The notes below the pieces were generated by a model. The model worked only from the letters and a program-made list of their open reading frames with translations, made no database searches and had not been told where the DNA came from. 64,000 nt of DNA from Auanema rhodensis. Its lineage: Eukaryota; Animalia; Nematoda. The stretch is taken from contig OZ059894.1 in NCBI GenBank assembly GCA_964057225.1, forward strand, positions 13,516,001 through 13,580,000. Reading direction: 5' to 3'. This document shows positions 1 to 64,000 of this stretch, piece by piece (position 1 is the first letter of the stretch; every line of letters starts with the position of its first letter). Made by a program: the position numbers and the translations under genes.

Positions 1-3000
1 TCCCTTTTCTGTTACACCGCTTTCAGTACTCATCGATTCCAAAATTATTAAATGAGAAATATGTTCTCATGTTTTCTCACCTTTCCACCTTCTCTGTTTG
101 TGTAATTCGGTTGAATTACATCATAGGTCAGCAACAATATTGCAAAGTATCACCTTGACTACAAACAATTCGATAATTAGCTCATTTTGAGAACATTACC
201 TTGTGTCACTTGTGACTTCATCAAAAGCTTCAACATACAAATTTTGTGCTGCCGAAGTAATGAATTTTGTCATTGGGCTGACCAGACCTCATAAGTCAAA
301 TACAACTCATAAGAATAAAATTGTGTTTGATTGGTTTTTTTTATATTTCATCAAGCGATTTGTTATCTGAACAGTTTTATATAAATCATAGTTACAAAGC
401 TATAAGCTTGACTTATCTTAGTTCCCAATCCTTCTGAAACTATAGACATTGCTGTTGAAAAAGAAATTGCATCCTAGTGTTGTTTTTCGACGACGTTAGA
501 CTAGAAGGATTCTATGCCCCATTCCATGAGTCACATTACTTCAAACTCCTCAATCTAACTTGAACGACGAATTCGCCAACTATTCCCTATATCCATGTTA
601 TTGTTCTTACTCTTCTTCTATTTCTTCAATTGATTAAGAATTATGATTAATTGATTATTTCTCCAGTTTCTTTTGAACTAAACACCGATTAACTTGAACT
701 TATTTTTCAAAATATTATTGTCAGATGATATTCTTGGACTGTTATCTGTATTAACTACTTCCTTGAACGAACAGAAGACAATCATCTGAAATTTCAAATG
801 ACTTTGTCTATTTTTCTTTTTTATTTATTCGTTTTCAGAGATATATGATCCCTCATCTTCTTGACACAAACTCACATAATAAAAGATTTATTTTCAATAA
901 AACTTTCCAAAATATTTAGACTGAATTTGAAGGAGATAACTAGCAGCATCATTCTTTAACACTTTTTTGTTATATTTTTAACAAATTTTGTTTTTCGTTT
1001 TTATATTTATAAGCAATTGCGTTTCTTATTAAAAAGTTTAAAATATGTAAAGAGATACCGTACATATACATACATAGGTGTGTCTGGACTCAAGTAGTCA
1101 TAGACTGAAGTTGATTCAAAAGCCAAAAGTTGACAAAGTCAAAAATCTTTTGAATCAAAGTAAGTTAGTAGCAAGCAAATTTTGAACATAATTTCAGAAC
1201 CCTTTTTTTGGTGAAAGGAAGTGAGTGGGGACATTTTTTTTAACTTTCAGCATACGAGGGAAGTAATTTTCAATATATATCTTTTGGTTGAACAGATTTT
1301 TAATTCGTTTTCTCTTATTTACATAAAACCACCCATCTCTATTTCGTCTTTAAAAGGCAAATTGTTTTAAAAGCAAAATCATATATGTTCCAAAAGTGAT
1401 GACAACAAGGAAATGCCACCGTCCTTTTTGCGAACTTAATTTATTCCGGAAAACTGAATATGTCGTTTCACACATATTGCTGATCTTCTAACTTAAAGGT
1501 TTTCAGCAATAATTATGATGGTTGGTTGGATACTTATGATGCCTATTATCAAGAACACTAGATTCTACCAATCCTTATCTTATACAGTATTCTTATACAT
1601 AAAGATATGTAATTTAAGAAAAAAAAATTATATTGCTTTCAAGCTTTAATTCCTTTCGTTCAAAATTATTTCATTAATTTTTGATTTTTTCCCTTTTTAA
1701 AAACAAAAAAAAATAAAAAAGGGGTTCAAGAGAAATAAATAAATATCAATTCCAAATTTTTATCAACTACAAGTCTTTCATTCCCTACTCTCAACAGTTC
1801 TATTTAAAATACTAATATAATGGACAACTTAAATAGGTAAAGAATACGAAAGGTCATATAAAAAATTCAAAATACTTAATCGTTTACTATCTATATTTCT
1901 TTATTTCTCGTCGTTTTTCTTTTCAATTTGTCGTCTCATATTCACTATTCTCTATTTCCTCCCTTCTTGTTTCTATCTTCTGAACTCCCGGTTTTTCTCA
2001 TTATCTCTTCTGCATATAAACTGAGTTGAATATTATGTTTTGGAGTTTGTTTTCAAGGACCTTCTCTATTCAGTATAGCCTTCATGTCAGTTGACGGGCT
2101 TGACAAGGAGGTATGTGCCTGAGTGAGACTGAAATCCGCTTGAAATATTATTTTTCAACTATTTCAGTTTAGCTATCTCATTATTTTTTCTTTTGCATAG
2201 GTTTTTTATAAAACTTTATCATGTTTTTTTTCTCATTATAAGTAGTAGATGCCGTATAGAGAGTATGGCGGAGTATAAGATGTGGGGTGAGGGGGAGGGG
2301 GAGGTTAAGAAAAAGAAAAAATAGAACGGCAACACACAAAAAGAAAAATATAAGTCGAACGTATAAATATACTTCAAACGTTTACTATCTATATCTGGAT
2401 TTACAGTATATTTATAAAATCACAAACTTCATACAGTTTCTTTCAAAACTTCATGATCTAATTTTTTATTTGTTCACGCGGCCTTCATCTTACCAACTTA
2501 ATGATCTTTCGATTTGACTTAACATCGTCAAAGGAAAGTTTGGAACACACCATGCTGTGTCATATCGTGATTGATAGCTGGGATCAGAGTAAGAAAACGA
2601 AAAAAAAAGGAGAAAAAGGGCTCAATGTACTTGCTTGGGTAAAAAGATGAACAACTGATTGGCAATTGTGAACAATTATCTTTAAAAATTGTTTTTGTCT
2701 AAAATTGTTTAGGTACTTTTACCGTCTAATGCATATACATAATGACATGAGTTTGTATATTTTGAATAGTTTTTACATTAATTTCAAACATAAACATTAA
2801 CATGTTTATCAAAATATCTAACCTTCATATTCCAATCAAGTTTTGTTCGAAGAAGTCTTCTTTTAATTGCTTTGCTATACATGTTTCAAGTTCTTGTCAT
2901 TTTTTTCATGTTTGTATTTTGGAACTAAATTGTATATTTTCTGTTTTGTTTTAACTATATCTCTTCTTTTGCTTTATATCTACTTGCAATTCACTAGCTT

Positions 3001-6000
3001 TTCATATCTATCCGCAAAGTATTCTGATGGACATCTGTCGTCGTCAGATCTGCATCTGACATACTTACCGAGGTGCATATTTCTAGTCATCCAACTTAAG
3101 CTGAAGTCTTCTTTTCTGTCCGTTCCTCTTCATCTATCTATCTATCTTCCACTATTCGTTCACCCCCATTTCCTTTCTTTATCTCATTCTGCCACTTCTT
3201 TACTTCCCCTCTATCTATCAAGTCCAATTAACCAAAACGTCTGGTCGAAAAAGGCTGCCGGTAAATACATTTTTCTTCGTCTTCTTGACCGTTTAGTTTA
3301 AATCTCAAATTCTTCAATTTTTTATTCAGTTTACTTATTTTTATTTATTTTTTTCAATAATTGTTTAATGTTAAAATGAACTTACTAATCCTCGTTTAAA
3401 TCTTAGAAAAGTCAGTCCTACCTAAGCCCAGAAGTATTATTGTAATGGCTTACACATAAGCATTTATCAAACAGAATAAAGAAAAAGGAAATTTATATAC
3501 TTAATAACCTCTTCTGTGGTCTGATTACTTCCACAAAACGTTTAAAAACAATACTATGTGGTGTATGATGTTTCTTATAGTTTCCGCAAAAACGTAATGC
3601 TCTCTGAAATTCAGATTTTATTGAAATTTTCTTTTGAGTAATCTTTCTCGTATATGTATGTTCTTTCAGCATTTAATTTTTTTTCAAATTTAATGTTTTT
3701 ACTGAATATTTAAACGAAATGTTATTTTTTAATCTTATCTTCAAGTTTCATCTACTCAGTAGCTCAAGACTACTTTGGGGGTACAAGCTTTTCTCAACTT
3801 CCGGAGTCTTGAGCTATAATTGCTCTTTCTTCTTCTCTTCTTTCTCGCTATTTCATATTTGGTAATCGAACGAATAGTCATTGAATAAGAAATAAATAGC
3901 CATTTGCTCATAAAGTAAAAAAATAGAAAAATTCTTATTTCAAGTAAGTTTTTATTCAAATTATATGTGCACATATGTATAGTAAACTAAGATGAATTTA
4001 CACAACCAACAACAAGGAAATGTGAAATTAAATTTGATGGAATTTGAACCTTTTGTACTTTTTAAAAGATAAGATTATCTATATAATTCTAAACTTCTTC
4101 TTTAATTTCATAAATACTTCATATTCTTCAGAAACTAAACAATCGTTTAAACTTTTTATATTATTTGCTAGTTCTAAAGTTATTGCTTTTGAATTTGAAT
4201 TCAATAAGGCAGTTTTCAAGTGGAAATAATCTACTCTTAGTAAAATTTTTATTTTACTTCGTTTCTACAACTTCAGAAGAACATATTTTTAGTTCTTTAT
4301 ATCAGTGTAATACAATGTATTCCATTTCTATATATGTTTCAATAACTAAAAACTTTGAAATCAGATAAAAATTATTATTTACAATCTTAATTATAATGAT
4401 ATTATGTGAAACAAATGAAGAGTTATACATACATGTGACATATATAACTATAACTACTATATATATATATGATTGAAAAGAAGAAAATCAAGATTAATCT
4501 TTCTTTTTTTCATTCAAAATTCAAAATTTAAAATTTATCTTTAACATCTGTGTCTGATTTACATAATCTCTGATTCGTTGTTCATGATGTAGATTAAGTG
4601 ACTTTTGGGTTAAATTACAATGAAAATCTTTTTTTTTTGGTTTTTCTAAATCATCCTTTATCATTCTAGAGTTAAAATCATTTATATTTGGTTTATTGTA
4701 AAATTTAAAAAATTCAACTAAAAATGTTGAAGATTGTCTTTGAATTGACAAATAGAAGAAGAATTGTTTGACTTTGTTCAATATACATAAATATAAAGTA
4801 TAGTGTCTTTCTAATTTTAAAATGGATCATATTGCATATATTGAAATTGAACTCAAAATGTAGAAAACCTTTTTACTAAGACAATTCTGATTCTATGGAG
4901 TATTGCACTGTTCTTCTTCTTCATCATCATCATATTTTTTTTTCCAGATATGTATTTACTATTCATCTTTTAAAGATTGTCTTCATTATGGATTAAGATT
5001 CTCAATCATACTTGCCAACGTATCATTGCTTAGTTGCAAGTCGTCCAAATCTTTGTCATTCATATTGTCCTTTGTCTTTCATATCATTCTTAACAAACAA
5101 GTATTGAGAGTTCAAAAAATACCTTTTTTTGAATAAAACATAAGAAATTATAAATAAAGAAAGATGATAATATAGTTAACATCTTAACATCTAAACATAT
5201 TTCAATTTGTATTCATGAATGCTATGTACATATAAGTTTACAAGGATGATTTTCTCTTTTTTTTTTCGCTAATTAGTTTGTACTTGTTGGAGGGATGTAA
5301 TTTGCTGGAGAATTTGTTCCTCTACTGCTCCCTATATTCCGTTGTCATTGTCTATTCTTCAAAAGTTACGTCAGTCTGTTGAATTTTATACATTCATCTT
5401 CGTCAAAGAGTTCAGATTCCTTGTCTTTTCCTCATCTTCATTCTCTGTTCTTTGTTTTTTCTCAAGGACTTCTTCTATTTCTTCATGATCCTATGTCTTT
5501 CTCATTTTTTTTAAACATTTGCCCATATCCAATTATATAGCAATTTTGATTTTAAAATTGGTCTTGAAATCGGTGCGGCACATTAAGAAACGTCATAGTA
5601 TATCTTCAAATATATCTCAGAGGACTCACTAACAATACCAGATTATTAACAATGTAATTCATTCAAAGGTTCATATAGTTCATATAATATATATTATTAT
5701 TTCTTTAATTTCCTTGTTTAATTCATGAAAAACCTGTCTTCATAATAGATAACTAAGATTGTATTATCTGGAAATAGTTAGTACTTCCTTATTTAAGTAC
5801 AATATTTTTTGAAGTTTCATTGTAAAACACATTTTTTTCTTCACTTTATTGTTTGATAAAATGATTTTTCATGATATAATTTAGAATCTGAAAATCATAA
5901 AATTTCGAAGTAAAGATTAAATTTCTATTAATTATTTTACAATTTTCTTTATTATTATTTACACTTCTACATTCTATTATTGTTTTTTTTGTATTAAACT

Positions 6001-7523
6001 TTATAATAATGATATGATATGTCTGTATGTTTTATACATAATATAACATATATGATATCTTATATTATACAAAAAGATGATCAACTAATGATCAACTAAC
6101 TTCTGTTTAATACAATGTCATGTATTCCATTCATCCATCATACTTCTTCACCTATTGCGTCATGCTTCACAGCTTTATTGACATATGTATATCTTTCATA
6201 ATAGATACGTTCAAGTACAATTGTCTTTTTCAGTTTTTTTTTAAATTTATGCCATTTATATGCGATTCTATACTAACGGGATGCAGCTTGCGACAACGAA
6301 ATCAGCGCTCATACACATAATATATACACACACACACAGACATGTACGTCTATATATGAACACTGAGATACTATTCTTTCTCATTTGTTTATGCTTTTAA
6401 AAAAAAAAGGATAAGAATAAAAAAAGAAGAGATATATCTATATATATGCTTTGAAATGAGTCTATGACTTAAAGATGAAAGTGAAAAGAGTGTATTTGAG
6501 CGAGATGGACATAGATAGAAAGAGAGGAAGTAGGAGGGTGGTAGATTGTATACGAAAATTTTTTTATTCTCTATTTTGAGAGCAAATTGAGATGTTCCAG
6601 TTAATTGTTAAAAAGACCAAAGTGAGAAGAAGCTTTATTTGTGTTATACGAGTGTATGCTCTTTTAGATCATTAACCAAGCTTTGCAAAAGCTATACATT
6701 TGTAGCAAACCGACATAAAGCAAGATCGTAGACCATTGACAGGAAATTCGATTTGGTGATCGAAATTAACTGCTGATCCGCCTGAAAATGACATTGACAA
6801 GGATGATTCAATCATTTTCTTTTAGTTTTTGTTCCTATTTTACAAGCTAAGCTCATTCATATTATTACAACAAATAATATAGTGATATAGTAATGAAGAG
6901 AAAAGTAATAGTTATGATTAAAATAGAAAAAAATCCCTTGAAAATAGAATATTGTTGATATATCTAACTTCCCTTCAAGTTAAACTGCCCAAGTCAAAAT
7001 GAATGGCGCAAATAAAAATTAGAATACTTCTTCACTTAAAAATATAATTTACGTGAAAAAATGTTATTTTATAATATGTAATAGACGTTGAGTGGTTGTT
7101 AATTTATAATATTTTTTGAATTAAATTATACATTATACTATATACATATAGTATATTATGAATTCAACTATTAATTGTGTGGACTATGCTTAGCTTGAAA
7201 TTGGTCAGCAAAAACTGAGGAGATGAATGTACATCTTCAGTCAAACAAAATGTTTCCTCCAACCATATAATTAATTTTATTTATACATACACTTTGATAT
7301 ATAAATATATATTTATATGAACATATTTTATTATAAAAATGAATGTGTTATATTTAATTTTGAACAAAAAAATGAAGCCTAGATGAATAACTTGTCATTA
7401 GCACGCAATTTTTTTCAAAATTTGAACCTAGATTTCATTTTTATTTCATTTTTTGGTGATGTGATTGTATTTCATACACTACATCTTTGCGATTTACGTA
7501 GCTTTTCTCAAGAATATTAGAAT

Positions 7524-7527
<4 letters not shown>

Positions 7528-7563
<36 letters not shown>
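7528..7563. repeat. (CT)n microsatellite
   Basis: Uninterrupted TC dinucleotide run. Confidence 0.95.
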
Positions 7564-7569
<6 letters not shown>

Positions 7570-8184
7570 ACTCTTTCTCTTTCTCTCTGTACCCCTCTCC
7601 TTTTTATCTACCTCTTATTCTCCCTTTTTTTTTACCTTTTTACTTTTAACTCGTTATGTCTCTGTTGCATGTTACTCCATTTTTCTTCCTTCGTTCACTC
7701 ACTTCCTCTTCAATCCACTCTTTTATCATGAAAACTAAAAGTTTTTATATTTCAATTGAAAAGATGATCTACGACCACCATCACATGTTCTTATGCAGCT
7801 GTCTTTTGATTCACATGGGGTTGACGTCTAGCTTGGTGTCCAGAATTATTTCAACCTAGCGTGGGTCGTGTTGTTGTCCTCCTCACGTTTAAATATTTTA
7901 GTTGACTCTTTTTTAAAGCAACACGTAGTGCTGTTTCCGGTTGTTCCAATCAAATAATTCAATGTTCTTGTGGTATGAAGGCGTCAGAATCGTTTCTGGT
8001 CATACGTATAAACTTCATAAATTGCAGTTTGCACTTCGCTGTTAAGTTTTATTCAAACGTGAACTTATTCCTTATTAACCCAAAACGTTTTTATCCTTGA
8101 ATTAGAAAGCTTTAAATGTTGAAAACGGACTCATAACTTTCAACCCTTTTCATCTATATTCATTGAACACCTAATCTTCAATCC

Positions 8185-8187
<3 letters not shown>

Positions 8188-8231
<44 letters not shown>
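8188..8231. repeat. (CT)n microsatellite
   Basis: Uninterrupted CT run. Confidence 0.95.
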
Positions 8232-8233
<2 letters not shown>

Positions 8234-11200
8234 AGCTCTATTCCACTTTCAGTTGAATTTCTTGTAGCTTATACTCAATTAAGGAAGTTTCACAGATTTT
8301 CAAATCGAATTCAACATACTTCTTTGCTATAATACAGAAAAAATAGGAAGAAAAGTTGAGAGCACTTCATTTTTACCAAATATCTTGCGAGACACACAAA
8401 AATAGCATTTCAATCCTTCTTTTTCAACTCGTTCCCTTTCTGACCTTCCCTTCATGTTCAAGAGTACTAAAATTTTGATTCATTTTTTCCTCCAAAAACG
8501 GAAAAAGCTTTTTCTTTTTTTCATATTCTGACACATATGTATATACACAAGTTATAACTTCAAAACGTAGCTTAATTGATCAAAAATTGCGAACAAGAAG
8601 CTTGTTGTTTATATTATTCCTCATGTATTTAGTCTAATCATGCATCTAATGAATGATCTTGTTTAGTATAATGATTCAAATAAGGTTCAAATTGCTCAAA
8701 TATTTTTCTATTCACTCGTTATACTTGTCTTTGAATATAATTTGTATGTCGCCGATTGAGGTGCAATTACCAATCAAAATTTCAGATCGCCGAGTAAGCA
8801 CGATGATCAAACATCGCCCTGATGAAAAGATTGCTTAAAGTTTGAACGATGAGAAGCACGATGGTAACGATGGCGTTGATATTTTGAGTTACTTCTTTTC
8901 ATAGTATTCTTCGAGTTCTTTTTCTTGTAATCATCTCATCAGTGGACTTCACTTTCATCACTAGACTTCGCTCCCATCAGTAGGATGTGCTCAAAAGCTT
9001 CGAAAAATCTTCATTGAATTCCGAAATGGAGAAAAATAGAATAGGGTGACGATCATAATGAAGTTTTGAAAAGCCAATAGAGAAAGCAGATACAAGGGGA
9101 AACGAAGAGAATGTTGAAGATGAGAAGTTTACAAATCACGGCATGAACTTCAAAGATCTTTGTGTGTGTATTGGGTGTAGAAGGACGTAGATTTATTTGA
9201 AAAAACCTTATCTATTTGTATATAAATAAATCCTTTTAAGCTGAACATCAAGAGTTGTTTAGGCTACAAGATAAGCCTAATAACTGTGTCCAATCGTTTC
9301 ATTTATATAGTTTTTCAAGAAAATCTATTTGGCTCAAGCGTTTTTCTGTTCATCTCCATTCTCAAGGGCGTTTCTTTCCATTTTTTGCTCAATTTCTCTC
9401 TTACTCTCAACAAGTCTCTTTACGTCTTTTCCTTCAAATTAAGCTATGAATTGTTAGAATGTAATCTTTCATGCATGTTTGATAGTTTGACACAATCGGT
9501 GAGAAGCATACCAATATGCTGAACTTACTGGTAAACCAGCGGGCAAGTTATCTCAACGTGCATAAGCATGTGTACGCAGTTGAGAATAAATTTTTTCGAG
9601 GGGAAAACAGAAAGTAGAATGAGTTTTGATGAAGAACGGGTACATTGGAATAGAAATAAAGTATAGAAAAAGCTGTAAGTAAGAGAAGGAAGTAGAAAAA
9701 AAAGAAACAAATTGAAGAAAAAAGGTTTCAAATCTGTTCGAAAACGCAATATTTATCTTTTTAATTTTGTAAAAGATGTCTGAAAGATATGTATAAAGAT
9801 AGATATTGAAAAACGTTTTAATTATAAAAACTAATAATCTATTTTAAGATTCTTACCAAATTTTTACGACATGTTGATGATATTGAAGATGAAGTTATCA
9901 TACTAACTAGTTTTATGCTACTATCTAGTATAAAGTATATGGTATACTAATAAATAAAATAATTATTTTAATTTATTTCCTGAAAAAGGTAGAAAAGTCA
10001 CGTTATTTATCCATTGTATGATTTATTTCTTACAATGTTCTAACGTACAAATATAATTGTGTAATGCTTCTCAATACCTTGTTTATTTATTTCTGTTAGC
10101 TCCACTCATTTACTTCTCAGAAAAAAGAGGAAATTAAAAATTTTCCAATATTTTTCTTTCTAATAGCCTGAAAAAGGCATTTTCATTTATCTTTTTTCTC
10201 ATATCAAATATAATACATGACTATGTTTCTGTCAGAAGTACAGAGTTGAAGACAAACTTTAGGATTCCAGCCTTAATTCAAAGCTGGTTCCAGGTAATAT
10301 CTTGTCTAACATTCCGGATCCTCTTCATTGCACATGTATTTAGTTCTATGTTTATCCATGTTTTTACCTCATTTTATATTTACAGAACATCTTTAACTAT
10401 TCAACTACAATCGCTTTTACTTTGTCGTTTTTTAAAATTTGTTTAATCTTTTCTGATCCTTTGCTCTCATCTCTCTTTCATACTATCTTATACTCCTTCT
10501 ATGGTTTTTGGCCTTTCTTATGCTTACCTTACTGCCCCAATTGAATCCTAACACTACCGTAATCTGTAAACTGAGACGTGACATCTTGAGGAAAAAATTT
10601 TTAAAAGATATTCAGAGCATCGTGCAGAAGAATCATTCACAATTGTATTATTTTTTTTTGAAAATAGTTAATTGGAATATGCAATAGCCACTCCAGCATT
10701 TTCATCCCATATTTGGTATCGCTTTAGATTTTAATTGAATTATGCTTTATCGTTTTACATCTCTCTTTCTATATTCCTCTCTAGCCCTTATTCTTCTCTT
10801 CTTAAAATACTCTTATAAACGTATAGTATAGTATATTATGCAAGATTTGTGTCTGTCGTATAAACGACTAACATAATTGCCACCTGAGCTCCATATTTCT
10901 TTTTCAAAATCGAAAATTTTTCTATTCATATTCATCGCTACCATCCTACGCATATTTTTATGTTTGAAGACACACGTTTCTTTCTATTTATTTAACCTAA
11001 TCTGATGATTTCAGTTTATTTCTTCCCTTTCTTCTATACTTAGTTCTATTGTTCTATATATATATAAGGACAACATCATTTCTTCAATAAAAATTTTTAA
11101 TATCTTACCTTTTTCTTCAACTTTCTTTCTTATTTTTAACATTCTTTCATATTTTACCATCTTTATTATCTAATCTACTTCACACCGTCAATGCAAAGTC

Positions 11201-14200
11201 AACTACTTGCCCTCCCCTCTCCGCCACTTTGACTCAACCTAACTACCCCTTCATCGTTTTCATTGCCCATCATCACAGCATTATTTTTCATGCCATATTA
11301 CAAACGTTCGCCATATGAACTTTTCATTTCTCCTAATAAATAAACAGAAAAAACTTGAATTTTTTAATTCATCAAAAGCTTATAAACTTTATTTTATGCA
11401 TAATGTGTATCCATCTGTATATGTACTTGCTTTTTCAAGTACACCATACTCTCAATATCCATAACAGGAAATCTTTATCGAAAATAGCAGTTCAGTTAAA
11501 ACTTTCGGTCTTTTTTCTTACCACCAGCTATATTTGAAAAGGGTATGAACAGTATTCATTTCTCCCTCTCTCTCTCTCTCTCTCCCTCTCTCTCTCTTTC
11601 TCTATCACGATTTTTCTGTTTCTTTTTCTTAAACTTTTCATATATATATATTCGAGATCTCAAGTGATTTGACCAATATTTTTTACTTTAATAACATAAA
11701 TATATATATGCATATTATACTAATATTTTCTTCTTTAAACTTTTCTATCATCGTTGAAACTATTGAATTGTTATAAACACCTGTTTTATTTCTGAATAAT
11801 AATAATTGCTCAACAATCATATTTACTTCAGCCTTTTTTACTTCTTTTATACGATTTTACTTATTCATATTATTCTTACATAACCTTCTCCGACATTTTG
11901 AAACATTCTTTTCTTTTCAAATATAAAGTTTATATTTCTTTCATCTATGCTGATCACATTTTATAAAACTTTATTTGTGCTTTGATATGATTTTTTTAGT
12001 TTAGTTTTTCTTTCAAATAGCACATTACGTTATTCTTTTTCTTTTATTCTAATCTTTCTATTAAAATATACATTTATATATATTCTTTTTAAATTATTAT
12101 TCCACACTTTGTATGTGCAAACTTTTTCTAATTTTCGTCTAATGATCTACATAAGCCATAGACATCTTATATTCATCTTCGAATTTTTCTCCTCATTTGT
12201 CCAATTTCCTCCGGTCAGTTTACGTTCACACTCACCCTGAAAGCTTTCGTAGTTATTTTACAGCATTTTTTTCTTCAAATTCGTTTTATTCTATTGCCTA
12301 TTTCAACAAAATATAAGAGATTTCTATTTCTCTCTCTCTCTCTCTCTCTTTTACTGAAAAACTATTGCTATTATTTATTTATTTTGAAAAACTTTGAATA
12401 TTTATGTCAAATACTAGTGTTAATTGTCTTGATATGATGTTAAAACGAAAATGTAATGAGAAGTAAAAAAGTGCAACCGTTTCATGTTAGTTCAAACTAA
12501 AAATGCAAAATGTGTTTGAAATTCACGTTAAATTCAAATGTCATCTCATTCTACAATAGCTTCTCCCCCCCCCCCACCACTTGGTTTACTCCAAAATAAA
12601 TTCAAATTTTCTAATAGCTTCGGTTCAAAATAATTTTCTAATGGAACAAATTTTGAAAACAGAAAGAAGAGAAAGTTTTTTATTGCTATTGTGACCGTTC
12701 GTTCGTTGTGTAGAAATCTCATATTACTCTAGCTGGTTAGGTTTGTGAGTAAAAGTGAATTTGTCAAATAGTTGTTTGTTGATTGAGATTCAAAGTTCCT
12801 CTTTGTATATATCCAAATAAAAACATATAAATAACGAAAGACGAGAAGTAAATGAAAACGACATAGGTAAGGTCTTTATTACAAATATCTCTTCAAAATA
12901 CAATTTAACTGAATATTTGCATATGTGTATGCCATAGTTGTGATGTTTTTAAGATGTTCTGAACTTTTTTAAAATTGCTAATCCGATGAGATTTAGCTAA
13001 TGTTATAAGAGCGCGAAATTCATAAGGATTGGTTCCGTAAACGCTGTTATCTTCTTTTTGTTATTTAAATGTTCTTCTAGCTTTTGCCTTTTCACCCTCT
13101 CTTACTTTCTCTTTTTCTCTCTTTATCTCACTTTTTCTGTCTTTTCCCCTTTTATGAAACGAACGGCCACCAGTTTTTTAAAAATTTTCCACTTTATTTC
13201 AATAATTCAAATAACGTTTCTGTCCTTTTCGTATATGAAATTTTCTTCAAAAAAGGCTGATTCTCCCATGAGACCTATTTTCTTTTTTTTTTGTTAAAAC
13301 AGTAGAAAATATGTCAAAGACAAATGCAAAGGATTCATTTTAATTTTGAGTTAGCACAGAACCTTAGCATATTACTAAGTATGACCTATTTCATTAGGCT
13401 TTGTGATGCCATCTCATCATCATTCAGATCTGTTTCCTCTCTCTCTGTCCTCCTCCTATTCCCCTCCTTCTCCTCCTTCATCTCAATATAATATCTTTGC
13501 ACTCCTTTTTCTTAACTTTTTTCTATTTACTCTAATATCTTTTATTTTTTAATTTCTTGTTATTTTAAAAATATTTATTATTTACATGATATAAAGCCAT
13601 CAATACCCTAAGATATTAGAATAGTTTGATTCATTGTAACAAATGTTGTTAAAAGCTTTTAATTCTAAACCACCAAGTAAGAATATGTGCTGTTAGGCAA
13701 CACAACCTTTTTTTCTTCATTTTTCAAAACTAACGATTAAGATTTAGGTGACAAAAAAAGAAAAGAAATAAAAGCGGATATGCTTCAGCTTGTATTGATT
13801 CTTAATTTTAAGTTTTAGCGAAATCGAGGAAAACAAAAAGGAACTATTCAAGAGATATTTTAAAGTTATTAAAACAAGAAAATATAAAATAATAACATTT
13901 ATAAAATAAAATTTCATTTTAAAGCTACTTTGATCAGTTATGCTCCCTCATAGTTATTTAAAATTGTATGTTTTTTCCTTTTTCATCGCACATTTTTATT
14001 TTTTTGAGCTTAAATCATTGTATAGTAATAGATCAAAAATCTTATAAGTTATAGATGACAATGATGATACATCCATCCAACATATAACACGTATATACTA
14101 TAGTCTATCTATATATATATCTATTTAAATATATTATATATATAAGATATATTACATATATACTATTCAACATATAGTTTATTACAGGAAATAATTTTAG

Positions 14201-15092
14201 TTTCTTACTTGTGTAATTTGAAAATCTAATTTATATTTGAACAACTCCATGATCTCGATAATGAGTTTTACGCTTAAAGATAAATCTTGATTGATTTGTC
14301 TTTTTGGAAATTGCTTGAGAAAAAAAATAAGAAATTAGCCATTTTCCATCATTGTTTAGGATTTTCGTTTTAGATAAGTTTAGTTTAGACTGATATGTAG
14401 CGCAACAGAATCATGCCAATGAATTCTGACAGCGAAAAATTACATTGTGGAGGTTTTTATACTCATTTTTCAATTTTTTTGTTCACCAAATACTAAAGCT
14501 CATGTAACCATTTCATATTCCAAGTTGGGAAAATAGTTAAAGCTTTAGTTGATAAACTTAATTTATAATATTTATTAAATATTTAATACAAATTTATTTA
14601 ACAAACTTATTTGTTTTCGATTTCTTTCTCTTTTTTTTCTTTTATATTGATATTTTGCTGATAATACCTGCACAGTACTAAGCTTTTTAAGCTTTTAGTA
14701 CTTGCAATGAATGAATTTTTCTTCAAAAATTAAATTCAAAAGATTATCTTGACTGACATGGGACAAATGTACTTGTATATACACAAATTGAAACAAAACT
14801 CTCGAAAACTAAACACTTTGTATGTTTTGCCATCCTTGTGCAACTATTTTCTAAAATTGTAAATTCAAAAATTGTTTTTTTGACTTTCGTTTGAATGATC
14901 TTTCTTTCTTCTTCGTTCCATAAAATTAATTTCAATCAAATCCACTTTGAAACTTCAAGTAGAAAGCTCTTATATCGAGATGTTCTCATCTTAATTTAGA
15001 TTAATTATATTGATAATATCAAATAATTCTTATATTTATTTTCAGAATAATAATTATGAAAAATTAAAATTATTACTATACTATCCACCATT

Positions 15093-15101
<9 letters not shown>

Positions 15102-15169
<68 letters not shown>
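15102..15169. repeat. (CT)n microsatellite
   Basis: Longest CT run in the window. Confidence 0.95.
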
Positions 15170-15175
<6 letters not shown>

Positions 15176-18100
15176 TTTATGGAAGTAGGATTAAGGCTCT
15201 TAACTAAATGAAGAGAATGACCCCCAACTTAACTATAAAAGTTCAATGAATATAATATATTAATATTAATATAAGTATATAACACGTTTTCCAATTGTTT
15301 TTGACGATCTATTGATTTTATTATGTTTGATAAAATGAATGTTCAAACTTTCCATATTCAAAATTTTTATTCTTTATTTAACATTCAAATAGCATTTTAG
15401 GTTTTTTTTATCAGCTTCCATTACATCAATATGTTCATTTTGAATCATAAAAAAGAAATAATAATATATAGAAAATGTATTATTTCTCATTGACGTTTAA
15501 CTCGATTTTTGATTTTTATTTCTTTTACTATTTGTAAATAATTTAAATAATTTTGACTTATAAATGCAATTGTTGCAAAAAAAAGAGATAAAAAAGGAAA
15601 AATCTTAAAATAATCTTTTCTTTTATTTAAATTTATGTTTCATTAACCAAAATGTTTCAATTATATATATTTGAATGTATATTATATCAAAAAGATTAAT
15701 CCATAACTTGATATACTTACAACAAAATATATGAAGAAGTACATCCTGTGCAGACCTCTATGTTTGACAACAAAACTTGCTTGTTGAGGTTTTTGAGAAA
15801 ATACCTTCCAAAAAACTCAAACTGTGTGTTTTTTTTTTCAATATTTTCTTGCAAAACTCATTAATCTCTTCAAATCCCTAGATTTCCTACAGATGATGTC
15901 ATACCTGGAAATTATTCGAGCAACTTCGTAGTGAACAAAATCCATTCAGCTTTTCGTCATATTTATCCAACCTCGATGGTCCGACGATTTACAAACAATA
16001 CATTCGGAGAGTCGAATTCAAATGTTGAAAGAATAGACTCACCTCGATCTTTGAGATCTTTTTCTTATGTCTTTTACGTAACAGCTTCTCACAATCTCAC
16101 ACTCTCCTCATCCTTTATAATATTTCATTCTTTTCTTCCTAATACCACTATCCAAGTTGAAAATGGGTTGAAGCTTGTTTTATAACAGCTTCAACTCTGA
16201 AAAGCGAGAAGAAATTTTGAAAAGTTGTGCTCTATGTAGTTCAGGACAAGCAGTCATTTTTTCTCTTCCTCTAAAAACTCTTTAGAATAAAAGTCAAAGA
16301 AAAAAAGAGAGAAAAACTAGACAGAAATAGGTGTTGAGAACGAGATATAGTGAGAACGAGAGGAATAGAAGAGAGAGGGAATCCAAAAAAAGGTCCAAGA
16401 GATCATTTATGCTTCACTTGACTCATGTTTGAATTATTTTGCGAATTTTGCTGCTCACATGAACATACATACACATAGTATATACTTTACGCAACAGAAT
16501 CTAATAATCCGGGTATACCTCGAAAGTTCGCATTTTATGATTCTCATTCTTACCTCAATCATTTATTTTTTTTTGCTCAACTTTTATATCTTAAGCAACT
16601 GTTTTCTTAAGCTTCTGTCTTAATTTTTTCTAATTCGTCATCTTCATTTCTTTCCACTTGTACATACACCTTCTATTTCTCTCTCTCTCTCTCTATACTG
16701 CTGTTCGTATTTCTCACTTTCAGCAAAAAAAATTAAATGAACAAAGTAGGCCCCCCACCACCCTACAATAGAAACAAATCACTTCCTGCTTACTATATAC
16801 ATATATATATATATAGATATATGTATATCTAACTGTGTATTTGACTATATATTTTTCTATCTATTCGTAATATTTTATAAAAGAAAAGAGTGAGTTTTGT
16901 TTCAAATTCCAACTATAAGTTTATGGTCTTGTTTTAATTTAAACAAGTATTGACGGTTGGTTGTTACAAATTATTTTTGAGAACATTTTTGAATACGGGA
17001 AAAGGAAATGTGAAGTGAAAAAATTGCTGCGAAGCAACGAGAAAAGGAGGAGGATGATGTGTGTGTGCGTGGATAAAATTGAGAAAAGAAAACTTCTCAA
17101 AAATAAGAAAACAGCGAACAATCCGAAATATGTGTGAGTTTTTTCATTTTTTCTTTGTTCAAAAATCATTTGAAACAATTTGATACATGTATATGTATAC
17201 CAAAATGAAAATGTACGGTCTGTTCGTTGATCTGTTCTACCAAATTTTCATTCAATTTTTTTCTTTTCTTTTTTCAAGTTCAGAACGAAAATATAAGTTG
17301 ACGAGTTGTGCTTAACGTTAATATTATTTATTTTTTTAATTTGTTTCTCTCTCTCTCCCCCTCCTCCTTTTTTCTCTCTTTTCTATTTTAATTGATCCTA
17401 AACAAAATGTTTACTATAACTTTTCATCAATTTTCACGTATTTCACGTGTTCAATTAGCATACTCTATTTTGTTATACAACAATATGTTGAACGGTTGCT
17501 CATTTCATTCACATATTCGCTTAATTTTTCTTTAACCCATATAGTTAACATATAGTTAATCATTTTAACTTTTTCAATTATGTGTTTAGTTTATACATAT
17601 ATGTATAACTATATACTATACATCTCTACATATATTTTATTATATGAATTTATTTTCTTTATTTATTAATTATTATATATTACTATGACTTAGCTTATAT
17701 CTAAATTTGTCGTTTCTTTTCTTCTAAGCCTATCCTTCTTTCTTTATTCTGCTTTTCAGACCATAATTTCATTCAATTTCACACTTGTTATTATTTGCTA
17801 ACATATTAAATTTGTATCTGAGCACCCTTACTCAACGCAACTGAGCTGTTCCTCTCACAAGTCTACCCTTTTCATTCTCTTTCAGAATATACAATATAAT
17901 TTGCAATACTCTATTAATTATAAACATTACTTGAAAAATATTATAAGAATATATACTTATATCATATAAGTTATATATATATATATATACATTTATCTGT
18001 CTGCCTGTCTATATTATATATATATATATATTTACTATTTATATTTAGCGAAATATTTTTTATTTATGTATTTACACATGTTTATATTTTATTATAACTT

Positions 18101-21100
18101 AGTTACATACATAGATACATAGATATACATCTTCTATTACCTTACGAATTTTTTTTTTGGAAATTGACAATTTCTTGAAATTGTTCCATTCTTCATTTAT
18201 TCAAAGTTAACATATCTTTTCTATTTTTGTATATTTTTTTCTCTCATATGTTGCAGCACTTTCAGATCAAAAAATCCCAGGAGAAATGAATTGAGATCAA
18301 AAAACAATATGTTGCTTATAATTGTATTTGAATTTTTCTTTTTTTTTTGCTTTTTTTTGCATAATATAAGCGACTTAGTGAATCGTAAAATCTGAAATAT
18401 TACTCTATACTTAGTATCTTGAATTTTTTTTTCCTCCGAATTATCTCTTATGAACTTCACTCGAGATGTTCCCGTTTGCATTTCACAAGTGCTCGTCGAC
18501 GAGTGAATTTGATGAGCGGATAAGATTTAAAATCTAAAATCGTTGTTTTCAATCAATATGAAAATAATATTAAATATATATCTATATATTTATATATTTA
18601 TATCTATATAGTTAATAATTTCAAATTTGATTATTTATATTATTCCATAATTTTTTGCTTAACATATATAGCTTATAATAGATAAAGAAATGATCAGAAT
18701 TTTTTTCTTTTGTATTTCTGAGTAAATCGAGTTCTTTTAGAATATTATAACTTATATTATAGTAAATAATACTACTATATCAGAAAATATGTATTATATG
18801 TATATGTATGATGATCTGAAAGAAATTTATAAAAAAAAAACCAAAATTTGGGATATTAAGCATTCAAATCTCAGTACATGTGCAACAACATTTTTAATCT
18901 GAAAAAGGTAATTGGTATATAAGAATGTCATTTATAAGAAAATCTGAGATTTATATGAAATTTGATTTTTTTCTTTCAATTAATACAATTCATTTTCAGA
19001 TAATTTCATTTAAAATCTTACTCATATTTCATAAATTGCAAAAAAAACCAAATAAGCTACTCAGCAGGTTCAAAAGTATTAGTTTAAGATTATAGTTCGA
19101 CTGAAGACGTCAAGTTTCGTATAAAAAAGGAACAAAATTTGCAATTACTTCGTTAACTCAATTTTTTTGTTTTTGGTCCGTCCCATTTTTGAATTGAGCT
19201 TGTCTCCTTCGTCACCGTAGAATCGTCGTCATCAACTCTTGAAAGAAGATGATGACTCTCCAGAATATAGCTTTAATCGAGAGCAATCATTACATCGTTT
19301 AGCTGGAGATCAGAGGCTGTTTACGTTTATAATAAAGAAAAAACTTTTATTTTTATTCAGTTAGTTCAGTCAATAGAAAAAACATTTTTAGTGCTAAATA
19401 GTTGAGCAAGAGTTTTGAATATAGTTTGTTGTTATATGATACCATATACACATATCTATTAAATATCTATTTAGATATATCTACATATATGTATGTATGT
19501 ATATTCATCTAACTATATGTATTCTAAATAATATGATCAATTTTTTTTCATTTTATATGTTTTCTTTTAAAAATATTTCAAACATATATCCCAAAAAAAA
19601 AAAAATAACTGTTTATCATCTATTCATATAATACCATCAATCATTCTTTCATACCTCATATTTGTATTATTTAGATAAATATTATAATTTTAAAAAAAAA
19701 TGATAGAAGTATTACACTATTATTTTAATTATTTTAATAAATTATATAGAAATATTGTATATATACTATACTATACTATATATATATATTTATAAATATA
19801 TGAATGTATATTTATTTATATATATTTACACATACATATATGTATATATATAATATGTATATACAACATGTCATAACCTCTCATAATGTATTTTTTTTAT
19901 TTTTTTTTAAAACAAAAAATTATAAAAAAGTGAACAGCTTGTCATGCTTTTCATTTGACACACGATTTGGAACAAGCTTCTAGATTTGATTTCTTCGAAA
20001 CAATTTTCAAATGTTTTGTTACATACATATGCTTTCCATTTTGTTTATTTATGTTTATATAATTGTTTTTACAATCACATAGATGCATATTTGCATAAAT
20101 TGGATGAGAATGGTAACCATTTGCCGCAAAAAGTGTTTGATGCTCCGGGTTTTTATGATCAACGTTCGATCTCATTAGAAAACTTTGTGAACTGACAGGT
20201 TGCAGTCTTGTTTTGACGGAAATCTTTGGGACGTTGACAACTTGCTCAAGCATCTTCCGACTGAAATCTCAGAGCTCAGCAATCTATAAAAAAAATTTCC
20301 TGATGTAGCTTTTTATTGTGGGACTCTTTGACAAAGTCTGCAAAGCTTTCAGAAGCTTTATCGGACAATCTCAAGTTTTTGTTTCAGTGCTAATAAACAG
20401 TATGGATCAGCTCACCTTAGAAAAATATAAAGAGAAAAAGAGGGAAGAGAGCAAGCAAAAGCTTAAAGTTCATGAAATTTTCAATTGATGTATGTATTCA
20501 TCAACTCCGTTGTAACACCACAATGAATCAAAAAAAAGAAGAACTTTGGGTTCAAGAAATCCCAAACGAACTTCTTTTTATGGATTGAAAATAGAATAGT
20601 CAATGCTTCTTATGTTTTAATTTTGTACCATTTTTCTGTAGTTATTCCTTGTCAGTAGCGTAAGCTGTTTTCTTTTATTTCTCGCACGCTGTTGTGCATG
20701 TGCAGAATCAGGCATCCTATTTCTCAAAACTATTTTGACATTCAGAACTAAAGTGCTTTCATGTTTTCACCAATGGCTTGCTACTTTTGTCTATATTCAT
20801 ATATACATATATTTTATTTTAAATACAACACAGAGAGTAACAGATAGAAAGAGAAAGATCAAATTTACTATGGCAATGAATAATAAGTTGCCATCTGAAC
20901 CCCCTGTCAACTTTTAAATTTTCATCTTTATTTGTATAGTTATCAAGAAATATACATACATATGTATAAGATCAATTGACAGATAGATATTTTTGAGTGG
21001 AACAAATTATTTACAACAACAAACAAGAGTTTATGTGAGTTTCACTGTCGATAGCTCAATCATTTTTCCTGCTTCTGCTACAAGTTTTAATTAATTTCTC

Positions 21101-23417
21101 TTTTTTTTTGTGAAGAAATATTATGAAAAATACTTCTCCTGTTCATTGAAAAAGCTTAAAATAATAATAAATAAATAAAATTATATATATATAGTATTTA
21201 AGATATATATTTTAATTTTAAAATATCAAAAAATTTGATTGAATAATCATTTTTTTCTGAGATGAATGGCCTAGCATTCAGATTCAAAAGTATAAGCTCC
21301 TTTTTCTATTTTCATGTAATCTGAGCAAGCAACTATAATTAAGGTCGTAGAGCATACTTGCCCCTTCCCTTTTTTTTCTTATTCAATCCAAAACCTCTGA
21401 AGTTTGGTATTCATATTGAAGAATAGAAAAAGAAAAGATCATTCATTGAAAAATAAATTCGATTTTTAAAAGAAAATTTCATCAATAATAGATATCAATA
21501 TCAATTAACTTACTAACAAATAATTGCAGATATTTGATTTATACATATGAATGTATGTTTGTATTTCTTCCGATTATATGAATGGTTTATTATAATTTTA
21601 AAATATTTTATATAGAAAATATATCAATTTTTGAAAATAATAAATTACATTAACTATATTGCTATTTGTATATTTTTTTAATTCAAAATAGTATACATAA
21701 AGTTTTTTTTTATCTAGTCAAAACATAAACTTCAATTTTTTTCTTAAAAAACACTTGTGAACTCTATATTTTCAAAGAATTTATCATGTAGTCTCTGAAA
21801 TTCCTTTGAGGCAGTTTTTCAATGAATTTTTGCTTCTTATCAAAATATTGTTTTAAAGTTTGTCGTCATATATATACATATATATACATACATATATATA
21901 AATATTTTTTGGTTTAAATAAAAATTTATTATTTATTCATATTTTAACTTAATTACCTTATTTACTTGTTATAAAGATTTCTTAACCCTCTCACCCCTTC
22001 ATCTTTTCCTATCAGTTCTTTTTCGTCTTTGTAGTACGGGCGGACTAACCGATCTGGCATCAGACTCCGCCTCTCTCAAGCTACGAGCATTGTTCCGACT
22101 GGACGGGAGCCCAAGAGGCTTGTCATCTCTTCTGATGACTTCGGTCAGTCAAAAAAAAAATCCATTCTCTAATCTGATAGCTTGAGATATAAGCTTAAGC
22201 TATAAATCATATTCATTTTTTTTATTAAAATGGTTTTTGTTATTTCGAAGATATGCTGAATATTGTTAGTGAACTCGAAACTTGGCACCTCATACATATG
22301 TATGTTAGAATAAAGTGAAATGAATATAAAAGAATTTTAAAATTCGCAATTTTCATCGTTCAAGACGATCGAGGGCTTTTACTTTCCTGTTTTTGTGCAA
22401 ACTTTTCAACTGACTTACTTTCCGTTTTACTGCCTTTTCAATCGACAAAATAGAATAAATGGGACAGGCATTCTTCCTATGTTATCATTTGGTAGAATGA
22501 TTTTTAAATCTTGCAACTTCAACTTGGAATACAAAATATTCTTTAAAAAGAGATTCACGTAAAGTACGTAAGAAAATTTTATTTTTACTGTTAGTTTTAC
22601 AAATCTATATATTAGTTTTAAATTATATTATTTATTATGTTTGTTATTATTATAGTTAAAAACATTTATTATTTTACATATAAATATATTTTTTCTTTTC
22701 TTCTCTTTCTCTCTACCTTCATCAATCTCTTTATTTCTTTTTTTTATTCATTTCATTATTCTTTTTATAAGAGTGTATGTCCTTTCACACTATCCTATTT
22801 CAACCTTTGCCAATGCTTGCTGCTATCGTCGCTTAATGAATTCTGATCCTAGTTTCATCTACTCGAACACTGTTCTTCATAATTTTTGTATTTTTCTTCT
22901 TCTTCTCTTCTTTTTTTTCTTTCGATTTCACCATATTCTTCATTTTTTCTGTTCCTCCTTCGCCTTCCTGTTCCTTTTTTCCGTTTTCTACTCAAATTTT
23001 ATTTTCGAAAGTTATTCACTCATTTTCCTCATTCTCGTCGTTTATCCAAGAAAAAAACCGTTTCTGTTTCAAACAATCAGTCCATCATTCAATTATCCCA
23101 GTTGTCTTCTTCATGTCCTGCTCATTTCCTTATACGGACAACTTTTTTTTCCCAGAACTCTTCTTCGTCTTCTTCGTTTTTACCGCAAACCTTATTCGTT
23201 TTTCGTTTACACAAACTGCGTCATCGGAGGCATTTTCATGTTTCAATCTATTTCTCCTTACCTACCACAACGTCTTTAGCTTTATTCTTTACTTCGTTAA
23301 TTTCACTATCTAACTATATATTTTATGTATTTATCGATATCGTTTGAATATACATATGTATAGTTATACATATATAACTTAAACATTATCTTTTATAGAT
23401 AAAACGGGTGCTTGCTG

Positions 23418-26400
23418 ATGGAGCCGAACGGCTCTGTAGCCGTCGGAGGTCGGTTAGCCTTCGACGGTCGGATGACGTCAACATCATCAGCAGCAATATC
23501 GCCTCCATCCGATTCGTCGGAGCCGACATTGAACTTGCTGGGATTAGCGTTGACGATTATACCACTTATTACAATTGCTGGAAACGTGCTTGTCATCTTG
23601 TCTGTTCTGCGATTTCGTGCTCTACAAACTGCCATCAATTTTTTGATTCTTGGACTAGCTGTAGCCGATTTGTTTGTGGCCATATTCGTCATGCCCTATG
23701 CTGTATATGTACATGTAAGTTTAATTTATAATAATTTTACATTTTTCTCAACACAATTTTAGTTACAATATTCAGTTTTCTATTTGTTTCATCACGTCTT
23801 ATCATTTATTACTTTCTTTTTCTTTATATTTCCGTATATTAATTTATCACATATCACGCGAATTTATTAAATTATTATAAATTGAACATTTTAAACCATC
23901 AATCTACCACGTTTTCGTCTAAAGTTCTATTAGATAATATGCTTTTTCTAGTAAATTTTTCGCAAAATATCTGAAAAATTATTTGATATCTTAGTCAACT
24001 ATATTAACTTGATTGAATAATGAAAATACATTCACCTCCCTCCCCCTCAATATTAATACAAATATATTTATGTATGATGTATAGTAATCTGTATATAAAA
24101 TAGCTAGATAACTATATATATATGTGTATGTGTGTATGTGATTTAACTTATTTTCTGAGGGTAAAAGAGTCTACGAAACCGAAAAAGGCATGAAATTGAA
24201 ATATAGACTAAAGTACCAGTACTTCAGAACATACATATAATCAAAGTTTTGTGATCCCAATACACTATAGTAGAAGCCTCTTATACATACACACATGTAC
24301 ATAAGTATCTATCATCTATCTATTAATACATATATATATATATATATAGTTAGAAATAATAGTTGAAAGATCAAGAAACAACTTTCATTCATTTGTCCAT
24401 CTCTCACTCCATCTCTATCATCTTTTTCTCTCATTTCAAGCAGTTTTTTTGAAATTCATAATGTTAATATATCTTTGTTGGAACATGGTCATCGTTCGCA
24501 AATCTTCAATAGAAACTTTTAAAAAAGATGTTTCTTATATCAATTATGTACAAGTTTTATTACTTGAGCTCAATCTTTAAGTCAACAAAAACCAGAATAT
24601 CATCCAAATTTACCTTTGAAACCACAAAAAGATATGTGCACATGTATGTGCAATTTGTGAATCTATGAAGTTGTTTCATTTCCTTCTTGTATGCTCACAC
24701 AACCTTTCGCTTTCATCTTGTTACTTCAACCCAAATACACCGTCGATCACATGTATGAAGGCTTTAATATGAGCAAGTTTAAAACTCAAGTTTGAACTTA
24801 TGCTCGGATGAAGTTTTGTATGGAACTTTTCACCTACATCTAAACAAAGCTTTTGTTACTCCGTTTAGCCTAAAACACTTTGTTTTCACTCGAAACCGAT
24901 TATAGTGAGCCGGATTCGAGACAAATTTCTGAAGAGTCTTTAGAAAAAGAACTAATGTGATTTATCGTTGGAATGAGTTTCTATGTGGCCCTGGAAGTAG
25001 TACGTATATCTTCTGAATTAATATACGTTTTACTCTAAAAATGACAATTATTTCCGTTTTCATTAGAAAAAAAAGTATGTTTCAAACTTGTCATTGGACA
25101 ACAACTATAAAAACTTAATTGATTACTAAATAGCTAAATAAATAAGAATGTGATGTTCAGACTTGCAGAACATAAGAGCTTTGCTCACATCAAACTTAAA
25201 GCTTAGTTCATGCCATTCTGACATATGTTCAAGCTCAAATGTTCTTTCTTTATCGTGTAGGTAGGTCAATGTTAGAGGCAGCACAACGTTGGCGTTTGGC
25301 GCTGTTCTCCGCCTTGAGCCTCACCGGTTGACTGAACTCTATGATTTCTGACTTTCTCTTCTCCAAAATCTGAATAAGCTAACATACATAAATTTTACAT
25401 TCAGATATAGATACAACATGAAACAGATGAAATAAGATTTAAAGTATATTCTGTGAGTATTGTGATTGAAATAGAGCAAATTTGAAACAGCAAACACGAA
25501 AAAATTAAAGTAATTCATGTTTCCTGGTATCATATAGTTTATCAAATTGTGTACTGCCCTTGGCAATTTATCTTGTACTTCCCATATATTGAACAGGATA
25601 AAGCTCTTTCATTTCTTAATCTAGTGATCGAGCACGAAGCACGTGCGGAACACGGCAAGTTAATGCTTCTCAGTCATCTGACCAGCACATCAACTTGCTT
25701 GATTGTCTTAAATCTTATTAAGAAAACCACCAAATATCACTAATTTAGTATTTGACTTTGTATCTCACTTGGAATTTGTTTATAAAAATGTTTCAAAACA
25801 AAATTGAAAACTGAAAACAGAAAACGATTATGTAAAATAGATTTTAGAAGTTTTAAATATTTGGTTAGCTCTTCCTCTACTTTATGCTTTCTTTTTTGAA
25901 ATTCTTAAATACGGGAAAGGGGGGGGGGGGGTTTAATCACATCTCTATACTTTCAATGAAAATACGTTTAAGTTATTTGCAATTTTTCTTTTCGGAATGA
26001 AATTCTAAATATTTATAAATTTAAAAAAAAGTGTACATGTCTACTGTAAAAGTTGGACGTATAAGACAATAAAAAACTTTGAAAAGATGAACTTTTTGAA
26101 AGAAAGAAAGAAATATATACTATATACATACATCTAAAAATAAAAGAATATTATATATTATTACATATAGTTAATAAAAAAATATTAAAAAGCCTTTTAT
26201 TCAAAATTGAAATAAATGTGATAATAATGTCCATTTTACATATACTATAATTATATTTTAAATAATTATTTAATTAAAGAAATCTTTTCGATCATTCATT
26301 ATAAATCTCAAAACGTCTTTATATTTTTAATATTGAATCATATGGTTTATTAAAATAATAATAATAATTATTATTATTATTATTTATATATTATATTAAT

Positions 26401-29400
26401 ACTTTATTAATTATATTTATTAAATAATAATTTAATTTTTTAACTTCAAAATGTTTTTGTTATGTTTTAGGTTTATCGCGGAATATGGTATCTTGGTAAT
26501 CTGATGTGTGACATCTACACAGCTTGTGATGTGGCATGTAGTACGGCATCCATCTTACTTCTAGCCGTAATCAGTTTTGATAGGTATACTTGATGATTTT
26601 CAAAATTGAATAGAAAAACTATTTTTGAATTACCATGAACTTTCATTGTTTTCAGAAAGTTTTGTTTGGCTTCAATTTTGCAACTTAATTTTAATTTTAA
26701 AACTTTAAACTTTAAAATTTTACTTTGATTTAACAAAATATAAATATCTATATTTAACTATATATTGATGAATGAGTGTCACAAACTAAAATATAGGTTT
26801 TCCTAAAAAGTTACAGGAAAAGGAGAAGTCCATTTATCTTGTTTAAGTATTTTCCGAATTTTCTTACTCTAACCATATGTGGGCTCTCCAGAATTCTCAT
26901 TTTCGTGTCGTCATTTTGAATAGAAGTCCTCAGACAAATACTTGAAACCAAGATTCTTTGGAACAAGATAAGAAAAGCACGAATACACGAATACTAGGAC
27001 GATTTCGATGAAACTAAAAGAGGGAGAATGTAGAACTTTCTTATTTGAGCTTAGACGAGAAAGTGGATTTGGGAAAGGGGTTGCCCAAGCCCAAAAACGT
27101 TAATATTGAAAAGAAAAAAGTCACAATCATATCAAAAATGTTTTTTTTTTATTTCATTTAATTCTCAATAATTCAGGTATCGAGCCGTTAGTCGTCCGAT
27201 TCAATACTCACGTCAATCACAGAATATCAAAAGAGTATTTGCCATGATCGGAGCAATATGGTTCATCTCATTGGCATTAGCTAGTCCAATCGTCTTTGGT
27301 TCGTTTTTTTTTTGATTTTTCGTCAAATATTGGTTGTTTATTGTTCATAAATTGCCTATCCTAATTGAGTGTTTAGTTTTAAACGAACAATTGCTGAGAT
27401 ATGCAAATGCAAAAGAAGTATAAAAAGAAATAATTAAAAAGAAGATGTTGTGACAAATTTTCTTGATTGCTGATTAGACACTCCTGGTGGCCTTTTTTTT
27501 GGCTGTTATTTCAATGACTGATTGTCCTTTTTGTCATCAAAAGTATTCTGAAACAAGAGGTCTCTAGGGATCTAGTTAGGCGAACTAATCGTTTACCAAT
27601 TCGGTTAGATTCTAGATCCAAGTTTTAAATTATCTACGAAGAAACGAAATGTCGTTGATGCAATATAAAGCCACGAAAACTAGAAGGCAAAATGGGAAGA
27701 AGAGGGAATAGTAAAAGTGAAAGAAACAAATAAAACTTTTTCCTTTATCTTCTGTACTTTTGAAAAATTATTTCATGTTATTCTGGATGGAAAATTGAAT
27801 AAAATGTATGAAATCGAAAAAAAAAGGAAAATGTTTTGAAGATTTTAAGGATGGGGGAACGTCGGTTTGCTGATAAATTATATTACATAAAATTATTTTT
27901 AGCATTTGTGAAACGATTTATTGAACTTCATGTTTCAGGAGTTAATGTACGTCCTCCGGATGCTGCCGAGACTGAGTGTCGTTTACATAATGCTGAATTC
28001 TCAATTGGATCATCTATTATATCCTTTATAATTCCATGTATTTTGGTTTTATTTGTCTATATAAGGATTATTGTGGCTTTGAAAAAACGAGAAAAGGCTG
28101 CCCGTTTAAGACGACAAAAAAATTTAGGAATAAGCTCAGCGTATGTTGAAAGTTCTTCTTAATTTCTAAACACTATTTCATATATAGATCATCTGGCCTT
28201 CAAAACAGTAATGATGATGGTGATGAAGCGGGTAGAATTGTTGCAGGTCCAGGTACGAAATCATCCTTTATTTACCAATATATAAGGGTTTCAACTAATA
28301 TTTTCAAGCCAAAACATCAAAAATTAAGAAACAAAACCAAATCTCTGATATCCGCACAGATTTCGATTAACATCATTTTACCCTTGTTCATATCACACTA
28401 ACCTTCGACATCAAGAGTGCTGTGTGTTTTTTTCCCGATTAAACCCATGCCTTATCCGGCAGAGAAATATTATATTAGACAGAAATAATAGAATAAAACT
28501 TGAAATTTAAGAAAAAATAGATTCTTTATAAGATATTTGATGTGATTTTGGCTTCTTTTTATACGTTTTTACCTTCAGTTCATTTGTTGTATGCTTGTGT
28601 ATATACATAGCTCTAATCACATCATTGCCAAAAAACAAACGTTTTAAAAAAAAAAAACTCTGCCGGATAATTGCAGTTTTAATATGTCTAATACCACAGC
28701 GGAATCGCTTATATCTACGATGATCATACGAATATTGTTGGTTAACATTGCCTTCTGAAGTCTTTTCATCCTCTATTCTATTATAATATATTGAAAAGAA
28801 AATTAGTTAAAATGAAATGGCTTCAGACGGCTTCAGATTTTATTCTTAGCTATTTTTAACCTTATAAGTAGCGGCTTGGGAGTTTCAGTGGTCAACGTGA
28901 TGATGATGGCGCTACCGTCAATGTCGCGTCATATGCGTCGCTTTGAACGACATCGTCAAGCTATAGAAGCAGCAGGTGATGACGACGATGACGTCGTAGC
29001 CGTCGAGACGGAAGAGCCTCCGGCTGAGGCTTTACTCCGTCGAGTACTTCGACCGGGTTTGGCGCCAGCCAGTAGAAGCCTCTCGTTTGCCAGTACGTGC
29101 CTGTCTATATCGTCCTCAGCCCAGCCGTCCCGTGTTGTAAATGTGTTGTTAATCACATACACATATAACATGTACATGTATCACTTACACAAGCACAAAA
29201 CTATATATATAGTTAAGATAATTATATGTATAGAATAGAATAACTAACTGCTCGATTTAGGCATAAATTCACATATTTTCATTTAAAGCCTTAGTGTTAA
29301 TGTTGTAACTTTATACTTCAAACCTTCACCAGCGTATACAGCACTTGATGCACATTCACAAACGAACATGCAACATTTGAAATGCTATGTTGAACACTGC

Positions 29401-32400
29401 AATAAGATATTTTGTCCAATTTATACCATATTTTCTACAAAAAAAAAGTAGCAGCCAAGTTACAAAATCTTTCTTTTTTCGATTAAAAAAATTATATTTT
29501 TGATTAAGTAAAACTTGTGTAATGGGACGCATGTGGTGGGCCGGATGACAGAATGTCGTCGAAGTGGCTCCGCTTCTATGTATCTCTTTCTCTTTTTTTT
29601 CTCTCTATTTCTCTTTCACCTATTTGCATATTTCTTCTTGAAAATTTATAGCTAAGCTTGTAAATTCGAACTGACGAAGAGTGTTTATAATAGCTTGACT
29701 TTCGAAATTAATGTTCATTTGGGTCTGACAGCATGTGCATCCGGATAGCACACGAAGCATGATATCACAGCATGACCTTGCCTAGCGAGCACTCTCACCA
29801 AAATATTTTCGTTTCTGTTAAAAAAGAGAAAACTTGGTTTTTGTTAGGAGTTTAATATTATTTTTATGCAAAAAGACTTAGAAATTCAAAATAAATGATC
29901 GGTTAACTGGAATATTTATAACATTGTATAGATTCATATACTTTTTTTGGTTTCTAATTTAAAGAACATACTAGAAAATACCAAATATTTTGTCATTCTT
30001 TGTGAATTAAACTGTAAATATGAAATGAAAATTGATGAATGAAATCAAAAATATTAGAACTTCCATGTGTGAACTCTTATCCATAAAGTTTACATTTCAT
30101 ACCTCTGCTCCTACGATCATTCCGCTCCGTCGAATATGAATGACCGGAACAGAAACGACAGATGGATATAGAATGGGTTACCAATCTCAGATGACAATTC
30201 AAATATTTTCTAATTTTGAGTTGTTAAAGGGAGTAAGAGAGAATATAAAATATTATCATAAGAGGGATTTAAGAGAGTTTTAAGCATGTAAAGAGAGATT
30301 ACAATTAAAATAGTTAATATAAAGCCTGTCTTTGATAGAATTTAACATACTATTTAGTGTGTCAAACTATAAATTATAATTAGTGGCTTTGAATGATTGA
30401 AATAATTATAAATATATGTATAAAATAAAATATATTTAACATATATTCATATATATTTTTTCAAAAAAAATCAGCACATTAGGCATGACTAACATACATT
30501 AACAAACTTGATACACTTAGTAAATCATATATACATAAACGAACTGACTTATACTTTTTAATTTGTATTTTTGCAAAACAAAAATTAAAAAGATGATTAT
30601 GAATATAAAAAATATGAGAATAAGTACTAGTCAGTTTAAAATGCAAGAATCAAATAGCTTGTCCTGAAAGAATGTAATCCTAGTAACGGATTTTAGACTG
30701 CTATGATTTAGTAGAGCACGACCTGTTAATTATATTAAAATAAATTATATAATTAAATATAATTTTCAGAAGAACGTGAATTTGGAGGATCATCTACTCC
30801 ACGTAGTAGTGTAGATGAATCATTGTCTGAAAACGTAAATGTTATCAGTAATGATTTTCTATCAGAAGGGTTCACTAATGCTTCTCGGTATTTATATTTA
30901 ACTATATGATATAATAATTTAACATAATATTAAAGTAGATCATCAATTGGAGAAGAAGAATCACAACCACCATCCTCACAAAATTCTTCTGCTGAAAGTG
31001 CTACAAAGAAAACAAGAAGATTCAAGTAAGTGTTTCATTGAAAGTTTTTTTGCAACAATTAGAATTCTTCGGCGTGTTACCCTCATGCACATCCCAAAAA
31101 TATTTTTTTTTTGTAATCACAGTCGTTTGATCAAAATAGTTTTTGGAATGATTATCAACCATTGTGTTCTATATATTTCAATGTTTTTTCTAATATAAAC
31201 ATGATGATACCTATGTAGAAGCCTCACCAGGAATTATTCCAATAGACATCGTTCCAAGACTTTGGATATAGCAGCCACGAGTAGATCAGCTTCATTGTAA
31301 GTTTCATACACAATGTACATGAGCATAAGCATAATTCAACGCACTTATATATAGTATATGTATATGTTTTCACTTAGTCATTGTTGATTATGCATTTAAT
31401 CATACCAAATTTGTAACTCTGGCTATTTATTAGAAATTTAGAGAACAATTTCATGTTGTTTTCAGCTCTTTGAATACTCTGCGAGGTGGAGGTGAAGCTA
31501 TTCTACCTTCAATTATACGCTCAATTTCTCGAAGAAGTCCACGACTTTTCCGATCTCAACAACATCATGAAGAAAATGTATGTTTTATTTGTGAAAATAA
31601 ATTCAAATGAAAAAACAATTTATTTTATTTTTAGATAGTTATATCTAATTCTGATATGAGAGATCAATTTGATTCTTCTCCAAATGGCGATATGGACAAT
31701 CGACGAACATCGCAAACAGAAACAGAAACTATTTCTGCTTCGAAAACTGATGTTGCTCCTGTTACTAATTTCAGTCGAAGCACAACAGTCAATAGTAAGA
31801 TAAGCTAATGTTTCTTTAATAAGGTGAGACTTTAGGTGAATTACTTGGTTCTCCTGAAGATAGTTCTATGACAATTTTTGAAAATCCGGCTAATAAAGTC
31901 TTTGAACATGATTTTGAAGACACAAAATTAGACGAAAGTTCAATTAAGGAAGATTCACAGGTTAATCTAAATTTCAAGAAGTGTAATATGAACTTTATCG
32001 TTTTAGCCTACAGTAACATTTTCAATGACTGTTCGAAATATGACAGGCTCGCCTAGTGAAGATCAGAAGTTGAAAGGTTCATATTCATTAGATAAACCTG
32101 ACGGATCATTGGCTGAGACCGAGCCTGCTTTAGCTGTGAAAATTCTAACAAGAGGATCTGTTTCACGTTTGTAGTTTTATCAATAACTATATCCATTTCA
32201 ATATTCTCAGATGATCCTGTGTTCATGCGAATGGATTCAGCTGGTTCTTCTTTAGGTCGTTTGGAAAGAAAAGAAAGTTGGAAGTCAAACCAATCATCAA
32301 ATCAAGCTCAACCCTCTTCAAAGCCCAAGCCAAAAAATGGCCTAGCAGTTAAACTAGTAAAAAAAACTTTAAGGCATGAACAAAGTCTTAAACGAAAAGT

Positions 32401-32847
32401 AAGCTGATAATTGAGTTGAGAGAGTAAATTGTTTGAATATGAATCATTTTAGGTTTCAAAAGCCCATCGAAAGGAGAAAAGAGCTACGAAAACACTTGGA
32501 GTTGTAGTTGGTGTTTTCTTAGTTTGTTGGGTTCCATTTTTTGTGGTGAACATCCTGAATGCAATCTGTATTCTATTTAATGAAGAATTTTGTCAGGTTA
32601 GTCTAAATACATACTAAGATATACGAAGATAAATGAAATATAATAGATATTTCTTAATAAAATGACTTATTTAAAGGTTAGCTTTGATGTTTTCTTCTAT
32701 ACAACGTGGATTGGTTATATGAATTCCTTCATGAATCCTATTATTTATACTATTTTCAACACGGAGTTTCGACGTGCTTTTAAATCATTAATATTTGGAC
32801 GGGAAACAGGACGAAGTATAGTGCTTAAAAAGCAGAATTACGTCTAG
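23418..32847 (+). CDS. dop-3: D2-like dopamine receptor (class A GPCR), DOP-3 orthologue, 16 coding exons
   Basis: Hand-spliced exons: 23418-23714, 26471-26583, 27177-27298, 27939-28140, 28188-28252, 28889-~29092 (alternative), 30770-30887, 30936/30939-31025, 31219-31296, 31466-31577, 31635-31794, 31836-31960, 32007-32166, 32211-32398, 32453-32596, 32677-32847; all GT-AG and phase-compatible. Motifs: GNVLV (TM1), LAVADL (TM2), [14 protein letters not shown] (TM3 Asp and DRY), SSIISF (TM5 serines), [24 protein letters not shown] (TM6), [20 protein letters not shown] (TM7). Long IL3 blocks ([37 protein letters not shown]) match my recollection of C. elegans DOP-3. Confidence 0.92.
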
Positions 32848-34387
32848 TTCCACTATCATCCAGGTGTTCGATGATCGTTTGAAAGATGCTGATATTGGTT
32901 GATTGTATGTTGTTATTCATCACGTCAAATGAAGAATCTCAAGTCGGCTGATGATGAACCGTTCGCTATCGTCTGGGCGTGTGTGTGTTCTCGTCGTAGC
33001 CCTAGTCATATATGGAAGTGCTTATCTTGTCCTGCCTCATCTGAATTATTGCCAAAGTTAATTTCTAATTTAATTATATTATTTATATATTCTCGAATAT
33101 ACTACCAATCAAATAATTTTTAAAACTTTCATTTTTAGCTAACAGCTTCTTTTATTTTGCTAAATTCAGACAAAAATTTAAAAGAGAAATGTTAATCCAT
33201 ATGCAATTTTTTTGTTTTTTTTTTTTTTTTTAGTAGAAACTTTTTTTCGAGATTATAGAGTTTCTAGGAACAAACTGCAGTGTGCTTTTTGTTTTTATTT
33301 TTATTTTTTTGTGGTTAATCGCCATCCAACGATTTTCATATTTCACCTTATATTTAGACCATGGATAGATCACATATTTAACCTCAAGCAGTTTCTTACT
33401 CTCATCATTTCTAGAACATTCCAATATGATGTATCAATCAAGTTTCTAAATTTTTAAGAGTTTTATTGTATTAACAGAATATAAGGTTCAATCTTAATCC
33501 TGTTTATGAATAATCGGGTCTAGAACATAAGAAGTTGTCCAGTGTGAGTTATACGGGTTCATAGCTCGTATGCTATACTATATAGCATTCTCTTTTATGT
33601 AATTTTCTGGTATCTTTATTCGCTTTTCTAAATCTTGCCAATGCTGAGTATTACATCATTTATACACCACATTGCTTTTTTTAAATGAAAGTAAAGAATT
33701 TTTATAATTATTTATGTGTTTATTTTATAATTTATACAAGTTTATATGATAATACAGTCAAGAAGTTTCTATTAAAAAAACAAAATTACAACTTTTTAAG
33801 CTTGAACTTTGTTTTGAAAGTTTGTAAAGTATTGATGTTAAATTGAAGAAACGAGTAGGTTTTTCAAAACAATTCCTGTATTTATCAGAAAAAGATTAGT
33901 GAAACCTAAGACAGTTAAAGAATGTGGTTGAGTCAAATAAATGAGAACAAATTCAATGACAAATATTTATTTTATAAAACGTTTTGTTTAACGAATCTTT
34001 CTAGTCTTCAAGAACAAGTGGCATTTTAATGATTGTACTTCATACATTTTATTATAATAACTATTACTAAATAGCTAAAATTACTTTATTTATATAAAAA
34101 GAATTATATGTTTTATGTTATTAACTAAGAAATGATTTGGCCTTGTGAACGACTTTCTTCACACATACATTCATATTTGGCTGTTAATGCCTGTTCTCGA
34201 ACCTGTTCGATGTGTTTGCTATGTTTTCAGTATGTAAGGCATTAGATGATAGATGGAGTTCATTCATCAGACCAACCATCTAAGAACGTTTAACGTGATT
34301 TTTAGAAAAGAAAACTTTGTGAAATTTATATTTTTATATTTATATAATATAGTTAATTCCTAATTTTTATAATCATATGTTTACAGA

Positions 34388-35228
34388 ATGATTCAGTCTA
34401 AGTTACATATCATCGTATTATTTAGCTGTTTTGGTAAGATATTCTACTTTTTCATATCTTATAATATTATTTACTAAAAAAATTTTCAATTTTTTTAATA
34501 CAATGATGAATTAAAAATATTTTTTCAAGCTTCAATAACATCAATGAATTGTCAATTGGAACGAGATCAAGGATATGAATGTGAGAACAATTCCAAAAGT
34601 ATAAAATTCTATTATGATACAAAGCATGGTAGTTTCATTTCAATATTTATATTGTAAAATTAATTTTGAATTAAGGAGTATGTCAACCAATGTCTTACAA
34701 AGGTTGTGGAGGAAATGAAAACAGATTTGCTTCTGCTGTTGAATGTAGAGATGAATGCCAAATGAAGCCCAGAGAACGAGCTAGTAATAATCAGACTAAG
34801 GATACTGGTCTTGTTGGTTAGTTAATACTAATATCTTTCAAAATTGTGTTTGTAAACATATATGTCTTTCATCTGAATTACAGTCAACGCTTGTGAACTA
34901 AATACGGATGCTCGAATTTCTGAGAAGGTCATAAGCTGTGATAAAGGTTGTCCAACTGGATACGAATGTAATGGAAACAAACAATGTTGTCCAACTCGAG
35001 GTGTCATCATCATCATAGCTCATTGAATATATTACTGATTTAGCTACAATCTGCAAACTACCAGTGAGTTCCGGACATGAAGCAGTCAATTTGAAGCATT
35101 ATGGACGTTTTGCTTATATGCCGGGACTTGAAAACTGTTTACGATTCAGTTATTTCGGATCAGAAGGCAATTTCAACAACTTCAAAACTTATAGTGATTG
35201 TAAAGCATACTGTAAGAATGAAAACTAG
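34388..35228 (+). CDS. Small secreted protein: signal peptide, Kunitz/BPTI domain, lustrin-like Cys-rich repeat, second (4-Cys) Kunitz domain
   Basis: Exons 34388-34433, 34530-34628, 34676-34816, 34884-35000, 35044-35228. Product: MIQSKLHIIVLFSCFASITS (signal-like); CQLERDQGYEC..KFYYD...CQPMSYKGCGGNENRFASAVECRDEC; C..GCPTGYECNGNKQCCP; CKLPVSSG...RFAY...NCLRFSYFGSEGNFNNFKTYSDCKAYC. A TTTACAG acceptor lies 1 nt before the ATG. The ORF track missed this gene because its exons are short. Confidence 0.9.
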
Positions 35229-35372
35229 TCTATATATTCATCAAATTAATATTTTTTCTATTTTTTGTAAATAAATAATAAACTTTTCATCTATACTATA
35301 CATTACGCATAATTTTTCTAAAATGATATACATATACATCTTATTTCGAAGAAAATAAAATAAAAGTATCGA

Positions 35373-37519
35373 CTACAACTTTTCTCCGTAGAAGGAATTC
35401 TCTAGAACTTTTCCTGGATTCATGATGTTGTTGGGATCCAAGCATTTCTTCAGCATTTGCATTGTTTTGATAGACCCATAGCCAACTTCTTCTTTCAAAT
35501 ATGAAATCTTGCCCATACCTACACCATGCTCACCCGTACAAGTTCCATTGAACTGTAAGGCTCTTCTAAATACATAATATTTGAACAAGTATCATTAAAA
35601 CATTAAAAATACCTAACTAATCTATTTGAAAATGCTAATACTTCTGGTAGCTCAGCTTCTTTGTCAACAATTGGAATAATTACATGGAAATTGCCATCAC
35701 CGACATGACCGACAATGGACCCTTAAGAATAGCATTGTAATCGAGTTCAATACCGTTTCGGCGCAAACGTCGATTAGTGTCTTAATTCATTTTCATTTTC
35801 TAATAATTCAACATGCACATGCGGTTGCATTCTATGATGTCTGTAAACGATTTGCTTAGACTAATTTGAATTTGTTTTGCAGAGTTACGTCGCATGCTAT
35901 TGAAAAAAAATGTTTTTAGTTAACCTACCAACAAGTTTCGAATTCATCAAATCCTCTTTCGTCAATGTTACTACATCAGCAAGTTTGGAAATAGGAACAC
36001 ATACATCAGTTGTAAAGCCCCAAAAAATATTAGATTACATAGACTACAAGAATAGGAAATTACCCTTGAACCTTTCCTTAAAGACAAAGTTGCATAATAA
36101 GCATTATGTCGGGCTTTCCAAAGTTTATCAATATCACTCTCACTATCTGATTTAGTGAAAACATGGGCTTCGTTGTTACAACAAATGCTTTCTTAAAAAT
36201 AATTGTTTAAAAAAATAAACAAGGAAATAAAACTTGTTAATTCCATTTGAGAAACAGTTTCTTCTTCAGTAAAGCCATGAAACTCTAGAAAAAGTGTAGG
36301 AAGTTCTTCCAATGTCAGCTTGCTGTATGAGTTACAGGCAGCAATTTGCACATCATCTAGTAGCTCTAAATTTGGAAAAAATAAAACGTTGGATTTTCTA
36401 ATAACCAATTCGAGCGATAGGTATTCCACATTGAATAACTTCCATTACAGCTCTCACAGCATTATGTATAGATTGAAAGGATGTGACAGCAACAGACCGA
36501 GACGGTGGCAAAGGATGAAGCCTTAAAATTAAATTCCAAATTAACAAGGAAATAAAAAACAACTTTAAAGTACATTCCGTGATAATTCCCAATGTTCCTT
36601 CAGAACCAACAAATAAATCTGTTAAATTATATCCAGCGGATGACTTTCTAAAGTTTTACAAGGGAAATGATTTCCATGATCAGAATTACGGTGAACATTT
36701 ATCCTTCCCCCTTGTGTGCACAATAGTACCATCAGGCATTACAATTTCTAAATTTCTAACATTCTCCTTCATGGTTCCTATAAACCATAACAAATAGATA
36801 AAAAAACAAATTCTTTATACCATAACGAATGGCATTAGTTCCACTGGCCCCAGTAGCTACCATACCACATAAAGAAGCGTCAGCACCAGGATCCAAAAGA
36901 TATAATTGAATAGAATACTAATTCGTATTACTTCTTACCAACAGGAAAAAATAAACCTTTATGTCTGAGAAAGTTATTCAAAAATGATCTTGTTACCGAA
37001 GGTCTTACGGAAACTATAGAATCTTCAACGGAGAGATTAGTTATCTCTCCTTCAAGATGTGTTAAAGAAATACTGATTCCTTTCTGAATGTATATATAAT
37101 ACAACAAATTCAGAACATCAAACTTTTATGTGAAGTATTCCTCCTTCAAGACCCGTACCTGTACCAACAGGAATAACGGGAAGCCTCTGCTCATTACAGA
37201 ATTTCATAATGTCGGAAAGTTCATTAACTGAATGTGGTGTTAAAACAAATTCAGGTTCTAGTCCTCTATAATATATTGTATAAAATTAAATTTCTACTTA
37301 TTTCCGACTCAAAATGGCCTTCATCTCTTATATATTGCTGTTTTTGTGAGGATATGGATATAACATTGGATGTCCCAACTATGCTTTCCAATGTTTTAGC
37401 CAATTTATCAGAAGAAACAAATCTTTTTCCCTCAAAACTTTATTATTAAAAAACATCAAAACTTAATACCTTACATAATTAAGCTTGGTCAAGCTTTTAA
37501 GAATTACATTATGAAACAT
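35373..37519 (-). CDS. LDHD: Mitochondrial D-lactate dehydrogenase (FAD-linked oxidase, LDHD/DLD1 family), multi-exon
   Basis: ATG at 37519 just after a TTTAG acceptor; N-terminus [15 protein letters not shown]|GKRFVSS resembles a mitochondrial presequence. Motifs: [119 protein letters not shown]. Stop at 35373. Confidence 0.92.
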
Positions 37520-37521
37520 AC

Positions 37522-37637
37522 CTAAATATCATTCATAGAAACACATATTATTATGTCCTTGTTATAGAAATAATAACAATTGAATATACATATACAAATA
37601 ATAATGATATATCATATCACCTCATAAAAGATTTATT
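37522..37637 (-). promoter_or_regulatory. Operon-type intercistronic region: PIH1D1 poly(A) signal followed by LDHD trans-splice acceptor
   Basis: AATAAA at 37637-37632 lies ~110 nt upstream of the TTTAG acceptor (37526-37522), which is 2 nt before the LDHD ATG. This matches the ~100-nt spacing of SL2 operons in C. elegans. Confidence 0.65.
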
Positions 37638-37694
37638 GAAAACATAACAAAAAAACAAATTTTGAGAACATCAAACAATTATATATTTACATCA

Positions 37695-38785
37695 TTAACT
37701 TGGTATTATTATGTTAATCGATACAATAAGAGCATTTTTGGAATAACAAAGCTTACTTTTCACTGTTTTAGGATCTAACATGTGAGGAACACAGAAATCG
37801 TATAAGCTTTTCCGATTATCTAATAATAACACTACCCTATTCTCTCCAACTTGAAGACGTAATCTAAATTTTAACAAATATGTTACATTTCAGAATCTCA
37901 CAACTGTACCTAGTTCCATTTTCAACTGGAGGAGAAACATCTGCTAGAGAGAGGTTGAACTCCATTCGTTGTCCTTTGAATAATCTAGCAGTAACACCCA
38001 CAATAGCTTTTTCAGGTGAAAGCGGATTCTGTAACTATTTGATTCAGTTATACAGCCAAATCTGAACATACCGGCTCAGATTTGACGCCATCTCGAGACA
38101 CAGTATTGCTTTCACATTCATAAACAACATGCTTTTCGGGGTTTTTGTTAAGTTTCATGGGGGAAATCGTCCCCATGCTTCTTCTATTAATAAGAATAAT
38201 TGCAGCATTTGGATCTAACTTGATAGTATGCTGAAAATTAAGAAAGATTTAGCTATTGATATAGTACGCGCTCACTTTGTTTTCTATAGCTTCACATAAT
38301 AAGAGCGTAATAAAATGTCTAAAAAAATCTGATTTTGATTGATCCAATCTTAATTCATATAAATGAGTATTGAGAAGCACATCAATCTTGAATAGAATTT
38401 CTTATTTATAAGTATTTCCTAATTAGATATACCTTCAGGCAATCTTCTTGTTTATTATCAGTAACGCATTCTACCTCACCGACACAAACCGGAACACGGT
38501 AACTATAATCACCCGAATCTAGACGTGAGGCAAGAGTATCCTAATATGTAAACTTTGAAGAAAATCAAAAAATGATAAGTACCTCATCGAGATCTTCCAT
38601 CGGAGGTGGAATTTTATTTGAATGGCACAAGTTGATGAAACATTTTCTTTTGGTTTCACCGTCAAGCTCATTTACAACAACCTTAAATATTCAGTAACTT
38701 CTCATTTTAATAAACGCTTCACTTCTTTGAACTTTATAACATATCCAGGAGTTGGATAAACCGTCCAAGTATCAATGTTATCCAT
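37695..38785 (-). CDS. PIH1D1: PIH1-domain protein (R2TP co-chaperone subunit, PIH1D1/Nop17-like)
   Basis: ATG at 38785 after TTTTTATAG. Spliced product MDNIDTWTVYPTPGYVIKFKE|VVV...KCFINLCHSNKIPPP...YRVPVCVGEVECVTDNKQEDCLK|IDVLLN... fits the PIH1 N-domain. The C-terminus is a CS-like segment, ...LDPKTVKSKLCYSKNALIVSINIIIPS*. Confidence 0.8.
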
Positions 38786-39127
38786 GTTCTATAAAAACGG
38801 TTTTATTCATAAAACTTAATTTGAGAAACAAATAAGTTTTTATATATAGTAAATCGAGAAATTCTTCAACCAGAAGCAGTTTTACGCAATAGTACGTAAC
38901 TGATTTGAATGAGAAATAATTTACGTTTTGACAACTTCAAATTCAAAAAAAGAGAAAAATGTTTTTTATACTATTTTTCAGTAATATTTCGAGTAAACGA
39001 TAACATGGAAGATCACGCAGGCAAATAATTACAGTTTATTTCGCAAGCCCACACAGTTTATCGCCACCAACAATAAAAGTCGTAAAACATCCCAAATTTG
39101 ATATGCTATGAATAAATTAATTTTTTT

Positions 39128-40190
39128 TTAAAAGATAGCAAGTAAGGCAAAAACAGAGTATAATAGAACACAAGGATAAGCAACAAGAATTCTTTGCTGA
39201 TGCATAGATAGAGCTATAACAAATAATTTTGAACTTGATGAGCTGCACCATAGTACAGCCAACGCAGATACAGAATAGCCAATAAAACCCTGAAATAATT
39301 TCTTCCTTAATTCGAAACTTTCAAGTCTTACCTTGAACGATAGCACGGCAGTAAGCATACTAAGAATAGCCATAGGTAGCAAACAGTAACCAAGAACCGA
39401 AGCAGTACAAGTAAATGATATATTTTTATCCGCTGAATTTAAAATTGAACAAAAAATTAAGCACAAATTGTACTTACCTGACATCAAGTTCATTAAAGCA
39501 TACATTCCAACACATCCTAATCCTCCAATTCCATAAATATATCCAAAAGTCATTTTGCCATGCAATAACAGAGCAGCACCTAAACAATTATCAAATGAAA
39601 GAAACGTTTGCTTAGTTTTACCAAAAAGAAGACAAAACACCAAAGGACCGGCTAAGTCTTGATCAGCAATTACTTCAGCAGACGCTGTACCCGCAGGGTT
39701 AAGTACGGCAACCGTTTTCTCCTCAAATAAACATATTGAAAAAATATTTTTTAAAAATATGTACCTTTATGTGGGAAAAATTGATACCCAATTCCTCTAA
39801 AAGAGGAGGCTCGTTATCATAATCTTCAGCATCTCCACCTATCGGAGCTACAAATTATTTCTATAAGTAAAAAAGAATAATGAAAAAACTACCAGGTGCG
39901 GACGGCATGAACATTTTTCCTCCATAACTGTCACCCCCATATGACTGTTGTTGAGCTGCATAATAATTTTGCTGTTGTACTAAATATGATATAACACATT
40001 ATTAGAATAAGATCAACATTAGTTGAAATGATAATGATTGTGGAGAGAAAAGCTAACCTGGTGCTGCTTGTTGGGCTTGTGAGTAATCAAACTGTTGCCA
40101 ACTCATGTCAGGTTGAGGTTGGGCAGCTTGGTTGTTGTCGTACCAAGAGCTTTGTTGTTGTCCATCATCCATCCAATAATTATTTGACAT
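39128..40190 (-). CDS. YIPF5: Yip1-domain Golgi/ER membrane protein YIPF5 (Yip1A)
   Basis: ATG at 40190 after TTTATAG; Q/Y-rich N-terminus (MSNNYWMDDGQQQSSWYD...). Signatures DYDNEPPLLEELGINFSHIK|EKTVAVLNP, DQDLAGPLVFCLLFG, GKMTFGYIYG, SVLGYCLLPM, QRILVAYPCVLLYSVFALLAIF*. Confidence 0.93.
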
Positions 40191-40651
40191 TTCCTATAAA
40201 AAATATTAAGAATAATAATGTATACAAAATAATACAAACAAAAATTAAAGCGTTCGGGAAGCTTTAGCATAAGTCGCAAAATTCCGCGTCATATTGCGTA
40301 CGGTAGTCTCGATAATCTAGTTCTATAGGGCTGGCCATTTGGTTGAGATAGGAAGAGAGATAGAACACTGAGTGACACTAGAATCATACAACATTGTGGC
40401 TAAAAAAGAAGTCATTTAAGATGAAAGTTGAAATGTGGCACAATTAAAAGAAGTAAATAGTTGATTTTGGCAAATGATCAAAATTTTATGAGTCCTGTGA
40501 AGATTTATGAAGAAGATTAATAAAAATTCGAAAAAAAATAGACCATTAAAGGTTTAATCGTTTAATTTAATTAAGTTTATTTTTGAGTATGTTTTAAGGT
40601 TTCATGTTTTTGTATTTTGGTTATCTTTTGGTATACGGTTTTTATTTACAG
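40191..40651. promoter_or_regulatory. Bidirectional promoter region between YIPF5 (-) and the RRM gene (+)
   Basis: 461 bp between divergent ATGs, with a CpG-containing core at ~40250-40340 (TTCCGCG, TATTGCGTACGGTAGTCTCG). Confidence 0.6.
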
Positions 40652-41800
40652 ATGGATAATTCATGTCACCGACGTGAAAGAACGATATATGTATCGATGT
40701 TACCTGATAATATCACAGATGATGATCTATATCGTTTGTTTCTGAAGGTATATGAATGCTTAGATAACTTAGGGATCTTGCATTATTAGGCTGGACCAAT
40801 CGAAAAAGTGATTTTCAAGCAGAATGCCGATGGCACTCCTCAACATGCTCTGATCGTTTTCCGACGAGTAGAGTCTGTCAAGTATGCGTCCATGAATCTA
40901 CCAAATTGTTTATCTAGCGATCCTCCACTCCATATTCGCCCTTTAAAGTAAGTTCTTAAACCACTATTTTTGAATAATTATTTTTAATAGAGAATCTTCC
41001 CATCATATGATAGCCTTTGACAATTACCGTAAACCTTCTCGTGAATCGTTTTCCTTCTCTGAGTCAGGCCATTCAGATGACGATTTTCGAGGCTACAGAT
41101 TGTGGCATCAGCATCCTCATAATGATTTGAAACCTATGAATCATTGGAATAATACGTTTGTTTGTTTTCCTAATTTACATTCTTGATTTTTCTCTATTAG
41201 TTCCCCGGGTCCTGTTCCTCCTGAAAATGCTAAGCATCGCCCAAGACCCTTCAATTTATCTCAGCCACATCAGTCAAACAAAGACTTTTGGAAGACTGAT
41301 AGAAGCAGTAAGTAGTTATGTCGAAGATCGAACTCGATAGAGCTACTAACCGTTTTGTGTGTAGGAAAAATTGCAGGCTCCTTCCGGAATCCACCGTTTT
41401 CTGCTGGGTTGATTGGCCTAGGATCATCCAGATCTGCTTTTCCACTTTTTTATGATGATTCCTTACAAGGAACAACTTTCAATAAGAAGCATTCAAATGT
41501 GGAAAAAATCCAGGAGAGGCTAAATGATAACAGCGTAAGAAATTATATTTCTAATTAAATTCTGATAAAAAAGTTTCAGCGCAGTGATGTCCCACACATG
41601 GCTCCCTCTTTGTCTTTCTCTGATGTTGATCGATATTATTCCTTTTCTGAAGTAAGTTAACAGTGCATTATGCTTTAACAGGAGAGTTGTAGACCAAAAG
41701 AGAGCCCAATAACAATAAATATTATACGAATTGGGCAAGTTATCAAGGTTTCGGTTTCTGAACTTGTTGATTCTGTCTTTATAGTCATATATTAACATGA
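40652..41800 (+). CDS. N-terminal RRM protein, RBM7/RBM11-like, with low-complexity tail (3' end uncertain)
   Basis: TTTACAG immediately precedes ATG 40652. Exons 40652-40747, 40790-40947, 40991-41155, 41201-41307, 41365-41534, 41580-41651, 41682-~41800. The RRM reads ERTIYVSMLPDNITDDDLYRLFLK|AGPIEKV...HALIVFRRVESVKYA, resembling the RBM7/11 pattern (LF.QAGP...F...ESV.YA). Confidence 0.7.
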
Positions 41801-42169
41801 CTACAAGTTGAGAAGATTTGTTTGAAATATTTTATTCATGACATCTCCATTCCAAACTGAATTATAATCCACTTAGTGAATCTGTTAGTGACCTTTTCTA
41901 ACCTTCGACATGTTTTATCTCAGAGATTTTAAATTTTGTATGTATTAGCTTCTGTTTTACTCTCAGGAAGCTATTTTGATCTTATGTTGGATAGTTTTGT
42001 TATTTGTTTGTTGTTTCAATAGAGTTGTTGCTATCTATCTGTTCCATGATGGTCGTTCTCAAGTCTATGTAAGAAGTTCTGTATATAGCTTGATTGTTCT
42101 CTTGTTATATGTTTGAATCATAAACTGTTGCGTTCTTATTTATTTTTATAATTTAACTTTATTTATGAT

Positions 42170-43960
42170 CTAAGCAATGGAGTTGGGATTTCTGATTGTG
42201 TTTGCTCTCCGTCTCCTTGTTGGGAATCTCTTGAGCAAGTAGTTATTGGCGGCTGCAGACATTTGGGCTATAAAGAAAATTATAAGTAAGATGTATGACG
42301 TCTTTCTGAGCAAAAGCAACATTTCAACAAAACATTTAAGGGGGAATGTGAAAAGGTAATGTACAGCTAATAATTGTGAAAAATGTATTTATGCAAATAA
42401 CTAGCCACATTGATTTCTAGCTAAAATCTTACCAATTAAGGTGCGAATCATAATCTGGAAGTGAATATTTCTACATAGAAAGATTGGAAGAGAAAGTATT
42501 TGTTTAATGCAAAATGTTATGAAAAAGTTCGAGAAACCTTGTTGTATCTGTTCGCTTTCAATAGCTTTTTGTTGAGCACTAGCGAATTTTTCAACAATCA
42601 TCGAGATAGGAAAGGCGAGAACAATTATGCCACAAATAGAAGTTGCTGTTGCAACCAGCTTTCCACCTAAAAACATATATATTTTCCCAACAAAAAAAGA
42701 AATTTACAAGTTGTAACAGGTTTTGCATCTCCATAGCCTACTGTAGCCATCGTTACACTGAAATAGCATATCAAATTGCACATAATGAGTTTGTTTGACT
42801 TACACACACCACCAGCATCCTGCTGGTATACTGTAAAAATCAGTGTAAGGTTCATCCTTCTCCAAGTAGTACATGATAGTCGAGAAGAATATGATACCGG
42901 TTACAAGAAACATGCTGAGCATAGAAAGTTCTGTTATTGAAGATTTGAGCGTGTGACCAAAAGTCTTAAAAAAAATTTTATTAGAAAAAATAAAAGTTTT
43001 GAAAAGCATCTGTTTTGACAGTGTACAACCGCTCAATGTAAGTTAAAATATGAAAATGATTTTATAGCATGTTACTTAGAGATTACTTCTTATTTGAGTG
43101 AATGAAACAAAAAATATTCATTCTTTATTATTTTTCATTTTTCATCTTTTTAAACATATTTATTAATGTTTTACCTGTAAGCTTGTACTATAACGTGCTA
43201 ATTTGAACACTCGAGCCATTCGTAGAACGCGAAGTACTCGTACTACCAGCATAGCACCTAAAAGAATTATTGAAAAAAATGAATAATAATAATATTTTTT
43301 TTTAGTTAAAACAGTTATATTTATATATGTTGTATATAAATAGGCATTCCAATCAGGGAATCATATCAAGAAATCATATTAGTTTATTATAAACTAAACT
43401 AGAACTCTTTCTTGCCATATTCGGTGTTATTGATTTCGGTTTCAAGAAAAGAATATACACAATATTTTATTTGCATGATTAAAAAAATTTTTTAAATTCT
43501 GAATCAGCAATGACTTCTGGAAACCGATTTTTATAAACATGCATAGTTAGAATTACAGTTAGCAAAGCATACGAATGTGGAAAATGAAGCAAAAGCTTGG
43601 CTCAATACTTTGCCAGAACATATACGATAATTGAAGTCAAATCTCAATCTGATTCATGGTTTAATCTTGCAATAACAAATGAATGAATTTCCTCAAACAC
43701 CTTAAGAACAACCATATTTCCATCAGATGAGGTGCAAACTATATAAAATCTGTTGGTAACAAAACACCATTTACAATATTAAAGCAAGCTGGGGTTATGT
43801 TGTGGTTTGCTAGCAAGGGAAAATCAGTAAATTTGAAGCGAGCATTGAATGAACTTGAAATGAAGTGTAAAATGGATCAGTGATCATGATTTTGATTTAA
43901 TAATAAAATTAAAAGTGTTTTAACAATACAAAGTCACATAAAATTATAACTTTATAAATA

Positions 43961-44020
<60 letters not shown>

Positions 44021-46437
44021 ATTATATATGTAAATATATATATATTTATTTATTTTTAAAAAAAGATATATATTTATGTATATATATTTAGAATTACCCA
44101 TCCATGTTTGTGCTTTACGCCCTATGTCTTCTCCTGAAATAGTGGCAGCCTCATAAGGAGTGGTGAAACAATTATAAGCGAAATCGTTTATAATTATTAT
44201 TAATTTGAAATTAGAATTAAGATTGATTACTATATTAAGTATAAACAAAATAAAAATTATTGCTCTTGGATTGATAATCAAGAAATAACTAATACTATTA
44301 CTACTACTACTACTACTAGATAATTATTAATTAAATTAAAAATAAATAATATAATGCTAACTAGAAAGAAAAATAATTTTGTTAAAAAAACTTTAAAAAA
44401 AGAATAAGACGATTCGAAACAATGATGCAAAAACATAATCTTTCTTGTTTTGATATAACACAGAATGAAGTCCTCATACCTGTAAGTTCTTTGAATCGCG
44501 ATTCGATACCGAAGAGTGGTAAACATAGTTCCAAATAAAAAGGTAAAATGGTTAGCATATCAATTATATTCAAAGTTTTCTTAATAAATTCCATTTTTTT
44601 CGGATATATAGCAAACCTGTAATGAGTTAAATTCACCTTATTACCTTTTGTTTTATAAATTCACCTCAAGATATATTCAAAGGTAAACCAAGCAATACAA
44701 ACATATTCAATGACAACAAGCGTAAATGAAGGATTATCTGTTGGACGATACACAAATGTAGAAGGATTTTGGCTATTCACATCAGAATTTTGAAATTTAC
44801 TCTGAAAATGTTCGGCTTAAATTTAAGAAAAATAGAAATTCTTACTTCACTTCCTTTTTTTGCATGCATCATATGATAAAATGAAGCGTTTGAAGAGTCT
44901 TCTTGAAATTCTGGCATAGATCCAAGGATGAGACCTATATATTATAAATATTTAATTAATTAAATTAAATATTAATAAGAAATAATACCAATGACACTAG
45001 TGAAAACAAATACAACTGATAGGAGAGCGAAGATCGCTGCAGAATAAGATGATTGTGGATCTTCAAGAAATCGCCAAGTAGCTAAACGGAAGGAAGGCAA
45101 AATTTTCTAGAAAAATTGAAATTTTAATTTCAAAAATAAATTATTGTCAAATACAATTCCATCGAAATCAGTAACATAATCTTCTTCAGCAGAGAGATGT
45201 TGTTGATGTTTCTGTTTAGTCGAAGTAGTTCCATCATTTGGAAGAGCACAGCAAGCTGAGAGCTGAATAAGAAGAATCTCGTTGACATCAAAAATTGAAT
45301 TTTCAAGTACTTTCATATATGGATAGATTAAATTAGAAATAACCTACATATTCAGTTCCAATTCGCCAAAAAAGTAATTCTTCTTTAAACCGTTCAACGC
45401 ATACATTATGTGGTTTATGTAAACTTCCTAAAATAATATTCATAGTCTTTCTTTCCTTGAAAATGGAAATTTTTCTGGAAAGTAAACATTAAATTTTAAA
45501 ACCTGTTGCAAAGAAGTCCATAATATGTTCAGCCAATCTTGTATTTCTTTCCATATAATATTCTTCCGTAGATTCATCATATCCATCCACAATAGCTAAC
45601 CTAAAATAATAATAATTAAGTTAAATATAATAATAATATATAAAATATATAATAAAAGTTCTAGTTAATAAATATAATTAACCTTTGTTCATGATTTGAT
45701 TCCACTATATCATGCATCAGTGTTCTATCTGGAGTATGTAATTCAGTTCTGACACAATATGATTTTCCTCCAATATTCATACGAATATACATATCATTCA
45801 TACCACCACTGCCACCGCCATCTTTAATTATTAAAATTTCAGAACAAAAATTTATTTTTTATAAATTACCTTGGTCTTCTGTATATTTCATTAAAGCTGC
45901 TGCTCGAAATTGTACACGACGATTCAGCATATTCTCTTCATTTTCTTTGCCAACTCGCTAAAAAGGACATACAAAAGTAAGAAAAGAAAGTATTATTTTC
46001 ATTATAAACCATACTTCTACCTTTTCATCATTTTATTTTATTTTGTGTTTTGAAAATTTTCAATCAATTCATATGATTTGTCTAAAAAAGTTTCAGAAGT
46101 TCAAAACTAGTTGATGCATCTTATTTGCTACAAGGGAATGCTTCAAAATGCCATCAAATATAGCATGTGACCTATTTAGAAAATTTGAGAAGAAAAAGTT
46201 TAAAATGGAAGGAAATGTGATGATGAGAATCGGATGAAAAAATAGATTCTTTTATTTTTTTTAGAATCATATATCTAAATACAGATTTAGTTATAGTATA
46301 GAGATATTCCAATATAGTAATAAAGGTCAAGTAAACTTTCCGAGAAAAGAAGTTGTTTTTCATTTCTATTTTTCTTCCTAACATAGAAAATTTTCGAATA
46401 CCTCAGCTGCACGTCTGAATGATAACCGCAAAGCCAT
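42170..46437 (-). CDS. Voltage-gated K+ channel alpha subunit, Shab-related nematode KVS family (channel A, downstream copy); further alternative 5' exons extend to ~53030
   Basis: Common exon starts at 45957 (RVGKENEENMLNRRVQFRAA..). T1 domain (IRMNIGGKSY, EYYMERN, LHKPHNVCVERFKEELLFW); W.FLEDPQSS S1; NIIDMLTILPFYLEL S3; S4 VRVLRVLRMARVFKLARYS; SIPAGCWWCV; pore TMATVGYGD; S6 [17 protein letters not shown]. Last exon 42267-42170 reads AQMSAAANNYLLKRFPTRRRRANTIRNPNSIA*. The start given is the most proximal candidate first exon. Confidence 0.9.
43965..44016. repeat. (TA)n microsatellite in channel A intron
   Basis: Uninterrupted TA run. Confidence 0.95.
44098..44133 (-). CDS. Candidate 36-nt cassette exon of channel A (S3-S4 linker, adds EDIGRKAQTWMG)
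   Basis: ATTTCAG|GAGAAGACATAGGGCGTAAAGCACAAACATGGATGG|GTAATT; phase 1-1, matching the flanking donor (exon end 44480) and acceptor (exon start 43257); no stop codon. Confidence 0.7.
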
Positions 46438-47056
46438 CAGACCATAGAATTGGAAACGTCAAAGACGTATTGAATTTCAAGTTTAATTTTGAAAGGATTG
46501 AAGATCTCAGAGTAATAGCAATGATTGGAACTAATCGAAAGTAGCAGAATTAGGGCTAGCTGAACGATAAGATATGAAAAGGGATGGTCGTCGATGAAGC
46601 AGCCTTATAGAATATTCTGAATACTTCAGAGTGAGCTCAGTTCGAGATTAAGATAGAGAATCAGATTCGTAGCGCCAATTTCGTTACTTCTGATTATTGA
46701 GATCTTGAAGCATAAGATTTTGAGTAGGAAAAAGGTTTAGGGAGGAAAGAGAATTGATGAGGATAGACTACGTCGGATGTATCGTCAGATTGCATTGGCT
46801 AAGCTAAAGTGTGAAGTGCGTAAAGAACAAGGGATGTGAAGATAATGTAGAAGTGAAAGGTTTTTAGGGAGGAACAAGGACAATGAATGGGAAATAAGAG
46901 GAGAAAACTGATTATTATGATCGCTTCGTGAGAATCAGAAGGGTTAAGCCGAGTAGAAGTGAATCGTTAAAAGACAGTGAAGCACTAAAATCGGATGCCC
47001 AAAAGAGAGAATTTAGAAAACAAGCTTTGAACTCATCACTTATCCGTCGTACTCAC

Positions 47057-47134
47057 TAGATGTTCGAGCGCGGCAACGTCATGGACGCCGACGGCATCGC
47101 CGAATTCGTTTAAGGAAGAACGAGCTAGCCATTG
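47057..47134 (-). CDS. Candidate internal 5' exon of channel A (QWLARSSLNEFGDAVGVHDVAALEHL)
   Basis: GC-rich island; GTACAG acceptor, 78 nt, CTA|GTGAGT donor, phase 0-0, open frame. The frame is also open back to an ATG at 47242. Confidence 0.6.
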
Positions 47135-48183
47135 CTGTACTCGAAAAACAGAAGCTCTCCTTTTTCGTTTCTCTCTTCCTCTCTCTCTTCCTCTCTCTCT
47201 GTTCTTTTCTGAATATTTTTTGACACATCTTTTTCCTTTCATCCTATCATTTGATATTTCCTCCGAAACGTCTTTTGACGTGAATATTCTTTAATCATTA
47301 TCCGAGCGGAATGAAAATAAAATCGGAGAACAGATTCAATTGCTTTTCGGAATAAAGTAAAAGAAAAGATATATTCACCTAATTTCAAGTCAAAAGGACT
47401 ATAAATGAGAATTTTTGTTACATCTTGAAGATCCGAATTTTAATCTGTCTTTTCAAGAAGTGTCAATTTACTCAAAGTTTTGAAGGTAATGTTGGGCGGC
47501 CCTACTCTCATGAATATCTTTGATTAAGTTTTCAAAAAGAATATTCGCGATGAGATTGAGATATGATGGCATTTATGAAAAAATAATTGTTTACAAGAAA
47601 GAATAAGTTGAAAAAGACTTTAACTAAGAAAAATATTAGTAGTATATTTAGATATCACAAATGTTCTGAGAACTATTTTGAAGAAAAATAAAAGAGAATC
47701 AAGATCTAAAGAATAACACATACTATATATGAATATAAAAGAACATTTCATTTAAATATCATAATATCGTATGATATAATAATAATAATAATATTATTAT
47801 TATGTATTATTATTAAATATATTTATATTAATAAAATATTTTTTTTGTGTAAATGAGAAAAAAATAGAACTTTCTATTATAAAAAATAAACTTAAGCTAC
47901 TGAAAAAGATATTCCCATCTGATTGTAGATGTTCTTATACATATGAACTATGATAACTAAGAAACAATAAAGATGATAATGATGAAAGGCTTGGTGATTG
48001 AACGATAGGATTTCTAATTTGACTATATATAAATATATTTTAGTTTGTTAATAAGTATTATTGTAATATTAATTAAAATAATAAACATATATACATGTAT
48101 ATATGATAAACAAACATCATTTGGAATCTAAATCTAGTTATGAGACCAGTTCAAAGTTAAATATCTTAAGTAATATAACTTAC

Positions 48184-48222
48184 CTGAGATGCACATGTCC
48201 GCTTTAACCGATAGGATAACAT
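48184..48222 (-). CDS. Candidate alternative first coding exon of channel A (MLSYRLKRTCASQ)
   Basis: ACC-ATG start, 13 codons, perfect CAG|GTAAGT donor, phase 0 like the common acceptor at 45957. Confidence 0.6.
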
Positions 48223-49246
48223 GGTGAGCTTTATTAGAAGATGATAAGAAGAATGATATTAGTTGGTTGTCAAGGAAACATCCTTCATTGCTCTATTTTA
48301 AAATAAAAAATTACTGTTGTTTGAGCAAAATAATAAAAAGGAGAAAGGAATACATGACATGATAATGATTGTTTCAGCGTTAATTTACAAACGTAATCAT
48401 ATTATAAGATGGGATTAATGAAATGAAGCATCGAAGCAACAGAGTTTGAAACAAAATCAAAAGCAATCAAGAAGAAGTCAAATTGAAAATTGAAAAAATC
48501 GTCTAATTATCTGTCGATCACATGGAAATGAAAGATTGTTGGATGTACATACGTGCCTATCAATACGAGCTAGCTTTGACTATTGTTGTCCAAAAATACA
48601 AATTTTTGTTGAAAAATACAATTTGCAGATAAATGAAAACATGGAACTATTCAAAATAAAGTATGGTAATAATAAATTTGTAACTATAAATGAATAGTCA
48701 ATATGAAAACCTGGGCATTTTGATAAAAACGAAAATACGAATGTGATAGATTTGTTGCGAGCATTTTCTTCTCAGGCACCTTGAATACTATATCAAATGC
48801 ATATACAACATATTATGAATAATGTAAGAAAATAAGAACTTTTCTCATAGTTGTTATAATAATAATAATTATTATTATTATATATTATATAATAGTATAT
48901 CACATGGTTAATTGTTTCAAATATAGTTTTAAATTAAATCAACACAAAAAGTTCTTCGACACGGAAAAAAGTAAGTATTGAATTTCAATTTTTTTTAGAT
49001 TGTTATAACAAAAAATAAAAAAAAAAGTAGATAAATTTAATAAAAAAAGACTTTTTTTTATTATTTTCATAACAATTATGGAAAATCTTTTTATAAGATG
49101 AATGAAAAATTGGAAAGCCGTATAAACGAATTTTCTTTTCAGTTACGACAAATTGTAATAATGCTCATCTGAATTATGAATTTGTTCAGTAAGCAGAAAG
49201 CTGTTAATCAAAGATTATTTTACTAAAATATGTTTCTGAGTTAAAA

Positions 49247-49253
<7 letters not shown>

Positions 49254-49287
<34 letters not shown>
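49254..49287. repeat. (TA)n microsatellite
   Basis: Uninterrupted TA run. Confidence 0.95.
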
Positions 49288-49291
<4 letters not shown>

Positions 49292-51697
49292 AAAATATAT
49301 AATAATATATATTTGAAAAAGAAAATGTTATATTAGATTGAATAAATAATAATGAAATGTTATGAGAACTTATTCAGGATATCTATATCACAAAAATTAT
49401 TCAATGAAAAATTAGTTTTCTCAGGAAATTTATAAAATAATCATATAATCACAATGCCTAGAATCAATATAAATTCTGATCTCAGATTTAAGTGATCTGT
49501 TTTAAGCTAAACCCTTGAAGATGGATAACAATTATTCAAAATAAAGGAACCAAATTTTTTGTTTGAATATTCTTTGATCAAAAAAAAATAGATTTTCTAT
49601 TTAAAGAATTAAAAATGATTCATTTAATTCATTTGAAATTCATTGAGTTATGTATAATATTATATTGACATATAGTTATATATAACTATATAATATGAAA
49701 TATAAAGATATAAATATATTTTGAGAACAAAAAATCAAAATTTGAAACATTTTTTCTTATTTTAATTGAAAAAATATATCGAAAAATTAAAAAATTGGTT
49801 GGTAACGTGCAAGAGAAAAAGAGAAATATCTTCGTTGGGAAACATACATACATAGTATAGACTTCTACTATGTTCATCAACAAATAATTAGTATAAGATA
49901 TGCATATTTTGAAATATTATTTTAAAAATAAGAAAAGTAATTAGAAAAAGAACTAATATTAAATATAACATTTATAATATTATTTATTATATTTATGCTA
50001 TATGACATTTAATATTATTGATATGATTATAATAATTTTTTATATAAGTATCATCATCATATATTCATTCATAAAAGTATTTACAGGTTTGTTTTCTTTT
50101 TTTTTTAATTATTGAAACAGGTTGTATTCAATTTATTTTTCATTTGTTTTCTAATAAAATGAATAAATATATTATATTATATTTAATATATTTTTGTTAA
50201 TCAAATAATATAATTTATATTCATTCAAAAATTAAGGAAGAATTGAATATCTGTATGTATATGTATATCAATCATTAACTTTAATCAAAAGTTCTTTTAT
50301 TTTTAAATTTTTCAGCTTTTTTAAAAGAAAAATAAGTACAAATTTTCTTATTCTATTCATATATTTTATTTATGTAAATGCTTGTATATTCGTTGAGCAT
50401 AAAGCACAAATAAGTATAAAATAGCTTGGCTGAATGAAGTAAGAGATAAAGATAGAAGATGAATATCAGAGATTAAATTGGCTTGAAGGATAGAGAAGAG
50501 AGAATTGACAAAAGATATGAAATGAAGAAAGATTATAGAAAGATATGAGATACTAGAAATGGCTTCAGATTAAGTATACATATTAGATCAGCTTAATATG
50601 GAAGAGAATATAATTGATATGAAAGATAAAGATCAAAATTACAGTTAAATTTCACAAAAATCGACTTGTTTTCAAGATAATTCTAACTTGAATACATCAA
50701 ACGCTATATTCTGCAAACCTATACTGAATATAAAATATAAAATACAACATATTTTATATAAAATATAAAATAAATATGATTATAAAATATTTTGAATAAA
50801 GAAGGATTTCGATAAGAATATCCCCTATCTTTTCATTTTGATACTTTTTCTTCTTATTAACAAACGTTAAAACCAAAAATTGTGGAAGAAAAGATCATGA
50901 ATACTTAGATGACATAAGGAAGGTTGAAGTGTCATTAGAGAGATAGAAGAATACAAAATGTAAATGCATGAGATGCTTCGTTCTCTATATTTGGAAGCCT
51001 TATGCAACCTTCTGTAAGATCTAAATAACACTTTTATTTGAAAATTTTGGAAAATATTTTGCGAAATGTCGAGAATAAAAATAGAAATTCAGCTTATGAA
51101 GCAATGAAAAGTAAGATAGGATTAAGAAAAAAATTGGTGAAATCGTTTTGAATATACATATGTATGTCAACAACTTCCGTTAAAACAACTGATTGGAAGA
51201 CTCGTCTATCAGCAAATCTTAGATACATATGTAGATTCGCATATATTTTACTATTGATATCTTTCACCCTCACTTTCAGTCATCGTAAACCATTCTTTCT
51301 AGGATTCCAATTTCAAGTTGCTTTTTCTCTTTTAAGAATTATACTTTGAGTATAGAAACTAGACAAAGCCACCATCTATCATATCGAATATCATTAAAAA
51401 GAAAACGAGAAAACACATTTCGTTGGTTAAAAGTTATATTGAACGAAATGAAAAAGGGAATCAAAGTATTATTATACTGTTTGAAATATGATATTTTCTA
51501 TTATTAAATAGAAATTAAAATGAAATTAGTCTTAGATATTCTAGAAAGAATTTCTTCTTTTTCTTTATTTTTGGAATAAAGAAAATATTAGATGTGAGAG
51601 TTTTCTGAAGATGATGCTAATGATGAAATTCGTTTTCTCATGCGGTTTTCGATTATTTTCAATGAGGAGATTCACCCCAAAAAAATATGTCACTGAC

Positions 51698-51807
51698 CGA
51701 GCTTAGTGATGGAACTGATCTCTTGTGGGTTCGTCTTGCGTGCATTTCCAATGATATTCTGGTTCCACTGCTTAGCAGATCCTTCTTCTTTCTTGTTATA
51801 TTTAGTT
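51698..51807 (-). CDS. Candidate distal 5' exon of channel A (ATG 51745: MHARRTHKRSVPSLSS)
   Basis: CAATAG acceptor at 51808, frame open throughout, TCG|GTCAGT phase-0 donor. Confidence 0.5.
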
Positions 51808-52929
51808 CTATTGAGAGAATATAATAGATTTGATATTATAGTTAACTACTGAAATTATTAATTATTTGATTTTCAAATATTAAAATATTCACATATTTTA
51901 TAAAATTATAAAAGCATAAATATATACGCATGGCTTGAATATAAAAAAAATTGGAATATATTATAATATTAAGATTGTATAACAGATGTTTTCACATTGA
52001 ATATATATTATAAATAATTATTATTTATATTATTTCTTATCTCATAAAGGCTATTAAATGTTTTTTTTTGTTTGTAAAAGTTTAGTAAAATTGTGTTTTT
52101 GTAATTTATAATTATCATATTATTTAAAAAAAAAGAAAACAAAATAATTTAATTTTATAATATATAAAATGAAAATATAACATATGCTTATACTATAAAG
52201 GTATTATAGAAATATAGATAAGATTCTTTATATATACATAGATGTATGTATGTATAATGACAAAAACAATCGATCAATCTCTCGTAGATTTGTTTTTATA
52301 TAAATATTTTTTTTGTTTTTAATATAATTTAGAACTTAAATATACAAATTAATATATTTGATAACATTTTATTTTAAAATTTAATATAAAAGACATAAAT
52401 AAATGAAAATTTATATACATGTTATATATAAGGAAAAACGTTTGTAATACAGAAAAGAGAGTAAAAATTAAAAAGAAAGAGAGGTGAAAAGATGATACAA
52501 GGAGAAGAGCAAGGAGGTAATTGAAAGAAAAAAATAAATCCTCGTCTTTAATTAGTAAAATACTTAAAAGAAAGAAAATTGGAATGAAAAAGGAGTTAAG
52601 ATACATACTTCGTGCACACACAAATGAACTTCTTTTGGAAATTTTCCATATGAATAAGAAGTGAAAACAGGAAAGACGAGTAAATTTGAACAGGAAACTA
52701 TTGAATATTTATATGTTTTTTTATAAATTTTGATAAGAATCAACTAAAAGAAAAGAAAAGAAATGATATGTGACATAGTTATCTGAATACATAAACAGAT
52801 GTATCTATATCTTATGAGTGAATGAAGATTTATTCAAAATCAAAAACAAATGATAACTATATGTATATAATGAAGTAAAAGTTAATGAAATTGTATGTGA
52901 TTCTCAGCATGATCGAAAGCACGTTCGAG

Positions 52930-55900
52930 CTATACGTCTTGGGAATGGCGTAGAAGTGGTTCAAATTTTCGTCGGCTTGAAATGTTGAAAAATGAGTTTT
53001 CTTCACGGAACATCGGCATTTCATAGAGTCCTGAAATTGAAAAACATTTGAAGGATTACAAGCTATTTGTCCGGTTATCTGAAGATAGTTTTAATAATTT
53101 TAGATAATATCATCATAAATATAATAATAATAATAATTATTATAAATTACTTGTTATACTAAACATATAGTTAAGTACAATAAACTATAACATTTTGTCT
53201 ATTGATGGTAATATCTAAAGACTAAAGATTTTCCATCTTCATTTTCTATCTTAAATTGAATTAACTATGTTATATATATATATGTATGTATGTACATATA
53301 TGTATAACTATATTAATATTATCTATAACTTTTCATTCTTTTTGACTCAATTTTTAAGAAATATATATTATTATATATGAAATAACATAAAATTCAAAGT
53401 TATATGTCATATAAAGAACATAGAACAATATTTATATCAAAATACATCTAAATATGAACTAAATAATATTATAATTATATTCAATAATATGAAGAAACTA
53501 TTATAGTTATCTATTTGGCCTTAACTTATTGTGTATAAGCCTATTAGAGATTTGTTAAAGCTTCATGTTTTATGACAAAAGATATGATCTATGTATTGAA
53601 AATATTTTATTTTATTAAAAAAAATCAGAAATTTAGTTAAATAACCCATAAAGGATAGTGTTTATACAATGTTTTGTAAAGCATATTTGTAAATTCTCAT
53701 AATAAAATGTATAATTAAGTTTACTATGTGAAACATAGTATTCATGACTTTCCAATCCGTATAATATGTATATCTGCTATTAGTAACATATACATACATG
53801 AAACTTAAATGTTTAAGTTTTAAAAAACACATAAAAGTTATCGAAATAAGTTTGAATGGAAAAGTTATTAGTAAATATATAGAAATAAGAAGTTGTAGCC
53901 CGTTTGAACAGGAGAATCATGATGAAGACAACATTGTATAAGTGAGATTACTTGGTTAGTATTTCATTAAATGAATATATATCAAGATATATATATAGCG
54001 GAACTAATGAAAGGAAATGTAGAAGAATGAAATTATATAAAGAAAAAAAAGGAGAATTAGATATATATAATATTTCCTTCATAAAGCAGTTATACAAAAT
54101 TTCACAAAACTCTTTAGAATAAATATCTTTTAGTTTGTTTCCGACGAGAAGAACCATTTCGATCTTCATCTTCATTCCAGCAACTTGTTGATTCAGCAAA
54201 TTTATCAATAATCATTGATATTGGGAATGCCAATACAATGATACCACATACAGATGCCATTGCTGCTACAACTTTTCCACCTAAATTTATTAAAAAATTA
54301 ATAATACATTCGAAAAGAAAGTATAAATATCATACCAGCTGTTACAGGCACTAGATCACCATATCCTACAGTTGTCATTGTGATTACACCTAAAACACAA
54401 GTGCATTTATATATTTAATATATCAATATATGATTTTATAATTTATATATATATATATATTATATGTAATAGTTAAGAAAATTATAACTTACACCACCAG
54501 CATGCTGCTGGAATTGAATAGAATTTTGAGTTCGGCTCATCTCGTTCAAAGAAATAAATTGCAGTTGAAAATAGCATGATTCCTATACAATCAAATATAA
54601 ATATATAGATTTTATATAGTTAATATGATACCTGTCACTAAGAACATTCCCAACATACTTAACTCGGCTGCTGATTTCTTCATGGTCTGGCCAAATGCTC
54701 GAAGACCTGTACTATATCTGGCTAATTTGAAGATTCGAGCTACTCGAGCCAAACGCATCACTCTTACTACTAACATTGCTCCTGAAATTATTATAAATTA
54801 AAGTATTTAACTATAAAACTATTAATGTTTAACCTCTGAAGTTACGTATCCATTGTAATTCATTGAATGCTTCAATCAAGAAAGGCAAGATCGTTAGGAC
54901 ATCAATAACATTGAGTGGAGAACGCAAAAATTCCGCCTAAAAAATTAAAAGATTTCTAACTTTAGTAATTGAAATAAATTTATACCTTTCGTGGACTAAC
55001 AAGAAATCTGATTATATACTCAAATGTGAAATAAATCATACATCTATAAATATAATTTAATTGAAATAGATAATAATAAATAAGACTTACAAAATTTCTA
55101 GCCACGTCAACAAGAAATGAGGCTCTCTATTTTCATCTTGAAGCTCTGGCATTGAACTTAATATTAAACCTTAACATATGGCACATTTAATAACATTTCA
55201 AATATTATATATATTTTACCCAATAGTGATAGAAGAACAAAAAATGCTGAGCCTATTGAAAATAATTTGGCTGCAGAAGAACTTCGAGGATTCTCCAAAA
55301 TCCTCCATAATTTTAATCGAAGTGGTCCAAACAGTACTTTATCAAAATAAGACGATGGGTATGAATCCACATATGCCTAAATAGAAAAAATATAAATTAG
55401 TTTTAGAAATAAAATAAATTTTAAAATCAACCGTTTAAAGTAATTTTTAAAATTAAAATGATTCTTATATTACGTGAGAAAAGCATTTTTTTTCACGTCA
55501 CTGAATAAATAAAAATTGATTGGACTACTCAGAGATGTATTTTTAACTTTAATTTTGAAATTTTTTATTAATAAATTATAACAATTTTCTATTTGTAACA
55601 ACTTTATGTAATTTTCAAACTTGGTTTACTTGATGTAACGTCCAAACGTTTTCTTTGACGTCGAAAATACTTCAGAAGCGTTATCATGTTATAAGATATA
55701 AATATTTCATAAAGGGTCGTTTGACCATATTAACGCATAGGAAATAATAAATGAATATGTAAATGCACTTTAATTTATTTATATACATATAGCTAACGCT
55801 ATATCAATAATCACTTTTTTTATAATTTAGGATATGTGTTTATCTTTTTTTTTTAATAAAAATATTTCTTTTTTTTTCTAAAGATGGAAGTATTTTATTT

Positions 55901-56478
55901 AATTTCATTAACTATACCTTTTCATTTTTAAGTTTTGATGTCATATTATTATTTTCTTCTAACATGCAACAAGGTGCCATAGCTTGCACTGGAACTCGCC
56001 AATAATCCAATTCATATCGTAATCGTATTGGACAGACATCCATTGGACGATGTAATTTTCCTAAGAAAAATATTAGTTAACTTTAAATAATAATAACTAA
56101 CCTGTAATATAATAATCAACAACATATTCAAAAATTATTGGGCTACGTTCAAAATAATATTCATTATTGGATTCAAAGTAGGCATCGCAGTCTGTTAATC
56201 TTTCTACATGATTCTTCTGACAAAATACAGATAGACGTGAGGATTCTAGACGACGATGTACCTGTGAAATAATAATTTTCTTCTGAATTTATTAAATTTG
56301 TTCTTACAATCTCAACTGGTAACTTTGCTTGTCTACCTCCAACATTTACATTAATGAGCGATTTCTTGACAGATCCATTTGAAGCGACTGGTGCTCGAGG
56401 TGGCTGCGATGATGCCGGATCCGGAACTACATATTCAGGTGATAGTAATAATTTTGTTTGACAATTAATATCACACAT
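52930..56478 (-). CDS. Voltage-gated K+ channel alpha subunit, Shab-related KVS family (channel B, upstream copy); stop at 54114 (unspliced) or 52930 (spliced)
   Basis: ATG at 56478 after TTATAG. T1: [60 protein letters not shown]. Then [11 protein letters not shown]; [13 protein letters not shown]; S4 [22 protein letters not shown]; SIPAACWWC; pore TMTTVGYGD; S6 [17 protein letters not shown]. Confidence 0.9.
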
Positions 56479-59400
56479 TCTATAATATCAGATGATAATA
56501 TGCTAAAAATACAAAAAATTGAAAAAAAATGCATGAAGAACATAAGGAAGCATCTGGAAAAAGCGTAGACGAATAAGGAAGAGATAACGAAGATGATGAA
56601 TGATTAAACATCTCAACTGCGGATCAAATCGATGTTATATAGATAGATGTATGTATGTATGTTCTTTCATATATGTACATATGTAAAAAAGTATCAATTG
56701 AAAGACGAAGATTTTAAAATATCATAAGATAAATATAGTTTATAATAACCAATAATAAAGAAAAAGATTATATAATACAAACTGTGATCATGATGACATT
56801 TAATAGATTTTTGAAGATTAAATATGAGAATACAACGAATAATAGCTTATTGAGTTTGAAAATTGTTAGGAAAATAGTTATTAGAATTAGTATATATAGC
56901 GAAGGCTTTAGACTAAGGAGTGAACAACAGATGAAAGGTCTTTTCGACTTTTCATGTACGACATCCCTATAAGTTCTTCTTCAATCTCAATCTTGTTTAG
57001 TTAGATGCTCTGAATAAGATTGCAGCAATTTACTGAATGATCAATGGTCATCTAAAGGCCACTCGTATATTAAAAAGTTTGTTTAGAATGTATGTATGTA
57101 TGTATATGGAGGGAAAATGATGAAAATATGCTTACAAAAACTAGAAAAGTAGGAATTTCAATATAAATAACAAGAGTTCTTATAGTAAAACTAAGAAAAT
57201 AGAGTAATCATGAAGGTTGAACCTAACTATAATGATGATCTTATTCTCATTTCACATGATTTCCCTCTTTCTCACTCTCTCTATCCCTCTCTCTCTCTCT
57301 CTCTCTTTCAAAGGACTTATTACGTTCTATTTTAACTTTGATCTCAATATGTTTGATTGTTTCATAAACTATATAATAGTCTTTGATTCTTTATGACTCC
57401 TTCTTTTCTCACTAATCTTTTGTTCACAATTTCATGTTTCATTCATTTCTTTCAAAATTTCAAATTACCGATTTGCGGAAAAACTCTCACTGAAAACCAT
57501 TTTGTTTAGTATTTGATTTTTGAATATTCATAGATTATATTAGATCTTAGTGTATAGTTGTAAGAAATCACATTAAACGGGTTCAAATTAAATTATTTTT
57601 TTTAGTAAAATAAACAAAAGAATATTAACTATATGTATATTAGGTTATATAAAAAAACAATTTATAAATAAAATATTTTTATAATTTTGAAGAATATTTT
57701 CAACTTTTTTCTTATTATATTTATATATTTTTATAGTTTTTTTTAATTATATTTTATATAATTTTTTGTTGTTATGGTTTTAAATACTATTAAAACCTTC
57801 TTACATACATACATGTTACAAGTACCAATGAACCTTCCAACTCACATATCTATGCACTTTGCAAAAAAAAGTTGTAAAAATGACGTTTCAATATAAAACT
57901 TTTTACATTTGCATGAAAAAAAGTTTTTTTGAAGAATGTTCTGCTGAAGAGCACAGAAACTATTCCGAATGCCTTGAAAGATGAATTATGTTCTGAAATC
58001 GTGCAAGAAAAGAAAAAGAAGAAAATGAGTTTGCTCTTGATAGCTCTCTCTTTTCTTTCCATCTTTTTTTTATATTTTCTCTTCGAATATCCTGTGTAGT
58101 CTTCATCTTTTTGCTCATTTTTTAACATCCACCTTAGTCAAAAAGAAAAAAGACATCAATACTAAATGATATTGCAAGCAATCTTCATCATCTCATTCTA
58201 CACATTTGCATGTGTATGTCTTTGAGACATCATTGTATTTTACAATACAACATTCATGTAAAGAAATCTTTTTTTCTGTTTTAAATTATTTTTATGAAAT
58301 ATAAAAGATTTTATTGAAATAAGTATGTAATTTATATAAAATTACAGTATAAAATATCCTGAAATTAAATAAGAAATATCAAAATGTCTTATTAGTAAAA
58401 TATATTTTCACTGAATACGGTATATTCATTGAATCAAATTATTATTAAACTCATTAGAGTGTAAGTATTACATCAAAGTAGTATAAGACGTAGTTTCTCT
58501 ATATGATTGAATCTTATTAAAATTTATTAAAATAACCCAAATAAAGTTTTTTTTTTCAATTTTACAAATCACATAAGATTCACTTATGCGTATTTAATCA
58601 AAATTTTTTTGAAATGCTACATATTTTTTTTGAAGCGTAACTATTGATAAAAAAAAATTTTTAATTAAAAACAGAATTTGTAATTCAAAATTTTGAAAAT
58701 ATAGTCTCAGTCATGATTAAATTCAAAGTGGATACTGATTTAACATAGTAAAATTGAATATATAGATTTAATAATTAATTAGCCATAATAATAATAAAAA
58801 CAAAACAAAAATAATGATATTATTAAATTAAAATATGATGTTGATGTTAGAAACTTATCAAAATATATAAAGATAAATGCAAAAGAGCATGCATGTGTAT
58901 ATACATATGTTTCTGCAGATACGAATGTACAAGATACATATATCTAGTATAATTACTTTTCTGCTGAAAAATTATTATATTTAGTATAGCTAGCTATATA
59001 AAAATTTATATAAATATAAAGGGAATCTAATGAATTAGAATAATAATTTGATGAACATCAGTATCTTCAGATTTTATTATTATTATTATGAGATTGGATG
59101 AAATTCTGGAATGGACAATGACTATTTTAATTCAAAAAAAAAATGTTATTATAACTATAAATTATTGTTTAGTCCATTTATAGAAGATTATAGAACTTAA
59201 CTATATACATATAATAAAATAAAAAATAAAAATGAAACATTGATTTCAGATGAATGAATTTGAAGCTACATGAAGGTTGAAGATCTCTAATCTAAAATGA
59301 AACGATATGAGAATGAGCAGAAAAATTGAGAATAAAGTGACAAGAGAATGAAAGCAATATGAATCCTTTTATTATTGGCTATATGACGGACCATATGACA

Positions 59401-60277
59401 TTTTCAATTTTTTGAAATACAAAAAGAACAAATGGATTAATAGGATAAGAGAACAAGTTGTTTATCAAATAGAAAAAAAATAAAGAACTGATATTTTCAT
59501 AAAATAAAATACAAAAAACAAACATTATAAACAATGAGAATATTACTTTAACCTTACTTTAAGATTATATTGTTTCTATTATTATAACAATGAAGATATT
59601 TGAGTTCATTTTTTTGAATAAAAATTGATCTAAATAAATGATAAATTATATAAAATATTTGTTATAAAAACGTTTGAATTGATGTAATTGGTAGAAAGAA
59701 AACATTTGTTTTATCCTTATAGAATGAAAAACTATAAATAAGAAATAGGGAAGTAATCTCAATAAGAAACAAAAAAAAAAGAAAAAGGAAGTAAATGCAA
59801 GTGAGAATATAACTAAAATAACGAAAAAGGTGATATGTGATCAAAGAATGTCGCACAACAACCGTTCATTATCAAAATTATTTAGAGAATAATTTCTTCT
59901 AATCACGTGATATTTCATTTCAATTTAAACATTTTGTCTTTAGTTATTGGACACTTGAAGAAAGTTGTTGAAAGATATGTGTGATTCAAATGATTTTGTA
60001 GTTAATAACAGAAAAATCCGATGATACAAATTAACATAAATGTTGTTTTTTCCATGTTTGTTTCAAAAATATATTAATAATATAAGTATAAAAAATAATT
60101 TTAAATAAGAATGGTTAGTATTATTTTAATTTTAAAATTAATAGTACTATAAGTAGATACTATATTATAATATGACATTAATAAAAGATTAAATAAATGA
60201 ATAAAAACAATTTGTTATATTGAATATTTACAAAAATATTATTTTTAACCTTTAATATATATATGTATCTATATTTA

Positions 60278-60280
<3 letters not shown>

Positions 60281-60328
<48 letters not shown>
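60281..60328. repeat. (TA)n microsatellite
   Basis: Uninterrupted TA run. Confidence 0.95.
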
Positions 60329-60332
<4 letters not shown>

Positions 60333-63300
60333 GATAGTTAAAATAAAAAAAAAACAAAGGCTACAATCATGACGTCAAAGAAAAAAAAGAATAAAATTAT
60401 TTATTTAATATAATTCATAAATAGTATGTATACACATACATATGTACTTATTATAATTATTTAATTAACTATATATATATATAATATTTTCTTAAATATA
60501 TAATATATATATGTACATATACTGATATGTATATAACTAATTGAATATTAAGATTATATATGATAGAATGATTTTGAGAATTCATTATCATTTGATTAGA
60601 TGCTTGTAGATTATATCATGAAAATAAATATCATTTTAAAAAAAGATATTCTTAATAAAAATTATGAAAAGATTAAACAAAACTGAAATATTCATATTCA
60701 AATATGGTAAAAATTGGAGAAAAACAAAACAAAAAGAAATATATTTCTGTTAGTTTGTTGATGTGAAACTATGAAATCTTTTTTGATTTATTAGGTTAAG
60801 GAAATGTCGGAGATCAACACAATTTCCATAACAATTAAGAGAAATTGTTGATATTTCTAAAGTCAATGATCATATTTTCTTATAAAATATGAAGATTGTT
60901 TCTTAAAAATTTTGAACGTGTTGTAGAAAAATAAATAAGAAAATTAGCGTGAATTTCCTGAAAAAATGTCAAAAACGACAAAAAAGATTTGAGTGAAATG
61001 TATTTGTATATTTGAAAAATCAGAATACTGCTAAAATTTTGTAATAAAAATAAAAGAAAATATGCAGGATTGCCATCAAGAATTAAAGTGATTTTCAAAT
61101 GAATTTAGAATTTGTAACTTTTACAAGAAAACATAAGAAAAGGGGGAGGTGGGAGAGAAAAGAGTGAGAAAGCTACATATGGCATAAGAGGGCGACTGAA
61201 ATGATTGTGACAACTACAATTTTATAAAATCACGTTTTAATTATATATGTGTATAACAGCATAATATATAATTTATAAAAACAGTAAAAAATCTTTTATA
61301 AAATCTTTTAATTTTTTTTAAAAATTATATACAAATTAACAGTTCTAGTCGATAATTGCTTCACGTATATGAGTGAAAAGCAGAGAGAAACCAAAAAAAA
61401 TTGAAAAGATTTTATGATTAGTTAAGAATCGGAAGCTTTTTCTGCTTCTGATTCTAATGAACAGCTTAACATGAAGACGTTTAGTTGCATTTTATTGAAT
61501 AAAAACGAACTGCAAGATGAAAAAATAGAAAGAAAATAGAAATAATGAAGAAACAACTTTTAAAAAAATGATATTAAAGAAAAATTTAAATTGATATATA
61601 GTTATTCTAAATACATATAGTATATGAAAATAATTATTTCATTTTTAATTTGAAAATCAATTTAAGAAACAAGTAAACAATGAAAAGTATGCTGTGATAT
61701 TTCTCATATAGTATATTCTCAGAGGAAAGAATATATGTATAGCTAGGCTGAATCTCGTTAATGGATTTTCTCACAAGTTCATTTTCAAATTCGATATTTC
61801 CTTACGGTCTCATAGTCTTCAAAAAGCTTTCAAATCCAAACTTATTAAGAATATATTATAACAAAAGTTTAATAGAAAAAAGAAATTATCTATCAAATGA
61901 AAAGAAAAAAAAAAGAAAAAAATTTTTTTAAACTTTGTTTTGTTCAAAAAATAAATAAGAAAATACATAAAAGACATACATATGTAGGTATACGATGATG
62001 TGTTAGAACACAGCAAAACGATAGCCAAAGAAGAAATGCATCAAAGCCGACAGCAGCTCTTCTCTGAGAGTAAACTCAAAGAATCGAATGAGCTATTTCC
62101 GTCTAAGACGTAATTCGGTTCTCTGATTAATCATAGGAAATAAGATGAAAAATGAATTAATACATTCAGGATATCAGGTATTCTATACCAATGACATGAA
62201 CAACTTCCAGTCTTTCAAACAAACATTTAGCTTATATTTAAGTTATATTTATGTTTCTTTTCTTTATTTTTATTATTATTTTAATAAATGTTCACAAGAA
62301 AAAAATATGAATTTACATATTTCACACCAAAAACTGCTTCATACGGAGTCAATATGTGGAAAAAGTAGGATCAAACTGACAACTTGGTAAATAACATGTA
62401 GCATTGGAGAAAAAAAGTCAAGATTTTTAAGAAGAGATTTGAACGTTTTTTTTTCATTTGCAGCATAAATAATCATATGTTTTAAGCTGTAATGATTTTG
62501 TTCAATCTTTAGTCAATTTTTCATAAAAAATAAATGATTTGATGAGAAAAAAAAAAGATTACAATCAAATAGAAAAAAAAACGTTCTAATCTATAGTATA
62601 CCATATGATAATAGTATAAAAGTATTATATACATTAAATACTTTATATATATATGTATATATGTATATATTACTATATAGTTATATAGATATATAGAAGA
62701 TATATAGAAGATATATACATATGTATTTATATTAAAACTGAAGAAGAGCTTCCCGGATTATACAGCAATATTATACTTATTATATTTCTAAATTGAAAAA
62801 ATGTATGATGTAAATAAAAATCATTATCTTTATGTTATTATATCTATATTATTATATCAATTATTTTTATAATTATTACTATATTCATAATATTATATTT
62901 TAAATTTTGAATAAATTGTTAGGTTGATGTAAAGAAAATTATACAGAAGATATTGAATTGAGATAGATCATATAAATGAAACACATAATTCAAAGTTCAA
63001 AAAAACTGTTAAGTCACAGTTTATTTTAGAAAAAAAAACATTTGTTGAACCCAAAAAAGGTCAGCTGCTGGACAAGCATATTATGAAAACGTGATGACGT
63101 CAGCATTATTCTTTAATCCAAAAGCTTTCAAAAATCCGTTTTTATCATGTTCAGAGATTTTAGATTGAATAAAGGCGCGAAATTCAAAATCAATTATGTT
63201 CTTGTTCTGTTAGTGACATCTTGAACGGAACCTTTTGAAGATAGGAAGAGGAAAGACCACCACGATTAAGTTATGCTGTCGATGTCATTCTGTGGTTTTC

Positions 63301-64000
63301 GTCGTCATCTGATGAACGATGTTGCCAACTAAAGAAATATTCCAAAAAAGAAACAGAAATATGACATATAGCACAATCAGTTGCATTAGAAAAGTTTCAA
63401 GTTTTATTGAATAAATTTATATCAAAAGTATGATAGAGAATATCTTTGTTATAAATTTTTTTTTAATTTTGTGGTGAATTGGCATTGAATTCATGAAATA
63501 TTTCAGTTTTAATAGTTTAATGAAGATGAGAAAGGAGCTAATTATCGAAGATGATGAAGATTAAGCTTAAAAGTGCTTATTATGGAAAATTATTAAATGA
63601 ACTTGATGGCTTATTGACAAAAATTGCTCTGCAACATTGTAGCATTACGTCTTCATCTCATCTCTCAAGGGTGCTGTCATCAACCTTCCTCATCGCCATC
63701 ATCATCATCATCATCATAATCAACTGCTTCAGCAGAAGCAGCATCGTTGACCTTATGGTTGTTGAAGCTAATAAGCTTAGAGTGTTCATTTATTCATTTC
63801 ATATGTTTTTTCTTCAAAATTTTCTCACATCTATGTTAATAAGGCATTAACTAACTATGATTAAAACAACAATATCCGATATTCTGACTAATTTGTATTT
63901 TAATGTTTTTTAATTAAAAAATACTTTAAAAAATTAGAATATTAATTAGATATATTAAATTATAAATGATTGATTTATAAGAAAAAAATAAGAAAAATGA

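What the first reader, a model, noticed from the sequence alone, without database searches (positions are those of the whole stretch)
45870..53030. Array of alternative first exons giving channel A interchangeable short N-termini (candidate inactivation balls)
Seen in sequence: four ATG-containing mini-exons, all ending in phase-0 donors compatible with the common exon at 45957. They are 46437-46402 MALRLSFRRAAE|GTATTC; 48222-48184 MLSYRLKRTCASQ|GTAAGT; 51745-51698 MHARRTHKRSVPSLSS|GTCAGT; and 53019-52936 [28 protein letters not shown]|GTATAG. There is also an optional 26-aa spacer exon at 47134-47057. Established: Shaker N-type inactivation uses a hydrophobic-then-basic N-terminal ball on a tether, and alternative N-termini tune its kinetics. 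Inference: promoter choice selects the ball and the spacer exon sets tether length. The Cys in MLSYRLKRTC could add redox sensitivity, as in Kv1.4 and Kv3.4 balls.
Basis: partly seen in the sequence, partly recalled or inferred. Interest (0 to 1): 0.7.

Follow-up and report, generated by a model that had tools for sequence, protein, structure and literature searches.

The report
Alternative first exons of worm potassium channel
A nematode voltage-gated potassium channel gene very probably starts from at least three interchangeable short first exons, as its C. elegans counterpart C32C4.1 is annotated to do; what the alternative protein tips do is still untested.

Summary
No RNA check was possible in this species.

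**Supported by conservation (three first exons):**
- 48222-48184, MLSYRLKRTCASQ. It is 13/13 identical to the first exon of C. elegans C32C4.1 and of Auanema. All 8 and 11 nucleotide differences are synonymous.
- 46437-46402, MALRLSFRRAAE. It is 12/12 identical in Auanema at the collinear site. All 5 differences are synonymous.
- 51745-51698, MHARR... It has collinear homologues in Auanema, C. elegans, C. briggsae and a strongylid transcript.

**Evidence from relatives:** C32C4.1 is annotated with six N-terminal forms from four alternative first exons, one read-through extension and an internal start, all on one common exon. RNA-derived contigs from a strongylid show two of these first exons spliced to one acceptor.

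**Not supported:**
- The exon at 53019-52936. Only a 16-nt block is conserved and the donor is weak.
- The "spacer" exon at 47134-47057. It has no counterpart in either relative. In relatives, tether-length variation comes from read-through of the MLSY donor.

**Verdict:** this is an ordinary, conserved gene architecture, new only for this genome. The inactivation-ball function is plausible (about one in three) but untested. The caps have only 3-4 non-polar residues before the first arginine. An ER-retention or partner-binding role is about equally likely.

The parts
51698..51745 (-). Distal alternative first exon, MHARR-type cap (16 codons, donor GTCAGT, phase 0)
   Evidence: Read. The collinear Auanema homologue is MHTRRSNKRSAHSL|GTAAGT at L002:7025-7066. 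C. elegans and C. briggsae have MHARSRR... first exons and a strongylid transcript begins MYARRKK.... The codon test is weak (p about 0.05). The exon sits in a local GC island.
48184..48222 (-). Middle alternative first exon, MLSYRLKRTCASQ cap (13 codons, consensus donor GTAAGT, phase 0)
   Evidence: Read. It has the only consensus donor among the ATG...GT ORFs. It is 13/13 aa identical to C. elegans C32C4.1 and Auanema, with only synonymous changes. The Auanema annotated protein joins it directly to the common exon.
48259..48288 (-). Small upstream ORF in the putative leader of the MLSY exon, inside a conserved block (48328-48236)
   Evidence: Window MKDVSLTTN-stop against Auanema MKMDVSLTTR-stop, with the stop at the same aligned column. 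It is absent from C. elegans and from the strongylid transcripts.
46402..46437 (-). Proximal alternative first exon, MALRLSFRRAAE cap (12 codons, donor GTATTC, phase 0)
   Evidence: Read. It is 12/12 aa identical at L002:11750-11785 with 5 synonymous nt differences. Its position matches the C. elegans MVRLK exon.
46655..46699 (-). Conserved non-coding block about 220 nt upstream of the MALRL exon (candidate promoter or leader element)
   Evidence: 80% identity over 51 nt to L002:11509-11559, collinear.
45870..45957 (-). Common second exon (29 codons plus 1 base; phase-0 acceptor). It holds an internal in-frame ATG at 45930 that could start a cap-less isoform.
   Evidence: Read. It is 25/29 identical to residues 14-42 of Auanema P0163. 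It is homologous to the C. elegans exon beginning RLQAEEN, whose internal Met starts the 496-aa isoform.
45683..45821 (-). Third exon: glycine-rich linker and start of the T1 (BTB_2) tetramerisation domain
   Evidence: It matches the Auanema and C. elegans proteins.
52936..53019 (-). Proposed most distal first exon (28 codons, donor GTATAG): status doubtful
   Evidence: The sequence reads as stated. The donor is weak and two other ATGs lie nearby, one upstream and out of frame. Only a 16-nt block including ATGTTYCGTGAAGAA aligns with Auanema (E 0.21), and no compatible ORF or donor follows there. It lies in a GC island, 1.1 kb downstream of the stop of the upstream channel gene.
47057..47134 (-). 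Proposed optional 26-codon spacer exon: unsupported
   Evidence: The frame is open and the donor is GTGAGT. There is no match in Auanema or C. elegans. It is single copy in the genome, has no Rfam match or notable fold and no Pfam match. It is part of an 840-nt GC island, 46400-47239.

Best explanation
**What it is.** The gene on the minus strand is the orthologue of C. elegans C32C4.1, a nematode Kv2/Shab-related voltage-gated K+ channel. It has a T1 domain, six transmembrane segments and a GYG pore.

**Architecture.** Its 5' region holds at least three alternative coding first exons: MHARR at 51745, MLSY at 48222 and MALRL at 46437. Each ends in phase 0. Each is inferred to be spliced to the single acceptor at 45957. 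By analogy with relatives, each has its own promoter or trans-splice site.

**Product.** The subunits would differ only in the first 12-16 residues. Behind that cap lie a shared linker of about 41 residues, ending in a glycine-rich stretch, and then the T1 domain. A cap-less form starting at the internal ATG (45930) is likely too.

**Function (inferred).** The caps are short, basic peptides under strong purifying selection, so the peptides themselves matter, not just promoter choice. My preferred single mechanism, at roughly one in three, is that they are autoinhibitory N-terminal gating peptides (N-type, ball-and-chain-like).

**Shown versus inferred.** Shown: exon conservation, phase compatibility and collinearity, and isoforms and transcripts in relatives. 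Inferred: use of these exons in this species, and any effect on gating.

The 53019 exon and the 47134 spacer are probably not part of the system.
For: - **Orthology.** The S5 exon is 92% identical to C32C4.1. Gene order matches Auanema sp. JU1783: upstream Kv, this Kv, RRM, Yip1, PIH1, FAD-oxidase, Kunitz. The best solved relative is Kv2.1.
- **C. elegans isoforms.** C32C4.1 has eight RefSeq isoforms with N-termini MHARSRR..., MLSYRLKRTCASQ (with or without a 52-aa extension), MVRLK, MFSSVSK... and an internal Met. All join one common exon. Their genomic order was mapped.
- **Collinear spacing.** Window, Auanema and C. elegans agree: MHAR, then 3.0-3.8 kb, MLSY, then 1.5-1.8 kb, MALRL/MVRLK, then 0.4-0.9 kb, common exon.
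- **Selection on the peptides.** Only synonymous differences occur in the MLSY and MALRL exons.
- **Independent donor scan.** In Auanema the three homologous exons are three of the four best-scoring (score 3 or more) ATG...GT candidates.
- **Transcripts in a relative.** Intron-less RNA-derived contigs from a strongylid carry MLSY... or MYARR... joined to the same downstream sequence. One keeps the 3' end of SL1.
- **Junction.** The Auanema annotated junction equals the window's predicted 48184|45957 junction.
- **Ball reading (general knowledge unless cited).** Each cap has a few non-polar residues followed by a basic cluster. A glycine-rich linker precedes T1. Orthologues vary tether length after the MLSY cap. 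Alternative N-termini set N-type inactivation in Shaker, and in DPP6 variants (PMC3366920).
Against:
- **Weak donors.** The donors of MALRL (GTATTC) and MHAR (GTCAGT) are weak in this genome.
- **Weak statistics for MHAR.** Its conservation test is borderline (p about 0.05).
- **Against the ball mechanism.**
  - Only 3-4 non-polar residues precede the first arginine. [quoted passage not shown]
  - Perfect 13-residue conservation looks more like a specific binding or sorting motif than a loosely constrained plug.
  - The closest solved relatives, Kv2 channels, are not known for N-type inactivation (general knowledge).
  - No paper on C32C4.1 function was found.
Confidence: 0.8

Rival explanations
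1. The first exons are real, but the caps are sorting, assembly or partner-binding signals rather than pore blockers. Examples would be N-terminal di-arginine or RXR-type ER retention masked on co-assembly, or a docking site for a kinase or auxiliary subunit.
For: Every N-terminus in the family puts arginines close to the initiator Met: MHARR, MLSYRLKR, MALRLSFRR, MVRLKR, and the internal starts MERRV and MLNRRV. MHARR and the internal starts place RR within the first five residues, the classical N-terminal di-arginine position (recalled from the literature, not tested). Absolute conservation of 13 residues between this worm and C. elegans fits a specific recognition motif. A known precedent is the RXR retention signal in the alternative N-terminus of hERG1b (from memory).
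Against: MLSY and MALRL do not fit the strict first-five-residues di-arginine rule. No localisation data exist. The variable tether length after the MLSY cap in relatives is more naturally explained by a ball-and-chain.
Confidence: 0.3
2. Promoter choice is all that matters. The alternative first exons exist for cell-specific expression, and their few codons are functionally neutral.
For: Alternative promoters with short first exons are common in nematode neuronal genes (general knowledge). Separate conserved non-coding blocks lie upstream of the MLSY and MALRL exons.
Against: Neutral codons would not keep 13/13 and 12/12 residues through 8-11 and 5 exclusively synonymous changes.
Confidence: 0.08
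3. The mini-exons are chance ORFs in AT-rich non-coding DNA, and the gene simply starts at the common exon.
For: About 44 ATG...|GT phase-0 ORFs occur in the region, and similar numbers occur elsewhere in the window. This remains the likely reading for the 53019 exon and the 47134 spacer.
Against: Three of them are conserved at the peptide level at collinear sites in two other genera, and match annotated or transcribed first exons. An out-of-frame ATG at 45941 precedes the internal start at 45930.
Confidence: 0.03
4. The 53019 element belongs to the upstream channel gene (a long 3' UTR or its terminator region), or is a regulatory element between the two genes. It is not a coding first exon of the downstream channel.
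For: It lies 1.1 kb downstream of the conserved stop codon of the upstream Kv gene. Only 16 nt plus a short upstream motif are conserved, and the Auanema copy has no compatible ORF or donor. C. elegans has no first exon upstream of MHAR.
Against: It is one of only three GC islands in the 8-kb region; the other two contain conserved first exons. An acceptor-like TTTCAG precedes it, and the conserved block includes an ATG.
Confidence: 0.55

Closest known systems
C. elegans C32C4.1 (uncharacterised Kv channel; RefSeq isoforms NP_505725, NP_001122871, NP_001256235-NP_001256240)
   Same: It is the orthologue (92% identity in S5). The MLSYRLKRTCASQ first exon is identical. An MHAR-type distal exon and a short M-V-R-L-K exon sit at the position of MALRL. 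All join one common exon in phase 0. The internal Met start is shared too.
   Different: C. elegans has an extra proximal MFSSVSK exon and a 52-aa read-through extension of the MLSY exon. The window has neither. In C. elegans the upstream neighbour is a DM-domain gene, not a second Kv gene.
Drosophila Shaker alternative 5' exons (the ShA/B/C/D/H type N-termini) and N-type ball-and-chain inactivation
   Same: One channel core carries several alternative N-termini that could set inactivation. The tip is partly non-polar then basic, on a flexible chain in front of T1 (general knowledge; structure in PMC12460158).
   Different: The Shaker ball has about 10 non-polar residues; here there are only 3-4. 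This channel is Kv2-like, not Kv1. No electrophysiology exists for it.
DPP6/DPP10 and Kv-beta1 N-terminal variants from alternative first exons
   Same: Alternative mRNA initiation gives short variable N-termini. Some confer fast N-type inactivation on a Kv complex (PMC3366920).
   Different: Those are auxiliary subunits. Here the variable tip is on the pore-forming subunit.
hERG1a/1b alternative first exons with an RXR ER-retention signal in the 1b N-terminus
   Same: An alternative first exon gives a short arginine-rich N-terminus on a K+ channel subunit (recalled from the literature).
   Different: A different channel family. Retention is untested here, and only the MHARR cap fits a strict N-terminal di-arginine position.

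Membership tests
Orthologue of C. elegans C32C4.1 (nematode Kv2/Shab-related channel) | T1 (BTB_2) domain, six-TM Ion_trans core and a GYG pore | tested here: met
   Exon-wise Pfam hits to BTB_2, Ion_trans and Ion_trans_2. The exon translations show S1-S6 and TVGYGD.
Orthologue of C. elegans C32C4.1 (nematode Kv2/Shab-related channel) | Closest similarity to C32C4.1 orthologues rather than other kvs paralogues, with conserved gene order | tested here: met
   92% identity to C32C4.1 in S5. The other kvs genes are only about 40% identical to the H. contortus orthologue. Seven-gene synteny with Auanema.
Alternative-first-exon architecture | Two or more ATG-bearing first exons ending in the same phase as one common acceptor | tested here: met
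   The same layout is seen in Auanema and C. elegans.
Alternative-first-exon architecture | Transcripts that carry the first exons mutually exclusively | not testable with these tools
The feature is met in relatives: strongylid RNA-derived contigs L005 and L006-L008 and the C. elegans RefSeq isoforms.
N-type (ball-and-chain) inactivation domain | Non-polar N-terminal end long enough to plug the inner pore (about 10 residues in Shaker) | tested here: not met
   Only MLSY, MAL or MHA precede the first arginine. Compare the Shaker structure (PMC12460158).
N-type (ball-and-chain) inactivation domain | Cluster of positive charges behind the tip, and a flexible chain to T1 | tested here: met
   Two to four Arg/Lys within residues 4-9 of each cap. 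A 29-residue common exon plus a DGGGSGG linker precede T1. The N-terminal 42 residues of the Auanema orthologue folded with pLDDT under 50 (weak).
N-type (ball-and-chain) inactivation domain | Fast inactivation lost on N-terminal deletion and restored by the free peptide | not testable with these tools
   Needs electrophysiology. The complex prediction gave no answer.
N-terminal di-arginine / RXR ER-retention signal | Two arginines within the first five residues of a cytosolic N-terminus | tested here: inconclusive
   Met by MHARR and by the internal start MLNRR. Not met by MLSYR... or MALRL.... The rule is recalled from the literature.

The most novel reading that the evidence does not exclude
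The three conserved caps are genuine interchangeable inactivation (or gating) peptides on a Kv2-like channel, a family not known for N-type inactivation. Promoter choice then sets A-type versus delayed-rectifier behaviour cell by cell. The invariant MLSYRLKRTCASQ tip would be a new, unusually short and basic kind of ball, possibly tuned by its Thr/Cys.
Probability: 0.3. Interest if true: 0.55.

Novelty: new member of a known kind. Interest (0 to 1): 0.35.

Why it matters
The result gives a correct 5' gene model for this channel in a genome that, as far as these searches show, carries no annotation for it. It also shows that the multi-promoter layout of C32C4.1 is conserved across rhabditid nematodes, including parasitic strongylids.

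The 13-residue MLSY cap is invariant despite saturated synonymous change. That marks an uncharacterised channel with a clearly functional, easily testable N-terminal module. The test is to express the C. elegans isoforms and compare gating and surface expression.

It is not a new principle. Alternative N-termini on Kv channels have been known since Shaker.

Tried and rejected
- **Complex prediction.** Four copies of the pore module of the Auanema orthologue plus its N-terminal 42 residues gave "no answer". This is not evidence either way.
- **Fragment search.** A word-index protein search with the first 100 residues of the Auanema protein found no fragments.
- **PDB search.** The N-terminal 42 residues had no match, even at E up to 10.
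- **RNA checks.** An Rfam scan of 45500-54500 gave only a sub-threshold mir-297 hit outside the elements. The spacer region folds no better than shuffles.
- **Pfam.** The 62-codon ORF through the spacer and the ORFs at 53019 had no hits.
- **Spacer conservation.** The spacer peptide found only low-complexity noise in Auanema and C. elegans by tblastn.
- **Non-coding blocks.** The window-Auanema blocks are not found in C. elegans.
- **Locus look-ups.** Look-ups with the shorter isoforms failed because only the longest product is on record. The longest isoforms worked.
- **Rejected: homology of the 53019 exon to the Caenorhabditis MFSS/MPFS exon.** There is some resemblance to the C. angaria N-terminus, but that exon is the most proximal one in C. 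elegans and this one is the most distal.
- They were searched exon by exon by reference, and whole-protein searches used orthologues' database proteins.


Full report
**Observation**

- 46437-46402: MALRLSFRRAAE|GTATTC
- 48222-48184: MLSYRLKRTCASQ|GTAAGT
- 51745-51698: MHARRTHKRSVPSLSS|GTCAGT
- 53019-52936: 28 codons|GTATAG
- 47134-47057: an open 26-codon stretch between an AG and GTGAGT

The common exon starts at 45957, right after a TAG that serves as acceptor and as in-frame stop. It runs to 45870. A 48-nt intron follows. The next exon (45821-45683) encodes a DGGGSGG linker and the start of the T1 domain.

**Is the pattern more than chance?**

The pattern by itself is cheap. The region holds 43-44 ATG...|GT phase-0 ORFs of at least 10 codons. 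Other 7-kb tiles of the window hold 0-10 with donors as good as those of the 46437 and 51745 exons. Only the 48222 exon has a consensus donor, which is rare in shuffles and in the rest of the window.

**What the gene is**

Exon translations give BTB_2, Ion_trans and Ion_trans_2 hits and a TVGYGD pore.

A second Kv gene lies upstream on the same strand, at about 56480-54114. Its stop codon is conserved with Auanema.

An exhaustive search with the S5 exon led to nematode Kv proteins. A word search with the H. contortus hit listed the orthologues. Cluster look-up identified the C. elegans orthologue as C32C4.1, with eight RefSeq isoforms.

The window's S5 exon is 92% identical to C32C4.1. The best solved relative of the Auanema orthologue is Kv2.1.

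The Auanema sp. JU1783 locus (L002) has the same gene order as the window: Kv, Kv, RRM, Yip1, PIH1, FAD-oxidase, Kunitz.

**Isoforms in relatives**

C32C4.1 isoforms start in six ways:
- MHARSRRSARRQ...
- MLSYRLKRTCASQ
- the same cap plus a 52-aa extension
- MVRLK
- MFSSVSK...
- an internal Met in the common exon

All join the same common exon. In the C. elegans locus (L003) the order is MHAR (10001), MLSY (13847), MVRLK (15379), MFSS (16010), common exon (16338). The 52-aa extension is a read-through of the GTGAGA donor to a donor at 14041. It is not a cassette exon. H. contortus has a 10-aa version of the same VRSR... extension.

C. briggsae has the MHAR, MLSY, MRLK and MFSS forms.

Four intron-less contigs from public runs carry full ORFs of the orthologue and cluster with a Heligmosomoides protein. 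They begin either MLSYRLKRTCASSQ or MYARRKKSS..., and are identical from the next codon on. One MLSY contig still has the 3' end of the SL1 leader.

**Footprinting against Auanema**

blastn of window 54300-45800 (minus strand) against the Auanema intergenic and 5' region gives a collinear series of islands in otherwise unalignable DNA:
- the last exon of the upstream channel
- a block in that channel's 3' UTR
- a weak block at 53046-52992
- a block upstream of the MLSY exon
- the MLSY exon
- a block at 46699-46655
- the MALRL exon (87.5% over 40 nt)
- the common exon

A scan of the Auanema region for ATG...|GT ORFs finds three matching exons. They are MHTRRSNKRSAHSL|GTAAGT (7025-7066), MLSYRLKRTCASQ|GTAAGT (10001-10039) and MALRLSFRRAAE|GTATGA (11750-11785). 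Only one other candidate has a donor of comparable score.

Spacing is alike in the three genera.

| Interval | Range across window, Auanema and C. elegans |
|---|---|
| MHAR to MLSY | 3.0-3.8 kb |
| MLSY to MALRL/MVRLK | 1.5-1.8 kb |
| MALRL/MVRLK to common exon | 0.4-0.9 kb |

**Codon tests**

| Exon and comparison | nt differences | aa changes | Simulation p |
|---|---|---|---|
| MLSY, window vs Auanema | 8 | 0 | about 1e-5 |
| MLSY, window vs C. elegans | 11 | 0 | 0 of 200,000 trials (below 5e-6) |
| MALRL, window vs Auanema | 5 | 0 | about 9e-4 |
| MHAR, window vs Auanema | 13 | 5 of 14 residues | about 0.05 |

For MHAR the start, the M-H-x-R-R...K-R-S...S-L pattern and the donor position are kept.

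The Auanema annotated protein joins MLSYRLKRTCASQ directly to residues that are 25/29 identical to the window's common exon. That reproduces the predicted 48184|45957 junction.

**The two unsupported elements**

For the 53019 exon, only a 16-nt block (ATGTTYCGTGAAGAA plus one base) and a short upstream motif align with Auanema (E 0.21). The Auanema copy has no compatible ORF or donor. The window's donor GTATAG is poor, and another ATG in a different frame lies 5 nt upstream. The element sits 1.1 kb downstream of the upstream channel's stop. It may be a regulatory element or a non-coding exon. I give it about 15-20% as a coding first exon.

The spacer (47134-47057) has no counterpart in Auanema or C. 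elegans. It is single copy. It has no Rfam, fold or Pfam signal. It lies in an 840-nt GC island that also holds the MALRL exon and its conserved upstream block. That island is more likely the promoter and leader region of the proximal isoform.

In this worm, read-through of the MLSY donor hits a stop after five codons. So the tether-length variation seen in C. elegans and H. contortus is not evident here.

**Mechanism**

What is shown:
- at least three conserved, phase-compatible, collinear first exons
- strong purifying selection on two of the peptides
- annotated or transcribed use of the homologous exons in relatives

What is inferred:
- use of these exons in this species
- separate promoters or trans-splice sites
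- any effect on the channel

The caps are short and basic, placed before a shared linker of about 41 residues and T1. This fits the general form of ball-and-chain peptides. Variable tether length after the MLSY cap in relatives points the same way.

Three things point away from a pore plug. Only 3-4 non-polar residues precede the first arginine, while it is the non-polar end that plugs Shaker (PMC12460158). Perfect 13-residue conservation suggests a specific recognition motif. Kv2-type channels are not known for N-type inactivation.

The recurrent M-x(1-4)-R-R theme includes the internal starts. It makes an ER-retention or assembly signal, or a kinase or partner site, about equally likely.

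The MALRL cap resembles the N-termini of orthologues from more distant nematodes such as Steinernema, Acrobeloides and Panagrellus: MSLALSAKK, MMLNLATKKK, MVNLAAMKK. This is a lead only.

**Literature**

Four papers in the library mention C32C4.1, and I read two of them. One of those concerns a neighbouring locus (C32C4.16); the other predicts a cassette exon in the S3-S4 region. Neither studies function, and the titles of the other two do not concern it.

**What could not be done**

I followed the instruction to go on with other tools and laid no reads. The window's exons were not joined into a spliced protein. They were searched one by one by reference, and orthologues' database proteins were used for whole-protein work.

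**Verdict**

It is wrong or unproven for the fourth and for the spacer. The functional reading remains an untested hypothesis. The architecture is already annotated for the C. elegans orthologue, so this is a new member of a known kind.

Noticed in passing
window 48259-48288 (-); L002 about 9880-9912: A small upstream ORF in the conserved block before the MLSY exon. The window reads MKDVSLTTN-stop and Auanema reads MKMDVSLTTR-stop, with the stop at the same aligned position. It is absent from C. elegans and from the strongylid transcripts.
   Followed up: partly
window 45924-45941 (-): An out-of-frame ATG in the common exon opens a 5-codon ORF whose stop overlaps the internal in-frame ATG at 45930. 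That internal ATG corresponds to the start of the 496-aa C. elegans isoform.
   Followed up: no
window 54114-56480 (-); L002:2615-4971: A tandem paralogous Kv gene lies upstream. Its stop codon is conserved with Auanema, and a conserved 3'-UTR block sits at 53955-53896. One database model (Aphelenchoides besseyi, 860 aa) fuses two such channels. The conserved stop here argues for two separate genes.
   Followed up: partly
A 2007 paper predicted a cassette exon in C32C4.1; its flanking peptide (KEFTG...) matches the S3-S4 region (PMC1904267).
   Followed up: partly
window 47057-47134, within GC island 46400-47239: A single-copy patch of about 58% GC in a genome of about 28% GC. It has no match in relatives, no RNA family and no fold signal. 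Its origin is unexplained.
   Followed up: partly
L003:13886-14041; H. contortus isoforms: In C. elegans and H. contortus the donor after the MLSY exon (GTGAGA...) can be read through as V-R-S-R... to a downstream donor. This adds 52 or 10 residues, so it is alternative 5' splice-site use conserved between the two genera.
   Followed up: yes
L007:1-10 (public RNA-derived contig): The 5' end keeps CAAGTTTGAG, the 3' end of the SL1 leader, about 200 nt before the MLSY start codon. So this isoform is SL1 trans-spliced in that strongylid.
   Followed up: yes
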